Below, in pieces: positions 1 to 64,000 of a stretch of 64,000 nucleotides of DNA. Positions within the stretch are counted from its first letter, which is position 1, and the number at the start of each line of letters is the position of its first letter. Below the pieces are notes generated by a model. That model searched no databases. It saw nothing but the letters and a program-made list of their open reading frames with translations, and was not told the DNA's origin. A program made the translations under genes and the position numbers. Source of the stretch: Nitrosopumilus sp. (GTDB lineage Archaea; Thermoproteota; Nitrososphaeria; Nitrososphaerales; Nitrosopumilaceae); NCBI GenBank assembly GCA_965214775.1, contig OZ243974.1, positions 2,336,001 to 2,400,000 on the forward strand, in the 5' to 3' direction.

Positions 1-305
1 GCATTCAAAAGATGCTTCCGGGCGCCATACACAGGCAGCCCCCAAAGAAGCCCAGGGACGGGGATCTTACTGCAACACAAAAGAGGCGCCGCAAGCAGAT
101 AAGCAGGGTTCGCGTCAGAGTGGAGCACCACATAGGGCGGCTCAAAAGATATGGCATTCTTACCATGCCGTTTGGCGGAACTGCCAAGGATCTCAATTAT
201 TTCATGCAGATAATCACGGGTCTTGAGAACCTCAAGACGATGTTGAAAAGGAAAAAACACTATGGCCAGCTGCTGCAGCAGCTGCATCTGCTGCCAGACA
301 CATGA
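1..305 (+). mobile_element. 3' end of IS5-family (ISL2-like) DDE transposase, cut by window edge
   Basis: PKKPRDGDLT...ISRVRVRVEHHIGRLKRYGIL matches the C-terminal E motif of IS5/ISL2 transposases. Confidence 0.8.
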
Positions 306-512
306 CATACGGCGGCACGGACCGCCATTCTTTCTGACTTGTCAAAGGGGCACATTGCCGTGCTGCATGGTTGCGCACGTTCTTTTGGCGCAACTGGCTT
401 TTACGTGCGTCATGACACGAGATGCATGCGGTAATTTGATCCGATCAGCGCATTTGCGTTTGGAAAAGCCTACGGAATTTTTAATCACGGTCGATTACGC
501 ATAAAGTCTAAT

Positions 513-743
513 ATGTCTCTTCAAAGCGAAATCTCTGAAATTCAGAGCGGTTTTGACTCCGTATCTTCTGAGAAATTTTTAGAGGTTTTGACTAAAATCA
601 AGCCTGAACTAAGGAGTCCGCTGACCTCAGAGTACCTTCAAGGCAAAATTGACAAAGCCATGTCTGAGCCTGATGAGACTGAGAAAAAGAAGCTGTGCAA
701 ATCTCTGATGCCTTATCTGGACTGGTATCAAAAAGGCCAGTGA
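513..743 (+). CDS. small hypothetical protein
   Basis: 76 aa ATG ORF with AT-rich upstream region and host-like composition. Confidence 0.7.
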   Translation: MSLQSEISEIQSGFDSVSSEKFLEVLTKIKPELRSPLTSEYLQGKIDKAMSEPDETEKKKLCKSLMPYLDWYQKGQ

Positions 744-751
744 CGCTATCC

Positions 752-2046
752 GGCGTTGTCCGGAATTTTTCCAGAAATCTACCGATAAGCTTATAGATCA
801 TAAGCGCAGGATGCGACAACCTTATGGATCATAGGATCGACGTCCCCGTATCAATGAAATCAAAGACCAACAAGAAGGAATCCAAGAAGGAATCCAAGAA
901 GGAATCCAAGAAGGAATCCAAGAAGGAATCCAAGAAGGAATCCAGCAAGGCCAGCAAGAAAAAAAAGTCAGAGTACACGAGACCTCCGGAATACTATGCC
1001 GAGTACGAGGAAAAAAGGAGAGAGGACAGCAAGAGGTGCGGCATCGGAATCAAAAAGATCCGCAAGATCCTCCTGTCCCTCCTCCATAACACAGAGCAAG
1101 AGGATGAAATTCCCTATCTTCTGTGCGTACTCGACATGGAGTACCGCGGAAACTCGTATCGCAGACACGTCGAATACATGGAGTCGAATCCTGGTTCAAC
1201 TAACATGTACGGGCTCAAAAAGGTTCCGGCCAAGTCGACACTGCATGATGCAGCCGTAAGGATAGCTGCCTGGGACAAGTCGGTGCTAAGATCGGTACTC
1301 TCAGAACAGGCAGGCGCAGACGCCAGGGGAACGTTGCTTGGCGACTCTAGCGGTTTCTCCATAATGAGATACCACACATGGGAGGACGCAAAGAAGGGCG
1401 TCATATCCAGGCAGATGTTTGCCAAGCTGCACATACTGTTGGCCCCGCACGGCAAGATTGCCGCCTGCGAGGTGACGCCGGGCGAATTCCATGATTCCCC
1501 GGTGTTCCGTAACGAGCTGCTACCGCAGGTTCCCAACGGCACAGGACACGTGATCCTGGATGCCGCATACGACTCGTATGAGAACTGCAGGGTCATAGCC
1601 GACGGAGGCAGAACCCCAGTGATATGTCCGCGTATAGGATATACGGTTCACGGGTTCAACGCCCGCTCCAAGATGCTAAGATGGCACAAAAAGGACCCCG
1701 AGGGATTCGAGAAGACGTACCACCAGCGCAGCCTCGTTGAGTCGGCCTTCTCGTCGATAAAGGCAAGGTTTGACTCCACGGTGCGCGCCATGTCGCTTCC
1801 GATGCAGTCGCTCAGGCTTACCCTCAAGGTATTCTGCTACAATCTGGTCAGCTAGGATCCATAATGCCGGTACGGTGGAATCGTCCGGCTAGCGGATGCT
1901 ATGCAGTATGACGTCAAAACACGGGCCATAACTGCACAATGCGGGCCGGAGTGCGGATTCGTCTCTATGTTTGCAGTCATTGCGCCATGATTTTGTACAA
2001 ATCTCCCCGGAAATCACGTCCTAAAATCACGATTCCGGACAACGCC
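752..2046 (+). mobile_element. complete IS5-like insertion sequence
   Basis: TIR GGCGTTGTCCGGAAT/ATTCCGGACAACGCC; 9-bp target duplication ACGCTATCC at 743-751 and 2047-2055. Confidence 0.92.
824..1855 (+). CDS. IS5-like DDE transposase with N-terminal KKES repeats
   Basis: GDSSG, LDAAYDS and YHQRSLVESAFSSIK motifs. Confidence 0.9.
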   Translation: MDHRIDVPVSMKSKTNKKESKKESKKESKKESKKESKKESSKASKKKKSEYTRPPEYYAEYEEKRREDSKRCGIGIKKIRKILLSLLHNTEQEDEIPYLLCVLDMEYRGNSYRRHVEYMESNPGSTNMYGLKKVPAKSTLHDAAVRIAAWDKSVLRSVLSEQAGADARGTLLGDSSGFSIMRYHTWEDAKKGVISRQMFAKLHILLAPHGKIAACEVTPGEFHDSPVFRNELLPQVPNGTGHVILDAAYDSYENCRVIADGGRTPVICPRIGYTVHGFNARSKMLRWHKKDPEGFEKTYHQRSLVESAFSSIKARFDSTVRAMSLPMQSLRLTLKVFCYNLVS

Positions 2047-2049
2047 ACG

Positions 2050-2475
2050 CTATCCTGAAAACTGCCCTATTTTCCTTAGTGCGTCGCCGATTGTTTTGAG
2101 ATCTTTTGCGGCTTCCTCCATATTGCCTACCAGTTTGACAAAATATTCGTGACCATAATCTTGAGCTTTATGGATGTCGGCCTCGTAGCACTGTAACGCC
2201 TTTTCTAAAAACGTGACTTCGTCAACCAGCTTACTTGTTGACCGGATGTCATCCAAGCTATTTTCGATTTTTTCAACCGTTCTGTCGATTTTTGGAACGG
2301 TTTTTACTGCCTGCTGGTAAAGTACTGAGGCAAACATTGCAGCCGTATCTTTTAGTTCTGGACTGTCTCCTAGCGTCTTTAATCGTTTTTTGTAGTGCCG
2401 CAGTGATTTTAGGACAATCTCGTATCCTCCTTCGTCCTTGAGAAATATTGCACCAAGCCATGCTTTTTCAGACAA
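2050..2475 (-). CDS. hypothetical protein
   Basis: 141 aa ORF, host-like composition. Confidence 0.7.
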   Translation of the reverse strand: MSEKAWLGAIFLKDEGGYEIVLKSLRHYKKRLKTLGDSPELKDTAAMFASVLYQQAVKTVPKIDRTVEKIENSLDDIRSTSKLVDEVTFLEKALQCYEADIHKAQDYGHEYFVKLVGNMEEAAKDLKTIGDALRKIGQFSG

Positions 2476-2742
2476 TTCACATGATCGTCTCTTTTATGCT
2501 ATAATTTTGTTGCCTCTTTGGCAGCGCTGGTATGGTTCCTGTGCCAAGGCACAGAACGGACTGGTGCCGCAGCAGACGCATGAGAAAATCGAAATTATTT
2601 TACAATGATTTCTGGCCGAAGAGATCAAAGATCAGCCAGATGTATGGTATCGCACATGTGCATGAGCAGCAAACAAACAAACAAGAAACACATCCCGAAG
2701 AAGAAAAAACATGTCTCTCCCAAACACGGGCCGTGCAGGCCC

Positions 2743-2911
2743 GGGATCTGATTCGAAACTAGAAACCGTAAATGTCGGGATTTTTACGTACGTTTGCCAG
2801 GTGATTTCACATACAGATAGCATGCCATTTGCAGGCATCTTGATCGGCTTAACGCAAGTTTGCTTATGCATGAACGATTCGAATCTGCTAATCGCTTCAA
2901 GCCGACTCTCT
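2743..2911. mobile_element. degenerate ISL2-type MITE
   Basis: Similar to the ~140-157 bp elements at 4530, 7409, 39939, 41772 and 46106. Confidence 0.55.
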
Positions 2912-3004
2912 GGACTCGAGTCTGGCAAACAAAGAAGGTCTTTTTTGTAAAGGCTGCAAATTCGTTATCGCAGTTGAGAAATACAAGCGAATGCTTTGGC
3001 ATGT

Positions 3005-3229
3005 CTAGACGTCATAATTTTCCTTAATCGGAGGTTCATTTCTGCTTATCAAAAATAGCATGATTCCTCCCAATGTGGCCCCCATCCCGCTTAATCCGAC
3101 AAACGTGCCAACATTCTTTACTAGTCTTAGGCTGGAATCCGTCTCCCCCAATCTGATCGAATAAAACATAATCAGGCCTAGAACAAGCATGCAAACTCCG
3201 ACAATTATGATTATTTTTCCAGTTTTCAT
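3005..3229 (-). CDS. small membrane protein (2 TM)
   Basis: Two hydrophobic segments in 74 aa. Confidence 0.7.
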   Translation of the reverse strand: MKTGKIIIIVGVCMLVLGLIMFYSIRLGETDSSLRLVKNVGTFVGLSGMGATLGGIMLFLISRNEPPIKENYDV

Positions 3230-3384
3230 ACTTTTTTACCTAATTGCTAACTAATAAACTCCAAATGTGGTTTTACTTGTTTTAGTGAAACACTATCTAA
3301 GCAAAATATACCGAAAAATTCGGTCACTTGCTGTCTCTAATTTCGAATCGTCACTAGGGAAGTTGTAAGAAAGATACCATCACC

Positions 3385-3480
3385 GGGGAAATCGTTATTG
3401 ACGGGCAGACTGGAGAGAAATACGATGTCAAGCGAAGAAGGGAAGGGGGAGAAGGAGCGAACTGCTTTTTGGATCCAACA
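3385..3480 (+). mobile_element. solo right-end remnant of IS481-like element
   Basis: Matches 24532-24612 (GTTATTGACGGGCAGAC...GCGAACT..TTT.TGGATCC.ACA). Confidence 0.7.
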
Positions 3481-4460
3481 GGCGAAAAACAAGGCAAGGG
3501 ATCTGTTGTTTGCCGATTGCCGCTTGCACAACTATCAGATCACATGTCCTGTCTGCGGCCGTTCCAGAAACGTTCAAAGAACTGATTTTTGGAGATCCTT
3601 AAGGTACCCAAAGACATCCGTATTTTTGATGCCAGACAAGTTGAATAAGATCACGTCGTTTCTCCGTACCCTGCCGGATTTTCTCATTATAGGGGCTGCC
3701 AAGTCAGGTACCACGTCGCTGTACAGCCTGATAAGCGCACATCCGCATGTGCTTCCCGCACGGGTCAAAGAAATACGATACTTTGCAAGCCCAAGAAACT
3801 ATCTGTTCGGCCTGTCATGGTACCGCAGTCACTTTCCGATCGTATTTCAGATGTGCTGCTCTGCCCTGCTGCACAGGCACCGGATGCAGACCGGCGAGGC
3901 CAACCCAATTAACATGTTTCACCAAGATGTTCCGGGCCGGGTTAAGGCCGCGCTTCCGAACGTCAGACTGATAGCCATACTGCGCAACCCCATCGACCGC
4001 GCCTATTCAGAATACAACATGCAGCTCAGAAAGGGGCACGAGTCGCTGACTTTTGAGGATGCAATAGACGCAGAGTGTAACAGGTCACTATCGGGTGGTG
4101 ATGGTGGGGGGGGGGGAGGGCGCGGCATCGGATCCTAGATCCGAGTACAACCTTCATCACTCCTATCTGGGCAGGAGCCGTTATGCGGAGCAACTGATCC
4201 GCTGGTACAAGCACTTTGACAGGAACCGGGTCCTGATCCTGACGACCGAGGATCTGGAGGACGACGTACAGGGCATGCTTGACAGGGTCTTTGGGTTTTT
4301 GGGACTGAAACCGTTTGAGGCCGACGATTCAGTCATGCTCAACCTGGGCAGCTATCAGCCGATGAGACGCGACACGCGCAGGATACTAGTTGACTATTTT
4401 CGTCCGCACAACGAACGACTGTCCAATCTTTTGTCGCGTGGATTTGATTGGGATCGGTGA
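3398..4460 (+). pseudogene. PAPS-dependent sulfotransferase, frameshifted at a G11 tract
   Basis: PDFLIIGAAKSGTTSL and LRNPIDRAYS in ORF 3398-4138; C-terminus (YFRPHNERL..LL...FDW) in ORF 4095-4460; true start probably downstream of 3398. Confidence 0.85.
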
Positions 4461-4529
4461 CCCGTGTCGAGTAGAATGCAATCCAAGCCGCATGCCGGAG
4501 TGGACTCTAATCCTTCATGTACCATGTCA

Positions 4530-4686
4530 AGAGATGGTTCGAAATTAACAGATTCGGATCATGCATAAACAAACTTGCCTCAAATCGATTAAAATACACA
4601 CAAATGACATGTTATCTGTCAAATGATTTGGCAAACGTACAGAAAAATTCGGTCACTTGCTGTCTCTGATTTCGGATCACCTCTCT
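4530..4686. mobile_element. ISL2-type MITE
   Basis: Imperfect TIR AGAGATGGTTCGAAATTA/TGATTTCGGATCACCTCTCT; multicopy. Confidence 0.75.
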
Positions 4687-4747
4687 ACCGTCCATGATAC
4701 ATGCTATGCATTTCCTCTGCAACATCTATTCGTAACATCCCTGACTC

Positions 4748-4857
4748 GTAACAGAATATCTCCTAGCCGGAGTTGAAGTCGTCTCCTTTGCCTGCCAAAC
4801 ATGAAAATCACAACTGCAGGCAAACGTGTGTCTGATTGCTGCCTAGGCAGGGGTCAT
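4748..4857. mobile_element. IS66-like MITE (degenerate)
   Basis: GTAACAG start and shared core ATGAAAATCACAACTGCAGGCA...GATTGCTGCCTAGGCAGGGG. Confidence 0.65.
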
Positions 4858-5595
4858 CATATTGCTCTGACTCTGGAAGTTCAGGCACGAATTTTGATAC
4901 CAAAAAAGGGCCTTCAAACAGAATTCATGCCTAAACTCAGAAATGGATTCTATAGTCCGAACTGTTACGTCTATTCCTGCATTTTTCAATCCTTTTATCA
5001 CCTCCACGCGGATCATTCCCTGGAGGATCATCATATGCAACCATCTATCAGTGTGCAAAGCACAAAGCAAAAGCACCTTGATTTTACCCTTCAAAAACTA
5101 GTGTGCAAAACACATGTCTTGTTGAGGATTGATCCGTCATCATAGCTACGGCAAGAATGTTTTATCCTGTATTCAAAAACGATCCTTTTGGCTCACATTT
5201 GGCCTAGCTGGCTGATGCAGAAAAACTAAAAAATCGATCAAAACCCAAGAACAAGATTTGATCAAAGCCAAAGAAAATCGCTTAACTCCTACCATTGCAG
5301 TATCTAAAGAAAAAGAAAATATCGCTAAAAAATCTTGGAGGAAAAAACTAGATTAAAATCTCAAACCTGTATTTTCAACCATTCGAGAAAAGAAACAAAA
5401 ATCCAATGAATCATTGAGAAAGAAACGCAAAAAAAACTGAGGCCCAAACTAAATTTAAAAATCAGAGATTAAGTGCAACAACAAAAAATCAAGAGGCAAT
5501 TGCCGAAAAGGACAAAAAACTAAAATCTCTAAAAACCCCCAAACACGTTAAACCGAAAACCACAAAAAAAGACTTTTATCAAAAAGCCAAAGAAA

Positions 5596-6210
5596 TCACC
5601 CCGTCTTTATTGTGATTTCCTCGCCGTTGCCAATTGGCAATGTGACGGTTCGGACGTTTTGGTGTTTTTTAACGTGTTCGGCATACCTTGACATGTGTTC
5701 TTTGTATTTTTCTGGATACAACATGTTGTCTGTCATGATGACCCCTCCTATTGACACCATGGGTAATATCAAATCAAAATAGTCCGTGACACTTTCCTTG
5801 TCTGCATCAATCAGCACAAAATCAAAAAATTCTTGAAATTTTTCTTGGTCAAATTCTGATAAAATTTCTTTGGCAGCTCCATTTCTTATTGTGATGTTTT
5901 GAGAAACTCTGGCATCTTCAAAGTTTTTTTCTGCCCTTGCTATCTTGTCGGGGTTTTGCTCTATCGTGATAATTTTTCCCTGATTTTCTAAAATTGCTTC
6001 GGCACACCAGATAGTTGAATATCCTGCTGACATTCCTACCTCGAGAACGTTTTTGGCATTTTTTAGCCGTAAAATCATGTTCAGCAGCTCGCCTGTCTCC
6101 TTGGTTATGGCCAGCATTCTATCGTCCGGTGAGACAGCGACTTTTCTTGATTTTTCCAACTGTGACTGTTTTTCTAATCTGTCTAGTACCTTGGAGATAT
6201 CTGAATTCAT
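5596..6210 (-). CDS. class I SAM-dependent O-methyltransferase
   Basis: VLEVGMSAGYS, FDFVLIDADKE and GGVIMTDN motifs. Confidence 0.9.
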   Translation of the reverse strand: MNSDISKVLDRLEKQSQLEKSRKVAVSPDDRMLAITKETGELLNMILRLKNAKNVLEVGMSAGYSTIWCAEAILENQGKIITIEQNPDKIARAEKNFEDARVSQNITIRNGAAKEILSEFDQEKFQEFFDFVLIDADKESVTDYFDLILPMVSIGGVIMTDNMLYPEKYKEHMSRYAEHVKKHQNVRTVTLPIGNGEEITIKTG

Positions 6211-6304
6211 GTTTGATCCATGTTTTTAAATAATTTAATCCTGCTTGATTTTTTCAAGTAATTATATTATAGCTTATATTTAGTGTAGAAATTTTTCTGA
6301 TTGT

Positions 6305-6685
6305 ATGGCTGGAAAGAAAAAAGTCGATTTACTAGAAATTGTTCAAGAAATCCTCAATCTAGACTCTAAGATGAGATTTACCGCAATCATTGATCCAAAA
6401 GGAAACATCAGAGAAGCCATTATGAAGACAGGCAAGACCAATCTAAAAAGCCAAAAAGAGGAAGAGCACTTTTGCAGACAGGTTGCCCAAAGAAGAAGCA
6501 TGAGAAAAGAATTTGATCGTTCTCTTGGAAAAGTCAGATATGTCCATGTCGAAAGAGAAAAAGTTTCACAGATGGTCATCTACACGAAAAGAAACATCGT
6601 ATACTTTACTATGGAACCTGAGATGCCCATAGACACAAAAATTCGCTTAATTACTAAAATTAAAAAAATTACTGCCGATATCTAG
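6305..6685 (+). CDS. roadblock-like conserved thaumarchaeal protein
   Basis: MRFTAIID.KG...FDRSLGKVRYVHVEREKV pattern. Confidence 0.7.
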   Translation: MAGKKKVDLLEIVQEILNLDSKMRFTAIIDPKGNIREAIMKTGKTNLKSQKEEEHFCRQVAQRRSMRKEFDRSLGKVRYVHVEREKVSQMVIYTKRNIVYFTMEPEMPIDTKIRLITKIKKITADI

Positions 6686-6695
6686 TCTTTAGACC

Positions 6696-6825
6696 GGGGT
6701 TGTTTCCTAATTCCACCTGCCTGACTCAGTCTGTATGTTTTTCTGAATTTTTGCCCTTTTGCGCGCCTGATCCATGTGGCATTCCAGCGGTTTTCAGGAA
6801 TTCCGGCGAATTAGGAAACAGCCCC
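6696..6825. mobile_element. 130-bp MITE of IS5-like family
   Basis: TIR GGGGTTGTTTCCTAATT; 9-bp TSD CTTTAGACC; copies at 47714 and 48501. Confidence 0.9.
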
Positions 6826-7002
6826 CTTTAGACCGTCTGATTTCTTTTGAATGCCATATGTTTTTCAAAGCATCATTCTGAAGGCTCAAACGTTGAACGT
6901 GGAAAAACACTATCATGACTGCCAGCAGCTCAACAAACCTTTCATAAAAGCCAAGGCAAATCCAAAACACCAGTAGACGCTATGTGAAACCTTGTCCGTA
7001 TC

Positions 7003-7101
7003 CTGTGATATGACGTCATTGTTGGGTCTGAGAGAGCTGCCGATGTGGGTGTTGAGTGCGGCCTGTCTGCTGTGATATGACGTCATTGTTGGGTCTGAGA
7101 G
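7003..7101 (+). repeat. two 32-bp direct repeats with a 35-bp spacer
   Basis: CTGTGATATGACGTCATTGTTGGGTCTGAGAG at 7003-7034 and 7070-7101. Confidence 0.9.
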
Positions 7102-7240
7102 CCGATCGGTACTTGCTATGTACAAAGATGCTAGGCAGGCTGACTTGCAACAGCAACAGGCAGAAGGCAACATGCCGTGCAGACGGCGAATGGGACATTC
7201 CTCCCGGATCAGGAATTCTGATCAAGCAGTAGGCAATAGC

Positions 7241-7393
7241 ATGATCAACGCGGGAATAGGCGTAGACAAAAAGAAGTGCGTTGCAGCAACAAAGGACAAT
7301 TCGGGCAACTGCTTCCCAAGTGTTTCATCTTTGAGAACGGTGTTTTTGCAACAACGGACTCTGCAACAAACCTCAAGACAAAACCCGGGATAA
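7241..7393 (+). pseudogene. IS110-family transposase N-terminal remnant
   Basis: MINAGIGVDKKKCVAATKD resembles the GIDvxK first strand of the DEDD domain. Confidence 0.5.
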
Positions 7394-7408
7394 TTGCCAA
7401 TCAGGGAA

Positions 7409-7563
7409 AGAGGGTTGGTTCAAAATTCAGACTCGGATACGTATAAACAAATTCACCTACACACAAATCGATTAAAATTCCTACAAACTGCATTGTCTGC
7501 AAAATAACTTTGACAAACGTACAGAAAAATCCGGGCATTTGCTTTCTGATTTCGGATTCTCCC
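7409..7563. mobile_element. ISL2-type MITE
   Basis: Homologous to 4530-4686. Confidence 0.65.
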
Positions 7564-7787
7564 AATGTCCATTTTTTTAAATAGGCGCCCTGGTGTCTTC
7601 AGTAGTTGAAAATGTACATTATGTATGCCACCTGTGTGGTGGCGCCTCCATCCATCCACGGCTCTGCACACATGGGATTCCGCATGCCAGAACCACGTGA
7701 GACAGCTGCTCTGGTGAACAAAAGTACATTTTCAACTACTGTGTCTTGATTATATACATTAATATCCTAATTTACAATACAAAACGT

Positions 7788-8063
7788 ATGAAAATCCTGA
7801 TTGACGAAATGGATGACGGATGGGATGAAAAGCTCAACGATTTGGGACATGATGCATATAGCGTTAAAAAATTACGCATGGAGGGGCACAAGCTTGGATC
7901 TGACTATTCTGTGATAAATTATGCAAAAGAAAACGGCATGATTTTGGTTACCCGTGATAAGGAAAACGGCAAGGCTTGTCAGGAAAGTGGTTTGCCACAC
8001 ATATGGTTGACCGATGATTATATTTTCAAACTAGTTGTTGAAAAATTAAAAAATCTTAGTTGA
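7788..8063 (+). CDS. PIN-like (DUF5615/Mut7-C type) protein
   Basis: MKILIDEM...SDYSVINYAKENGMILVTRD. Confidence 0.8.
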   Translation: MKILIDEMDDGWDEKLNDLGHDAYSVKKLRMEGHKLGSDYSVINYAKENGMILVTRDKENGKACQESGLPHIWLTDDYIFKLVVEKLKNLS

Positions 8064-8622
8064 GATTTTCTGAATTAATCTGATCTATTCTCAAGTTTGC
8101 CAATACTTCGTTCAAAAACGCCTCTTCTGTTTGATGTGAAATGATGTCCATTATTGCATGCCAACAGTCGTCAATTTTTCTGTTAATTTGGGGAAACATC
8201 TTGTCTTTTCTGAACGCAGGATAAAACGACAATAACCTCATGATTCCATCCGTCGACTGCACAATGTGGATAAAGTGAATGACCGATCTTAGCCTTTCAT
8301 AAAACGTAAATTTTTCTTCCCTGGTCAAGCCGTCAAACCTCAGAATTTCCTCTAAAACCATCTCTGCTTCTCTATGCATGTTCTTGAGCTGATTGTTTAT
8401 TGATTCGTACAAATTGATCAGTTCATACTCGATGTGGGATCTGTCGTGAACTTTTCTCTCTATTTCTCCTGATTCTACCAACGCGCTGATTTCTCTGTAA
8501 ACCGTTTTCTCATTTCCGACTTTTTTGATGACTCTTTTTGCAAGATCAGTCCCCCTGGTCTTGCCGTTTTCATTTAGTATTCGAATAATCTCGGTTCTTA
8601 TGATCTCTGAATTCTTGTCCAT
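8056..8622 (-). CDS. winged-helix domain protein
   Basis: N-terminal IIRIL...TVYREISALVESGEIE. Confidence 0.7.
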   Translation of the reverse strand: MDKNSEIIRTEIIRILNENGKTRGTDLAKRVIKKVGNEKTVYREISALVESGEIERKVHDRSHIEYELINLYESINNQLKNMHREAEMVLEEILRFDGLTREEKFTFYERLRSVIHFIHIVQSTDGIMRLLSFYPAFRKDKMFPQINRKIDDCWHAIMDIISHQTEEAFLNEVLANLRIDQINSENLN

Positions 8623-8633
8623 GGCAACTCCTC

Positions 8634-8903
8634 CTAGCTTCTCTGATATTTCTGAATCACTGCATTTTGCCCAGTCTCGTTAATTTCCCTTACTAATTCC
8701 TCTAGAATCATGATCCCTTTTTTGATTGGCTCTTTTTTGATATTTTTGTGCTCCAGTCTCTGTTTCAAAGCTGCTTTTTCGTTATTGACAAAGCCTAGCA
8801 GGGTGACACTGTCTCCCATGTTCAAATTTATGAAAAAATCAACGTACTCTTCTGTCGATTGAATTCCCATACGGTTTGCATCCTTATCTGGTATTTGATT
8901 CAA
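8634..8903 (-). CDS. hypothetical protein
   Basis: 89 aa ORF co-oriented with the downstream gene. Confidence 0.65.
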   Translation of the reverse strand: MNQIPDKDANRMGIQSTEEYVDFFINLNMGDSVTLLGFVNNEKAALKQRLEHKNIKKEPIKKGIMILEELVREINETGQNAVIQKYQRS

Positions 8904-8946
8904 ACACTTGACCTAGGTTTATTTACAATTCTGACCATGATGATGC

Positions 8947-9198
8947 ATGGACAGCTGTGATAGGCGGGTTCGTGCCTACAAAAATGGAAAAACCATGGAA
9001 GAGTGCAAGCAGATTGCCGAATCCATGAATCCGGATTTTAAACTCCAAATCCAAAAAAACGGAAAGATTCTGTGGACTGAGATTTTGGAGCAGGTTGACC
9101 ATGACGAACTGCTTTACAAACTAACGCTCAAATATCTGCGGCGAGACGGCTATGACATAGGAAACCATAAGATTCCTGAGGTCAAAAAACTTACTTAG
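8947..9198 (+). CDS. hypothetical protein
   Basis: 83 aa ATG ORF, host-like composition. Confidence 0.7.
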   Translation: MDSCDRRVRAYKNGKTMEECKQIAESMNPDFKLQIQKNGKILWTEILEQVDHDELLYKLTLKYLRRDGYDIGNHKIPEVKKLT

Positions 9199-10024
9199 CA
9201 GAACCTATCTTGCAGCTGCCGTCGGGATTTCTTAACTTTCTTGCCATCACAAACGGTATTGCAAGCAAGACTGGTACTGAAACTGCAATAAACAATGTTT
9301 GCATCTGTGCTAGTGCAATTGATAGCGCTATTCCGCTTGCCGTGCCTATGAATATGGAAAGAAACGTCCCCGCACATGTTGGACATGCTATAAACAATCC
9401 TGTGGCAGCACCTATGGTGCTCATCCCGCTCCCTTTTTTGGAAACTGCGTATGCATTAGCAGCAACTGACGCGTTTAGTGCCACCAAATAAGACACAATC
9501 ACTTGCAAGACCAGGTTGATTGGGATTATCTGCAGTCCTACGTGTTCAGTCAGATATATGATTATTTTTGGCATGTATCCGGGACCGTCACAGCATGGCG
9601 CAATGAAGCCAGATGGAATGGAAGCCCCGTAGTGTGTGACAAAATTCACTTCCGGTTGGTAGACCAGCGTTCCTGAAACCAGTGAAAAAAATATCCCGTA
9701 CCCGATAAAAGTTGCCACAAATATTTTTCTTGACTTTGAATTCCACGTGGCAATTGCAATAATTGCAAACAGGTCCGTTCCATTTGATCCTGCCTTTCCT
9801 TTGTGATACCTGTACATTCCAAGCGCAATGGCGCCAAATGACGCAATAAGCGTAATGTAGAACCCGATTGCAATTCTCTGTATCGTTTCAAGCGCACTTG
9901 GTGTCATCAATCCCGGATCCTGGTACCTGCCATAGATTAGAAATATGATGGCAATGGCAACAAACCCTAAGATGATGAGTTTTTTGCCTTTGGATACAGC
10001 GGCACTTGCCTGTGATTTGTCCAT
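9191..10024 (-). CDS. multi-pass membrane protein with CPTC motif
   Basis: Several TM segments; CC and CPTC cysteines. Confidence 0.8.
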   Translation of the reverse strand: MDKSQASAAVSKGKKLIILGFVAIAIIFLIYGRYQDPGLMTPSALETIQRIAIGFYITLIASFGAIALGMYRYHKGKAGSNGTDLFAIIAIATWNSKSRKIFVATFIGYGIFFSLVSGTLVYQPEVNFVTHYGASIPSGFIAPCCDGPGYMPKIIIYLTEHVGLQIIPINLVLQVIVSYLVALNASVAANAYAVSKKGSGMSTIGAATGLFIACPTCAGTFLSIFIGTASGIALSIALAQMQTLFIAVSVPVLLAIPFVMARKLRNPDGSCKIGSAK

Positions 10025-10058
10025 GCCTATGAGGTTTTTTGATGAAATTAAATTCTAT

Positions 10059-11885
10059 CTAGCTTAGTCTGGGTACGAAAATGTAGATGATTGCAATAAT
10101 TTCGAGTCTGCCAAAAATCATCAAAAACCCTAGCACGATCTTGGTGGCAGGATCCGTGTCAAAATCTATGACCTCTGCAGACAGCCCTCCGGTTGTAATT
10201 ACTCCTGCTGCCTCAAAGAATGCGTCTTGAAACGGCACATCTTCAATTGATGCTAAATGCAGCCCTGTGATTGCAGAAATTGTCGGAAACAACGCAATTA
10301 TGATTAGAGTCGAAGTGAGCTCTTTTTTTGCCTGGGTAGACAGTTCTGCTCTTTTTAATCTGCTAAATAACGCTGCGATGTCCTTAAAATGGAACAATCT
10401 GAAAATTTTCAAACCTCCTGCAGTTGAAAATCCGCATCCTCCAATAAACATCAAAATTATCAAAATTGCATGTGCCCCGCCGTTCAATCCTGCCAGGCTT
10501 TCTAACTGCAATCCTGCAGTCGTACTTGCCGAAACAGAATAAAACGCGCTATCTATGGGGTTCAGGCCGCTGACCCCCGTGAACAGTATGATTGCACTCC
10601 CTAAAATTGCAAAGTATGCCAATACTTCTTTGCCGAGTTTTGGTGCAAGGAATTTTTTCCTAACAAATGCATAGTGGAATGTAAACGGCAGTGCGCCAAG
10701 AATCATTGCACCCATTAAGACAACTTCCTTTTGCCAGCTGATGTCGTCTAAAATTTGCGAGGACGGTATGAATCCTCCTGTGGCCAGAGTGCTCATTGCA
10801 AGTGAAAAATTATCTAAAATGTTGGCCTCCCCAAAGAAAAACAGCAACATTGCGACAATTACGATGTATACTGCAAAAATTACGGTAATCGTTGAAAATA
10901 GCTCCTTCATGTGCAAAGTTCTGCCTGAAATAAAGCCTCTCATTGATTGTAGTTTTGATTCAGGATAAAACGCAGTGATTACCAGATAGATGAAACTCAT
11001 TCCCCCTACCATCTGGGTATAACTACGATAGAACGTGAAACTCTGTGTAAGATTTTCAGGCTCATCAAATAGTGAGATTCCCCCCGTAGTGAACCCTGCG
11101 GCGCTTGAGAAAAATGCGTTACCAAACACCTCCACATTCGTCTCGTCAGTAGGAAATACGTACAGATACGGAACTGTTCCAAACAGCGACAACAAGAACA
11201 GGCTTGAAAATACCAAAATTGACGCCTGCTGCAGGTTCAAGCTTGATTTTTCACCATATGAATTCAGAAAAAAGCCTGTTACAAGCAACAGGACCGTTGT
11301 AAGATAAATCCCGGTTGCCGTAACAGTGTCTTCCAAAATTGTAGCGACAATTGCCGGAACAAGTAAGAGCACTCCTGCAAACTGTAAAACAAAACCTAGA
11401 TTTCCCAAGACTGCCTTGACAGGAGGACTCAGCACTCTTGGCGAAACCACTGTGGCATCTCTTATCACATTTGCAATACTTGCTTGGAAAATCATTCCGA
11501 CGACCTGATTTTTCTTTGACAGTACCGGAAGCTTTCTAATGTGACTGTCTCTCATCTTGTGTAATGCGTCTTGGAGCGTGGATTTTTCACCAATGGTAAT
11601 TAGCGGGGTTGACATGATGTCTTTTAGGGTCGTATCTTCGGCAGAGACTGTCACATCGCTTACTTTGCTTAGAATGTCTTCATCTGTTACGATTCCGACC
11701 GGGAGTTTTTTACCGTCTGTCACAATAATGTCGTCAGTTTCATAATGTCTTAACATCCTTGCAGCCTCCCTTGTTAATGTATTTTCATTTAGTATCAGAA
11801 CATCTTTGTCCATGTATTCTGTAACATACTTGCTGAGAACATAGGAAACTGCCCGTTCTGGATTTGTAGACATTAAGCTACCCAT
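10059..11885 (-). CDS. trkH: TrkH-family potassium transporter with N-terminal CBS pair
   Basis: CBS repeats followed by four pore loops (GFTTGG, LATGGF, STTAG, ITTGGLS) and GRLEI. Confidence 0.9.
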   Translation of the reverse strand: MGSLMSTNPERAVSYVLSKYVTEYMDKDVLILNENTLTREAARMLRHYETDDIIVTDGKKLPVGIVTDEDILSKVSDVTVSAEDTTLKDIMSTPLITIGEKSTLQDALHKMRDSHIRKLPVLSKKNQVVGMIFQASIANVIRDATVVSPRVLSPPVKAVLGNLGFVLQFAGVLLLVPAIVATILEDTVTATGIYLTTVLLLVTGFFLNSYGEKSSLNLQQASILVFSSLFLLSLFGTVPYLYVFPTDETNVEVFGNAFFSSAAGFTTGGISLFDEPENLTQSFTFYRSYTQMVGGMSFIYLVITAFYPESKLQSMRGFISGRTLHMKELFSTITVIFAVYIVIVAMLLFFFGEANILDNFSLAMSTLATGGFIPSSQILDDISWQKEVVLMGAMILGALPFTFHYAFVRKKFLAPKLGKEVLAYFAILGSAIILFTGVSGLNPIDSAFYSVSASTTAGLQLESLAGLNGGAHAILIILMFIGGCGFSTAGGLKIFRLFHFKDIAALFSRLKRAELSTQAKKELTSTLIIIALFPTISAITGLHLASIEDVPFQDAFFEAAGVITTGGLSAEVIDFDTDPATKIVLGFLMIFGRLEIIAIIYIFVPRLS

Positions 11886-12003
11886 AGTTGGGGATTTTAA
11901 ATAATTTGGGGTTATGCAGCAGATTTGATCGTTAAAAAATTATTTACCTCTTGAGGCTGATCCGGAAATTTTGCTATCTTTATAAGCACTGAGCCTGAAG
12001 TTT

Positions 12004-12444
12004 ATGCGTAAGACGATGGATATTGACCAAGCACAAGAGGCCGATTATGAATCAGTCAAAATTGACTATGTCGGGTTTGTGGATCCCTATGCTGTAGAGG
12101 GGATGGTGATTCTCAAGGCTGACAGCGGAAAAGAATTTCACATGCGCGCGTTTTCTGGAGAAGTTGCAAGACACATCTCAAGTTTTGGCGAAACTAAAGG
12201 AGAGCCTGCCCCGTCCATTTACAAAATGATCGAGGAGATTTGTGAAGAAAACGAACTGGTTTTAGTTAAAGTGAAAATCTACGAGAGCGGCAAGGTATTG
12301 CGCGCAAATCTCTACCTTACTGGCAAAAAAGACCTGGTTTTAAGAAATTACAGGGCATCAGACGCAATGGCCCTTGGCGTCTATTATAAAATCCCAATTT
12401 TGGTTAGAAAGAATCTTCTAAAAGAAAGTATAGAGGCAGAGTAG
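12004..12444 (+). CDS. bifunctional nuclease domain (DUF151) protein
   Basis: RASDAMALG...IPILV motif. Confidence 0.8.
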   Translation: MRKTMDIDQAQEADYESVKIDYVGFVDPYAVEGMVILKADSGKEFHMRAFSGEVARHISSFGETKGEPAPSIYKMIEEICEENELVLVKVKIYESGKVLRANLYLTGKKDLVLRNYRASDAMALGVYYKIPILVRKNLLKESIEAE

Positions 12445-12713
12445 CCTGGAGCACTAGTACCAATAGCAGCACTAGTACCAGTGTTTTTTGATAGTCATTC
12501 ATTGCGGTGCCATAAATGAGCAAGAACGACTGCTGAGTGATATGCTAAATGAGGCAATGAAACAATTGAACATGATATACGCTCCGTCTTTGTGAGGGAA
12601 ACTGGGCTTTTGATTTACCAGAACAACCAGTTGTCGGTTTGCTCAAAATTAGAGATCAAATGGTTCCAAAACGATGGAATCCATCATCTGGAATGTGCCG
12701 CATCGATGTGTTG

Positions 12714-12796
12714 TATAGCAACGGGCAGAAGTCTTTGAGTCAAAGTAGGTCATAACTACGCGTAAAAAACCTCAATTATTTCTGCTCGTTGCTATA
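12714..12796. mobile_element. ~80-bp IS630-derived MITE
   Basis: TA-TAGCAACG...CGTTGCTA-TA; matching copies at 32524 and 37805. Confidence 0.9.
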
Positions 12797-12951
12797 GCCA
12801 GTAACATCTGGGTGAAACGTAAACGGGACTGTTGTTGTTGTTTTTGTCTTGTTATTGAGGCGCCGTGCTTCTGTCCTGTTTCTGTTTTTACTCGATTTTT
12901 TGACATATTTAGCTTAGATGTGCAGAACATAACACTTTTGATTCCGGCGTA

Positions 12952-13209
12952 ATGAATATTTTCATGGCCAATCTTGAAAAACTCTACAAAAAAGTTGCCT
13001 TGCAAATAATTGAAAGGTGTCACGGGGGAATCAAAATTGTAAAGCATGGAAGGATTATCAAAGTTTATGATCCTAAACGCCACATCTGGAGTAAGGGCCT
13101 AGCCGGATTAATCATCAAAGAGGAATGCAAAATTGCAAATCTTCGCCATTGGGAGTTGGCAAATGTCCGCAGCTATGTTGTCGATGAACTGCTCTCAAAA
13201 TCCGACTAG
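12952..13209 (+). CDS. hypothetical protein
   Basis: 85 aa ORF. Confidence 0.65.
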   Translation: MNIFMANLEKLYKKVALQIIERCHGGIKIVKHGRIIKVYDPKRHIWSKGLAGLIIKEECKIANLRHWELANVRSYVVDELLSKSD

Positions 13210-13469
13210 CGTGCCACTTTTCTGATCAAATGTGGCTCTTTGAGCATGATGGTGTCATCTTTGAGTGATGACAACACTACCTGCTTTAGGTTGTAATTCG
13301 TAATTACGATTAATGCCTCACATCTGGTACATAGAATTGTTTTTCCATCGGATCTCTCTTCTCTGATGACATTTTTTTCCAGCCTGTCACATTTTTCACA
13401 TGTGGGACAAAGTCCTGGTTCTTTTGAAATGGTGATTATCTCTTTGACAAAAATCGTCCTTCCTCCCAT
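13206..13469 (-). CDS. small Zn-ribbon protein
   Basis: CPTC...CTRC. Confidence 0.7.
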   Translation of the reverse strand: MGGRTIFVKEIITISKEPGLCPTCEKCDRLEKNVIREERSDGKTILCTRCEALIVITNYNLKQVVLSSLKDDTIMLKEPHLIRKVAR

Positions 13470-14000
13470 ATTTTTTTCAATTTTGTTGCCTAGAAAAGAG
13501 TTTGCAAGTCAAGTCAATTGGCATCAGCAGTTTATCTTTGAGCGTCAAACCGTTTAATCGCTCAAATCTAAACGAATGGTATTCAATATATTTCCAATCC
13601 GGCCAATTGACAAATGCATCTGCAATCAAGAGAAAGATAATCTTTTTGATGCTATGTGTCATCTAGGCAAAATGTGAGCAAAAAGAATCGTCTTTGTCTT
13701 GTTGTTGGGAATATCTGGGACGTGTGCATGTGCATTTACTGCCTCAGTCTCCTGCCTGCAGGACTTTTCACCACTTTTGTTTATCTGGCCACAGAGTTTC
13801 TCCCATCTCTTGTGATTTTTTTGACTGCTTTTGAATAACTATGCGGGCATTTTGCCTTTGCATTTTTTTTGCTTGACGTGCTCTGATTTTTTCAGACTCC
13901 AATCATTCTGGATGCATGCATGCCTATTATGTTTCTAGTTCATACATCAGCATTAATGCCGTCCATGTAATTGTCGCAACTGATGATTCGTTTTTGGCTA

Positions 14001-15092
14001 CTATGTAACTATCTCATCTAGCCTGTCTTCCTCTTGAGCTCGCTTAATCTCCATTGCAATTCTTCTTCCGACACCAAACGTAGTTCCGTACTGGTACTTT
14101 GTGTATGGGCTAGTTGTCGCAACGATGGGGTTTCCAGGAACTCTTAATGAGACGTCATAAACAATCAACTCCAAATCCTTGGTAATCACACATTGCAATG
14201 AGAACGGACCGATTATTCCCGGTGCATACTCTTTTTTGGCTGCAGCCACAAACCTGTCTCCAATTTTGAATACCTTTTCTAACAGGGATTCTCTGATGCT
14301 TGCAGGAGTGTGTCCTACCTCGATATTTTGCAACTCCATGTCGATGTCAAGCTGCTGTTTTGCAGGAAGCGCATTATAGTCATGAATGTTGGTCTGCAGC
14401 CTTCTTTCAATCCCGATAAAATCGACCTGGTCTGAGATCAAGGTGTAAAAGAAGTTGAAATTCATGTATGTTCCAATTGCCAATTCCTCAATGCTGGCAA
14501 GCTCCAGATCTTTTCTTGCAATGATTCCTTGTTTGATCTTTGCCTCGGATTTTTCCTTGTAGTCCTTGTGGGATGAAACTGTAAAAAACGCTCTTTCTGA
14601 TGGCCTGCTCTTCTCTTGAACCTTTACAATACACGGCCTGTCGATTCCTTTTGGATCTTTGAATAATTTTGGATGTTTGATTCTGGCTTTCTCTAGCAGA
14701 TAGTATTGCCCTCTTTTTGCAGTCCTTTCTTCTGCCTGGAATAGTTTCCTGTTTCCAAAAATTGGAACCTTGAAAGAGTTCTCAAGGGTTTTGTATCCGA
14801 GATAAACGGCAAGCGAGCGGTGGGGGACAATTACCGTACTTGATTCCCTTAACTCCCTTTGATATTTGGCCAAAGCCATGTCTTTGAATTTGTTTAATAC
14901 CACGATGTTGTCTGCAATTCTGCCAAATCTTTGATATGGCCCCTCTCTGCCTTTCTGGCAGAATACCACGGTCTCAAAACCTTCATCTTTTGCTCCGTCC
15001 ATAATCTCAAGGGCCGAATGGCTTCCCAGTACGCCTATTTTTACGTCTGAATAACCGCTTACAATTTTTTTAATCTCAGAATCCCTTATCAT
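14001..15092 (-). CDS. purP: formate-dependent AICAR formyltransferase PurP family (ATP-grasp)
   Basis: IGVLGSHSALEI.DGAKDEGF, PGIIGPFSLQ, GRRIAMEIK. Confidence 0.9.
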   Translation of the reverse strand: MIRDSEIKKIVSGYSDVKIGVLGSHSALEIMDGAKDEGFETVVFCQKGREGPYQRFGRIADNIVVLNKFKDMALAKYQRELRESSTVIVPHRSLAVYLGYKTLENSFKVPIFGNRKLFQAEERTAKRGQYYLLEKARIKHPKLFKDPKGIDRPCIVKVQEKSRPSERAFFTVSSHKDYKEKSEAKIKQGIIARKDLELASIEELAIGTYMNFNFFYTLISDQVDFIGIERRLQTNIHDYNALPAKQQLDIDMELQNIEVGHTPASIRESLLEKVFKIGDRFVAAAKKEYAPGIIGPFSLQCVITKDLELIVYDVSLRVPGNPIVATTSPYTKYQYGTTFGVGRRIAMEIKRAQEEDRLDEIVT

Positions 15093-15395
15093 GTAAATCC
15101 TTGACGGGAGGATCTAATATAGCTAATTTCTCTTTTTTCAGATCGGCTGACTAGATCGCAAGATTTTTCTCAACCGCACTTTCATTGAATTCATGCTGTA
15201 TCATTTTGAACTTCACATGGCAGGAGTGATTTTGTTAACTGCCATGGCCATAGGCGGAATCTCATTATGGCTGAAAAGACGACGTGAAAGACAGCAACTT
15301 GAGTCTGCATCAGATGCAGATGAATCCTCAAATTTCTAGTGTCCTGGCTGTGATTTTTGCTCTAATACATAAAATACAGTAATTTTCAAGAATAG

Positions 15396-15959
15396 TTGTT
15401 GAAACTAATCCTTGCCATCACCGGCAGTACCGGGGCAATTTATGGGATACGAATGCTTGAGACCCTGAAAAAACTCGACGTTAAAACGCACCTGGTAATT
15501 TCTGAGTGGGGCAAAAAATGCATTACGATGGAGACAGAACACTCTGTTGATTATGTAAAATCACTTGCAACAGATGTATCTGATGAAAAAAACATGGCCT
15601 CCAGCGTTTCTAGCGGGACTCACAGGGTTGACGGAATGGCCGTCGTCCCATGCAGCATGAAAACGCTGTCTGCCATTGCTAATGGCTATGATGATACTCT
15701 TGTTGCAAGAGCTGCCGGTGTCACAATCAAGGAATCCAGAAAACTGGTATTGATGGTTCGTGAAACCCCGTTGTCTGCAATTCATTTAGAAAACATGCTG
15801 AAACTTGCACGTCTTGGGATAGTAATTCTGCCACCTGTGACTGAGTTTTATACCAAGCCAAAGTCCATAGACGATATCGTAAATCACGGTGTCGGAAAGT
15901 GCCTTGATCAATTTGACTTAGAGCACAATTTATACCCTCGATGGGGATCTTCCTTCTAA
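15396..15959 (+). CDS. ubiX: flavin prenyltransferase UbiX
   Basis: AITGSTGAIYG, SSG, PCSMKTLSAIANG, RETPLS. Confidence 0.95.
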   Translation: MLKLILAITGSTGAIYGIRMLETLKKLDVKTHLVISEWGKKCITMETEHSVDYVKSLATDVSDEKNMASSVSSGTHRVDGMAVVPCSMKTLSAIANGYDDTLVARAAGVTIKESRKLVLMVRETPLSAIHLENMLKLARLGIVILPPVTEFYTKPKSIDDIVNHGVGKCLDQFDLEHNLYPRWGSSF

Positions 15960-15966
15960 GATACAA

Positions 15967-16392
15967 TTGCCAACGTTTTCTTTTGTAAAAACAATATCTG
16001 CTGACAGGGATTTTGTTTTCGAGATTTTTTCAAATTATGAAGACTACCAAAAACTAATCCCGCAACATTTCCCGTCAATCCGGGTCCGTTCTGCCAGGGG
16101 TAATGTCGCAGTAGTTGAAGAACATGTGAATTTTGGACCTGAAGAGTTTGTCATCATGGCAAAACACATCTCAAAAAAACCCTCCATGCATGAAATTTAT
16201 GTAATTGGCGGCAATATCAAGGGAAGTCATTTCAAGCAGCAGTTCGTCGAAGTTCCTCAAGGAACCATGGTTGTCGTAGATGTTGAGATCAAGCTGGGAA
16301 GGCTAAAAATCAAAAAACTTCTTGGGGCAAGCAAATACGCCCAATATTATCAGAAAATTTTAGATGATTTTGCAAGACTGTGCGAAAGCTAG
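15967..16392 (+). CDS. SRPBCC / polyketide cyclase-dehydrase family protein
   Basis: VFEIFSNYEDY..LIP START-like N-terminus. Confidence 0.75.
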   Translation: MPTFSFVKTISADRDFVFEIFSNYEDYQKLIPQHFPSIRVRSARGNVAVVEEHVNFGPEEFVIMAKHISKKPSMHEIYVIGGNIKGSHFKQQFVEVPQGTMVVVDVEIKLGRLKIKKLLGASKYAQYYQKILDDFARLCES

Positions 16393-16595
16393 TCTGTTTT
16401 TGCTTTTTTGTCTTTAAAGTCTTTGAGTTCTTTTTCGCCTTCGATCTTTCCTTTCTCAAACTCTCCTTTTGCCTTGCCAAAAGTTTTGGCCAGTTCTGGG
16501 ATCTTTTTTGCCCCGAAAATCAGCACCACTGCGATGATTATGATGAAGATCCATTCTTGACCTGCAATAAAGTTGGCCAAATTCAGTCCTAGCAT
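16389..16595 (-). CDS. tatA: twin-arginine translocase TatA/E
   Basis: TM followed by FGAKKIPELAKTFGKAKGEF. Confidence 0.95.
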   Translation of the reverse strand: MLGLNLANFIAGQEWIFIIIIAVVLIFGAKKIPELAKTFGKAKGEFEKGKIEGEKELKDFKDKKAKTD

Positions 16596-16622
16596 TATGC
16601 ATCTTATATGTCAAGTTTGAAT

Positions 16623-17414
16623 TTAAGTGTTCAACTTTTGACGCTCCTTGCGTCCAATGATGATCATGCCTGTCATGTATAGTGCCATCATCGGTCCTGC
16701 AATAAACCACATTGTCACGCCACTTCCGTCCGGAGTAACCACTGCTCCAAAAACCACTATTGCAATAATTGCATACCTGATATTTTTTCTCCAAAAACCA
16801 GAATCCACCATGCCTGATGCAACAATTGCATACATTACAAGCGGTAATTGAAATGAAAATCCAAATGCGAGCAAAAACTGCAAGACAAACGTAACAAAGT
16901 CAATGACATTCAGAAATGTAACTAGCCCCGCCGATTCGCCATATCTGTACAAAAACTCCAGGATGTATGGCACTACTAGACTATAAGAGAAAATACACCC
17001 TGCAGCAAACAAACCAACTGCAGGCAACGAAATGCCTCTGCTGACGTTGATTTCGTTTTCTTTTAGTGCTGGTTTGATGAATCCTACAAACTCTCTGACT
17101 ATAACTGGCATGCCGACTACGATTCCTGCTAGTGCTGCGATGTATACTTGGGCAAAAAATGCTTGGCCTGGCGCAGTTTGAATCAACTGAACATCCTCCG
17201 GTACGAGATTGTCCCTCATATGGCTGGTAATCTGTGCTGCGATATTGTCCATTGGCTGTGGTACTGGATAATACAACGTGACTTGACCAAGATGAACGGG
17301 TTCCACATGAAACGCTAGGATAAACACGGTAATAACTCCGATAATGATTGTGACCCGAAGCAGACGTTTTCGCAGTTCTTCTAGATGTTGATTGAATCCT
17401 TCCAATTCAGACAT
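16623..17414 (-). CDS. tatC: twin-arginine translocase TatC
   Basis: HLEELRKRL, FQLP and VTPD motifs. Confidence 0.95.
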   Translation of the reverse strand: MSELEGFNQHLEELRKRLLRVTIIIGVITVFILAFHVEPVHLGQVTLYYPVPQPMDNIAAQITSHMRDNLVPEDVQLIQTAPGQAFFAQVYIAALAGIVVGMPVIVREFVGFIKPALKENEINVSRGISLPAVGLFAAGCIFSYSLVVPYILEFLYRYGESAGLVTFLNVIDFVTFVLQFLLAFGFSFQLPLVMYAIVASGMVDSGFWRKNIRYAIIAIVVFGAVVTPDGSGVTMWFIAGPMMALYMTGMIIIGRKERQKLNT

Positions 17415-17444
17415 TGTGTGTATTTGCTTTCTAATCTATATCAA

Positions 17445-17912
17445 TTATGTGGGAATTGGCAGTAATTTTGCTTCTGGAAGACCTGTCTCTTTGAGTTGCT
17501 CTTGCGTTAGACCTTCAAATTCCAATGAAATCACTGCTTTGGTGTTAAATTTGGACTCCATCTCTTTTGCCAGGTTGCCTATGTCTTTGCTGGCATAAAT
17601 CTCCTTTGAATCTCTTAAGAAAACCCTCTCGCCTTTCTCCATCTCTTTTCCGTTGAACTTTTCTTGCAAGAAACGTGTAATGGACGGCAGTTCTTTTCTG
17701 CTGATGTTGTTGTGAAAGTAACAGATTCCTTTGACTGATTTATAGTCAAATGCAGTTCCGTTTCTATACATAAAGACTCCAATAAATCGAGCCTCGTCTT
17801 CAGGCACTCTTACACATTTTATCTCCCAGTTCAACAATTTTGACTCGTCATAGGAAAACCCATCCATCTCTTCTGCTGTGAGCTTCCAATACCGTGTTCT
17901 TCCCTTGCCCAT
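17445..17912 (-). CDS. conserved hypothetical protein
   Basis: ORF from ATG at 17912 (MGKGRTRYWK). Confidence 0.75.
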   Translation of the reverse strand: MGKGRTRYWKLTAEEMDGFSYDESKLLNWEIKCVRVPEDEARFIGVFMYRNGTAFDYKSVKGICYFHNNISRKELPSITRFLQEKFNGKEMEKGERVFLRDSKEIYASKDIGNLAKEMESKFNTKAVISLEFEGLTQEQLKETGLPEAKLLPIPT

Positions 17913-18037
17913 GATGTAATATTGTAGGTTGTTCTGGTATAAATTCCAATAGAGGCACATGGGGTTGTCCAAAAAAATTTTCGCAAAATGACCGCTAAGC
18001 TTATAGATCATGGGCGTAATCCGCCGAAAACAATTTT

Positions 18038-18183
18038 GTATGAGGTCACCTACTTCTCACATTAGGCCAAATATTGATGACGATATCGATCCGTATGTGG
18101 TCACGTCCCACTGCTGGCCAAGCATGAAAATTACAGTAACATGCAGATTCATGCCTGCAGGTTAGGGGCAGGTGACCTCGTAC
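18038..18183. mobile_element. IS66-like MITE
   Basis: TIR GTATGAGGTCACCT/AGGTGACCTCGTAC, the same ends as the element at 35592-36292. Confidence 0.8.
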
Positions 18184-18272
18184 GAATTTTATATTCATGC
18201 CTGATTTTAAAGGGCCTGATATTGCATATTTTTCGGAAGATAGATTAACCTCGGGTAAAGTTTTCATTTCAA

Positions 18273-18542
18273 ATGGCATCGTCATCATCATTTGAGGTTC
18301 ACGTAACTATTGAAAACAAGCATGGAATCAGTGATCCTGAAGGTGATACAATTCTAAATGATCTGGTTCTAAAGGGAACCCACAAGACAGTCTCTAAAGT
18401 CAAGACTGCAAAAATGCTCAAATTCACCATTTGGGAAAAGGATCAGAAAACTGCCCAGTCAAAAATTCAGGAAATTTGTGATGATCTGAGAATATACAAT
18501 CCTGTGGTAAGCAAAGTCTCTTTTGACGTTTTGAGGATTTAG
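18273..18542 (+). CDS. purS: FGAM synthase subunit PurS
   Basis: DPEG.TI...IYNPVV. Confidence 0.9.
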   Translation: MASSSSFEVHVTIENKHGISDPEGDTILNDLVLKGTHKTVSKVKTAKMLKFTIWEKDQKTAQSKIQEICDDLRIYNPVVSKVSFDVLRI

Positions 18543-18994
18543 CTCCTCTGCTTTTCCTTCTCCGTCTCCTCATTCTTCCTTTCTGCCTCGATGTTTTCTA
18601 TTGTGCTATTAATGAGAATCTTGCTTCGTAAAAATTCCGTCAAGTTTGTCTGAGTTACAACTCCTGCCAGGTTCCCACCATGCAGAATAATCAGGCGCCT
18701 GATGTTGTTGTTGAGCATCTTTTGTACTGCATCCTCAATTGCAGTATCAGGCTCAACCCATCTGAAATTCCTTGACATTATCTCCTCTAATCTTACCTGT
18801 GATGCGACCTTGTCCTCTGCGGTGATCTTCCTAACGATGTCCCTCTCTGAAACAACCCCTGAGGGCTTTCCGTCCTGCATGATCACTAGAAAGCTGATCT
18901 CTTTTTCCTTGAGGATGTTTGATGCATCAAGAACTGTCTTGTCGTGCTCAACTGTGATGACATTTTTTTCCATAATGTCTCTTACCTGGGCCAT
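18539..18994 (-). CDS. CBS-domain protein
   Basis: Tandem CBS motifs (GVVSERDIV, GVVTQTNL). Confidence 0.9.
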   Translation of the reverse strand: MAQVRDIMEKNVITVEHDKTVLDASNILKEKEISFLVIMQDGKPSGVVSERDIVRKITAEDKVASQVRLEEIMSRNFRWVEPDTAIEDAVQKMLNNNIRRLIILHGGNLAGVVTQTNLTEFLRSKILINSTIENIEAERKNEETEKEKQRS

Positions 18995-19072
18995 GGCGAT
19001 CAGGTCATTTTTTCACATAAAAATTTTTACCGGCTGGATCCAAATTAAATATCTCTCAGTGTAATTGTAGTT

Positions 19073-19753
19073 GTGAAGGTTGGAGTTGTCGTTTTTCCCG
19101 GCAGTAACTGTGATCGTGACATGTATCATGTTTTAAGGGATGTTTTCAAGATTGACGCCAAGTATTATTGGCATGAAAAACCGCTTCCAAAAAACATTGA
19201 TGCCGTAATTCTGCCCGGCGGCTTTTCGTATGGTGACAGACTCCGTGCAGGCGTGATTGCAGCTCACAGTCCGGTCATCAGGGATGTTCAAAGGATGGCA
19301 GACAGGGGAGTTCCTGTCTTGGGCGTATGCAATGGGTTTCAAATCCTGGTTGAATCGGGCCTGTTGCCCGGCGTCTTGCTCAAAAACGAGTCTCTGAATT
19401 TTATGTGCGAGTGGACAAACCTTGTTGTTGAAAACAACTCCACTCCTTTTTCCAATCAATTTGAGATTGGCCAAAAAATTCCGATTCCCATAGCCAACGG
19501 CGAAGGAAGATACTATGTTGATGGCAAAACTCTGGAAAAACTAAGGAAAAAAAACCAAATTGTTTTTAGATATGATAAAGTTGTAAACGGCTCCTCTAAT
19601 CGAATTGCCGGAGTTTGTAACGAGGATGGAAATGTCGTAGGCATGATGCCTCATCCGGAACGTGCCGTCGAATCTGAAATTAATCCGGCTGACAACAAAC
19701 CTTCCACTTTGATCTTCGAGTCTCTGTTGACAAAAATGGGTGCGGGCAATTGA
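19073..19753 (+). CDS. purQ: FGAM synthase glutaminase subunit PurQ
   Basis: FPGSNCD, PGGFSYGD, GVCNGFQ, MMPHPER. Confidence 0.97.
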   Translation: MKVGVVVFPGSNCDRDMYHVLRDVFKIDAKYYWHEKPLPKNIDAVILPGGFSYGDRLRAGVIAAHSPVIRDVQRMADRGVPVLGVCNGFQILVESGLLPGVLLKNESLNFMCEWTNLVVENNSTPFSNQFEIGQKIPIPIANGEGRYYVDGKTLEKLRKKNQIVFRYDKVVNGSSNRIAGVCNEDGNVVGMMPHPERAVESEINPADNKPSTLIFESLLTKMGAGN

Positions 19754-21921
19754 GTCTGGAACCGCAAGAGCTTGACGAACTAAAATCCAAAATTGGAAGA
19801 AACCCTACGTTTACCGAATTACAAATTGTAGCTGCTGAATGGTCTGAACATTGCTCGTACAAATCCTCAAAACGCCATCTCAAAATGCTTCCGATGAAGG
19901 GACCTCTTGTGATTGCCGAGAAAGGATATGACTCTGGCGTCCTGGATGTTGGCGGCGGGTATGTTGTCACTGCTCACATTGAAAGTCATAACCATCCGTC
20001 AGCAGTAGAGCCTTATGGCGGCGCGGCAACCGGTGTTGGCGGCGTCATCAGAGACATACTGTCTGCTGGAACCAGACCCGTTGCAATTTTTAACGGACTA
20101 CGATTTGGCGATATCACAAAAGATCAACAAGCCAGATGGCTTTTCAAAAATGCCGTGACTGGAATTGCCGACTATGGAAACTGCCTGGGCGTTCCGACTA
20201 TTGGGGGAGAGGTAGAGTTTGATCAATGCTATGAAAACTATGCGCTTGTAGATGTGGCAGCAGTCGGCTTTGGGAAGAGGGAGAATCTCATAAAAAACCG
20301 TGCAAAAAAGGGTGACGTTGTAGTCTTGATGGGTGGCCCTACCGGAAGGGACGGGATTGGCGGCTCCCAATTTGCATCTGATTCCTTGGAGTCTGAAGAC
20401 CGTTCTGCAGTTCAAATTCCAGACCCGTTTATTGAAAAACTAATCATTGAGACAGTTTTTGAAGCACGGAATCAGAAACTAATTCACGCCATGAAAGATT
20501 TGGGAGGCGGAGGCTTGTCATGCGCCATCTCTGAGACTGCTGATGCGCTAGGGGTAGGAATCGAGATGGACGTCTCCAAAGTCCATACCAGGGAGCCTGA
20601 CATGCGTCCAGACGAAATCATGGTCTCAGAGTCCCAGGAAAGAATGTTGATTGTCACCAGCAAGGCAAAGCTGAAAAGATTACGGAAAATCTGTGAAAAA
20701 TTCAGGATTGGATGTTCCGTAATTGGCACGATCAAATGCGATAATCAAATGCATGTCAAAAAAGGAAAAGAGACGTTTGCAAGTCTTCCGACAGGCGTTG
20801 TGGCAAATGCAACTCTCTTGGATTTGCCCTCAAAAAAACCAGAATACCTTGAGAATGTCAAAAAAGAGAGGAAACTCAAAACAATGTCTGATTATTCTAA
20901 AATTCTGCTAAAACTTCTCGGTTCTCCAAATATCGCAAGCAAGATATGGGTATATGGGCAGTATGATCACGAAGTAGGAATAAGAACCGTTGTAAAACCC
21001 GGACGTGACGCATCTGTTCTGCGACTAGATAACGGAAGATTTCTTTCGGCAAAAATTGACGCAAATCCAAAGCAATGCTATCTGAATCCAAGGCAAGGCG
21101 CAATTGGATGCTTTGAGGAGGCCTGCAGAAATGTTGTCTGTACCGGCGCAAGACCCATCGGAATGCTTGACCATCTTCAATTTGGAAATCCAAAAGATCC
21201 TGAAATATTTTGGACGTTCCTAGAATCATTAAGGGGGCTGACTGAGTTTGCCAGATACTTTAAAATCCCATGCATAGGCGGCAAAGTGAGCCTATACAAC
21301 GAAACCCCCTCAGGAGGCCCGATCAAGCCTACCCCCCTAATTGGCGTTTTGGGGTTGATTGACAAAAAACCTCTGATTTCTCAGAGAATCACTGACGGTG
21401 ACTGTCTAATCTTAGTTGGTGACACAAAAGACGAGCTTGGAGGCTCCGAATATTTCGAGTATGTCCACAAGTTTATCGGGGGCAGATGCCCTGCCGTCGA
21501 CTTTGAACACTCAAAAAAGAATATGAAATCTGTTCTTGACTCAATTGAAAAACAACTGTTAAAATCGGCCCATGACTGCTCCAAGGGCGGACTGGCAGTT
21601 GCAGTATCTGAATTGTGCATGACAGACCAAGTTGGATGCCAAATATCGCTAGAAAAAATTCCAGGCCAAAAGCTAGATGCAGACAGGCTGTTGTTTTCAG
21701 AAAGCCATTCTCGTTATTTGCTGACAGTTGACAAAAAGAATCTCAAAAAAGTAAAAGAGATTCTAAGGAAACACAAAACATCATTCAGGCAGATTGGCCA
21801 ATTTTCAGGCGACTCTGTCGTCTTTACCAAGGGAGGCAGGCCGGTCATAGATCTAAGAGTTGATAAGGCGCAAAAAACCTGGATAAATTCGTTGAGGGAC
21901 TTGGTACTTTATGGACGATGA
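19750..21921 (+). CDS. purL: FGAM synthase subunit PurL
   Basis: WSEHCSYKSS, ESHNHPS, GAATGVGG. Confidence 0.97.
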   Translation: MSLEPQELDELKSKIGRNPTFTELQIVAAEWSEHCSYKSSKRHLKMLPMKGPLVIAEKGYDSGVLDVGGGYVVTAHIESHNHPSAVEPYGGAATGVGGVIRDILSAGTRPVAIFNGLRFGDITKDQQARWLFKNAVTGIADYGNCLGVPTIGGEVEFDQCYENYALVDVAAVGFGKRENLIKNRAKKGDVVVLMGGPTGRDGIGGSQFASDSLESEDRSAVQIPDPFIEKLIIETVFEARNQKLIHAMKDLGGGGLSCAISETADALGVGIEMDVSKVHTREPDMRPDEIMVSESQERMLIVTSKAKLKRLRKICEKFRIGCSVIGTIKCDNQMHVKKGKETFASLPTGVVANATLLDLPSKKPEYLENVKKERKLKTMSDYSKILLKLLGSPNIASKIWVYGQYDHEVGIRTVVKPGRDASVLRLDNGRFLSAKIDANPKQCYLNPRQGAIGCFEEACRNVVCTGARPIGMLDHLQFGNPKDPEIFWTFLESLRGLTEFARYFKIPCIGGKVSLYNETPSGGPIKPTPLIGVLGLIDKKPLISQRITDGDCLILVGDTKDELGGSEYFEYVHKFIGGRCPAVDFEHSKKNMKSVLDSIEKQLLKSAHDCSKGGLAVAVSELCMTDQVGCQISLEKIPGQKLDADRLLFSESHSRYLLTVDKKNLKKVKEILRKHKTSFRQIGQFSGDSVVFTKGGRPVIDLRVDKAQKTWINSLRDLVLYGR

Positions 21922-23362
21922 CAGGCCAAGGGAAAATTGCGGCGTGGTTGGAATTTACAGCCTGTCTGGAAAAAACGTCATCCCGATGGTCTTTGATGCG
22001 TTACGAGCTTTGCAACATAGAGGACAAGAGGCATGGGGCTTTGCTGTTCCAAACAAGCCTCCGTTTAAGAGAGTGGGGCTGGTATCTCAGTCTTCGTCTG
22101 ACTTTAAAAGACTTGCAAAAGAGTATGAATCCCCGTGTGTGATTGGACATGTGCGATATTCCACCATGGGGAGCAGTACCCTGGATAATGCACAACCACT
22201 CAAAGTCAGAGACCTGTGTGTTGCACATAATGGAACAATTGCCAATGCTCAGGAGCTGGCCAACCTTGTTGGAGGCTGTTCGTTTACCCCTCAAAACGCA
22301 AGTGATACGCTGATTGCCGCTCAACGCCTTGTCTCTTTAATTTCTGAAAACGGGGGGATGGGAAAAGCCCTTTCAATCTTAAAAAACGAGATGGCGGGCT
22401 CTTACTGCTTTACGTTTATCTCCGATGATGACAACTCGGTTTTTGCTGCCCGTGATCCTAAGGGATTCCGTCCCATGGTTCTAGGACACAAGGAATCTGA
22501 TGACACCTATATTGTAACTTCTGAATCTTCTGCAGTAACTGCAGTTGGCGCAGCTTTGCAAAGAGACGTCGTTCCAGGAGAGCTGATCAAGCTAAGCCGA
22601 TATGGTTTGGAGACTGAAAAATTCTCTGATGACGCCTCTCGTGCACACTGTTCGTTTGAATTCACCTACTTTGCACATCCGTCTAGCGACATGGAGGGAC
22701 GCAACATCTATGTCTCTAGAAAGCAAATCGGAAAATTCATGGCAAGGAAATTCCCTCTCAAAGAAGCGGATCTGGTCATTCCTGTTCCGGATTCTGCAAG
22801 ACCCGCAGCTTTGGGATATGCACAAGAGCTGGGAATATCATTTGACGAGGGATTGCTAAAGGACAGATACAGCAAAAAGGGCCCGTTGCGAAGTTTCATT
22901 GAACCCCACCAAAGTGACAGGGTGGACATTAACCGCTGGATCATTCCGATTACCCAAATCATCAAAGACAAGCATGTCGTAGTAATTGATGACAGTCTTG
23001 TAAGGGGCACCAGCTCCAGGGCAATCATCAAGGCTCTGCGTCGGGCAGGTGCCAAAAAAATCAGCATGTTGATTACATACCCGCAAATCAACTATCCGTG
23101 TTACGCTGGAATTGATTTTCCCTCCCAAGAAGAACTGGCAACCTATGTCAATGGAAAAACGATGACCTGTGATGAAATCACTGAAATGGTTAGACAGAGT
23201 ATCGGCGTTGACTTTTTAGGGTATAATGATGCTGAGAACCTGGCTGCTGCAGTCGGACTTTCAAAAGACTCTATGTGCTTTACATGCTCTTCGGGAAATT
23301 ATGAATCCCTGGGCATAAAACCTGACTTTACAAAACGTGAGCAAGTAAAGGCAACAAACTAG
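21911..23362 (+). CDS. purF: amidophosphoribosyltransferase
   Basis: CGVVG, LQHRGQE, GHVRYST, DDSLVRGTS. Confidence 0.97.
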   Translation: MDDDRPRENCGVVGIYSLSGKNVIPMVFDALRALQHRGQEAWGFAVPNKPPFKRVGLVSQSSSDFKRLAKEYESPCVIGHVRYSTMGSSTLDNAQPLKVRDLCVAHNGTIANAQELANLVGGCSFTPQNASDTLIAAQRLVSLISENGGMGKALSILKNEMAGSYCFTFISDDDNSVFAARDPKGFRPMVLGHKESDDTYIVTSESSAVTAVGAALQRDVVPGELIKLSRYGLETEKFSDDASRAHCSFEFTYFAHPSSDMEGRNIYVSRKQIGKFMARKFPLKEADLVIPVPDSARPAALGYAQELGISFDEGLLKDRYSKKGPLRSFIEPHQSDRVDINRWIIPITQIIKDKHVVVIDDSLVRGTSSRAIIKALRRAGAKKISMLITYPQINYPCYAGIDFPSQEELATYVNGKTMTCDEITEMVRQSIGVDFLGYNDAENLAAAVGLSKDSMCFTCSSGNYESLGIKPDFTKREQVKATN

Positions 23363-23460
23363 AACCGATTTGGAGATTTTATTGCGTTAGGCAGCTGCCC
23401 TCTCTTCCTGCCGGCATGTTCTGCTGCCGCCATCCGGTGCCTGAGCCTGGCTTTCTAATG

Positions 23461-24612
23461 TGTATAGTCCAAAAAGTAGTTCACCCCTTCTCTGAGTGTG
23501 TAAAGTCGGTCAGGAGCAGATGTGCAAGCCTGACCCACACTGGAAGTACAGGTGTGTGGGTCTGGCGACGAAAGCTCCGTAAATACGTGAGTCTTGAGCA
23601 CCCAAACGGCATGAAGCTAGAGAAAAGCCAAGTACAATGGATAGTGAAAGAAAAGAAAAAGGGCGAGCTTACCAACGCCCAGATAGCCGGAACCATGGAC
23701 GTGACAGTACGGTGGGTCCAGAAGCTGTGGGCCAGGCACAAAGGCTGCCCTGCGGCAAGCGAAATATCGCATCCTGCGCCAATGGGAAGGCCCCAGAACG
23801 GTCTGCCCGGACGCAGGGAGCACTCTGCAGTCATGTCTGCCAGACATGCAGAGCACATGGGGGCTGCCGGACTGCAGCAGCGCATAGCGAATCAGACCGG
23901 AATCCATATCCCGCACGGCATCATACACAAGATACTGAGGGACGAGGAGATGGCAGAGGCGCAGCCCAGCAAGGGTACAAGGTACAGGTGGGTCCGATAC
24001 GAGCGCGATCACTCAAACTCGCTGTGGCATACGGACTGGAAGCAGATCCACGGCGGAATGCACGACGGCAGATGGTTCCTGTGCTACGAGGACGATGCCT
24101 CCAGGTTTGTGACCGGATATGGCATCTTTGATAATGCCACGACCAAAAACGCCCTGGCAGTGCTTGAGACGGCAATAGAAAAGCACGGCAAGCCGGCCTC
24201 GATCATGACAGACCACGGCAGCCAGTTCTATGCCAACGAGAAAGAGACGGCAAAAAAGAGGGGCGAAGGCGAGTTTGAAAAGAAACTGACAGAACTGGGA
24301 ATACGGCAGATCCTGGCAGGCGTGGGACGACCCCAGACCAACGGAAAGGTCGAGCGCCTCCACGGGGAGATCCAGCGCAAGCTGCACGAGTTCGAGGAGA
24401 TCATGATGAGAAAAAGCGACCCGATAGACCTGTTCATGCAGTGGTACAATCATGACAGGCCCCACAGGTCGCTGGACTGGGACAATCAGGAGACGCCCGC
24501 ACAGGCATTTCTCAGAAAGATGCCCAAGGAGGGGGAAACCGTTATTGACGGGCAGACAGGAGAGGAGTATGATGTCAAATAAGGGGGGGCGAACTACTTT
24601 CTGGATCCCACA
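23461..24612 (+). mobile_element. complete IS481-family element
   Basis: TGT...ACA ends with imperfect 27-bp TIR; 16-bp flanking duplication GCCTGGCTTTCTAATG. Confidence 0.9.
23611..24582 (+). CDS. IS481-family transposase (rve integrase core)
   Basis: WHTDWK, DDASR, TDHGSQF, PQTNGKVER, YNHDRPH. Confidence 0.92.
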   Translation: MKLEKSQVQWIVKEKKKGELTNAQIAGTMDVTVRWVQKLWARHKGCPAASEISHPAPMGRPQNGLPGRREHSAVMSARHAEHMGAAGLQQRIANQTGIHIPHGIIHKILRDEEMAEAQPSKGTRYRWVRYERDHSNSLWHTDWKQIHGGMHDGRWFLCYEDDASRFVTGYGIFDNATTKNALAVLETAIEKHGKPASIMTDHGSQFYANEKETAKKRGEGEFEKKLTELGIRQILAGVGRPQTNGKVERLHGEIQRKLHEFEEIMMRKSDPIDLFMQWYNHDRPHRSLDWDNQETPAQAFLRKMPKEGETVIDGQTGEEYDVK

Positions 24613-24647
24613 GCCTGGCTTTCTAATGCGATTTCGTTAAATATGCC

Positions 24648-24944
24648 TTGGAGTTATTTGTGTTAATGCAGGCAGTTTGGAACGACGTCGTCATTGCCAA
24701 AAGCAACGACACTGTAGTTGTGGAGGGAAACCACTATTTTCCAATCGACTCAATCAAAAAGGAATACTTTCAAAAGACAGACTTTACTACGTTTTGCGGC
24801 TGGAAGGGAACGGCTAATTACTATTCTGTCACTGTCAATGGAAGGACCAACAAAGACTGTGCTTGGTATTATGCAGAACCAAATGATGCGGCCATGAAAA
24901 TCAAGGGAATGGTTGCTTTTTGGAACGGCATCAAAGTGGAATGA
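24648..24944 (+). CDS. DUF427 protein
   Basis: VEGNHYFP, CGWKGTANYY, AWYY. Confidence 0.9.
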   Translation: MELFVLMQAVWNDVVIAKSNDTVVVEGNHYFPIDSIKKEYFQKTDFTTFCGWKGTANYYSVTVNGRTNKDCAWYYAEPNDAAMKIKGMVAFWNGIKVE

Positions 24945-25179
24945 TTTCCAGATTTTTCTGGCTTGTAGTCTTCTGGCTTCAAAACGGCTAGTGGCAAAAC
25001 ATCCTGCAAGTGAATTTACACAGGATGATGGGCATTTGTTTTTGACTCAATCACAAGAAGATCCATGGGCAATCATAAAACCTGCAGATGCTGCAAGGAA
25101 AAAAAAGAAATGAGGCATGCAAACCAACATGGCGGGGTTGCCGTTTGTCTGACATGATTTTACGGCATTGAAAAACCGG

Positions 25180-25662
25180 CTATTTTTGAGCAGAATCTTC
25201 TTGAATTTTAATTGGAATTGTTTTGCCTTCTCTCAAAATGCTCAATGATCTAAACATTACTCCCTGAACCGTACTGCAGCCTGAAGAGCATTTGGAGTAG
25301 TCAAATTCATTCTTCTGGAAATTCTGACTCTTTTTAGATTTGTCTGCCGAAAATACGTATCCGAGTAATTTTTTTAGTCCTTTGCTCCCCCCAAAAGCCG
25401 CATCCTGCGTTACAAACCAAGACATTTCCAATCCCTCGTATCCGTGCGGGAAGATTTTGCCTTTGAACTCTTTTCCGGCTTTTGAATAATGGCCTATCAT
25501 GGTGATTTTGCCGTTGACTAGCTTGTCTGCCAACTTTGCATATGACGTGCAGGAGGCACACATGTCGTCATAGATTAGTACGGGAAAGTTCATGTCTGTT
25601 GTTGGCCTTTCTGACGTATATAGTATCCATCTCTCCCTCCCTCTCTCCCTTCGTTCATCCAT
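25180..25662 (-). CDS. DCC1/DUF393-like thiol-disulfide oxidoreductase
   Basis: LIYDDMCASC; real start probably at MNFPV. Confidence 0.7.
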   Translation of the reverse strand: MDERRERGRERWILYTSERPTTDMNFPVLIYDDMCASCTSYAKLADKLVNGKITMIGHYSKAGKEFKGKIFPHGYEGLEMSWFVTQDAAFGGSKGLKKLLGYVFSADKSKKSQNFQKNEFDYSKCSSGCSTVQGVMFRSLSILREGKTIPIKIQEDSAQK

Positions 25663-25697
25663 CCATGCTTAATTACTAGCGTGACTAACTACACAAA

Positions 25698-26084
25698 GTG
25701 AGGCAGTACACGATACTCGTTGGCATTGGCGTTGGAGTCATAGGAATCATGGCCATAATATTTGGAATGGATGTTGTGAAACTGTCAGTATCGACACAGG
25801 ATTATGATATTTTCGTGGATCCGATCTTGGACAAGCAAAGCCTCTTTGTTATGGGCAGGGTGACAATTCAAAACACTGGCTCTGAGCCCTTGACAAACGT
25901 CCGCGTAAACTTTGGTTCTGGGGACACTCTTGATTTGGGAACCATCAAGGCAGGGCAAAAGATCATTGTTTCTCCACCTCCTGACAATCCGATGGAATTC
26001 GTAATGATCAGCGCCGATAATGACGTGTTTGTTAACAAAGCCTACCGCGAGATGCCAAAAATGGTTGGAATGATGGGCTCCTAG
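25698..26084 (+). CDS. membrane-anchored Ig-like hypothetical protein
   Basis: N-terminal TM; VTIQNTGSEPLTNV beta-rich domain. Confidence 0.7.
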   Translation: MRQYTILVGIGVGVIGIMAIIFGMDVVKLSVSTQDYDIFVDPILDKQSLFVMGRVTIQNTGSEPLTNVRVNFGSGDTLDLGTIKAGQKIIVSPPPDNPMEFVMISADNDVFVNKAYREMPKMVGMMGS

Positions 26085-26123
26085 CCCTAGCAGTTAAATT
26101 TAATCAGACTCAACAAAGTTTGT

Positions 26124-26951
26124 TTGAAATTTCTGACTGGTGGAAAGGTAAAAGATCTTTATAGCGTAGACGAGAAGACACTTCTTTTCAAATTCTCTGA
26201 TCGTGTATCGGCCTATGATGTAAAATTCAGGCAAGACATCCCCAGAAAGGGGGAGGTGCTGTGCAAGTTTGCAGAATTTTGGTTTGATGAGCTGGACGTG
26301 GCAAACCACTTTGTAAAAAGAGAGTCTGACACGGAAATTCTTGTAAAAAAAATGCAGATGCTTCCAATAGAGTGCGTGGTTCGGGGCTACTTTTATGGAA
26401 GTTACTTTGACAGATGGAAGAAAGGCAAGGTCGCAATTCCTAAAGGAGTAAACGATACTGCGATGGCATCAAAGCTTTCGTATCCGGTATTTGATCCTAC
26501 GACAAAATCCGAGCATGATATTCCAATTGACAAATCAAAAGCACTTGAGATGAAACTTGTAACTGAAAAACAGTATGACTGGCTGGAAAAAACCTCTGTT
26601 GACATTTATAAAAAAATGTCCTCTGTTGCAGATTCGGCCGGGTTTATCCTGGCTGATTTGAAGCTAGAGTTTGGAGTTTTAGATGGACAGATCACATTAG
26701 GCGATTCAATAGGGCCTGACGAGTACCGCTTGTGGCCAAAAGACACTTTTGAAATTGGAAAAATCCAAGAGGCATATGACAAGCAGATATTACGTGATTG
26801 GCTGACTGCCAACGGCTACCAAAAGCAATTTGATGATGCCCGGGATGCAAGGAGAGAACCTGTCGCTCCGAACATACCTGATGAGATCATCTCAAAGATG
26901 ACTCGACGGTATGTCGTTGCGTTTGAAAGATTTGCTGGCAAGTCCCTTTGA
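26124..26951 (+). CDS. purC: SAICAR synthetase
   Basis: [39 protein letters not shown]. Confidence 0.97.
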
Positions 26952-27290
26952 TTGGATCATTACAGAGTAGAATTCATCTTTCAACTCGAATTCCTTTTTT
27001 GAAGATTTGCAAAAATCTGCCTGTTTGAGGCATTTTGCCAGCCAAACGTCCGCATCCTCCCTTTTTTGGGGCCTTGTGAAAATTTTGACACTGCTACAAA
27101 ATATCTTCCAATTATACTAGTTTTATCGTAATACTACCAATAATATTGGTATAATTATGATGCTTTTCGTAGCGGTTACAATCATTTTCGTAGCAGTTAC
27201 AATACTTTTGATACCGCTATAAAGTTTTTAGAAACAAAAAAAAATTAATGCAATTAGACAAAAAAATATGATATAGGGATCTTTTAGATC

Positions 27291-27815
27291 ATGCTGAAAT
27301 CTACTTATTGTATGTCTACTCTGTTAGAAAAGCAAATCAAAGTAAATCGCATTGTTACGACAAGCACCGAGCATGCAAGGGCAATTGAAGACCCTGCCCG
27401 TGCAAAAATTGTGGAGATTCTGTATCGGCAGGCAATGTCTGCAGATCAAATCACCAAAGCGTTAAAAAAGACAGGTTACAAAAAAGCACTGACTACTGTC
27501 CGACACCACTTGGAGATCCTCAAAGAATCTGGCCTGATTGAAGTTGTCAAAATTGAAGAATCTCGCGGAGCCATAACAAAATATTACGGCACGTCTACAA
27601 AGTTACTTGACTTTGAAACTCCGAAAGATTTCGAGTCACAGTACTCAAAAGTCATAGATAACACGTCAGCCAAAATCGAAAAAATCCTCAAGGGACTTGC
27701 CCCAAAAACATCAAAAACAAAGGGAAAGAAATCCCCAGAATACTCCCAGTATCTGGTCATGGAAATCATGAACCGGGCCATGACAAACGTGTTTGAAAAT
27801 TCGGGTAAAAAATAG
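27291..27815 (+). CDS. ArsR-like winged-helix transcription regulator
   Basis: DPARAKIVEIL...TTVRHHLEILKESGLI. Confidence 0.85.
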   Translation: MLKSTYCMSTLLEKQIKVNRIVTTSTEHARAIEDPARAKIVEILYRQAMSADQITKALKKTGYKKALTTVRHHLEILKESGLIEVVKIEESRGAITKYYGTSTKLLDFETPKDFESQYSKVIDNTSAKIEKILKGLAPKTSKTKGKKSPEYSQYLVMEIMNRAMTNVFENSGKK

Positions 27816-27852
27816 TCGTTAAACCTAAGTATTCCATGTGTGATATTATTGC

Positions 27853-28173
27853 ATGGTACGAGTGTTTTACAGCCAGAAGACAGAGGATCTCATAGAGAAG
27901 ATGACCCTGACACACTGGAGGCAGCAGGTTCAAAACGAGCTTGGCAAAGAACATCAGAGCATGTCTGATAATTGGAAAATGTGTGCAATTGGCGAGCGCA
28001 TACGCATAGAAGGAAAAGACCTAGAGTCAGTCAGGGATCTGTCTCCTGAGGCGATCCAACTGGGATATGACTTTTCAATTGCCATGCAAGAAAAAGACAA
28101 CCAAAAAGCACTGGAAATAATAGCAAAAATTGAACAACTACCTACAATTTGGCGTGATGAGGAACATGGATAA
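27853..28173 (+). CDS. hypothetical protein
   Basis: 106 aa ORF overlapping the start of the next gene. Confidence 0.7.
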   Translation: MVRVFYSQKTEDLIEKMTLTHWRQQVQNELGKEHQSMSDNWKMCAIGERIRIEGKDLESVRDLSPEAIQLGYDFSIAMQEKDNQKALEIIAKIEQLPTIWRDEEHG

Positions 28174-28570
28174 AAGAGCTGCAAAATTATTTTCTCAAAA
28201 AAACCTGGCTTTCATTGCAACTGTGATGAAAGACGGTTCCCCACAAGTATCTCCTGTTTGGGCAAATTTTGAAGGTGGTTATGTTCTGGTAAATACTGCT
28301 GAGGGGCGCATAAAACACAAAAATGTTTTACGGGATCCTCGAGTTGCAGTTTCAGTCGTTTCAAAAGATAACCCCTTGGACATGACTACAATTCGTGGTG
28401 TCGTTGAAGAATTGATTCCTGATTATGATTATCGACATGCAGACAAATTAACCAGACAATATATGGGATGCAAACATTATCCCTTCAAACGCGATGGTGA
28501 AAAAAGAGTCATTCTAAAAATAAAGCCTGACAGGGTTTTTGTTTTGCCTGATCTAAAGGTGTCAGAGTAA
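28166..28570 (+). CDS. PPOX-class (F420-dependent) oxidoreductase
   Basis: ATVMKDGSPQVSPVW, KHKNVLRDPRVAVSV. Confidence 0.9.
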   Translation: MDKRAAKLFSQKNLAFIATVMKDGSPQVSPVWANFEGGYVLVNTAEGRIKHKNVLRDPRVAVSVVSKDNPLDMTTIRGVVEELIPDYDYRHADKLTRQYMGCKHYPFKRDGEKRVILKIKPDRVFVLPDLKVSE

Positions 28571-28825
28571 GAATTTATAATATTTCTAAATTCGAATTTA
28601 GCAATACAATCAATTTAATGCTGGACTGGAAAAAAGACTCAAAGACAGTTTGACGTTTTGTTGCTGCCTTTTCCTTGCATGACGATGCTGTTGCCGTTGC
28701 TGCCTTTGGAAGTCATCGTGACTTTTTTTGTAAAAATATTCGGTGTTGTGGAAAAACAAGTCATATACTAGACTACTTCAACTATTGAAAAATTTGACAG
28801 TTCTTGTGGTTTTAAAATTTATCGG

Positions 28826-29347
28826 TCAACAGTTGACCAGACAAACAGAAGCTGTATCGACTGTTGACTGTTCTTTTTGCGGCCTGATCAAAATTTTGTA
28901 TTGCTTGTCTTCCTCAAACTGTACATCAAACTGTGTGGTTCTTTGTACCGGTTTGCCAGGTTCTATTTTTTCAAATAACAAGTCATTTGCATCAAATTCG
29001 CCATAGGTTGCTTCTGTTTTTTTGTTGCCGTCAATAAAGAAGAACTGTCCTCCTGAGAGATTCGTCACTTTATTGCCGATATTTTTTGCGACAATCCCAA
29101 TTTTTACGAATGTCTTTTCAGGCTTGACATCCTTGTTTCCTTCAAATGTCCCTTCAAACGTGACTATGTATTCTACAGGACCCACGATGATTGGCTCTCC
29201 TGCAATACCTGTCACAAAATTAGTTTGATATTGAGCGTACGTGTACATGGCTATTCCCATAGAACCCACTACTGCCCCTATGACAATAACAATTCCCAGA
29301 TTTACCATGAAATCTGCTGGCTTTTTTGGTATATAGTTGAAGCGCAA
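28826..29347 (-). CDS. DUF4352-like membrane-anchored protein
   Basis: TM followed by beta-rich domain (FVKIGIVAKNIG, IEPG, FDV). Confidence 0.7.
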   Translation of the reverse strand: MRFNYIPKKPADFMVNLGIVIVIGAVVGSMGIAMYTYAQYQTNFVTGIAGEPIIVGPVEYIVTFEGTFEGNKDVKPEKTFVKIGIVAKNIGNKVTNLSGGQFFFIDGNKKTEATYGEFDANDLLFEKIEPGKPVQRTTQFDVQFEEDKQYKILIRPQKEQSTVDTASVCLVNC

Positions 29348-29885
29348 AAAAAAACGATGCTGTTCAGAATCGTAATCCTAGGGCATATTTTTTGCAGTGA
29401 TCTGCACTAAATCGCACATGATGCCTGCTGACATCGCGGACGGATCTATTTGATGCAAATTCGTTTATGCATGATCCGAATTTGTTAATTTCAAAGCAAC
29501 CCTCATGTTGATAAAACGACGAATGCGCAGCAGGGACAGGAAGTTTCTGCAAAATTTTTGCCTGCAAGACGTGTTAGAGTTTGAGGATCTGGTGAGCCGT
29601 AGAAATATGTCTTGGAAGAACTTTCGGATACGAGGTCACCTACCCCCATCAGCTAGGCACGGATTAGCGTGCATGATTGTGATTTTCGTGCCTAGATGGT
29701 AGGGGGACGTGACCACATACACTTTCGGGATTAAATCCGTGCAAACTAGAGATATGGTGATCCAAAACACGCATGATCGGATCCGAGTCGACAAATCATG
29801 CCGGTAGTGCCTGTCTGGCAACAATACACGGTTGCATCTTGACTATCTATGTGATTTTCAGCGTACCTGCAGTGTATTTTTTATC

Positions 29886-29976
29886 GTAAGAGTTTACCCC
29901 TCAGGCGACACTGCTGGCCGGAGCCTTGATCACCGTGCCTACCACGACGTATTTTCGGGAGGGGGTAAACTCTTAC
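29886..29976. mobile_element. 91-bp MITE
   Basis: TIR GTAAGAGTTTACCCC/GGGGTAAACTCTTAC; 9-bp TSD TTTTTTATC. Confidence 0.9.
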
Positions 29977-30025
29977 TTTTTTATCCATCATAAACAATAT
30001 AAGAATACATGGCACATTCATTATA

Positions 30026-30571
30026 ATGGATGGTGCTAACATAACTGTCTCCGGACTCGTTCAGGGCGTGGGCTTTCGATACATGACAAGACGCCTGGCA
30101 AAAAAGCATGCATTAAAGGGCAAGGTCGAGAACCTAGAAGACGAAACGGTACGCATTGTCTGCGAGGGGAAAAAGACCAACATTGAGGGATTCGCTGATG
30201 CAATACGTCGCGCCCCGGAGCCAGTCGAGGTAGATGATATCCATATAGAATACGTAAAGCCCACCGGCATGTATCAAAATTTTACGATTGTGATGGGGGA
30301 TATGCTAAAGGAGATGGTGGAGGGTCACGCCACGGGGGCCGTGTATCTCGACTTTATACTCCAGAAACAGGATCAGATGCTGGGAAAACAGGATCAGATG
30401 CTGGGAAAACAGGATCAGATGCTGGGAAAACAGGATCAGATGCTGGGAAAACAGGAAGAAACCATTACAGAGATACGTACGCTGTCATCGAGCATACGTA
30501 ATACGATGGATTCGCGTTTTCAGAGGCTTGAGGACGAGATAATAAAGATAAAAACAAAACTTTCCATATGA
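30026..30571 (+). CDS. acylphosphatase with C-terminal heptad-repeat coiled coil
   Basis: GLVQGVGFR, G.VENLED.TV; KQDQMLG x4 from a 21-bp tandem repeat. Confidence 0.88.
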   Translation: MDGANITVSGLVQGVGFRYMTRRLAKKHALKGKVENLEDETVRIVCEGKKTNIEGFADAIRRAPEPVEVDDIHIEYVKPTGMYQNFTIVMGDMLKEMVEGHATGAVYLDFILQKQDQMLGKQDQMLGKQDQMLGKQDQMLGKQEETITEIRTLSSSIRNTMDSRFQRLEDEIIKIKTKLSI

Positions 30572-30845
30572 ACACATTCGTGAATCTTTTGTATGTCAAA
30601 CCAATTCGTCGCGTCTGTCAATCTTGCCTTTTCCTGTCTTCCTAAAAACGACGTGGTGAATCACCTGCTCAAATCATTGCCCAAGACTGACATCGGCATG
30701 GCTGAGCAGATCGACATAATTGGTTGTATCGCGCATGATCACCTGAAGTAGCAAACATGCCGGCGTCACGCTCTGATCCTGCCTAAAACTCACAAGGAAT
30801 GCAAGCCGGGCTCCCATGGTAGTAATGCCGTGCAAGGCATTAAAG

Positions 30846-30873
30846 TTGTTTCTAAATTCGAGTTTAGAAACAT
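30846..30873. repeat. 28-bp palindromic site, copy 1
   Basis: TTGTTTCTAAA TTCGAG TTTAGAAACAT. Confidence 0.9.
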
Positions 30874-31057
30874 GGATTTTTGACAGTGTGCTACCCAATA
30901 TGCGCCTGCAACGGAAGAATAGGAGGATTCAAGACAGAGACATGGGATACACTCTCACTGGCATCACGACTGAATACGTGGCAGGAGGCTGGCGCGTTGT
31001 AAGTTTTGTGGACTCGAAACGAAAGATTGTTATGAGTCATTTGTATAGCGCGTAACC

Positions 31058-31294
31058 ATGAAAAAAGAGCAGATGTTACCATCTCCGACATTGATTCCAC
31101 ACGCAAACGGCAGGAAAAAAATCAAAAGATGCCCGGACTGCGGCAGTGACGATCTTACGAGGATAGCCTACGGGTATATGGAAATAACCGACAAGATTGA
31201 AAGGGCCATCACACGCAAAAAAATAACGCTTGGTGGTTGTTGCGTCGAACCGTACGATTGGCAATGCAACAACTGCGGTAATTTTTTTGAGTGA
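31058..31294 (+). CDS. small Zn-finger protein (copy 1)
   Basis: CPDC...IAYGY...LGGCC...WQCNNC. Confidence 0.75.
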   Translation: MKKEQMLPSPTLIPHANGRKKIKRCPDCGSDDLTRIAYGYMEITDKIERAITRKKITLGGCCVEPYDWQCNNCGNFFE

Positions 31295-31468
31295 CGAGTA
31301 GATGCCGTTTGCGCCACTCGTGCAGTACGATTGGCAATGCAACAACTGCGGTAATTTTTTGCCGTAGTGGAAGAACATCTTGCTGAAAACCAGTCTTGAT
31401 CTGCCTAACAGTCATCATATGCTGCGCCATTACAGGGGGGAGTTGGGCACAATCTGGAATGAACACCC

Positions 31469-31900
31469 ATGTTAATTAGACCCAGGCTGCCCCGTACAAT
31501 CATGCTCACGGTGGACGATCTGATTGCCATGAACAGGAGGATAATACAGGAGTGGCTTGCAGAGCACCCAGACGGGTTTGAGGGGGTCGGCGCGAACAGA
31601 TCCCTACTTGGGGACATATTGCGTGAGACCTACCGCAAGGAGTCGCCTGTACTAATGGCCGCGCATCTGGTGGCCCATATGGCGTGGTCGCAGCCGTTCT
31701 CAGGTGCCAACAAGAGGACTGCGGTTGCAAGTGCAGCTACTTTACTTAAGACGCATGGTTATGATCTGGTCATAAAAGACAAAGACATCGAGCACATCAG
31801 AAATCTCTTGCTTGATGTTATGGGACAGCGGTCTGCCCTGAATTCAAGCGTGTATGATCAAATAATTTTATATGTATCACTACACGCAAGATCATTATGA
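31469..31900 (+). CDS. Fic/Doc-family toxin
   Basis: QPFSGANKRTA, a Fic motif variant with His replaced by Gln. Confidence 0.8.
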   Translation: MLIRPRLPRTIMLTVDDLIAMNRRIIQEWLAEHPDGFEGVGANRSLLGDILRETYRKESPVLMAAHLVAHMAWSQPFSGANKRTAVASAATLLKTHGYDLVIKDKDIEHIRNLLLDVMGQRSALNSSVYDQIILYVSLHARSL

Positions 31901-32112
31901 GCAAGCCGGATATGCTAAGGATTGCAGAAGAGTACATGAGGGACAACAAAGAACTGTTTGATGCACTGGGTGCAGAAAAACCCATCGACACTTCACGCCT
32001 TCCCAAAAACGACGTGGTGAATCACCTGCTCAAATCATTGCCCAAGACCGACATCGGCATGGCTGAGCAGATCGACATAATTGGTCGTATCGCGCATGAT
32101 CACCTGAAGTAG
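31897..32112 (+). CDS. putative antitoxin of the upstream Doc
   Basis: ATGA overlap; YMRDNKELFDALG amphipathic helix. Confidence 0.6.
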   Translation: MSKPDMLRIAEEYMRDNKELFDALGAEKPIDTSRLPKNDVVNHLLKSLPKTDIGMAEQIDIIGRIAHDHLK

Positions 32113-32207
32113 CAGGACATGCCGGCGTCACGCTCTGATCCTGCCTAAAACTCACAAGGAATGCAAGCCGGGCTCCCAAGGTAGTAATGCCGTGCAAGGC
32201 ATTGAAG

Positions 32208-32235
32208 TTGTTCCTAAAATCGAGTTTAGAAACAT
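32208..32235. repeat. 28-bp palindromic site, copy 2
   Basis: TTGTTCCTAAA ATCGAG TTTAGAAACAT. Confidence 0.85.
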
Positions 32236-32292
32236 GTTATTTGGACGCTTTCATGCTATGAATAAAATACAGGAAACGACTACGCCAACGTA

Positions 32293-33325
32293 TTGCGTTT
32301 TGGGCCGAGTCTGCGGGAGCTGTACTTTTACCTTCGAAAGTCCGTGTGTGTCACACACGGACTTGCGTCCTCGGCTAGATACTGCTATGCGACCTGGTTG
32401 CACCACCTGGTCTGCGCCGACAGGCAGGGGCTGAATAACTTCCCGGAGGCCGTGGCCGAGGTTGGGCCCGGCAGCTCGCTGGGCGTTGGACTTGCCGCGC
32501 TAATCTCTGGTTCGCATAAGTATTATAGCAACGGGCAGAAGTCTTTGAGTCAAAGTAGGTCATAACTACGCGTAAAAAACCTCAATTATTTCTGCTCGTT
32601 GCTATATGCCCTTGACGACGTACGGCATGCGACACGAGGCACCAATTTGAAGGTATTTGACGAGCTGGTACGACTGTTCAGGCAAAGGGCATCGATTCCG
32701 GACGGTGACGAGTTTCCGCGGTTGTCGGGGTGGCTTGACACACACGATTTTCCGGATCACATACTGGACAGAGATCGTATGCGTGATTCCCTGGAGCCGG
32801 AGCGCCTCAAGAGGATCAGGGATCTGGTGGCAGGCACGCCCGCCGGAGACGTGGGGGGGGAGACAGTTTGAGATCAGGTACGAAGTGCCGTGGTTCCGCT
32901 CCTGCATGTCAAGGGGCGCCGTAGACATGATCTTCTCTCAAGAGGTCATGGAGCATGTGGACCGTCTGTCTGATGCATACAAGATGATGGCAAGCCTGCT
33001 CAAGCCGGGAGGGTATGCATCCCACCGGATAAATTTTGACTCCCATGATCCTGCCTCCAAAAACTGGAATGATCACTGGACGATAGGATATGTGGCATGG
33101 AGGATGCGCTGGGTCAGGCTGATCTGGATGATAAACAGGGTGCCACTGTCCGGCCACGTGGATCTGATGAGGAGGCACGGATTCAGGATCGTATCCCTGA
33201 CCCGGCACAAGGATTCAAAGGGGTCGGTCCGGCAAAGCTTACTGCGTGGCAGGTTCCGCGGCATGTCCGAAGACGACCTGACGACTCGGAGGGCAAACAT
33301 ACTGGCAAGATTGGAAATCCTGTGA
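32293..33325 (+). pseudogene. SAM-dependent methyltransferase interrupted by a MITE and a G8 frameshift
   Basis: AEVGPGSSLG, YYALD split by the MITE, VDMIFSQEVMEHV, LLKPGG spread over three ORFs. Confidence 0.8.
32524..32606. mobile_element. IS630-derived MITE
   Basis: Same sequence as 12714-12796; TA duplication. Confidence 0.9.
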
Positions 33326-33376
33326 GTTCGTGGATCAAGACTGTCCGACTTGATGATGCGCCACGTTTGAAAACAT

Positions 33377-33404
33377 ATGTTTCTAAATTCGAGTTTAGAA
33401 ATAT
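33377..33404. repeat. 28-bp palindromic site, copy 3
   Basis: ATGTTTCTAAA TTCGAG TTTAGAAATAT. Confidence 0.9.
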
Positions 33405-33443
33405 GGATTTTTAACAGCGGGCCCGGCAACCTATGCTTTGGAC

Positions 33444-33560
33444 GTAATAGGATAGCCCCTGCCTAAAGCTGGAGTACGTCCCTTGCCGGCCAGGCATGAA
33501 AATCACAACTGCAGGCAGATTCGTGCCTGATTGCTGCCTAGGCAGGGGCTATCCTGTTAC
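33444..33560. mobile_element. 117-bp IS66-like MITE
   Basis: TIR GTAATAGGATAGCCCCTGCCTA/TAGGCAGGGGCTATCCTGTTAC; 8-bp TSD CTTTGGAC. Confidence 0.9.
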
Positions 33561-33634
33561 CTTTGGACATTGTCCTAGCTTGCCCGCAAATTATTGGTGG
33601 GGAAAACACCGCGAGACTGCTGCTGACACCTGCA

Positions 33635-33898
33635 TCATGTATCATACCGATCGTAAACTCTTGATCTTTTCTTTACTTTGAGCATGTAAAGGATCAACTT
33701 GTCATTGATCACATCCACTATTATCCTGTATTTTCCTACCCTGTATTTGAAGAAATGAGAACTTTCAAGACGTTCGAGATATGAAAACGGATCTACTTCC
33801 ACATCCCCTGTCTTCAGTAGAACCCTTTTGATGTCGTCTTTTGGAAGCTTGTCTAGTTCTTTTCGTGCCTTGTTTGACCAGATGGCAGTCCAGGTCAT
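33635..33898 (-). CDS. RelE/ParE-family toxin
   Basis: WSNKARKELDKL...KYRVGKYRIIVDV...KKRSRVY. Confidence 0.9.
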   Translation of the reverse strand: MTWTAIWSNKARKELDKLPKDDIKRVLLKTGDVEVDPFSYLERLESSHFFKYRVGKYRIIVDVINDKLILYMLKVKKRSRVYDRYDT

Positions 33899-34134
33899 AG
33901 ACCGTACTTCTTCTTGAGATCTGCATTGGTGATAAACCTGCCAGCTTTGATCTCTTTTATGGATTGTTCAATATCCTGAATGTCTTTCTCTGTAAGCAAA
34001 TCAGAATCATCCTCGTACACGTATTTCAAAATACGATTAAACATGGCCTCATATGACTCGGAGGGGTGATTTTTGAAAGAATCCCACCGCTTCTTTGATG
34101 TTTTAGAAACTTGAATTGAGGTCATTGTATCCAT
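33895..34134 (-). CDS. antitoxin of the RelE toxin
   Basis: TSIQVS N-terminal strand, ESYEAMFNRI, acidic C-terminus; overlaps the toxin start. Confidence 0.85.
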   Translation of the reverse strand: MDTMTSIQVSKTSKKRWDSFKNHPSESYEAMFNRILKYVYEDDSDLLTEKDIQDIEQSIKEIKAGRFITNADLKKKYGL

Positions 34135-34299
34135 GGTTGCCTATAGACGACTATAATATTTAATGCTTGTTTTGACGTCCAGCCAAGTGAAACGTGCCAA
34201 AAAATCGAGCAAAAGCAGGATATCCAACACTTTTCGGAATAGGCGAACCGTTTGAGTCCTCACATCTGCTGTAGGGGGACGTACCGCGTATGAAAACAT

Positions 34300-34327
34300 A
34301 TGTTTCTAAATTCGAGTTTAGAAACAT
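34300..34327. repeat. 28-bp palindromic site, copy 4
   Basis: ATGTTTCTAAA TTCGAG TTTAGAAACAT (perfect 11-bp arms). Confidence 0.9.
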
Positions 34328-34446
34328 GGATTTTTGACAGTGTGCTACCCAATATGCGCCTGCAACGGAAGAATAGGAGGATTCAAGACAGAGACATGGG
34401 ATTCACTCTCACTGGCATCACGACTGAATACGTGGCAGGAGGCTGG

Positions 34447-34537
34447 GTACGAGTTTACCCCTTGGGCGTCACTGCTGTCTGGAGTCTTCATGTTCACGCC
34501 TGCCACGCCGTATCTCAGGTGAGTGGTAAATTCCTAC
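34447..34537. mobile_element. 91-bp MITE
   Basis: 9-bp TSD GGAGGCTGG; absent from the paralogous segment near 30984. Confidence 0.92.
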
Positions 34538-34611
34538 GGAGGCTGGCGCGTTGTAAGTTTTGTGGACTCGAAACGAAAGATTGTTATGAGTCATTTGTAT
34601 AGCGCGTAACC

Positions 34612-34845
34612 ATGAAAAAAGAGCAGATGTTACCATCTCCGACATTGATTCCACACGCAAACGGCAGGAAAAAAATCAAAAGATGCCCGGATTGCGGCAG
34701 TGACGATCTTACGAGGATAGCCTACGGGTATATGGAAATAACCGACAAGATTGAAAGGGCCATCGCACGCAAAAAAATAACGCTTGGTGGTTGTTGCGTC
34801 GAACCGTACGATTGGCAATGCAACAACTGCGGTAATCGGTGGTGA
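34612..34845 (+). CDS. small Zn-finger protein (copy 2)
   Basis: Nearly identical to 31058-31294. Confidence 0.75.
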   Translation: MKKEQMLPSPTLIPHANGRKKIKRCPDCGSDDLTRIAYGYMEITDKIERAIARKKITLGGCCVEPYDWQCNNCGNRW

Positions 34846-35000
34846 GGGCCCACTCCAACGGTGTGGTATATGAGACCAAACTCGGCATTGACATCACATG
34901 CATCCTGGCAAAAAGATGGAAAGGCGCAGTTCCAGTAGGCCATGTGAGGGACTTTGCAGGTGCAATTGACTCCAAAAAGGCAAAAAGGGTATGTTTGACA
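34839..35000 (+). pseudogene. Mrr-type restriction endonuclease fragment
   Basis: AKRWKGAVPVGHVRDFAGAI resembles the Mrr_cat QAKRW...V....V..F.GA segment. Confidence 0.55.
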
Positions 35001-35591
35001 TCACATCGGAATTTACAAATGCAAAAACTACAGCTATGTTCAAACGTTAGACGGGTTTACAATCCCTCCTCATATTTCCGAAATATCACAAGAGACTTTA
35101 CAATAATACCCTGTGCATGCAGTTGAAAATGGAATATTTTTTTGGCGAAATAGGCACGATGTGTCAAAATCATATCCCATTTTTTGATGTTGGTACTATG
35201 GCCGCCCAGACTAGAGTCATTCATGCCTTCCTGATAGGGCATCCTACCTTCAAAAAAACCCCCCCTTTTGGGGCCAAACACGGCTTGATCCTAGTCCATA
35301 TTTGTGCCTGTTTTCACCGATCCGATCTGGAAACAGGGGGGTTTAGCTCTCAGGCACAAAAATAAAACACCGCCAACACTTTGCCCAGCTACCGGGGTGT
35401 TTTGACGGTTGCCTGCCGTATCTACGAGCAGGTGCTAAACCCCCCCTGAAATCGGCGTTTTTTGAGAAAACGGCTCTGTGCCTGGGACGCGTGTCCGGGG
35501 AGGGGGGTTTAGCTCTCAGGCGTGGGATAAGGATCCGCATTTTTGCGGGTATTTTGCATCCTGCAAAGATCGGCACGCTATCCTGGTAACA

Positions 35592-36292
35592 GTATGAGGT
35601 CACCTATTCCCCCACATTAGGTCAAATATTGATGACGATGCCGATCCTTATACCATGATCGCGTATACTAGACATTATGAAAGGTCAACCCTCCACATAC
35701 TGTGAGATCGAGGCATCTATAGCATCGTCGACGGAGAAGATACAGAGTCTGGAAAAGGGAATCAAGGAACGTGACAACATCATCAAGGAACGTGACAACA
35801 TCATCAAGGAACGTGACACGACCATTGAGAAACTAAACAATATAATCAAGGATCAGGGCAGCAGGCTCCGATACTATGAGAACGAGAACTCGCCCCCGTC
35901 GGCAGACTCGCTTGCGTGGAAGGAGCAAAAGGCACAGAGGAAAAAGGAGAGGGCCCAATACGATGCTGTAGCCGGGAATGGCGGCACCAGGAATAACAGG
36001 AAAAAGCCCGGCGGCCAAAAGGGCCACAAGGGCGTATCGCGCGTCCACCGGCCCACCCGGGTACAAAGGCACTACTTTCCGGGCGGACAGGCGCCAGAGT
36101 GCTGGTGCGGCACCCCCACGAAGATCATGAACAGGTCGCAGACACGCGACATGATTGGATTTGAGATCAAGGCGGTTGAGACGCGCCACGAGATACAGAG
36201 GTATGCGGTCACGCCCCCTGCTGGCTAGGCATGAAAATCATAGACATGCATGCCAACTCGTGCCTGATTGGCAGGGGTGGGTGACCTCATGC
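35592..36292 (+). mobile_element. internally deleted IS66-family element
   Basis: Ends GTATGAGGTCACC/GGTGACCTCATGC; ORF 35677-36228 has a coiled coil, NSPPSADS, KKPGGQKGHKG and CWCG, but no DDE core. Confidence 0.8.
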
Positions 36293-36345
36293 CAAGCTAC
36301 TTTGATCACAATGTTAAAATTTCATATTGGCGCAACATTGGCAAT

Positions 36346-37204
36346 TGACAAGAATCATCAGCAGATCAATCTCAAAGGCGGAGTGGGAAAAACCCAGACT
36401 GTAGTGGCCATTGCCGAATTTCTTGCCATGCAGCACAAGAAGAAAGTACTTGTAATTGATCTAGATCCGCAAACCAATGCTACCATGGCCTTGATCACGC
36501 AAGATGTTTGGAAGGACAAGAACGAGAAAGGCGAGACTATTTTTCAAATGTTCAAGGACAGGCTAGACAACACGTCAAAATTCAATATTAAAAACTCGAT
36601 AATGCAAAAAGTATCCAATGTGAATGACGGCATACCGAACTTGGATCTCTTGCCATCAAGTCTGGATCTGGTAGGAATACAGGATGAATTATCACAAATT
36701 ACTACGGGTCGCTTTCATCTGTTCAGCCCAGTTATGATTCTTAAAAGATCCATCTCGCCGGTGTTGCAGGATTACGATTATGTACTCATTGACTGTCCAC
36801 CAAACCTTGGAATAATAACGCTAAACGGCCTGTACATATCAGATTTTTATGTCATTCCCACCATTCCAGACATCCTTCCAACGTTTGGCATCCCACAAAT
36901 AATTAGTAGGATATCGGATTTTTCAAGAGAGGGCGATTTGACAATCAATCCCTCAGGAATAATAATCTCAATGTATAGAAAGCAAAGTACCACACACAAA
37001 ACCATGATGGAGTCCCTGAAAAACAGAGCACAAAGCGGCGAATACCCCCCGGTTTATGATACGGTGATTCCTTTGACCGTAAGAACCGCAGATGCGGCGG
37101 ATGTCAGTTCCGTATCGGCTACACTAAAACAAAAGTACGGCTATGTGACAATGTTTGACGTATATGACAAGCTTACAAACGAGTTTCTGGAGAGGATCCG
37201 ATGA
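36346..37204 (+). CDS. ParA/Soj-family ATPase (5' end uncertain, possibly frameshifted)
   Basis: NLKGGVGKT, VLVIDLDPQTNAT, YDYVLIDCPPNLG. Confidence 0.85.
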
Positions 37205-37536
37205 GCCGGAATGACGAGCTGACGATTCCAGACATCCTGCGTCTGCTGGCAGACCAGATAGAAAAAAATCCCAAACTGCTGGATCCAAAACGGAAATCGG
37301 TCAGAAAAAGGCCCGACATTGACCTGTTTGGCCTGGTATCCAAAGGAGGGGAGGATCTTTTGCGAGAAGAGCTGGAAAAACTGGACATTGACACGCTAAG
37401 GCAAATTGTGCGTACAAGGGGTTTTGATACGTCCAGACTTGCAGGAAAATGGAAAAACAAGCAAAGACTGATCGATCTAATAGTCAAAAAGACGATGTAT
37501 CTGAGCACCAAGGGGGATGTGTTTCTGTATGGATGA
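37201..37536 (+). CDS. small protein coupled to ParA
   Basis: ATGA overlap; helical C-terminal domain (LRQIVRTRGFD...LIDLIV). Confidence 0.7.
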   Translation: MSRNDELTIPDILRLLADQIEKNPKLLDPKRKSVRKRPDIDLFGLVSKGGEDLLREELEKLDIDTLRQIVRTRGFDTSRLAGKWKNKQRLIDLIVKKTMYLSTKGDVFLYG

Positions 37537-37727
37537 GCACCAGAGTGACAGTCCGTGATTCTGAAGCTCAGGCGTGGTGGTGATTATGATGATTTTGATT
37601 CGTACATCCAGCCAAGCACAAAGTATCCAAGATTTGACGTCATGGAGTGGAGGGGGCTTGGGCTCCCTGTGGTAAACCGTCATGCCCTCCTCCTGAGAGG
37701 TTGTCCGGAATCAGAGACCGAACGCCA

Positions 37728-37900
37728 GTATGTGGTCACGTCCCTTGCTAGCTAGGCACGAAGATCACAATCATTCATGCTAATTCATGCCTAACTGATG
37801 ATGGTATAGCAACGAGCAGAAATAATTGAGGTTTTTTACGTGTAGTTATGACCTGCTTTGACTCAAAGACTTCTGCCCGTTGCTATAGGTGACCTCGTAC
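37728..37900. mobile_element. IS66-like MITE with nested IS630 MITE (37805-37887)
   Basis: GTATGTGGTCACGTCCC...GGTGACCTCGTAC interrupted at a TA by TAGCAACG...CGTTGCTA. Confidence 0.8.
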
Positions 37901-37938
37901 GAACGTCCCGTCCGCAGCCGTTCAGCTGCCGCCACTCA

Positions 37939-39047
37939 TTAGGCCGCAGCAGCGATTCTGGCCGGCGCCCTATCGTTGACCAGTCCGCACAGGATACTGT
38001 TTGCAAGGTCGCACTTTTTGAGTGGGTTTCGGTACCGGTCGCCCATGATCCTGTATGTTTTGACCCTGCGTATGGTGTTCCCCACGTACATGCGTATCTT
38101 TGAGTGCGTGATATTGTACTCTTTTTCCGCATCGGTGAGCTTGCCGCCCGGTTTTTTCTTGATTGGGAGTATGACTTCAGTACCTGCATCCACTGACTGT
38201 GCTCCCTGGTATCCGCGATCCATGTAGTGCCGCAGCTTTGTACTCTTTTGTTGTTGCTGCGGCGCATCACCATCCCCGCTGCCGCCGGGGCACTTTTTCT
38301 TTCTCTCTTTTTCTTTCTTTGGTCGTACCGGAACGTGGGATGCCTCATCTGGTACATCGTGATGTCGTTTACGCGTCCCGGAGAGTGGGGCGTGTCTTGT
38401 GTACCAAGTCCGTGGATGTTGGTGATATACTGAACCTTGACTGTGTGCGTGCCTGCCTTGCCTGAATAGTGCGATTTCTCCATGTCCTTTCTCTTGGGCC
38501 TGCATATCTTTTGTTCTGAGGCATCTGTCAGGCAGACAAGTTTCGGTAATACGTCCATTAGCTCCTCTACTGAGGATATTCTCTTGGTGCCCGAATAGAT
38601 CTTTTCGGGGATCGACAGGCACTTTTTGAGAACCGGCGCAATCCCGTCTATCGAGCGCGAGACTGATGCCTGTCCTATTCCGAACATGGCAGATGCCACG
38701 TCCTGCGTGACGTACGTCCTGTAGTAGAACAGGGACAATAGAAGACTCTCCTTTAGGCTGAGGGCAGTCGGACGTCCTGCACCGATGATGTCACGCTTGC
38801 GGTCTTTTTTGGCAGAAAGCAGAAAGCCTCTTTCTGTCCCTCTTTGGGTGTTTTTTTGCCACCTTTGCATACAACAAATCAAATTCGGGGGCAGTCATGC
38901 CGGCAAACATCTTCTTGAATGTCCGGGGTTTTTTTGACAATTTATCAAATAACTTCATGAATTGTACATTTTACTGGCATTTGGATCGGGTTGGTGTACA
39001 TTATGTGTCTGTTTGATCAAAATTTGCTAATTTCGAATCAACTCTCT
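37939..39047 (-). mobile_element. IS5/ISL2-like transposase pseudogene with one end
   Basis: LFYYRTYVTQD, TDASEQ, HYSGKAGTHTVK, MDRGYQG in several frames; end CTAATTTCGAATCAACTCTC matches the ISL2-type MITE ends. Confidence 0.85.
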
Positions 39048-39090
39048 GAAGAGGTGAAAAAAGACTTGGAATAAATCCCCACTCCAAAAA

Positions 39091-39393
39091 TTATTCTATC
39101 TTGCTTGAAATTTCTGATATTTTTTCAGATTCGTTTTCAATCATCCCAACAACGTATGCGACTCCAAGGTTATCCAAATATAGCACTGCCATGCTTTTTC
39201 CATCATCTGAAAGCAGTTTGCGTTTTACAAGTTTCTGCGCAACAGACTTGAATCCTTTTTTTACCCTGTACGCAGATGAGATCTTTTGCCAGTTTATCAT
39301 CTTTGCAAACTTTTCAATGGCAACATATTTTGGCATTCCAATTATTCCCTTGCTGTATGCATGTAAAATCACTGCGATCTCATAGTCATGCAT
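39091..39393 (-). CDS. hypothetical, possibly winged-helix protein
   Basis: About 100 aa; KSVAQKLVKRKLL...VLYLDNLG. Confidence 0.65.
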   Translation of the reverse strand: MHDYEIAVILHAYSKGIIGMPKYVAIEKFAKMINWQKISSAYRVKKGFKSVAQKLVKRKLLSDDGKSMAVLYLDNLGVAYVVGMIENESEKISEISSKIE

Positions 39394-39447
39394 ACTGTAC
39401 AATTATGCAATAATTATTATATAAGCATACTGTACAATTATGCAATA
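39390..39447. promoter_or_regulatory. two 23-bp direct repeats flanking an AT/TATA core between divergent genes
   Basis: GCATACTGTACAATTATGCAATA at 39390-39412 and 39425-39447. Confidence 0.7.
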
Positions 39448-39980
39448 TGCCCAGAACCGACCTTGCCAGTGCCACCTTGCAAATTATGAAGACACTCCAA
39501 AATGGAGAGTCATACACGCTAAACAAGATAAGCAGAGAAACGGAATTGAATTTTAGAACCGTTCAAAAGGTATTCAAGCTAATAGAGGCATTCCAGGAAC
39601 AGCTAGAATCAAAAAAGATCAATATAATCCGCCAGAACCACGTAATCCGCATACAAATGAAGTCAAAAAGTGGAATAACATCGATGCCAACTCCAATACA
39701 AAAAATGCTTATTCGCACATCATACTATCCAACACCTGGCAGAAACGAGGAACTGCTTGTGTATCTGTTACAAAACAACGCAACCAAAAATTCATCTGCA
39801 ATACAAATGAATTCAAACAAGCTGTTAGACGAGTTGGTTGCAGCAGAGCACGTAATCAAGAAAGGAAAAAAATATCACTTGTCTGAGATGGGTCAAATCG
39901 CCGCAAAGGGCGCAATGTCGCTTTATCCAGAACTAGTCCAGAGAGTTGATTCGAAATTAGCAGACTCTGATTATTTGTGA
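39447..39980 (+). CDS. winged-helix domain protein
   Basis: YTLNKISRETELNFRTVQKVF HTH; C-terminal YHLSEMG wing; last codons come from a MITE. Confidence 0.75.
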   Translation: MPRTDLASATLQIMKTLQNGESYTLNKISRETELNFRTVQKVFKLIEAFQEQLESKKINIIRQNHVIRIQMKSKSGITSMPTPIQKMLIRTSYYPTPGRNEELLVYLLQNNATKNSSAIQMNSNKLLDELVAAEHVIKKGKKYHLSEMGQIAAKGAMSLYPELVQRVDSKLADSDYL

Positions 39981-40082
39981 GCGAATCTGCATAAAACATC
40001 TCAAAATACCAGCAAAATGCCAGGTCATCTGCGAAACCGCTTGAGAGATTCGCACGGCTTTTGATTTCGGACCACCTCTCTG
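39939..40082. mobile_element. ISL2-type MITE
   Basis: CAGAGAGTTGATTCGAAATT...ATTTCGGACCACCTCTCTG; copies at 41772 and 46106. Confidence 0.8.
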
Positions 40083-40099
40083 CAGCTGCTTTTGGGCGG

Positions 40100-40909
40100 T
40101 CAGAGATGCGGTCCAATCTTGCCTAAAATTTCCTTTGCTGCAACATCCCACCCCACTCGAAGACCCTTTGGAACATACGGGTTTGTCGAGCCGTGCAGGC
40201 CCTTCATTTTTTGCCCATCCAGAAATTTTTCCGTCATCCTTGCTCTAAAATCATCATATTTTATGTCAGCGGAGATTAGAACATCTTTCAAGATTTCGAT
40301 TATCGTACCTATTTCGCTCGTAATTTTGAGGCCAGAGTAGATGTCATAGACGTCTTTGCCCTCGTCTCTCTCGTAAAATGCCTTTAATTTTTTGGCAATC
40401 AGAGTGTGAAGTGAATAGACTGGAACCTTACCTACTGTCAGCGGAAGTATCGTGCTGCTTGCACTGATTACTTGGTCACTTCCAGTCATTGCTTCTCCCA
40501 TGTTGAATTCAAGAAACACGCTATCATCCATATTGATTTCGTTTTTGAATTTGCATGTAAAATGAATAATGTTTTTTCGCCGTGCCTCTTTTGGAATTGT
40601 GTAAGAGCTGCTCAATGGGGCAATAACGTTGTTTTTGATAAATTCTATTTTTTCATCTTTTGATCTGTCATCCTTGAAAAATATGTCCAGATCAATATCC
40701 TCTGAGAACCTCTGTATGTGGCCAAGATATACTTTGTTCAACGAGGTACCGCCTTTGCATACCATTTTGGCCTCAGACAAGACTGCATCAGACAACATGA
40801 CGGGACACGTCTTACTCCAGATGTCAAACACCCTTGCCTCCTTTAGGACATATTGCATCCTAATCCTAGTTCTTGCAGCTGCCTGCTGTGCCTCCCGCAG
40901 TTCAACCAT
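40100..40909 (-). CDS. AbiEii-type nucleotidyltransferase toxin (type IV TA)
   Basis: KGGTSL, RFSEDIDL, KLKAFYER...KDVYDI. Confidence 0.92.
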   Translation of the reverse strand: MVELREAQQAAARTRIRMQYVLKEARVFDIWSKTCPVMLSDAVLSEAKMVCKGGTSLNKVYLGHIQRFSEDIDLDIFFKDDRSKDEKIEFIKNNVIAPLSSSYTIPKEARRKNIIHFTCKFKNEINMDDSVFLEFNMGEAMTGSDQVISASSTILPLTVGKVPVYSLHTLIAKKLKAFYERDEGKDVYDIYSGLKITSEIGTIIEILKDVLISADIKYDDFRARMTEKFLDGQKMKGLHGSTNPYVPKGLRVGWDVAAKEILGKIGPHL

Positions 40910-41723
40910 CGTACCACCACGAGAGAAGTTTTCTCTCCCCTATGTTGTCTGTCACCATCCATTCTTTGATGTACCTTCCGCCCTTCATGGCATAGTCAAG
41001 CTTTGCCTTGTTTTTTATCCTGCCCTCCAAATATTCCACAAAGTCTGCAGGGATGTCATATCCCGTCTCTTTGTGAAGCAGTGAAAGCATATAGCCAATC
41101 TTCTGGCACAGGCTAGACGATCCAAAACGGTCAAGATGTCCCTCCATTTCAACCCAGTCCATTCCCTCTGCCAGGTGCAGGGATTTTAAAACCTCAGAAT
41201 AGCCGCCTGCGTGACGCGGATGGCAGAAGCAGTCAAAGAACGTCTTTGCCTTTGTTGAGACCACGTACTTTCCCTTTTTCTCAAACCCGGCGAACCTCCT
41301 TCCCAGGTTTACGGCCCTTACCTCATAGTGCTCAAGCAACGGGGTCGTCTCCGACTTGTTTTTGGTCGCAACAAAAACTGTAAATGGCTCGTATTCGCTT
41401 AGCCCGTGTATTCTCAGTGCGCTTTGGAAGGCAAGGTACCCCGAGTACATCTTCAGGCTGACCTCGAAGGGATCCTCAAGGTATGCACGCCCCTCAAACG
41501 CGGTGCTGGCAGGAAGTCTCAGATATACACCCTTTCCCACTCCTGTTATCCAGCCCTTCTTTTCCAGCCTGCAGATTAGCACGTAGAGATAATCCCTGCT
41601 CAGCCCCAGTTCCTTGTCATCTATTTCAGATACCTTAAAGGAGTTCTTTCCCATGCTTTCCAGATACAAATAGAACTTTTGCTCTTCATGGCTGAGTGGC
41701 ATTGTGGAGAGATTTAAATCCAT
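40902..41723 (-). CDS. AbiEi-type antitoxin / transcriptional regulator
   Basis: RLEKKGWI..VGKGVY, YLAFQSALRIHGL, KTFFDC; overlaps abiEii. Confidence 0.9.
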   Translation of the reverse strand: MDLNLSTMPLSHEEQKFYLYLESMGKNSFKVSEIDDKELGLSRDYLYVLICRLEKKGWITGVGKGVYLRLPASTAFEGRAYLEDPFEVSLKMYSGYLAFQSALRIHGLSEYEPFTVFVATKNKSETTPLLEHYEVRAVNLGRRFAGFEKKGKYVVSTKAKTFFDCFCHPRHAGGYSEVLKSLHLAEGMDWVEMEGHLDRFGSSSLCQKIGYMLSLLHKETGYDIPADFVEYLEGRIKNKAKLDYAMKGGRYIKEWMVTDNIGERKLLSWWYDG

Positions 41724-42105
41724 AATCTAACCATGGCAGTTAGATTTTAAATTCTTTTCTCACCAACTGCCACAGAGTTTATTCGAAATTAGCAGATTCT
41801 GATTATTTGTGGATGAATTTGCATAAAACGGCTCAAAACACCAGCAAAATACAAACTATCTGCGAAATCACTTGGAAAATTCGCACGACTTCTAATTTCG
41901 GATCATCTATCCTGTGGCCAAACATGAAAATCACAACTGCAGGCAACTCCTGCCTAATTGACAGAGTACAACATCATGTCCTCAACTTTCTAGGCGTAAA
42001 ACATTCATCCAATTCCTGTTCACACCTGATTTTACGGAGGACATGATGTTGTACCAACAAACTATTGAATCCCAATCCTTTTTTTATGACGGAATAAAAC
42101 AAGAC

Positions 42106-42243
42106 ATGTCTGATACAAAACAGATGGAATCCCCTCCGTTATCTGATGAAGAAATCAGGGACATTAAAGAATTTTATGCACATCCTGAAGATCGAAAAAT
42201 CGTGACATTTGACGAACTGCTTGAAGAGCTGCACAGTGATTAG
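42106..42243 (+). CDS. short acidic putative antitoxin
   Basis: LSDEEIRDIKE...VTFDELLEEL directly upstream of a toxin remnant. Confidence 0.6.
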   Translation: MSDTKQMESPPLSDEEIRDIKEFYAHPEDRKIVTFDELLEELHSD

Positions 42244-42246
42244 AAA

Positions 42247-42508
42247 TTGTGGGATTTGGACAGAAACAAAAAATTCATCAGACAGTACAAGAGACTTGAT
42301 TGTACAATATGACATCTTGCAGACAATGCAATATACGACATCATAACGTCGGCAAACCCTGCTGATCTTGGAGTGTACAAACAAGACATGAGAACTTTTT
42401 CTTATGAACTTGGCAGAAAGCACCGAATCATTTTCAGTACGATATAACGGCAGCGTCGTGGAGTTGCTTTGAGTGTGCGACCACAAGTCAGTCTACGGCA
42501 AGAACTGA
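42247..42508 (+). pseudogene. RelE/ParE-like toxin pseudogene
   Basis: KKFIRQYKRL...SYELGRKHRIIF...CDHKSVY with in-frame stops and a frameshift. Confidence 0.65.
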
Positions 42509-42659
42509 TGGTACAAACAACCAAATTCTTCCCTGACTGAAACTGCTTTACAACTTTTGTACCGTGACCTTGACTCGGATCCAGGATGTGCAAAATAATC
42601 CAAAATTCAAAAAGTGTGCGAAAAAAAGCGTTCCTATTCTAGCGGGGTCCTCACCAACA

Positions 42660-42910
42660 GTACGTGGCATTTGCAACCAACCTCCCGTTCTCCAACACGC
42701 TGCACGAGATCGATACTGCCCCACCGGACTACCGGAAGAGGTGGGGAATAGAGACAGGATGCAGACAGATAGAGCAGATACGGGCCAAGACCATAAGCAG
42801 GAACCAGGACATCAGGCTACTTGCATTCTTTGTGTCTGTCTTTGTGTACGCCATGTGGGCCGTCGAGCGCAACAGGGACGACATATGGTGTGGTGGAAGG
42901 GACTACATTT
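42660..42910 (+). pseudogene. ISH3/IS4-like transposase C-terminal remnant
   Basis: AFATNL...YRKRWGIETG...RAKT.SRNQDIRL. Confidence 0.75.
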
Positions 42911-43247
42911 TACAAACTTGACTAGAATTACTTCTCCATCCTATACGACGACATATGGTGTGGTGGAAGGGACTTTACATTATTGCGGGTTTCATACGCG
43001 ATTCTTATGGCTGCTAGAAGGAATCTTGCAGAATACGGGTTTGCCGGCCCACCACTGCTGCCGCAGGGTCGAGGTGGCCTTTGGGGGGGGTTACATTTCC
43101 GTCTACTGTTGATCGGTACATCCTAAAGTAATCCTTTGCAACCCTCTTCAAATTAGTTGCGACCTAATTTTCGTACAATCGAAGTCTGCCGTTGAAGAAC
43201 AAAAGATAAAATTCTGTAGAACCAAGATCAGTTGGGGTTATAACATC

Positions 43248-43739
43248 TTGATTTGTGTAGAAATCATGTCATCAGACAGTGAAATTGTAATGGAAATCGA
43301 TGAAAGTTTTCTGATTGAAACAAATGAAAAAGTCCTCTTGAGAGAAAAAGAAAGAACCGGCAAAGTGGTCTATATCGAGACTGTTCCTCAAAATCTTGCC
43401 CGGGTATTGCCCAAAGTGAGCGAGTATGGCAATTCAGGAAACATAACAGAAGACCTGATTCAAAAGGCATCTGCCATAATGGCGGCGATTCCTTGGCTTC
43501 AGGCGTTCTTTGATGGCAATAGAAGAACTTCGATTGTTGCTGCAGGAACGTTTCTGCGTGATAATGGCTATGAACTGTGTATCAGCTCAGAAGAGGAAAA
43601 CACAGAACTGAGAAAGATGTTGAGTGAGATCAAGAAACACAGGCGTGGTCTTGAGCCGGCTATTATGCAGAAGTTGTCTTTATATATCTCAGAAAGGATG
43701 AACAAATATGAGTCCAAAACACGAAAAGATCACGGATGA
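43248..43739 (+). CDS. Fic/Doc-family toxin
   Basis: KASAIM...QAFFDGNRRTS...FLRDNGY. Confidence 0.8.
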   Translation: MICVEIMSSDSEIVMEIDESFLIETNEKVLLREKERTGKVVYIETVPQNLARVLPKVSEYGNSGNITEDLIQKASAIMAAIPWLQAFFDGNRRTSIVAAGTFLRDNGYELCISSEEENTELRKMLSEIKKHRRGLEPAIMQKLSLYISERMNKYESKTRKDHG

Positions 43740-43791
43740 ACTCATCGAAAAGTATTCTAAAATCTTGGATGACCTTGCTACTGACGACTAG
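43708..43791 (+). CDS. 27-aa putative micro-antitoxin
   Basis: MSPKHEKITDELIEKYSKILDDLATDD; overlaps the doc 3' end. Confidence 0.5.
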   Translation: MSPKHEKITDELIEKYSKILDDLATDD

Positions 43792-44320
43792 TTTCTAAAA
43801 CTGCACATTCTCATTTCCGCACTGAAAGGTAGCAGGCAGGACTGGATGTTCAGTTCTGAATCTTGTTATTGCTGAATACCGATCAAGTGGAAGCAAGAGT
43901 TTACCCCTTACCTATTTGGTGAATTCTTTCTGACCACCCGATCTATAATCTTATCGGTAGATTTCTGGAAAAATTCTAGACAACGCCCATCTAAGTGAAA
44001 GGTACTAAAAAATCGAGTAAAAACACAAGATGTACAGGAGACACGCTACCTGAATATCAGGACAAAACAACAAACTTCACTTACTTTTCGCTTAGCTGCT
44101 GTTGGGGGTTGCCCATATTTGGGTCAGGCTGGCACCGCATCCATGTTACGCCTTCTGCAATCGTTTGATCCTCCCGTCCAGTACAGTCATCATGGTTCTG
44201 ATTTTTCATGTGGTGTTGTCCGATCTTGTCACGCAGGCAAGCAGATTCCGGCGATCCAATCACCGGAATTTGGTAAAAACCCCGGATCCATTTTATATAA
44301 TTACAGTTCGTATGAGGCAT

Positions 44321-44530
44321 ATGAGTAAAAAGGACGATTATAGCGTTCTAGTAGAGAAGGACGGGAAATTCTTTGTTGGTTACTGTTTGGAGATTCCGCA
44401 AGCTAGGGGCCAAGGAGACACAAAGCAGGAGGCAGTGACAGATACAAAAAAAGCAATCAGGCTGTGCAGATCATATCTTGAAGATAAAAAGAAGGATCTG
44501 GCATCAAAGTTAGTTACCGTGTCGCTTTGA
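44321..44530 (+). CDS. hicB: HicB-family antitoxin
   Basis: YSVLVEKDG..FVGYCLEIP...QGDTKQEAV...KKAI. Confidence 0.88.
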   Translation: MSKKDDYSVLVEKDGKFFVGYCLEIPQARGQGDTKQEAVTDTKKAIRLCRSYLEDKKKDLASKLVTVSL

Positions 44531-44741
44531 GCCTTCCTGTTGTCGGGTATTTGGAGATGCTCAAGGCATTGCGAAAAAGAGATTTTTTCCCGGTCAGGCA
44601 AACCGGAAGCCATATCATAGTTGAGGATGGCGGGGACTATGGGCTTCGATTCCCAGAAAAAAAGAGCTGGGCAGAGGACTGACATTGTCAATAATTTCTG
44701 ATTGCGGATTGACAAAAAAGGAGTTTCTTGCGTTGTTGTAG
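44527..44741 (+). pseudogene. hicA: HicA toxin, frameshifted
   Basis: LKALRKRDFFPVRQTGSHII, then in another frame IPRKKELGRGL..SII.DCGLTKKEF. Confidence 0.8.
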
Positions 44742-44765
44742 CGTAGAGCAAAAGTTCCTGAAGAT

Positions 44766-45870
44766 TATAGCAACGAGTATAAGTCTTTGAGCCAAAACAA
44801 GGTCATTCGAAAAGTATAATGATCACGTAACTGGCGCAGTATGTATGGCAAAAGAAACAGACATCCTGTCAGAGGCCATGCGCAAAGAAAAGGATGCCAA
44901 AGTCTACAAAAAGATCATGGCGTTGATGTTTGTGTCAGAGGACGACATAGGCGTGCCCGAGGCTGCAAGGAGTCGGTGCAGTGAGAATTCCGTGCGCAAC
45001 TGGCTGGCGAGGTTTTCGGAGGGCGGCATAGACGGTCTCCGGGATCTTCCACGCTCCGGACGCAGGCCAAGGGTGGACAGAAAAAAGATTGCCGCCATAA
45101 TGGATCTGTCCATTGAATACAACAGTACCGATGTCATGACGGTACGCGATGACATAAGGAATGCCACCGGGATAGAATACAGCATAGAGCATGTCCGAAG
45201 ACTGATGTGCCAGCACGGCCTGTCGCGCCGCAAGGTGCAAAACATACATGTCAACCATGCCGCCCCAAATCCGGCATACCCATGGCAGCGATACCTTGAA
45301 AACGTGCGGTTCCGCGCCTGAAAAAAGACGGTTTTACGCTGGTGTCATCTGATGAGGCATTCTTCGTGCAGGGCTCATACGACAGATGCGCATGGGATCC
45401 GGTCGGCACCAGAGGTGTGGCCTCGTATTCGGGGAACCGCACAAAGGTGGCCGTGTTTGGAAGCATCGCAGAAGACGGCAGGAGGCTGTTCGGGACGTTT
45501 ACGGGATCGCTTGCGTCGGTGCAGTTCATGGAATGTCCGGGGCGCTGCGCGCCAAGTCTGGCAGGGTTGCAGTCTTTTGCGACAGGTGGAGCGTGCACAG
45601 ATCTGCTGCCGTCGCAGAATATCTGGCGGGCCATCCCGACGTCAGGCTGATAATGCTCCCAAAGGGATCGCCGTACCTCAATGTCGTGGAAGAATGCTGG
45701 AACCTGGGCAAGCCTATCGTTTTCAGTGGGATAGTGTACAGAAAGATCAGCGAATTGCGGCATGCTATATCCGAATATTACAGGACGGCGTCGCTTGCCC
45801 GCCTTTGCATGTACAGGTACATTTACAGATCGCCGGTCAAGGCCCTCAATTACTTGTGACCGTTGCTATA
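44766..45870 (+). mobile_element. IS630-family element (transposase frameshifted)
   Basis: TA-TAGCAAC...GTTGCTA-TA ends; HTH GLRDLPRSGRRP, SSDEAFF, LPKGSPYLNVVEECW. Confidence 0.9.
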
Positions 45871-45918
45871 ACACAATGAGATCATCGATTTTTATTTTCT
45901 CTACATCAGACATGCTGT

Positions 45919-46036
45919 GTAACAGGATAGCCCCTGCCTAGGTAGCAATCAGGCACGAATCTGCCTGCAGCTGTGATTTTCATGCCTGATCTGCAAGGGA
46001 CGTAATTCCAACTCTAGGCAGGGGCTATCCTGTTAC
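45919..46036. mobile_element. IS66-like MITE
   Basis: TIR GTAACAGGATAGCCCCTGCCTAG; near-perfect 8-bp TSD CATGCTGT/CATGCTGC. Confidence 0.88.
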
Positions 46037-46249
46037 CATGCTGCCTACTCACCAATTCCTTGTCTTTCGTAGCAACGCCTGTCGTAATAGGTTTTGTTGT
46101 TGATCCAGAGAGTTAATTCGAAATTAGCAAACTCTGATCATTTGTGAACGAATTTGCATGAGACAGCTCAAAATATCAACAAAATACAAGCTATCTGTGA
46201 ATTCGCGTGAAAAATTCGCATGGTTTCTAATTTCGGATCACCTCTCTGC

Positions 46250-46361
46250 AAGGGTGATCTGGCACATGCTGACCGACGAGACGGAATACAGCACGCAGGA
46301 CAAGGAGCTCACGCAGAGAAAGCGTAAGGCGATGGAATGCCTGGCAGATGCGTCTGACTGA
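46250..46361 (+). pseudogene. IS110 transposase C-terminal remnant
   Basis: VIWHMLTDETEY...RK. Confidence 0.55.
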
Positions 46362-46409
46362 GAAACGCACACTCGCAGCGGCCCGTGCAGGGAACCGGAA
46401 TAATTTGAT

Positions 46410-46500
46410 ATGGGAGTTTACCCCCTAGGCGACACTGCTGGCCGGAGCCTTCATGATCACGCCTGCCACGCCGTATCTTGGGGGAGGGGCAAACTCTTAC
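46410..46500. mobile_element. 91-bp MITE
   Basis: Homologous to 29886-29976. Confidence 0.8.
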
Positions 46501-46570
46501 CTAATTTCCATATGAAACATTCATAGACCCGATCTGTTACAATTAAATACTAATTTTATGTGTGGCAAGT

Positions 46571-46672
46571 ATGGTAAAAGGTGAGAAGATTCATCAAGAA
46601 AAATTAAGAGAAATCGCCATTAGAACCATAGACAAGAACAAGGCAGTATTTGAAAGACTGGCTGAAATTTAA
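46571..46672 (+). CDS. 33-aa putative micro-antitoxin
   Basis: MVKGEKIHQEKLREIAIRTIDKNKAVFERLAEI; TAATG overlap with doc. Confidence 0.6.
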   Translation: MVKGEKIHQEKLREIAIRTIDKNKAVFERLAEI

Positions 46673-47298
46673 TGAAACAGTTATCCCAAGAAGACTTGTT
46701 ACAACTTCACACTATTGTTGAAGAGCATTTTAATGTATTTCGAGGTGTGAAAGATAAAGGGTTACTTTCATCTATTGCAGATAGACCAACTCAACAAATC
46801 GGTTCGTTGATGCCATATGACAATATCTTCAAGCAAGCAGCTAGTCTAATGGAAGGAATTATTAGAATGCATCCGTTCTATGATGGAAATAAAAGAACCG
46901 GCTTACTTGCAGCTATATGTTACTTGGAAATTAATGGATTTTCTACAATAATCCCTTTGGATTCTGTTAGATTTACTGTTTTAATTGCAAAGAACCAAGA
47001 TAACGATTCCGAATCAAATAAGGAATTAATTAACGAAATCTCAAAATGGCTTAGAAGACATTCATCCAAATCAAATAGCAGAATGTTAAATTTTAAAGAA
47101 TTATGGTATGTTAAACTTCCAGTAGCTGGACTATTGTATCTAGCACAATATGGTCGAATGACTAAATATGTTCATTCCATAATTTCTGAATGGTTGGCAT
47201 TTGATATTTATCCCGAATATGCAAAAGAGGTAAAAGAAATCGTGGAGTTTATTCAAGAATTACTAGAAAAGAAAAGTGTTTGGGATTTAAAGAAATAA
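46672..47298 (+). CDS. doc: death-on-curing (Doc/Fic) toxin
   Basis: HPFYDGNKRTG; GVKDKGLLSSIADRP. Confidence 0.92.
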   Translation: MKQLSQEDLLQLHTIVEEHFNVFRGVKDKGLLSSIADRPTQQIGSLMPYDNIFKQAASLMEGIIRMHPFYDGNKRTGLLAAICYLEINGFSTIIPLDSVRFTVLIAKNQDNDSESNKELINEISKWLRRHSSKSNSRMLNFKELWYVKLPVAGLLYLAQYGRMTKYVHSIISEWLAFDIYPEYAKEVKEIVEFIQELLEKKSVWDLKK

Positions 47299-47713
47299 AA
47301 TGATGTGAAACTAATTTCTAGCAGATTTAGATATCTGTCATAACCCATCAAACACTAATGAATCATGTATCTTTGTGACAGTTCGTGTTTGTGAAGTGAT
47401 TTGTGATTCTAGGCATGATTTACATCCAAGACATCCTGTATTTTGGAATCAAAACCACGCCTGAGCTTCAGAATCACGAGCTGTTATGATTGAGGAATAC
47501 GGGCACCAGTCAAAGAGGGACATGCTTGGTCTCCGAGTACTATTCCGCGCTTGAGGCGATGAGGCGCGCGCTGTCAGAATATCTGAGAACGTCCAGCACT
47601 CAGCTTGATGTCAGAAGGTTCATCCGAAGGGGATCGATTTTATTCACGAACTTGTGATCGGCAGTATGCAAATTACTGCAAATTCGTGCCTAGTTGCTTA
47701 AGATGAGGTGACC

Positions 47714-47843
47714 GGGGTTGTTTCCTAATTCCACTTGCCTGATTCAATCTGTATGTTTTTCTGAATTTTCGCCCTTTTGCACGCCTGATCCATGTGGTAT
47801 CTCAACGGTTTTCAGGAATTCTGACGAATTAGGAAACAACCTC
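47714..47843. mobile_element. 130-bp IS5-like MITE
   Basis: TIR GGGGTTGTTTCCTAATT; 9-bp TSD GAGGTGACC. Confidence 0.9.
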
Positions 47844-48010
47844 GAGGTGACCTCTGCCCTCTCTTTGTCTGTGGGGGACAGGGGCAAGATTGCTACTTTC
47901 GTTTACGCATAAAATCTAGTAATGACTTCTTACCGCTTGCCATATTGAAGACATCAAAAATAAAAAAATTAGGAAAGGGGTTTTGAAAGCACCCCGGTAG
48001 CTTCCTGTCG

Positions 48011-48382
48011 TTATCGGTGTATGCGGCGCCGCCGTGGTGCCGCATATTTGCCTATGTTCGTATGTGCTATGATCTTGCCATTGATGATGTTTTTCTTGTA
48101 TTTGAGGGCGTGACACAGACCGTATGCGACCAGGAATTCAAACGGCTCGCCGTGTACTCTTACATAGTACATGTTGTACGTCATCATGTGATACCCATAG
48201 CAGAGGTATGGCCCAAACGTAATCGTACACTCCGTCGTCCTGCTCTTGGTTTCCTCACCGGTGCGAAAGAGAACGTTGTCTGGCTGCGAAAGGTCGCCTG
48301 GCATCCTAGCATCGGGGAGTGTCCCCCTATCTGTGACATTGATGTCACATCCGTCCAAAAACTCTTGGAATTCTTCATTCAT
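48011..48382 (-). pseudogene. truncated paralog of 52938-53441
   Basis: Clear similarity over about 110 aa, then diverges. Confidence 0.7.
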
Positions 48383-48500
48383 ACCGCAAATCTGGCACTT
48401 TTATTTATTATCTGTTTTTTTAAAGATGCCGATGGTTATAATATATGAAGAGTAGGTCCACTAGTCATCTATGTCCTTCTACATTTTAGGTCTTTTTTCC

Positions 48501-48750
48501 GGGATTGTTTCCTAATTCCACCTGCCTGACTCAGTCTATGTTTTTCTGAATTTTTGCCCTTTTGCACGCTTTATCCGTGTGGCATCTCAACGGTTTTCAG
48601 GAATTCTGGCGAATTAGGAAACAACTCCAGTAATAGAAGGATGGCCCATGCCTAGGCAGCAATCAGGTGTATGTTTGACTGCAGCTGTGATTTTCATGCC
48701 TGTCCGGCAGTGGATCATGACTTCAATCTAACTAGGGGTTATCCTATTAC
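48501..48750. mobile_element. adjacent IS5-like MITE (48501-48628) and IS66-like MITE (48630-48750)
   Basis: TIRs as in the other copies of each family. Confidence 0.75.
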
Positions 48751-48758
48751 ATTTAAAG

Positions 48759-51404
48759 TCAAAACAAGGAGAAAAAGTCCAACGCATCCTGCTTTGACAA
48801 CTCTTTGTTCTTGGTTTGGCAGTAACTTGTGACAAACGTGCATTTGGGACATCCTCCCCATTGCTCACCATGCTTTACCTGCTGTCTCTGCTTTGAATCC
48901 ACAGGACACCTGCAATCAGACAGCAGGGAACGGCAGGTATCCAGAATCTTTTCAAATTCCTCAAAGACAATCTTGCTGCACCCGTTAAATCCATCTGACG
49001 AATTATCATACAGATAGATTACGCCATTTTCATAAAACGAATCAATGTCGTTTGATTCGGATTTCGTAATAATTTTTGCGGCATTAAGCAACACATGTGT
49101 TATGGTGTGTATTCCGGGATCTGATGCAATCTGGCTTTTAGAGGATGATTCAGACGTCAAAACAAACCCGGGAGGGACGGTAATGCCTACTGAGTAATGC
49201 TTTGACTTCCAGTTAAAATTTCTCCACGAGGGAATTGCATCTCCATTAAAGGTTTGGAAATTGTCAGTGGAATCGTTATAGTTCCCCTTCATGTAGCCAG
49301 TAATGATCCTGCTCAGCTCGACAAGCCCATACCTTAGAGAAATACTAGTCGATTTTTTAGAGATGCTTCTGCGAGCTGCATCCCTTTCGGATGTTTGAAG
49401 CATTGATGTTCTGACAATGGGCATCGTTCTTTTTTGCCCCTCGTACGATCTTTTCAGATAGGCTCTTGCACCGCCCTGTGATTTTATCAGGGAGGTTACC
49501 TCGTAGTTTTGCTTGTTGAAATGATAAATTGCATTTTGATGTAATTGATAGTACCCTACTGGAACATCGCGGGTGCCGATTTTTTTGGAATTAAAATAAA
49601 TTACAATCTCGCCTGAAGAGCCACGAAGGTTCACACTGCTTGCAAAATCAAAGAATCGGGACTTGTCATATTCGGCAGCTGATTCCTTTTCCACCCTGAC
49701 TGATTCGGCATGCCTGTCTGCAATGATTGTGTTTTTCTTGTTAATCGGTATCACGTGACTCTGAGTCAAATAATCATCAATGTGGCGCGCAAAATAGTGA
49801 CAGGAGGCATCATCTGGATCAAAAACGCAGATTGCATAGGATTTCTGGCCCATTCTGCCTGCACGACCAATCCTCTGCACAAAGGAATCAAACTCGTTTT
49901 TGAATGCAGAGATCACCACATCCACACGGCCAATGTCGATGCCCAGCTCCAATGTCGGAGTGCATGATAAAGCGTCTAGCTCGCCTGCCTTCATCTGAGA
50001 CTCGTACAGTTTTCTACTGCTCTGATCAAGGCCCCCGCGATGAACCTGGATGTGCATTCCGTTATTTGCAGATTCTACGTTTGATGCCAGGAATTCCGAA
50101 TCGTTGTGGGAGTTGCTGAAAATCAACTGTGTCGATTTATTCCTGTGACAGATGGATGCCAGCATCTCCATGGTGGTTCGCTGGCCAAACTTTCTTGGCA
50201 TGATAAAGAACATCTCCATGTTTCTTTTCCGCCCGGTTTTGCTCTTGATGTACGAAAAAGACTCCTGAGGCAGATCAAACATGTCTGAGAAAAATTCCAG
50301 GGAGTTATCCAGGGTTGCAGAAGATCCGACAAACTGGACGTCTTTCATGTAGCGTCTCATCCTCTTTAGAACGTGATACACGTTTGATCCGTGAAAACTG
50401 GTATACGAATGCGCCTCATCCATCACGATGATTTTTGCGTTTTTGAACAGTATGTTCCATTTTTTGTCTTGTAAAATCAGGTGGTAATTGATAAAATCAA
50501 AGTTTGTTGCAATAATTAACGACTTTTTAGAGGCATCTGAAATTATCATGTCTTTGTATTGGGAACTTTGTCCGCCGTGAATGGAATAGACGCCCACCCT
50601 GTCCTTCAAATCACACTTGTCTATCAGGTCTGATATTTTTGATACCTGGTCATCAATGAGTGCGTTTAGGGGGTATACAAACAGGGCAAACACCCCGGGC
50701 TCGGACTCTTGCAAAACTTTCTCTAAAATCGGTATGCCAAAGGCTTCAGTTTTCCCTGAACCGGTGGGCGCAGAGATGATGGAGTTTTTTCCGTCTAGAA
50801 TGGAGCGGACAGACTCGTCTTGGAAGGGCAGCAGTCCCGAAAAACCATACTTTTTAATTCCGTCTAGAATTTTTTGAGACAAGACATCGTTTAGGGATTC
50901 AACTGGAATTTTTTCAGGTTCGGGAGATGTCATGTTCTCATAATGGACTATCCCCAGGGATTTCTCTTTGTGGCCCTGAATAATCTCATGGACTATCAAA
51001 TCATCCTCGATGAGATGTTTTGGGATTTTCTTGATGTCAAATAAAATTTCTTCAGGTATCGGGATTTTTGATTCCGGCTTTTCTTTTTTCTCAGAGTGTT
51101 TTTCTGTCTCATCGGCAGGATGACGGGCATCCGTTGGTTCGGCCGGACCGCCGCATCGATGCGGCTCGTCGGTTCTGGAGTCAATTGGAATGAACTTGCC
51201 GCTGTCAGACTTGAACGAGTCGTCCCAATAGATCTCAGCGCCGCAACCCCTGGAGCAGGGTTTTGTTTTTCCAGAGCGGTTTGTTCCAAACGTCGGTCCT
51301 TTTGGGGTGATCATCTCGGGATTGCATATGGGGCATATTCCTGGACCCCCGACATCCTGAAGGTTTTGGGAGAGTCTTGTGTCACAAACAGTGCAGAATT
51401 TCAT
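48759..51404 (-). CDS. SF2 DEAD/DEAH helicase with C-terminal DUF1998-like Zn domain (MrfA/Hrq1-like)
   Basis: APTGSGKT, YPLNALIDDQ, DEAH, SAT, TLELGIDIG, QRIGRAGR; C-terminal LYD...GFNG, CRC...GCPKC...C. Confidence 0.92.
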   Translation of the reverse strand: MKFCTVCDTRLSQNLQDVGGPGICPICNPEMITPKGPTFGTNRSGKTKPCSRGCGAEIYWDDSFKSDSGKFIPIDSRTDEPHRCGGPAEPTDARHPADETEKHSEKKEKPESKIPIPEEILFDIKKIPKHLIEDDLIVHEIIQGHKEKSLGIVHYENMTSPEPEKIPVESLNDVLSQKILDGIKKYGFSGLLPFQDESVRSILDGKNSIISAPTGSGKTEAFGIPILEKVLQESEPGVFALFVYPLNALIDDQVSKISDLIDKCDLKDRVGVYSIHGGQSSQYKDMIISDASKKSLIIATNFDFINYHLILQDKKWNILFKNAKIIVMDEAHSYTSFHGSNVYHVLKRMRRYMKDVQFVGSSATLDNSLEFFSDMFDLPQESFSYIKSKTGRKRNMEMFFIMPRKFGQRTTMEMLASICHRNKSTQLIFSNSHNDSEFLASNVESANNGMHIQVHRGGLDQSSRKLYESQMKAGELDALSCTPTLELGIDIGRVDVVISAFKNEFDSFVQRIGRAGRMGQKSYAICVFDPDDASCHYFARHIDDYLTQSHVIPINKKNTIIADRHAESVRVEKESAAEYDKSRFFDFASSVNLRGSSGEIVIYFNSKKIGTRDVPVGYYQLHQNAIYHFNKQNYEVTSLIKSQGGARAYLKRSYEGQKRTMPIVRTSMLQTSERDAARRSISKKSTSISLRYGLVELSRIITGYMKGNYNDSTDNFQTFNGDAIPSWRNFNWKSKHYSVGITVPPGFVLTSESSSKSQIASDPGIHTITHVLLNAAKIITKSESNDIDSFYENGVIYLYDNSSDGFNGCSKIVFEEFEKILDTCRSLLSDCRCPVDSKQRQQVKHGEQWGGCPKCTFVTSYCQTKNKELSKQDALDFFSLF

Positions 51405-51609
51405 GAACAATTACGGGGAACGGCGACCATTAATGAAGGTATGAAAAATCTGTTCTTTATGTCAGATCAAGACAGAATCAGCTTGTAACATGCCGGGTTC
51501 TGGAAGATCGGGCATGGATTTTTTTGTCATTGATGAATGCCGATCAAGATGGAACTTGTCAAAAACAATGTTATTGCCAGTTGAGCGGCTCATACAATTC
51601 CAAGAGACA

Positions 51610-51770
51610 CGGCAAAGAAATGTGGTTCATTTTACACGCAGGTTCAAAAACGAGATCAGCATGAACGATAGCGTGTTTTCTGAGTCTAATATGGGAGAAG
51701 CAGTGGCTGGAAATGACCAAGCGACCGGCGCAAGCAACAGCAGCAGCAGCAGCACGATACTTCCGGTACC
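51610..51770 (+). pseudogene. AbiEii fragment
   Basis: HFTRRFKNEISMNDSVFSESNMGEA aligns to HFTCKFKNEINMDDSVFLEFNMGEA of 40100-40909. Confidence 0.75.
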
Positions 51771-51799
51771 GTTTTGCAAGCCGGCAGAAACGGTCTTGG

Positions 51800-52738
51800 T
51801 CAATCCTTGCCCATCGCAGTATATTTTCCAGAACGTGCCCTGAAGAAGAATACCGCAGCAGTTGCGCCAAATGTGATGACTGTAGCTGTGAACGCAGTGA
51901 ACACATACCACGAGTCAAAGAAAAAAGGAGCGTTTGGATCATGATCCCTGTCCATATAGGTGTCCCCGACTCGGCTATGCTGTATCTTCAGGGCCTCCTC
52001 CAGAGTGTTTTTGCCTGTCTCTCCGGTGTCTGGAACGTCCCCGAAATATGGTGCCGCATAAGCGACCCACGGCAATCCCATGCTGCCCAATACCACATCG
52101 GCGCATGGCCACGCCCACACCTCGTCGTGAAACTCGGATCGCGGGCAATAGTACTCGTTTATCCAGCCCAGCCCAAACTCCACCATCAGCTGGTTGAGTG
52201 ATGCGCCAGAGCAGTACACGACTGCAACCGTCCTGCCATACACGTCTACTGGCTGCATGTCATCAACGTCGTGATATGCCGGCAAACCAGCAGGGCACAG
52301 GATTCTGGCAAGGACGGCATGTGGGGCCTCCGTGTCCCCGCTGTTCTCTACGTCAACCAGCGACAGCCTTATTCTCGTGTTGTCTATGTGCACCGTGTTG
52401 CCGTCTATGACGCGCACCATCGTTCCCCTGGTCATCTTCTCTGGATTGTCAGCCTCTAGGGAATCTGTACTGCCGAAATCCATAATGCCTTTGTCCATCA
52501 GGTATGCCAGCGCCACGTCAAATTCGGCAGCGGTGATATTGCCATTATCAAACAACAGGGCAAGGTTGCGGACCCATGCGGGAACGTATTCTGAGTCCGG
52601 CTGCTGTGCAAGTGCCGGCGCCGAGGCAGAAAACAGGAATGTTAATAGAAACAGGGATGCAAAAAGGGTGCAGACGGCAACAGCATGCCTCCTGCCGACT
52701 ACCGTACTGGAACCTTGTCTGTCTGCACGGGCATTCAT
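51800..52738 (-). CDS. secreted / membrane-anchored thermonuclease (SNase-like)
   Basis: Signal peptide, VPAWVRN..FDNGNI..EF..ALAYLM.KGI module, VRVIDGNTV, IRLSLVD, DVYGRTVAVVY, LNQLMV; C-terminal TM. Confidence 0.8.
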   Translation of the reverse strand: MNARADRQGSSTVVGRRHAVAVCTLFASLFLLTFLFSASAPALAQQPDSEYVPAWVRNLALLFDNGNITAAEFDVALAYLMDKGIMDFGSTDSLEADNPEKMTRGTMVRVIDGNTVHIDNTRIRLSLVDVENSGDTEAPHAVLARILCPAGLPAYHDVDDMQPVDVYGRTVAVVYCSGASLNQLMVEFGLGWINEYYCPRSEFHDEVWAWPCADVVLGSMGLPWVAYAAPYFGDVPDTGETGKNTLEEALKIQHSRVGDTYMDRDHDPNAPFFFDSWYVFTAFTATVITFGATAAVFFFRARSGKYTAMGKD

Positions 52739-52937
52739 GTGTATTATTGTGCCTGACAAGATAATATGTGTAGTGTTCCAAACGCACGTCTGGTGGATTG
52801 CGGCCTGGTCGTAGATGTGTTTCGGGCGGGAATGCTTGTACAAAGTGGATCGGGTGCGCACGTATGTGACCGATAATGCACATATCGTGTTGTGAAAGTC
52901 GTTTTCGATGATCTTATACACAAAACCGGATTTTTGC

Positions 52938-53441
52938 CTAGGTACTGGCCGTGATATTGGAATCGATGAACTCTTTGGCAATCTTTGTGAACTCTTTCTC
53001 GTACATCATGACTGCCTTTGGATCGTTCAGACGCAGGGACATTATGAAATCATTCAGTCTTTTGCCGTTTACCACGTCAAAGCTGATGTACTTGCTTCCA
53101 TCTTTCTCATCTATGTTTGTATATGCTATGATCTTGCCATTGGTGATGTTTTTCTTGCATTTGAGGGCGTGACACAGACCATATGCGACCAGGAAATCAA
53201 ACGGTCTGCCATGCGCACTGACATAGTATGTGTCAGGCATCATCATGTGATATCCCTGACAGGAGTATGGCCCAAACGTGATCGTACAGTTCGTCGTCTT
53301 GACCTCGGTTTCCTCACCGGTGCGGAAAAGGATGTTATCTGGCTGCGAAACGTCGCCTGGCATCCTGGTGTTTGGCATTGTCCCTCTTTTTGTAACCTTG
53401 ATGCCACATTCATCCAAAAACATCTGGAATTTTTGATCCAT
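52938..53441 (-). CDS. hypothetical protein
   Basis: 167 aa; conserved with the paralog at 48011. Confidence 0.75.
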   Translation of the reverse strand: MDQKFQMFLDECGIKVTKRGTMPNTRMPGDVSQPDNILFRTGEETEVKTTNCTITFGPYSCQGYHMMMPDTYYVSAHGRPFDFLVAYGLCHALKCKKNITNGKIIAYTNIDEKDGSKYISFDVVNGKRLNDFIMSLRLNDPKAVMMYEKEFTKIAKEFIDSNITAST

Positions 53442-53821
53442 CCTGCCAATCCAGTACTTTTTTAATTTTATATCTGTTTTTTATTAGACGTAATCGTGGA
53501 ATACGGCATGTCTGCTAGGATGCCTTTACAAAGCCGGTTAATCCGTTCTGTCATGAGGAATGATCCGAAATCAGACCGCGCAAGTTTTTCAAATGATCTC
53601 ACAGTCGATCCGTGTTTTGCCGGTATTCATTCTGCACCATCTGTCCTGTGCAATCACCCACATATAATCAGAGCCTGCCAATTTCGAATCAGATACGCGT
53701 TTGGATTTTTGTCTGCTTGATGAAAACCACGGAGCCGCACCGCAGTTGAACTGTCTGCGTCTGCCAGTGTTGTCAGGACTCTGACCTCCTTGGCTTTCTG
53801 CATGACCGGGGTACTTTTCAC

Positions 53822-55089
53822 TTGGACGTATATGCAAAACTGCATACATATGCAAGATTGGATAGTGTGCGACAGGGCATTCCGTTTGTTGTAGGCAAAC
53901 CGGTTACCGGCAAGTATTTCATCGGCAGAAAGGAGGAATTGAAAAAGATCACCGTGCTACTGTATGGAAATGCGATAAACAACATTGCATTGTTGGCGCA
54001 AAGACGAACCGGCAAGTCATCAATTCTCTATAACCTAAAAGAGAGATACAGGCAAGATCCACGTCCTGTTTGATGCCTACGGCATATCCGCAAAGGAACG
54101 ATTTGCAAAATCATACATCAACTCCATCCGACATTGCTACAGAGAACACAGGCGACAAGACATACAATAAAAGAATCAAAGAATCACTTGTTGAGGGCGC
54201 AAACGTACTAACAGGCAAAATAAGCGACATCGGAATATCCGTGTCTGAATTTGTGAAATTTCAAGTAACGGTTAACAAAAAAGAAGCAGATCCTGATGAA
54301 TTGCTGGAAGACGCGCTGAACTATGCAGAGACACTTGCAAAAGAAAAGGGCGTCTCGCTGGTAATCATGATTGATGAGTTTCAGGAGCTGTTAAAATGGG
54401 GGGATGGCTTTTTGAGAACGTTCAGGAAAACCATGCAGTCTCAACAAAGGGTGTCTTTTGTCTTGTCTGGTTCGGCGCCCACTGCAATGCGCAGGCTGGT
54501 GTATGATTCAAAATCACCGCTGTACAGGCAGCTGGCAGATATACGATTGAGCAGACTGCCAAAAAGGGACGTGATCATGTTTGTCAAAAGGAGGTTTGCC
54601 GCAGCAAAGATTGGGGTTGATGACAGCGTGCCAGAATACATCTTTGAGCCAAGCCGCGGATATGCAGACTATGTACAGAGGATTGGAATGCACGTCTTTT
54701 GGATGTGCTTGGACCGTAACAAAAGCCGGGTTACAATACGCGATGTGAACGATGCATATGAGGACATGCTGGTTGGGCTAGATGCCGATTTTGGTGCAGG
54801 CTTTTCACGGCACATATATCTTGAAAAGGAGATATTGTTTGCATTGGCGGCTGGCAAGGCGTCGATATCTGCAATGGCCCTGGAAATCAGGACAGCTCAA
54901 AGCGCAATACCAAAAACCACGAACAGGCTGATAGCATCAGATGTTGTTGAGAAGCACCATGTTGGCAAATACCGCATCGTCGGTGGCGTCTTTTCAGACT
55001 GGATCTACAGACAGACCCATGTAAGGGTCACACGAAGTTTCAGGTCTTCATATGTGATGGAATGGCCTGCTGATCATGACCCGCAATAG
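53822..55089 (+). pseudogene. archaeal AAA+ ATPase (ATPase_2-like) with wHTH, frameshifted
   Basis: FIGRKEEL, QRRTGKSSIL in ORF 1; IMIDEFQ, FVLSGSA, SPLY in ORF 2. Confidence 0.82.
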
Positions 55090-55263
55090 GCAAGCTTGCA
55101 GGCAGATGTGCCAGAACTGCCATGCTGAGGATCTGAAGTGAACCAGTGAGACAGGCGGCATTGTTGCAGTTAAACGCCACCTGGCAATGGGATATCTTGG
55201 ATGTGCCATTCTAGTCGTACAAATGACTGTGTGTGTGCATGCAGGATGCAAACTGTATGTTTT

Positions 55264-55722
55264 TTAGAATGTTTTCATTAAAAATCTGGCGGTCTTTTCA
55301 TGCATTTCAGACACCTTGTCCATCGCATCAAAAAGTCCCTGTTGGTTTAGATGTTCCACCTTGTCTAACACTACATACACTCCGATATTTCGCTTCCCGT
55401 CCTCTGTGGAATTTTTGTTGATTGCCTGAATGGAATAACAATAGTCTGCCACTTTTTTCTCAAATCTTTCCCTCTCCTCCTTGCTGAATCCGAGATATCG
55501 TGCAGTCTGGTTGTTTTTCATCGTGACTTTGGAACCGATCACAAGAATTCCTTGCTGTGCTTTGGGCTCGAAAATCTCCACCAGAACCCCTGCCGGATCT
55601 GCATGTCTTGCCAAAATCTCAAACGTGTTTTCGGGATTTTCTCTCTCATCAAATGCCAATCCTTTATGAACCAGCCAGCGCTCTACATCGTCTCGCATCC
55701 TAGATCTCATATACCGAGGCAT
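55264..55722 (-). CDS. conserved archaeal protein (DUF2299-like)
   Basis: VERWLVHKGL..F; host-like composition. Confidence 0.65.
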   Translation of the reverse strand: MPRYMRSRMRDDVERWLVHKGLAFDERENPENTFEILARHADPAGVLVEIFEPKAQQGILVIGSKVTMKNNQTARYLGFSKEERERFEKKVADYCYSIQAINKNSTEDGKRNIGVYVVLDKVEHLNQQGLFDAMDKVSEMHEKTARFLMKTF

Positions 55723-56089
55723 TCTTGCTTCTATATGATTCTAAACCATGTTTGCATATCTAAACCAGCGATATTCCCAAACTTGAACTTAAAAACAAGG
55801 CAAATGCGGCATGCAAAGCAACGGTCATGGAAAGAAGCAGGGGGGGGGGAGGAAAAGAAGACATTCACGACATGCTAGTTCGCTTATGGATGCAGCAGTA
55901 AACTGGCTAGCTTGAGAAGGCAGCCCCATAGAAGGAAGACGATAACTGTTGGACCGTGTTTGCTGCACAACCGTGCATCTAAAGGCATAAGGGCGGTCAA
56001 TCTCTTGTGCCTGAAATCAGGGTCATACAACAGACTTTGGCTGCAAATAAAAATAAGTTTTAATGCCAAAATTTTCTAACGGCTAGCAA

Positions 56090-57313
56090 ATGGTCTCAGA
56101 GTTTGATGTGATTCCGACACTTGTAGGAGTCTTGTTCTTGGTCCTGCCTGCACTGCTGCTCGGAAGACTCTGTTCTCATTTTAAAATCTCCGAAATCATC
56201 GGATTTGTATTTGCCGGAATTCTTATGGGTCCTGCCGCATTGGGCGGCATAATGGTCCCTGTCTTTGACAGGCCGACTGTGGAACTAGGCGACGTGATGT
56301 CTGCCTTGTGGCAGATCTCCGGAATCATCATCCTGTTTTCGGCGGGACTGCATTTTACGTTTCATGATCTGATCAAGGCAGGCCCAAAGAGTGCGATAAT
56401 CGGGTTCTTTGGGGTCGTGGTTCCGCTTGTTGCCGGATACGTCGTTATGTTGTCTATGGGATTTGACTGGACCGTATCAGTACTAGTTGGCGCAACGCTT
56501 GGGGCGACAAGCATTGCAGTCTGCGTGGTGGTCTTGGAAGAGCTCGGAAAGGAAAAAACCAGAGAGGGAAACGTCCTGGTAAATGCAGCCGTGATAGATG
56601 ACGTGCTTGGCCTTGCGATTCTCTCTGCAGTAATCTCAGTTGCCGCCTTGAACACGATTCCTGCAGCAGAGTCAATCATAATTACTGCCGTATCTGAAAT
56701 CGGGTTTTGGGTAATAATCTTGCTTGGCGCAGTGTACCTTTTGCCCAAGATAGTCCACATGGTTTCAAAGACACATCCTTCCACCCTGGAGGCCCGGGGG
56801 ACCAGGCAGGGCGTTGCGCTGGGCTCGGCGTTTGGCCTTGCTGCAATCGCATCCGGCCTGGGACTGAATCCGATCATCGGGGCATTTGCCGCAGGCATGG
56901 GGCTGGCAGGATCCAAGCTGGCCGTCCAGGTCCGTGAGTTTGTAGGCAGACTAAAGGTGATCGTCTCTCCGTTGTTTTTTGCAATAATCGGTGCACATGT
57001 GGATATCTCACAAATCCTTTCAATCAACTGGATTTTGTTTGTGGTGATCTTGGGCGTTGCAGTGTTCTCCAAGGTTGCCGGATGTGGAATTCCAGCATCC
57101 CTTTTACTAGGAAGCAAGAGAGGGGGGTTTTTGATAGGGTGTGGAATGGTTGCAAGAGGCGAGGTGGCCTTTATTGTTGCAGGAATCGGATTGGCCTTTC
57201 AGGTGTTCTCAGACGAGGTTTACTCTACAATTGTTCTTGTAATCCTGGCAACCATCTTCATTGCGCCAATGCTGCTAAGAAACGCGTTCAAGCGTCCGGC
57301 AGCAGGCAGTTAG
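56090..57313 (+). CDS. cation:proton antiporter (CPA2 / NapA-like)
   Basis: ATSIAV, AAVIDDVLG, IIGAFAAG, GMVARGEV. Confidence 0.93.
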   Translation: MVSEFDVIPTLVGVLFLVLPALLLGRLCSHFKISEIIGFVFAGILMGPAALGGIMVPVFDRPTVELGDVMSALWQISGIIILFSAGLHFTFHDLIKAGPKSAIIGFFGVVVPLVAGYVVMLSMGFDWTVSVLVGATLGATSIAVCVVVLEELGKEKTREGNVLVNAAVIDDVLGLAILSAVISVAALNTIPAAESIIITAVSEIGFWVIILLGAVYLLPKIVHMVSKTHPSTLEARGTRQGVALGSAFGLAAIASGLGLNPIIGAFAAGMGLAGSKLAVQVREFVGRLKVIVSPLFFAIIGAHVDISQILSINWILFVVILGVAVFSKVAGCGIPASLLLGSKRGGFLIGCGMVARGEVAFIVAGIGLAFQVFSDEVYSTIVLVILATIFIAPMLLRNAFKRPAAGS

Positions 57314-57724
57314 GGATTTGAAATGAGAACAGGACTTGGTCCTGCCTGCACGCCTGTTTGGATACAACATACAGCACGGAGAAATGAGATTTTTTGGCTC
57401 CGGGAAAAACAAGCCTGCTACTGCAGCTGCCGTATCTGTCATGGTGATAATGATGATAGTGGAAAGGCATGCGTGTGGGGGGTTGCAATCAGAACCACTA
57501 ATCCCGGGTCAATCAATCCGGTGGCATTCTGCTAATCCGCATATTCCTGCTTTCAAGTACCCGTATCATGCTTTCTTGCAATCTTTTGGAACTTATCGCA
57601 ATCATGTAGTTGAAAGTATCTCATGTATGGTGACACCCTTGCGTCCTCCTGATGAGGATGTTGGTTACATCTGCCTTCCTGCCGAATCGCAAACATCATT
57701 ATACCTATGTCTTTTCTACTGATC

Positions 57725-59851
57725 ATGGAAATATCGGATCTGAAACTGCCAAAAAAGGCCATAAAGTTCCTAAACTCCTCCGGATACGAGTCCCTTTATC
57801 CTCCGCAGGAAAAGAGCATCAGGGCAGGTCTGCTTGATGGCAGAAGCATCATGGTATCTGCCCCCACAGCAGGAGGCAAGACCCTGGTTGCCGAGATTGC
57901 CATACTGAACTATCTTATGGGCAACAGGCACGGCAAGGCGATCTATCTCAGTCCTCTCAGGGCGCTTGCAGCAGAAAAGTATCGCGAGTTCAAAAAGATG
58001 GGCAGAATAGACTCTAAAACAAAAATCAGCACGGTCATGTCTACTGGCGACTATAGCGCCCCAAATTCTGCCATGGCCAGGGCAAACCTGCTAGTCATGA
58101 CCAACGAAAGACTCGATTCCATAACAAGACACAAACCCGAATGGATTGATCAGATTGGGCTTGTCATAGCAGACGAGATACACCTGGTAGGAGATGACGT
58201 CAGGGGCCCGGCACTTGAGATAGTACTTACAAAGATGATGAGAATGCTTAAAACAAGGCCGCAGTTGCTGGGCCTGAGCGCCACGGTCTCAAACGCAGGC
58301 AAGATTGCAAGGTGGATGGGCGCCAAGCTGGTATCTGATGACTGGAGGCCGGTCCCGCTGATCGAGGGTACCTGTTACAAAACCTCCGTAACAATGAATG
58401 ACGGCAGCAAGTTCAAGATAAGCCGGTCTGCCCTTGGCACGGCAGCTGACCTTGGAATCGATGAGGTTTCTCAGGGGGGACAGGTCCTGTCATTTGCCAT
58501 GACAAGGGCGCGTTCGGCATCATTTGCAGAAAAGGTCGCCGATGCCATATCCAAGACGATCTCAGCAGAGGAGAAGAGGCACCTAAAGGGTATGTCTGAC
58601 TCGTTGCTGCAAAACAATGAGAAAACCTCCATGGTAAGAACGCTGGCAAGGCTGGTCGGCAAGGGCACGGCGTTTCATCATGCCGGTCTGAACCAAGACT
58701 GCCGGGAGACAGTAGAAGACGGATTCAGGAAGGGCATGATAAAGCTCATCTCGTCAACTCCGACGTTGGCTGCCGGCATCAACATTCCTGCCAGGCGTGT
58801 CATCATAACCAGTGCAAGCCGGTACGATGTTCGTGCCGGACACAACAAGCCAATCAGCATAGCAGAGTACAAGCAGCTGTGTGGCAGGGCAGGCAGACCG
58901 CAATACGACGATCACGGCGAGGCCATACTGGTGGCGGCAAGTCGTGAAAAAAGCAAGGATTTGCATGCCAGGTATGTTCGTGGCAGGCCTGAGCCGATCA
59001 AGTCAAAGATCAAGGGATCTGCAATGGGCATGCATGTTCTGGGCCTCGTGGCATCATCAGATACTGCCGCCGGAATGACCAAAGGTGACATTGCTGGATT
59101 CTTTTCCAAGACGCTTGGCGGCATCGAGTTTGGAGGGGCCAGAATCCGGCGCATCGTCGGCAATTCGCTGAAGCTTTTGGAAAAAGACGGTATGATTACA
59201 TCTAACAGAAGGAGGTTTGTGGCAACGGCGTTTGGCCAAAAGATCTCACTGCTGTACATTGATCCTGCAACGGCTGCCATGTTCCGCGACGGACTGCTGT
59301 CAACAGAGCCCGGATCCGGCGCGACGGACTTTCTTGCCATGGCGACAAGATCAGACGTGTTCTTTCCCAAGTTTTACATGAGGGACGGGGATTACGCACA
59401 TGCCTACAGAATTCTCGGGCGTTCTGTCATGAATGATGACACGGAGTGGGTATCACGCAGCCTGCTTGTACTCTACAACTGGATCTCAGAGATGCGGGAA
59501 TTGGAAATATTTGACAAATTTGCAATAGAGTCGGGGGATCTCTACAGAATGATTGAGACATCCGAGTGGCTGATCATGTGCATGGCGGTGATCTCAAGAC
59601 AACTGGGCAAAAGGGAGCTTGCAGCAGAGCTAAATACGCTGCGTAAAAGGATCAAGTACGGGGTAAAGACGGAGCTGGTCGATCTTGTCTCGCTAAAGGG
59701 CGTTGGCCGCGTAAGGGCAAGGCAGATGTACCGGCACGGAATCCGAACACGTGCAGATATACCGGGCATCCCGACTGCAAGGCTGGCCAGGATAGGCAGG
59801 ATTGGAACCAAGCTTGCCAAGAGCATAAAGTCACAAGTGCGTCAGGACTAG
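57725..59851 (+). CDS. hel308: Ski2-like DNA helicase Hel308/Hjm
   Basis: LYPPQ, APTAGGKT, PLRALAAEK, DEIH, LSAT, WRPVPL, AFHHAGL, GRAGRPQYD, C-terminal HhH. Confidence 0.92.
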   Translation: MEISDLKLPKKAIKFLNSSGYESLYPPQEKSIRAGLLDGRSIMVSAPTAGGKTLVAEIAILNYLMGNRHGKAIYLSPLRALAAEKYREFKKMGRIDSKTKISTVMSTGDYSAPNSAMARANLLVMTNERLDSITRHKPEWIDQIGLVIADEIHLVGDDVRGPALEIVLTKMMRMLKTRPQLLGLSATVSNAGKIARWMGAKLVSDDWRPVPLIEGTCYKTSVTMNDGSKFKISRSALGTAADLGIDEVSQGGQVLSFAMTRARSASFAEKVADAISKTISAEEKRHLKGMSDSLLQNNEKTSMVRTLARLVGKGTAFHHAGLNQDCRETVEDGFRKGMIKLISSTPTLAAGINIPARRVIITSASRYDVRAGHNKPISIAEYKQLCGRAGRPQYDDHGEAILVAASREKSKDLHARYVRGRPEPIKSKIKGSAMGMHVLGLVASSDTAAGMTKGDIAGFFSKTLGGIEFGGARIRRIVGNSLKLLEKDGMITSNRRRFVATAFGQKISLLYIDPATAAMFRDGLLSTEPGSGATDFLAMATRSDVFFPKFYMRDGDYAHAYRILGRSVMNDDTEWVSRSLLVLYNWISEMRELEIFDKFAIESGDLYRMIETSEWLIMCMAVISRQLGKRELAAELNTLRKRIKYGVKTELVDLVSLKGVGRVRARQMYRHGIRTRADIPGIPTARLARIGRIGTKLAKSIKSQVRQD

Positions 59852-60001
59852 TTGTGGGAACAAGCGTTTCTGAAAACACAATATCGCACGGTTGTCCCGT
59901 TCGCCTGAAATCAGATCAATTTCTGTGGTGACGATTAAAAGTTTTTGTGCACATGTGGGCATAAACTACGCAGTAAGGTGCTTTTTGATGATCAATGACT
60001 T

Positions 60002-60427
60002 TTAATCGTCACTATATGTGAATTTTAAATCAGGAACGCGAAATCTGTGTTTTTTATCATTCTCCACATGATGTACCCAAAGTTTTATCTTGTCATCTGG
60101 CGTACCATGATCCAAATTGCCGTTCAACAGGATGACAAAATTGTCGTTCTCTGGCATCAACCCGTTCCTTCTAAGCGCATCATACGCATGAGTGAACACG
60201 CTATCAACACATTCACTGGGGTACGAATAGTCAAAGGCCATAAAGTGCATGTTAAAATTGTGTTCTCTGTTGCAATTGCTGCATTTTGTCGTATATATGC
60301 TGCGTACAATCGAGGGTTGTTTTGAAGGTGACACCTCATCATTATTGCCGTCTTTGCTTTTCTGTTTGTTTGATTTTACGTTGGGATTTTCAAGTATTTC
60401 GCTGTCTGATCCGATCATGTGCATCAC
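60002..60427 (-). CDS. hypothetical protein with CxxC
   Basis: 141 aa ORF. Confidence 0.5.
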   Translation of the reverse strand: MMHMIGSDSEILENPNVKSNKQKSKDGNNDEVSPSKQPSIVRSIYTTKCSNCNREHNFNMHFMAFDYSYPSECVDSVFTHAYDALRRNGLMPENDNFVILLNGNLDHGTPDDKIKLWVHHVENDKKHRFRVPDLKFTYSDD

Positions 60428-61366
60428 CAGTAACCGTCTGACTTGCAGTTTTTAGCGCAGGACATTACAATTGTTTGGACATGTGGCAATTATATGCTTT
60501 GTGTAATCGAGGAGGTTGTCCGGAATCCTTCCAGAAATTTACCGATAAGCGTATGGATCATGAGTGCAGGATGCGACAGCTTTGTGGATCACCGGATCGG
60601 CGTCTCTTCCCGTATCATGGGGGTTGTTTCCTAATTCACTTCATGCTGCCTCCACCGGTATCCCGAGATTTGCGGCACACTTGAGTCTGTTTAGCACCTC
60701 AAGGTTCCACCCTATTGCCTTGCACAAACCGAACCTTCGGCGGGTAGATGCCTTTCTGAACCTGCACATCAGCCTGTGGTTCTCTGCCTCCTCTGCACCA
60801 AAGATTCCCTCTATTGTTGCGCGCATCTTGTAGGATTCCGGATCAAACATCTTGGAAGCTTCCTTTCTGTGTTTCTTTTTGGTGTGGACTGCATTGGCCC
60901 TTAGTTTGATGTTTGGTTTCATTCCAGATTCCTTGAGGAGCCTTACGTTCTCATCTGAATCGTATCCCCTGTCGGCGTTGAAGATGCCGGAGAATCCTAG
61001 TCCGATCCTCTTGATCTTCTGCAACAGTGATCTTAGGACGGTGGTGTCTGCCATTTTGTCCGAGGTAATCTGGCATGCCAGGATTACCTGCAGGCCCAGT
61101 ACGGATGCCACATGCCACTTTAGGTACTGTTTGTAGGGCTTGGCCTTTCTCTTTCTTTCGGCCTTTTTTGCACCCGATTCGTGCGTAATATCGGCCTTTT
61201 TGTCCGTCTTTTTTGGCTTGAGATCCTTTCTCTTTTTGTTCTTGTCGTACCTGTCAGTAACGACGCCGGTGCTGTCGGCTGCAAGCTGTACAACTTCAGG
61301 TCCTATTTAAACCGCCTAGGAATCTAGGAAGTATTTGCTTGCCAGTATAAATGGGACCTGAAGTTG

Positions 61367-61700
61367 TATCTATGTGTCGTGCTTATAAGGATTCCACGCG
61401 CAACGGTGTTGTGAAGTATGGCTTTGGCTGGGGGTCTCTTCCTGACAATCACAAAATGAAGGTCGGACACTTATCTATACGAGGATCTCCCTCAGTACCA
61501 TTCTTCATCCATTTGTCAGAACCGTTCTGCAGTTATCTATGTGTCGTGCTTATAAGGATTCCACGCGCAACGGTGTTGTGAAGTATGGCTTTGGCTGGGG
61601 GTCTCTTCCTGACAATCACAAAATGAAGGTCGGACACTTATCTATACGAGGATCTCCCTCAGTACCATTCTTCATCCATTTGTCAGAACCGTTCTGCAGT
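61367..61700. repeat. 167-bp tandem duplication
   Basis: Units 61367-61533 and 61534-61700 appear identical. Confidence 0.9.
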
Positions 61701-61839
61701 TACTAAACGAGGATCTCCCTCAACAACATCAACGCAGATTAAAGTTCTAACTGTAATGACAATAATAATGATGATGATGACGTTCGTTTCACACGCATGT
61801 CCCCTATGCACTGATTGAAGGCCATCTATTTCTTTAGCA

Positions 61840-62010
61840 TACGAGGACTCCATGACGCACCTAGTGTTATCCGGAATCTTTGCAAACATCTCTCTTATCT
61901 CGCTGTTCCTGTTCCTTATTTTTGTATTCCTCAGGACCTTGTCGTCCTTGTCCATCACTGCAACCTGGATGGACTTCTTGTGCACGTCCAGACCGACATA
62001 CTGCTGCACC
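61840..62010 (-). pseudogene. IS110-family transposase N-terminal remnant
   Basis: YVGLDVHKKSIQVAVMD...CVMESS (D and E of the DEDD domain). Confidence 0.85.
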
Positions 62011-63142
62011 GCCTTTGATTTCACATATATCCTCTTTTTTGCGCTAATCTGTTTGTCTGCATTGCGATTTATCTTGGTACCATCTGAATTTTGTTTTTGA
62101 GACACATATGGTTACTGCAAGCTTGAGTGCAGACATGTCAAATCCTGCAAGGCATCTGCGTGCAGTCTCTGATATCATCCCCTCAAGCCACTTGCCAGGA
62201 ATCTTTGGCAGGAACTTGCACAGGGTGACGTGGTCTGGCACCGGTTCGTCGTTCCAGCGAGGCAGTTTTAGAAAGTGCGCAAGACACTGCGTGTCACGGT
62301 ACGTCAGATCTAGGCAGACCATCAAAATGCACAGGCAGGCCAGCTTGTCACGGCTGTGGACTGTCGGCCGTCCCGGTCCGGAACTGACCTTCTTTACGGG
62401 ACATGGGTTCTCCACTATCAAAGAAACTATATTGGATAGGAGAAACACCATTTCTTGGGTGTGGGCAGCATGGTAATACTTCCAGTACCCATCGCGTCTC
62501 TTATGTTCCGTCATTAGAGAACCACGCCCGTTCTGATCAATATAGTGTAGACTCTAGAAAATTAGACTAAATTGCCGAATTAGGAAACAACCCCCGTATC
62601 ATGAGATCAAGGATCAAAAAAAAGGGGAATCAAAAGGTAACAGATCGATCTCTGCAAGTTCAGGCATGAATTCTGTCACTAATGAATGTCGATCAAATGG
62701 AATCTATGCCGAAAATCAGAAACGACTTCCAGAACCCGATCAGTTACGCCAAAAGACCGACGAGGAAAAAAAGTCAAAAAAGAAGTGCGCAAGACCTCTG
62801 GAATGTTTGCCAGGTGCGGGGGAAAAAGGGGCCTTGTTGTTGAGACCGCCTTTTTGTTGATAAAGGCCGGGCTTGACTCCACGATGTACGCATCGCCGCC
62901 ATGTCGCTTCTGTTGCAGTCACTCGGGCTGATCCTCAAGGCATTCTGCTACTATTACTACTATTACTACAAGACCTAGTCAACTGGGATTCAGTGCCGAT
63001 ACGGCGGAATCATCCGGCTGGCTGATGCCATGCAGTATGACATCAAAACACGGGTCATGGCCGTACAATGCGGGCCTGAGTGCGGATCCGTCTATATGTT
63101 TGCAGTCATTGCGCCGTGATTTTGCACAAATCACCCCGGAAA

Positions 63143-64000
63143 TCACACCCTAAAATCACGATTCCGGACAACGCCCTCTGTATTGCTATTGTTATTACCT
63201 TCCATGCAGTTTGTGTCGTTTTCGGTTCTGACAAAGTTTTCAAAATTTGATATGTGAAAATCCGACTTGTCATCCTTGGCTAATTTTTGATCAGAGAATC
63301 CAATACAGATCCTTGCTGCACCAACTGAATTACGAGGTTCTTCTGGAAGATACAGACGCTCATAAGCAAGAAGCCACTCTAGGGAATCAACCACCATGTC
63401 ATCAAGATACCCTAACGAGTCATACCCCAATTCGGCAATGCCATCTGCAAATCCTTTGATCGTGTTAGGGGTAGATTGCAGTCTCATGGGAAATCTCCAA
63501 CTCAGGTATGCCTCTACATTTTCCGGGGTTGCTTGCCAATCTCTGTAAGGAAAGCGGGGAATCTGGACGGGTGCCACAAAAACTTTTTTCTCCATGGTGA
63601 TTTTTTTGACAGCTTTCTCCCTTACTAATGCGTCAATTCTGTTTCTGATCATTTGTTCAGAAATGTCTCCCCCGATAAGCAAGGACACAATCTCCTTAAG
63701 ACGCTGTCTGCCGCCGCGAATCGTTCGTAAAATCAAACGTTCAACAACATGTCTCCCAAGTTTTTCAAGAATCGGCGCAACTATTCCGGTCTGTTCTGCA
63801 AGAACAGACATCTGCTCAAAAATCGGAATTGCTATTTCCCGTATCGGATTCATTTTTTCTTGATGGATAATTTCCCGCCATACTTCATCCCAATCAAACT
63901 TGTCATGCTCAAATCTTCCGGATTGATTTAAGGGGACTTGTGACAAGAGCGCCATGTCTTGAATATCTCCCTCTCTACTGGCTACGGCTTTTAGCAAAAA
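63143..64000 (-). CDS. C-terminal part of a protein cut by the window edge, possibly nucleotidyltransferase-associated
   Basis: 284+ aa open frame; LKAVASREGDIQD resembles the K...R..D..D motif of AbiEii/DUF6036-like proteins; the last residues come from the IS end. Confidence 0.55.
   Translation of the reverse strand, partial: FLLKAVASREGDIQDMALLSQVPLNQSGRFEHDKFDWDEVWREIIHQEKMNPIREIAIPIFEQMSVLAEQTGIVAPILEKLGRHVVERLILRTIRGGRQRLKEIVSLLIGGDISEQMIRNRIDALVREKAVKKITMEKKVFVAPVQIPRFPYRDWQATPENVEAYLSWRFPMRLQSTPNTIKGFADGIAELGYDSLGYLDDMVVDSLEWLLAYERLYLPEEPRNSVGAARICIGFSDQKLAKDDKSDFHISNFENFVRTENDTNCMEGNNNSNTEGVVRNRDFRV

Follow-up and report, generated by a model that had tools for sequence, protein, structure and literature searches.

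A 28-bp palindrome conserved across the Nitrosopumilaceae bounds the modules of a chromosomal array and lies roughly opposite the replication origin

The window, a 64,000-nucleotide stretch of a Nitrosopumilus sp. genome to which all coordinates below refer unless given in Mb, contains four 28-bp palindromes on the plus strand: site 1 (TTGTTTCTAAATTCGAGTTTAGAAACAT, 30846–30873), site 2 (TTGTTCCTAAAATCGAGTTTAGAAACAT, 32208–32235), which is the most diverged copy, site 3 (ATGTTTCTAAATTCGAGTTTAGAAATAT, 33377–33404), which lies between the 3′ ends of a methylase and a relE gene, and site 4 (ATGTTTCTAAATTCGAGTTTAGAAACAT, 34300–34327). All four fit the pattern proposed in a sequence-only reading of this DNA without mismatch, and 100 shuffled sequences gave no match to it. 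The asymmetric centre TCGAG runs the same way at each, as that reading had stated, but its count of four was incomplete. A fifth, ancestral copy, site D (ATATTTCTAAATTCGAATTTAGCAATAC, centre TTCGAA), lies at 28580–28607 between convergent gene ends, 9 nt past the stop codon of a PNPOx-like gene (28130–28570, plus strand); this gene is the syntenic anchor of site D, and its 3′ end has an adjoining site in 20 of the 24 relatives' loci that were read. A decayed ancestral copy, site C (55771–55798), with 6 of its 22 core bases changed, lies ∼50 nt upstream of a DUF2299 gene (55264–55722, minus strand), and most relatives read carry an intact site just upstream of this gene. An ArsR-type winged-helix regulator gene (27291–27815, plus strand), found beside the site cluster across genera, may encode a candidate binder of the 28-mer. 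With up to 4 mismatches tolerated in the 22-nt core, five copies are all that the genome (2,833,656 bp) holds, and they lie within 5.8 kb; the sites are thus clustered. Neither genome-wide dispersal at promoters nor a MITE flanked by target-site duplications was seen.

The four array sites delimit intervals of 1362, 1169 and 923 bp, in agreement with the ∼1.36, 1.17 and 0.92 kb first described. Module 1 (30874–32207, plus strand; G+C 0.487) holds a Zn-ribbon gene (31058–31294), a Fic/Doc toxin gene (31469–31900) and a 71-aa putative antitoxin gene (31897–32112). Module 2 (32236–33376, plus strand; G+C 0.543) holds a frame-broken class I SAM methyltransferase gene (32657–33325), and module 3 (33405–34299, minus strand; G+C 0.437) a ParE/RelE toxin gene (33635–33898, minus strand) with a 79-aa putative antitoxin gene (33895–34134); the neighbouring DNA has a G+C of 0.40–0.435. 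The cargo named in the sequence-only reading stood in part: the Fic/DOC, methyltransferase and ParE/RelE genes gave family matches over cut-off, whereas the Zn-ribbon match was weak and under cut-off, and the two putative antitoxins, which matched no family, are assigned by position only. Truncated copies of module 1 lie at both ends of the array. On the left, 30631–30845 (plus strand; 96.2% identical to 31999–32207) comprises the last part of the 71-aa gene and ∼95 nt of non-coding DNA; on the right, 34328–34836 (plus strand; 99.3% identity) is a second module 1 start, which includes a Zn-ribbon gene (34612–34845) and continues into an Mrr-like nuclease fragment. The array contains three high-copy MITEs, at 32524–32606 in module 2, 33444–33560 in module 3 and 34447–34537 (91 bp) in the second module 1 start, and a fourth lies just outside the array at 35113–35190. 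A ParA gene (36155–37204) is part of an island specific to this genome.

The duplications switch at the palindrome, their ends lying no more than 1 nt from its edges. The left flanks of sites 1 and 2 correspond (30638–30874 and 31999–32236, 96.2% over 238 bp), the two sites being alike leftward through the last base of the 28-mer and unlike beyond it. Conversely, sites 1 and 4 become identical only at base 2 of the 28-mer, being unlike up to that point, their right flanks corresponding in two blocks (30847–30992 with 34301–34446 and 30984–31282 with 34538–34836, each 99.3%). The short shared flanks noticed earlier were found as described: sites 3 and 4 are preceded by TGAAAACAT, and sites 1, 3 and 4 are followed by GGATTTTT.ACAG. 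Modules are therefore bounded exactly by the 28-mer, and its arm variants travel with the adjoining module (outer left TTG or ATG; outer right CAT or TAT). Contigs from public runs match every module without a single base difference, and site 2 is crossed by one of them (32149–32550), also without difference; the contigs break at sites 1, 3 and 4, where linkage comes from the assembly alone.

Comparison with other genomes showed that the site is not peculiar to the array. At up to 2 mismatches it is present in 246 of 251 family genomes (239 of 244 without seven unpublished ones) and in all 24 genera, with 1–6 copies per genome and genomic G+C ranging from 33 to 62%; within the genus it occurs in 138 of 151 genomes, usually in four copies. 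Every locus read has its copies in a cluster, mostly at one syntenic position running from PNPOx to the tRNA-Asn/ribosomal operon, and in most genomes these copies and the intervening genes are both fixed, which contradicts the idea of a cassette-specific att site. In a phylum sample of 201 genomes, searched at up to 3 mismatches, the 28-mer was found in 30 of 30 genomes of the family and, as single 2–3-mismatch matches, in 5 of 170 from other families, while the backwards control sequence matched in 16 of those 170. Within this sample the 28-mer is confined to one family, where it is under strong constraint. Its consensus is AT[G/A]TTTCTAAA-YTCGAR-TTTAGAAA[C/T]AT; the centre is conserved as well as the arms and in most family copies is the palindromic TTCGAA. 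Symmetric double changes between the arms (20 observed, 19.6 expected) showed that the arms vary independently, in keeping less with a hairpin than with protein recognition of double-stranded half-sites. Rearrangements ending at the site were also found in two other genomes: in G150 two sites that share ∼75 bp of flank enclose a 495-bp unit carrying a single orphan gene, and in G164 a 71-bp site-plus-spacer unit is repeated in tandem. In larger genomes the locus gathers IS elements and defence genes.

The cluster lies 40.7–48.3% of the replicon away from orc1/cdc6 in 14 of 14 genomes from seven genera. In the window genome, canonical ORB repeats and an 82% A+T stretch adjoin orc1, oligomer skews have a sharp minimum at 1.048–1.056 Mb for 9 of 11 words, and the combined skew curve stops rising at ∼2.38 Mb, just beyond the cluster at 2.365–2.370 Mb.

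The site also occurs outside chromosomes. Forty-seven viral contigs of 4.08–4.75 kb, six of them with a terminal overlap, each carry one exact 28-mer, which fills the gap between divergent start codons; one ATG lies 30–31 nt from the site in 41 of the 47, and the second divergent gene 16–31 nt from it in the five maps read. The 11 ORFs of one such ∼4.2-kb circle gave no Pfam match over cut-off and a single weak PHROG match of unassigned function, with no recognizable integrase or Rep among them. Relatives in metagenomes, taking the best 80 of 268, are all on contigs of at most 6,014 bp, and 15 of 36 near-complete ones carry the site. Searches for integrated copies in genus genomes gave 0 of 151 by protein and only marginal 28–55-nt matches by DNA.

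The sequence-only reading had supposed a shuffling system served in trans by a recombinase such as XerA, none being encoded nearby. The latter point held, the genome's three PF00589 matches lying at 0.53, 1.40 and 2.80 Mb. PF00589 (E≤0.001) is missing from 12 of the 89 genus genomes with a completeness of 95% or more, each of the 12 holding 2–4 sites, which rules out XerA as a general partner. Serine recombinases (PF00239) were found in none of five genomes searched, and the 313-aa integrase of the window genome sits in a methylase/helicase island, with close orthologues in only four other genomes. A universal tyrosine or serine recombinase thus appears to be absent from the genus, and the palindromic centre of most copies would give a tyrosine recombinase no polarity.

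We tentatively favour, at somewhat less than an even chance, a terminus site read by a host factor, with the modules joined by crossover inside it, as at dif with IMEX elements. Its support comes from homology whose limits coincide, to within 1 nt, with the ends of the 28-mer, arm variants that follow the adjoining module, modules of differing G+C with typical mobile cargo, the single orientation of TCGAG in the array, the exchanges in G150 and G164, the strong constraint on the site within one family, its position relative to orc1 and the skews, its exact copies on the viral contigs and the independent variation of the arms. The earlier idea of a shuffling array is supported in part, by the exact boundaries, the differing G+C, the arm variants, the lack of a recombinase gene nearby and the rearrangements in two other genomes. 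A dedicated shuffling system is not established by the junctions, because ordinary recombination between 28-bp repeats gives identical ones. The want of a fitting recombinase among PF00589, PF00239 and the 313-aa integrase, and mostly palindromic centres lacking dif-like polarity, also count against the favoured reading, as do the fixed copies, since directly repeated sites at which resolution is active would be expected to be lost along with the genes between them. Further points against it are the lack of any integrated circle found, the minority of near-complete circle relatives bearing the site, and its placement on circles where an operator or promoter would sit.

That placement leads to the possibility, which we consider rather unlikely, that the 28-mer is an operator bound for transcriptional control by a local family-specific protein, either the ArsR-type regulator or an 82-aa Zn-ribbon protein. 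Viruses would then borrow it to tie divergent promoters to a host factor, and the array would stem from ordinary duplication and short-homology recombination among operator-bearing modules. The TTTAGAAA arms could act as TATA boxes, on host chromosomes the Zn-ribbon gene has site B ∼91 nt upstream and the DUF2299 gene has site C ∼65 nt upstream, and independent arm variation is as expected of a dimer on duplex DNA. The Zn-ribbon protein is restricted to the family just as the site is, occurring in 85 of 86 of its genomes and in none of 34 others, its gene is usually flanked by sites, and the ArsR-like protein is likewise in 85 of 86, with only 29–40% identical relatives in 5 of the 34 others. 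However, site D and array site 3 lie between 3′ ends, host site A abuts the 3′ end of tRNA-Asn, the centre is conserved to the same degree as the arms, which is not typical of operators, and in G018, G201 and the window genome no site is found within 5 kb of the Zn-ribbon gene. An operator would also leave unexplained why each unrelated cargo of differing G+C has its own site copy, and why the position opposite oriC is conserved.

The conserved position would be accounted for by a terminus organiser, a replication-fork barrier or centromere-like anchor bound by a locally encoded protein, which we regard as unlikely. A copy on a small replicon would give it access to this host machinery, and the array, the G150 unit and the G164 tandem would be incidental products of a recombination hot spot created by stalled forks or bound protein. 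It needs no recombinase, and the skew curve, the distance from orc1, several copies within a few kb and the gathering of IS elements and defence genes in larger genomes all suit it, as does the pair of sites ∼70 bp apart adjoining the small, very conserved Zn-ribbon gene (79–99% identity across 18 genera, bar two divergent second copies and one divergent genome). In Tus–Ter of E. coli and plasmid R6K and RTP–Ter of B. subtilis, protein genes adjoin a Ter site and plasmids carry copies; the present locus likewise has several putative protein-binding sites at the terminus, copies on small replicons and a site pair tens of bp apart beside a small DNA-binding protein gene. Ter sites, however, have polarity and are scattered across a broad region as two opposing sets, whereas the 28-mers are symmetric, lie within a few kb and would stop forks from both sides. 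We know of no such barrier or centromere function in archaea, the locus lacks a conserved segregation ATPase (ParA being encoded only in this genome's island), and on its own such a role would not account for the site carried by each of the different cargo modules.

Sites of attC or pdif type, served by an integron integrase or an XerC/D-type pair, are very improbable. Acinetobacter plasmid pdif modules are small, often toxin–antitoxin, with 28-bp Xer-type boundaries at which homology breaks, and archaeal integrons were reportedly found in 2022. The array resembles both in its short, sometimes single-gene modules (495–1362 bp, counting G150), one site per junction and toxin–antitoxin cargo, and integrons also in the head-to-tail order of modules of ∼0.5–1.4 kb. 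However, pdif sites alternate in orientation and are XerC/XerD-dependent and plasmid-borne, whereas the array is uniform and chromosomal. It also has no intI, attI or Pc, stands beside fixed ancestral copies of a site fixed on chromosomes in 24 of 24 genera, and uses short near-perfect 28-bp palindromes of conserved sequence in place of structured, imperfect 57–141-bp attC hairpins. The missing integrase, in the window or nearby, and the site anatomy largely refute this reading. Barely credible is an artefact, whether collapsed MITE or IS ends or misassembled duplications: the genome is MITE-rich, with three inside the array, run contigs break at three sites, and site 1 matches the IS end GTTGTTTCCTAATTC at 13 of 15 bases, but no other site does, a resemblance that we read as chance, and the few clustered copies, absent target-site duplications, family-wide conservation and matching run contigs all oppose it.

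The closest parallel to our favoured reading, a terminus site with crossovers inside it, is Xer/dif, both bacterial (IMEX, plasmid cer/psi) and archaeal. Shared features are 28 bp with 11-6-11 inverted arms, a location opposite the origin at the skew turning point, occurrence on small circular replicons without integrase, and direct copies flanking inserted modules. Here, by contrast, there are typically four copies rather than one, the centre is mostly palindromic, no universal Xer-type enzyme or integrated circle was found, and recombination at the 28-mer is putative. XerA/dif is described in Thermococcales and Sulfolobales, with two dif copies at one locus in S. solfataricus, and Thaumarchaea are stated to lack xerA (Cortez 2010, PMC2958812). 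We propose the logic of host-driven exchange at dif with IMEX elements and at plasmid cer sites. A factor specific to this archaeal family would recognise the 28-mer as duplex DNA, a small cluster of sites being retained close to the replication end point. Small replicons bear one copy as well, namely the ∼4.2-kb virus-like circles and, putatively, circular toxin–antitoxin and methylase modules here. Campbell-type insertion and at least one unequal exchange would have joined modules head to tail by crossovers inside the site, leaving one site per junction in one orientation; later events would have cut the outer module 1 copies and dropped MITEs into the array. We take the exchange to be site-specific and to depend on a host function whose gene lies elsewhere in the genome, no canonical Xer enzyme being involved. 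For the family, the 28-mer appears to be an ancient landmark kept near the end point of chromosome replication.

The sequence-only reading described four 28-bp palindromes in one orientation, and these are present as reported, starting at 30846, 32208, 33377 and 34300 (S1 to S4), all on the plus strand with the same asymmetric centre, where the chance expectation is none. In the whole 2.83-Mb single-contig genome, only five places match the 22-nt core at four or fewer mismatches, all inside 5.8 kb. The fifth (28580–28607, site D) has a symmetric centre and lies 9 nt past the stop of a PNPOx-like gene. All five window copies, and also those elsewhere in the Nitrosopumilaceae, have 11-bp inverted arms around a 6-bp centre. 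Duplications switching exactly at the site had also been claimed, and alignment bore them out: the 238 bp up to S1 share 96.2% identity with the 238 bp up to S2, matching through the last base of the 28-mer and differing past it, and the 146 + 299 bp past S1 are 99.3% identical to those past S4, the two regions differing through base 1 of the palindrome and being identical from base 2 on. A 91-bp MITE splits the S4-side copy of this right flank. From left to right the array runs from the cut end of module 1 through S1, module 1, S2, module 2, S3, module 3 and S4 to the cut start of module 1. The cargo of module 1 is a Zn-ribbon gene (weak match), a Fic/Doc gene and a gene for 71 aa with no family assigned; that of module 2 is a SAM methyltransferase gene that is frame-broken and hit by a MITE; and that of module 3 is a ParE/RelE gene and its 79-aa partner, likewise with no family assigned. 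The G+C contents of modules 1, 2 and 3 are 0.487, 0.543 and 0.437, and that of the leftward DNA is 0.40–0.435.

MITE-like repeats occupy 29886–29976, 32524–32606, 33444–33560, 34447–34537 and 35113–35190. Four of the five are high-copy in the genome (∼42–91 copies by blastn), and the first and fourth, at 74% identity, look like one MITE family; the three MITEs inside the array are younger than the array duplications. There are also 21-bp in-frame tandem repeats at 30365–30448, where four KQDQMLG units lengthen the acylphosphatase gene at 30026–30571, and at 35761–35823, where IKERDNI units lie within the ORF at 35677–36228.

The palindrome is conserved throughout the family. It was found in 23 of 24 sampled genomes of the genus, with 2–6 copies inside a few kb, and elsewhere in the order matches came from just 2 of 16 families. 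A census of Nitrosopumilus found the site in 138 of 151 genomes (96 of the 98 of high quality), most commonly in four copies, with no hits for the backwards control pattern run alongside. Across the family it was present in all 24 genera and in 246 of the 251 genomes with ≥90% completeness, a tally that includes 7 unpublished genomes and becomes 239 of 244 without them, at 1–6 copies per genome. When three or fewer mismatches were allowed across a phylum sample, the site was found in 30/30 family genomes and in 5/170 from other families, these being single matches with 2–3 mismatches (control, 16/170). The six copies of one binned genome, G210, are distributed as three on each of two contigs and are probably two versions of one locus rather than an array.

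The usual ancestral locus runs, in the orientation of the window, from SAICAR synthase through an ArsR-type regulator and the PNPOx-like gene to site D. The D–C interval follows, with a K/A-rich protein, a DUF4352 protein, variable genes and a DUF2299 protein, all on the minus strand; past site C come a 75-aa membrane protein, an 82-aa Zn-ribbon protein, site B and, after ∼70 bp, site A, which is separated by 2–8 nt from the 3′ end of tRNA-Asn and the ribosomal protein operon beyond. The A+T-rich site sequence is kept across genomes of 33–62% G+C, with variation found mostly at position 3 (G/A) and at the two ends of the centre YTCGAR. Because the arms change independently (20 symmetric double changes observed against 19.6 expected) and a search at the sites matched no Rfam family, we read the 28-mer as a putative duplex site for a dimeric protein and reject the hairpin or RNA interpretation.

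This locus is much enlarged in the present genome, where PNPOx and ribosomal protein L6 are ∼70 kb apart compared with ∼5 kb in a relative. Besides ParA, a nuclease and several IS elements, the inserted DNA carries AbiEii, two further Fic/Doc genes and a helicase bearing an MrfA Zn domain, and IS elements and defence-like genes gather at the same locus in larger genomes of the genus too. A defence-type island (40100–55089) separates the array from the ancestral DUF2299 gene; it has the AbiEii toxin and its partner, the two additional Fic/Doc genes, the helicase (883 aa, DEAD type, MrfA Zn domain), IS fragments, an archaeal ATPase and an SNase-like protein. A decayed ancestral site C, with 16 of 22 core bases left, is located at 55771–55798 upstream of the DUF2299 gene, and sites A and B are lost, the nearest site being >5 kb from the Zn-ribbon gene. 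With ancestral C decayed and both A and B lost, the array sites must count as four additional and pristine copies, 2.2–5.7 kb to the right of site D.

DNA gained with its borders at the palindrome was found in three genomes, counting this window. In G150 (L097:5232–5748) a single orphan gene of 103 aa lies between two sites that are 495 bp apart and have flanks of ∼30 nt on the left and 13 nt on the right in common (∼75 bp of shared flank), and in G164 (L098:14531–14694) a 71-bp unit of site plus spacer is repeated in tandem to give three sites. A further relative, G148, has an extra site within its D–C interval. Extra site copies bound accessory modules in this genome and in G150. The array-type site together with its right flank had no match in the metagenome scan, and the contigs examined from four public runs break at repeats, their joints stemming from MITEs or a collapsed palindrome word. 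General recombination between 28-bp repeats leaves junctions identical to those of a site-specific enzyme, so the two routes of exchange are inseparable by sequence.

We also located the cluster relative to the replication origin. Plain cumulative GC skew was noisy and uninformative, and oligomer skews were used instead. The origin position rests on adjacency to orc1, on ORB repeats and on these skews: upstream of orc1/cdc6 is a textbook archaeal origin (G000:C1:1053280–1053670 in this genome) with two ORB-like boxes and an 82% A+T stretch enclosed by a 21-nt inverted-repeat pair, and 9 of 11 short words have a sharp strand-skew minimum there, at 1.048–1.056 Mb. N. maritimus has a single mapped origin, according to a review (PMC4010727). 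The opposite extreme is broad (2.372–2.390 Mb for five words, 2.494–2.550 Mb for six), and the combined curve rises steadily to ∼2.38 Mb and is flat thereafter to 2.51 Mb; the site cluster, at 2.3646–2.3703 Mb, is just short of the end of this climb. In 14/14 genomes of 7 genera the cluster lies 40.7–48.3% of the replicon from orc1/cdc6, although these share synteny and so are not independent trials. The palindrome itself was rejected as an ORB or origin element: the canonical ORB-like repeats beside orc1 (1.0533–1.0537 Mb) are different, and the palindrome is 1.31 Mb away.

No tyrosine or serine recombinase was found to accompany the site throughout the genus. Tyrosine recombinases (PF00589) are patchy across the genus, and at E≤0.001, a threshold that a very divergent enzyme would escape, none was detected in 12 of 89 Nitrosopumilus genomes at least 95% complete, all 12 of which have 2–4 sites and which include the single-contig genomes G010, G046, G064 and G133. 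No serine recombinase turned up in the 5 genomes searched. Thaumarchaea lack xerA, according to Cortez et al. (PMC2958812). The nearest PF00589 match to the window is >400 kb away. The best tyrosine recombinase of this genome, a 313-aa integrase, lies inside a methylase/helicase island of lower G+C (G000:C1:528000–542000; 41.8%) and has close orthologues in just four other genomes, G150 among them; it is at best a local partner enzyme and not a general one. Other products of the island are a protein resembling adenine methylases (NPPY motif), one of 508 aa and two of >1000 aa, and the island may be a BREX-like or phase-variable restriction system.

Two proteins of the ancestral locus are candidate readers of the site by virtue of their family-restricted range and location. 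The 82-aa Zn-ribbon protein occurs in 85/86 family genomes and 0/34 others, at 79–99% identity in nearly all, and the ArsR-type regulator in 85/86 family genomes, with distant relatives only elsewhere. In this genome and in G201, G190, G172 and G177, where the Zn-ribbon gene has moved away from the cluster, the ArsR gene is no more than ∼5 kb from it; in G018 the distance is ∼14 kb. The Zn-ribbon protein scored below cut-off in Pfam and NCBIfam and fell into unnamed clusters only in the Atlas, its best PDB match being RNA polymerase Zn ribbons (E=0.027). Next to sites B and C (L188–L217) it is 79–99% identical across 18 genera, save for a single divergent genome and a pair of divergent second copies; its conservation exceeds that of the adjacent ribosomal protein L6 in the loci compared, and that of S8 in most of these. 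The leader of its gene has conserved inverted repeats and GGAGG ahead of a TTG start.

An exact scan of a viral collection with the 28-mer returned 47 contigs (L040–L086), all of 4.08–4.75 kb with one copy each; terminal overlap in 6 of the 47 implies circles of 4.08–4.26 kb, and one gene map is common to 41. That an exact 28-mer is common to one host family and one circle lineage is far beyond chance. The site sits between divergent genes, 30–31 nt from one ATG (41/47) and, in the five gene maps inspected, 16–31 nt from the opposite start, and where its centre is asymmetric the polarity relative to the 140-aa gene is consistent in all contigs but one. These circles form a coherent virus-like family of ∼4.1–4.7 kb with a conserved map of ∼12 small ORFs, whose products include a 140-aa protein rich in Gly, a 70-aa protein rich in K/R, several CxxC proteins and one of 250 aa that begins MGFSGGGSN. 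None of the 11 ORFs of one circle reached the Pfam cut-off and one had a weak PHROG match of unknown function; no Rep or integrase was recognisable on the circles. Rep-Arvir rolling-circle initiators were rejected, the circles having no ORF of that size, and the available part of the Rep-Arvir paper (PMC13107129) does not mention the lineage. Searches for integrated circles gave 0/151 genomes with proteins and only marginal 28–55-nt matches with DNA, and no homology was found between the circle proteins and the host locus or genome. We found 268 metagenomic relatives (including L108–L187), the best 80 of the 268 all on contigs of at most 6,014 bp. The site is carried by just 15 of 36 near-complete relatives, and the three site-lacking circles read have a shorter divergent gap with a different palindrome. 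In these three (L128, L171 and L160) the gap palindrome is built on TTCTAAGAA, and two further types, ATAAGAAATAATTATTTGTTAT and TTTAGAACATTCTAAA, recur elsewhere in them and in related circles; the TTCTAAGAA and TTTAGAACATTCTAAA types have the half-site TTCTAA/TTAGAA in common.

Because its position at the terminus and its 11-6-11 anatomy point that way, the reading we tentatively prefer, with somewhat less than even confidence, is that the palindrome follows a logic like that of dif and of integrative elements exploiting Xer (IMEX). Chromosomal dif likewise has ∼11-bp inverted arms around a 6–8-bp centre and lies in the terminus region, as this cluster lies opposite orc1, and modules 1–3 and the G150 unit resemble IMEX in being integrase-free DNA integrated between direct copies of a host site. 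For the array to form, crossovers within the site were needed, and so were several unrelated modules that each had a site of their own. That unrelated modules and circles each own a copy says that small replicons gain by carrying it. However, dif is single-copy whereas there are five sites here and most often four in the genus, and no conserved Xer-type recombinase was detected in all site-bearing genomes; the enzyme is missing. Against the dif/IMEX-like reading are also the symmetric centres, the long-term stability of four ancestral copies and their intervening genes, and the circles, which carry the site without a recognisable integrase, of which no integrated copy was found and which place the site as an operator would be placed.

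This last feature raises the possibility, in our view rather unlikely, that the palindrome is the operator of a local regulator. Such a role, which calls for sites at a fixed distance upstream of the genes controlled, accounts for the circles and for sites B and C, which are so placed, but sites D, A and array site 3 are at 3′ ends, and these, the conserved centre and the chromosomal position are left unexplained. If instead the sites were Ter- or centromere-like organisers, and recombination were provoked by their bound or stalled state, the position, the number of copies and the missing enzyme would all follow, but not the ownership of sites by cargo modules, and we consider this unlikely. 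Membership of the integron or pdif systems is very improbable, their defining features being absent. The sites flanking pdif modules alternate in (inverted) orientation, whereas all four array sites share one. Integrons have intI, attI and Pc beside the array, and their attC sites are imperfect 57–141-bp palindromes conserved in structure rather than sequence; here there is no PF00589 match in or near the window, and the 28-bp sites are conserved in sequence with no excess of compensatory changes. An artefact, or the MITE or IS terminal repeat that the sequence-only reading had kept in view, is scarcely credible: such repeats are dispersed and flanked by target-site duplications, whereas there are only 5 clustered copies here as against 42–91 for true MITEs of the genome, and the resemblance to an IS end amounts to 13/15 bases at one site only.

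Our literature searches found no paper describing this palindrome; in the available text of PMC6563490, ‘palindrom’ occurs once, in the reference list, and tRNA-Asn is absent. A doubtful but specific extension of the dif/IMEX-like reading is that a XerA-less family marks its terminus by a cluster of 28-bp palindromes, read by machinery of a new type that resolves or organises sisters and is exploited by circles and cassettes. A non-canonical recombinase might serve as this machinery, as might a site-binding protein of the Zn-ribbon or ArsR type that recruits one, and the exploiters would be a new ∼4.2-kb circular virus family and free-standing toxin–antitoxin and methylase cassettes accumulating at the site. 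If true, this would be an archaeal counterpart of dif/IMEX made of different parts. If the site is only an operator, it is still a family-wide regulatory element, and the very small archaeal viruses linked to it are a new group. Since the site bounds accessory modules in the window, the locus offers a natural test of exchange at the site, and the 28-mer can be used directly as bait for the protein that reads it. Ammonia-oxidising archaea are among the most abundant microbes of the ocean, and the 28-mer, because it is conserved in 24 genera, fixed opposite the origin and copied by tiny viruses, is a concrete handle on how they end replication and separate sister chromosomes.
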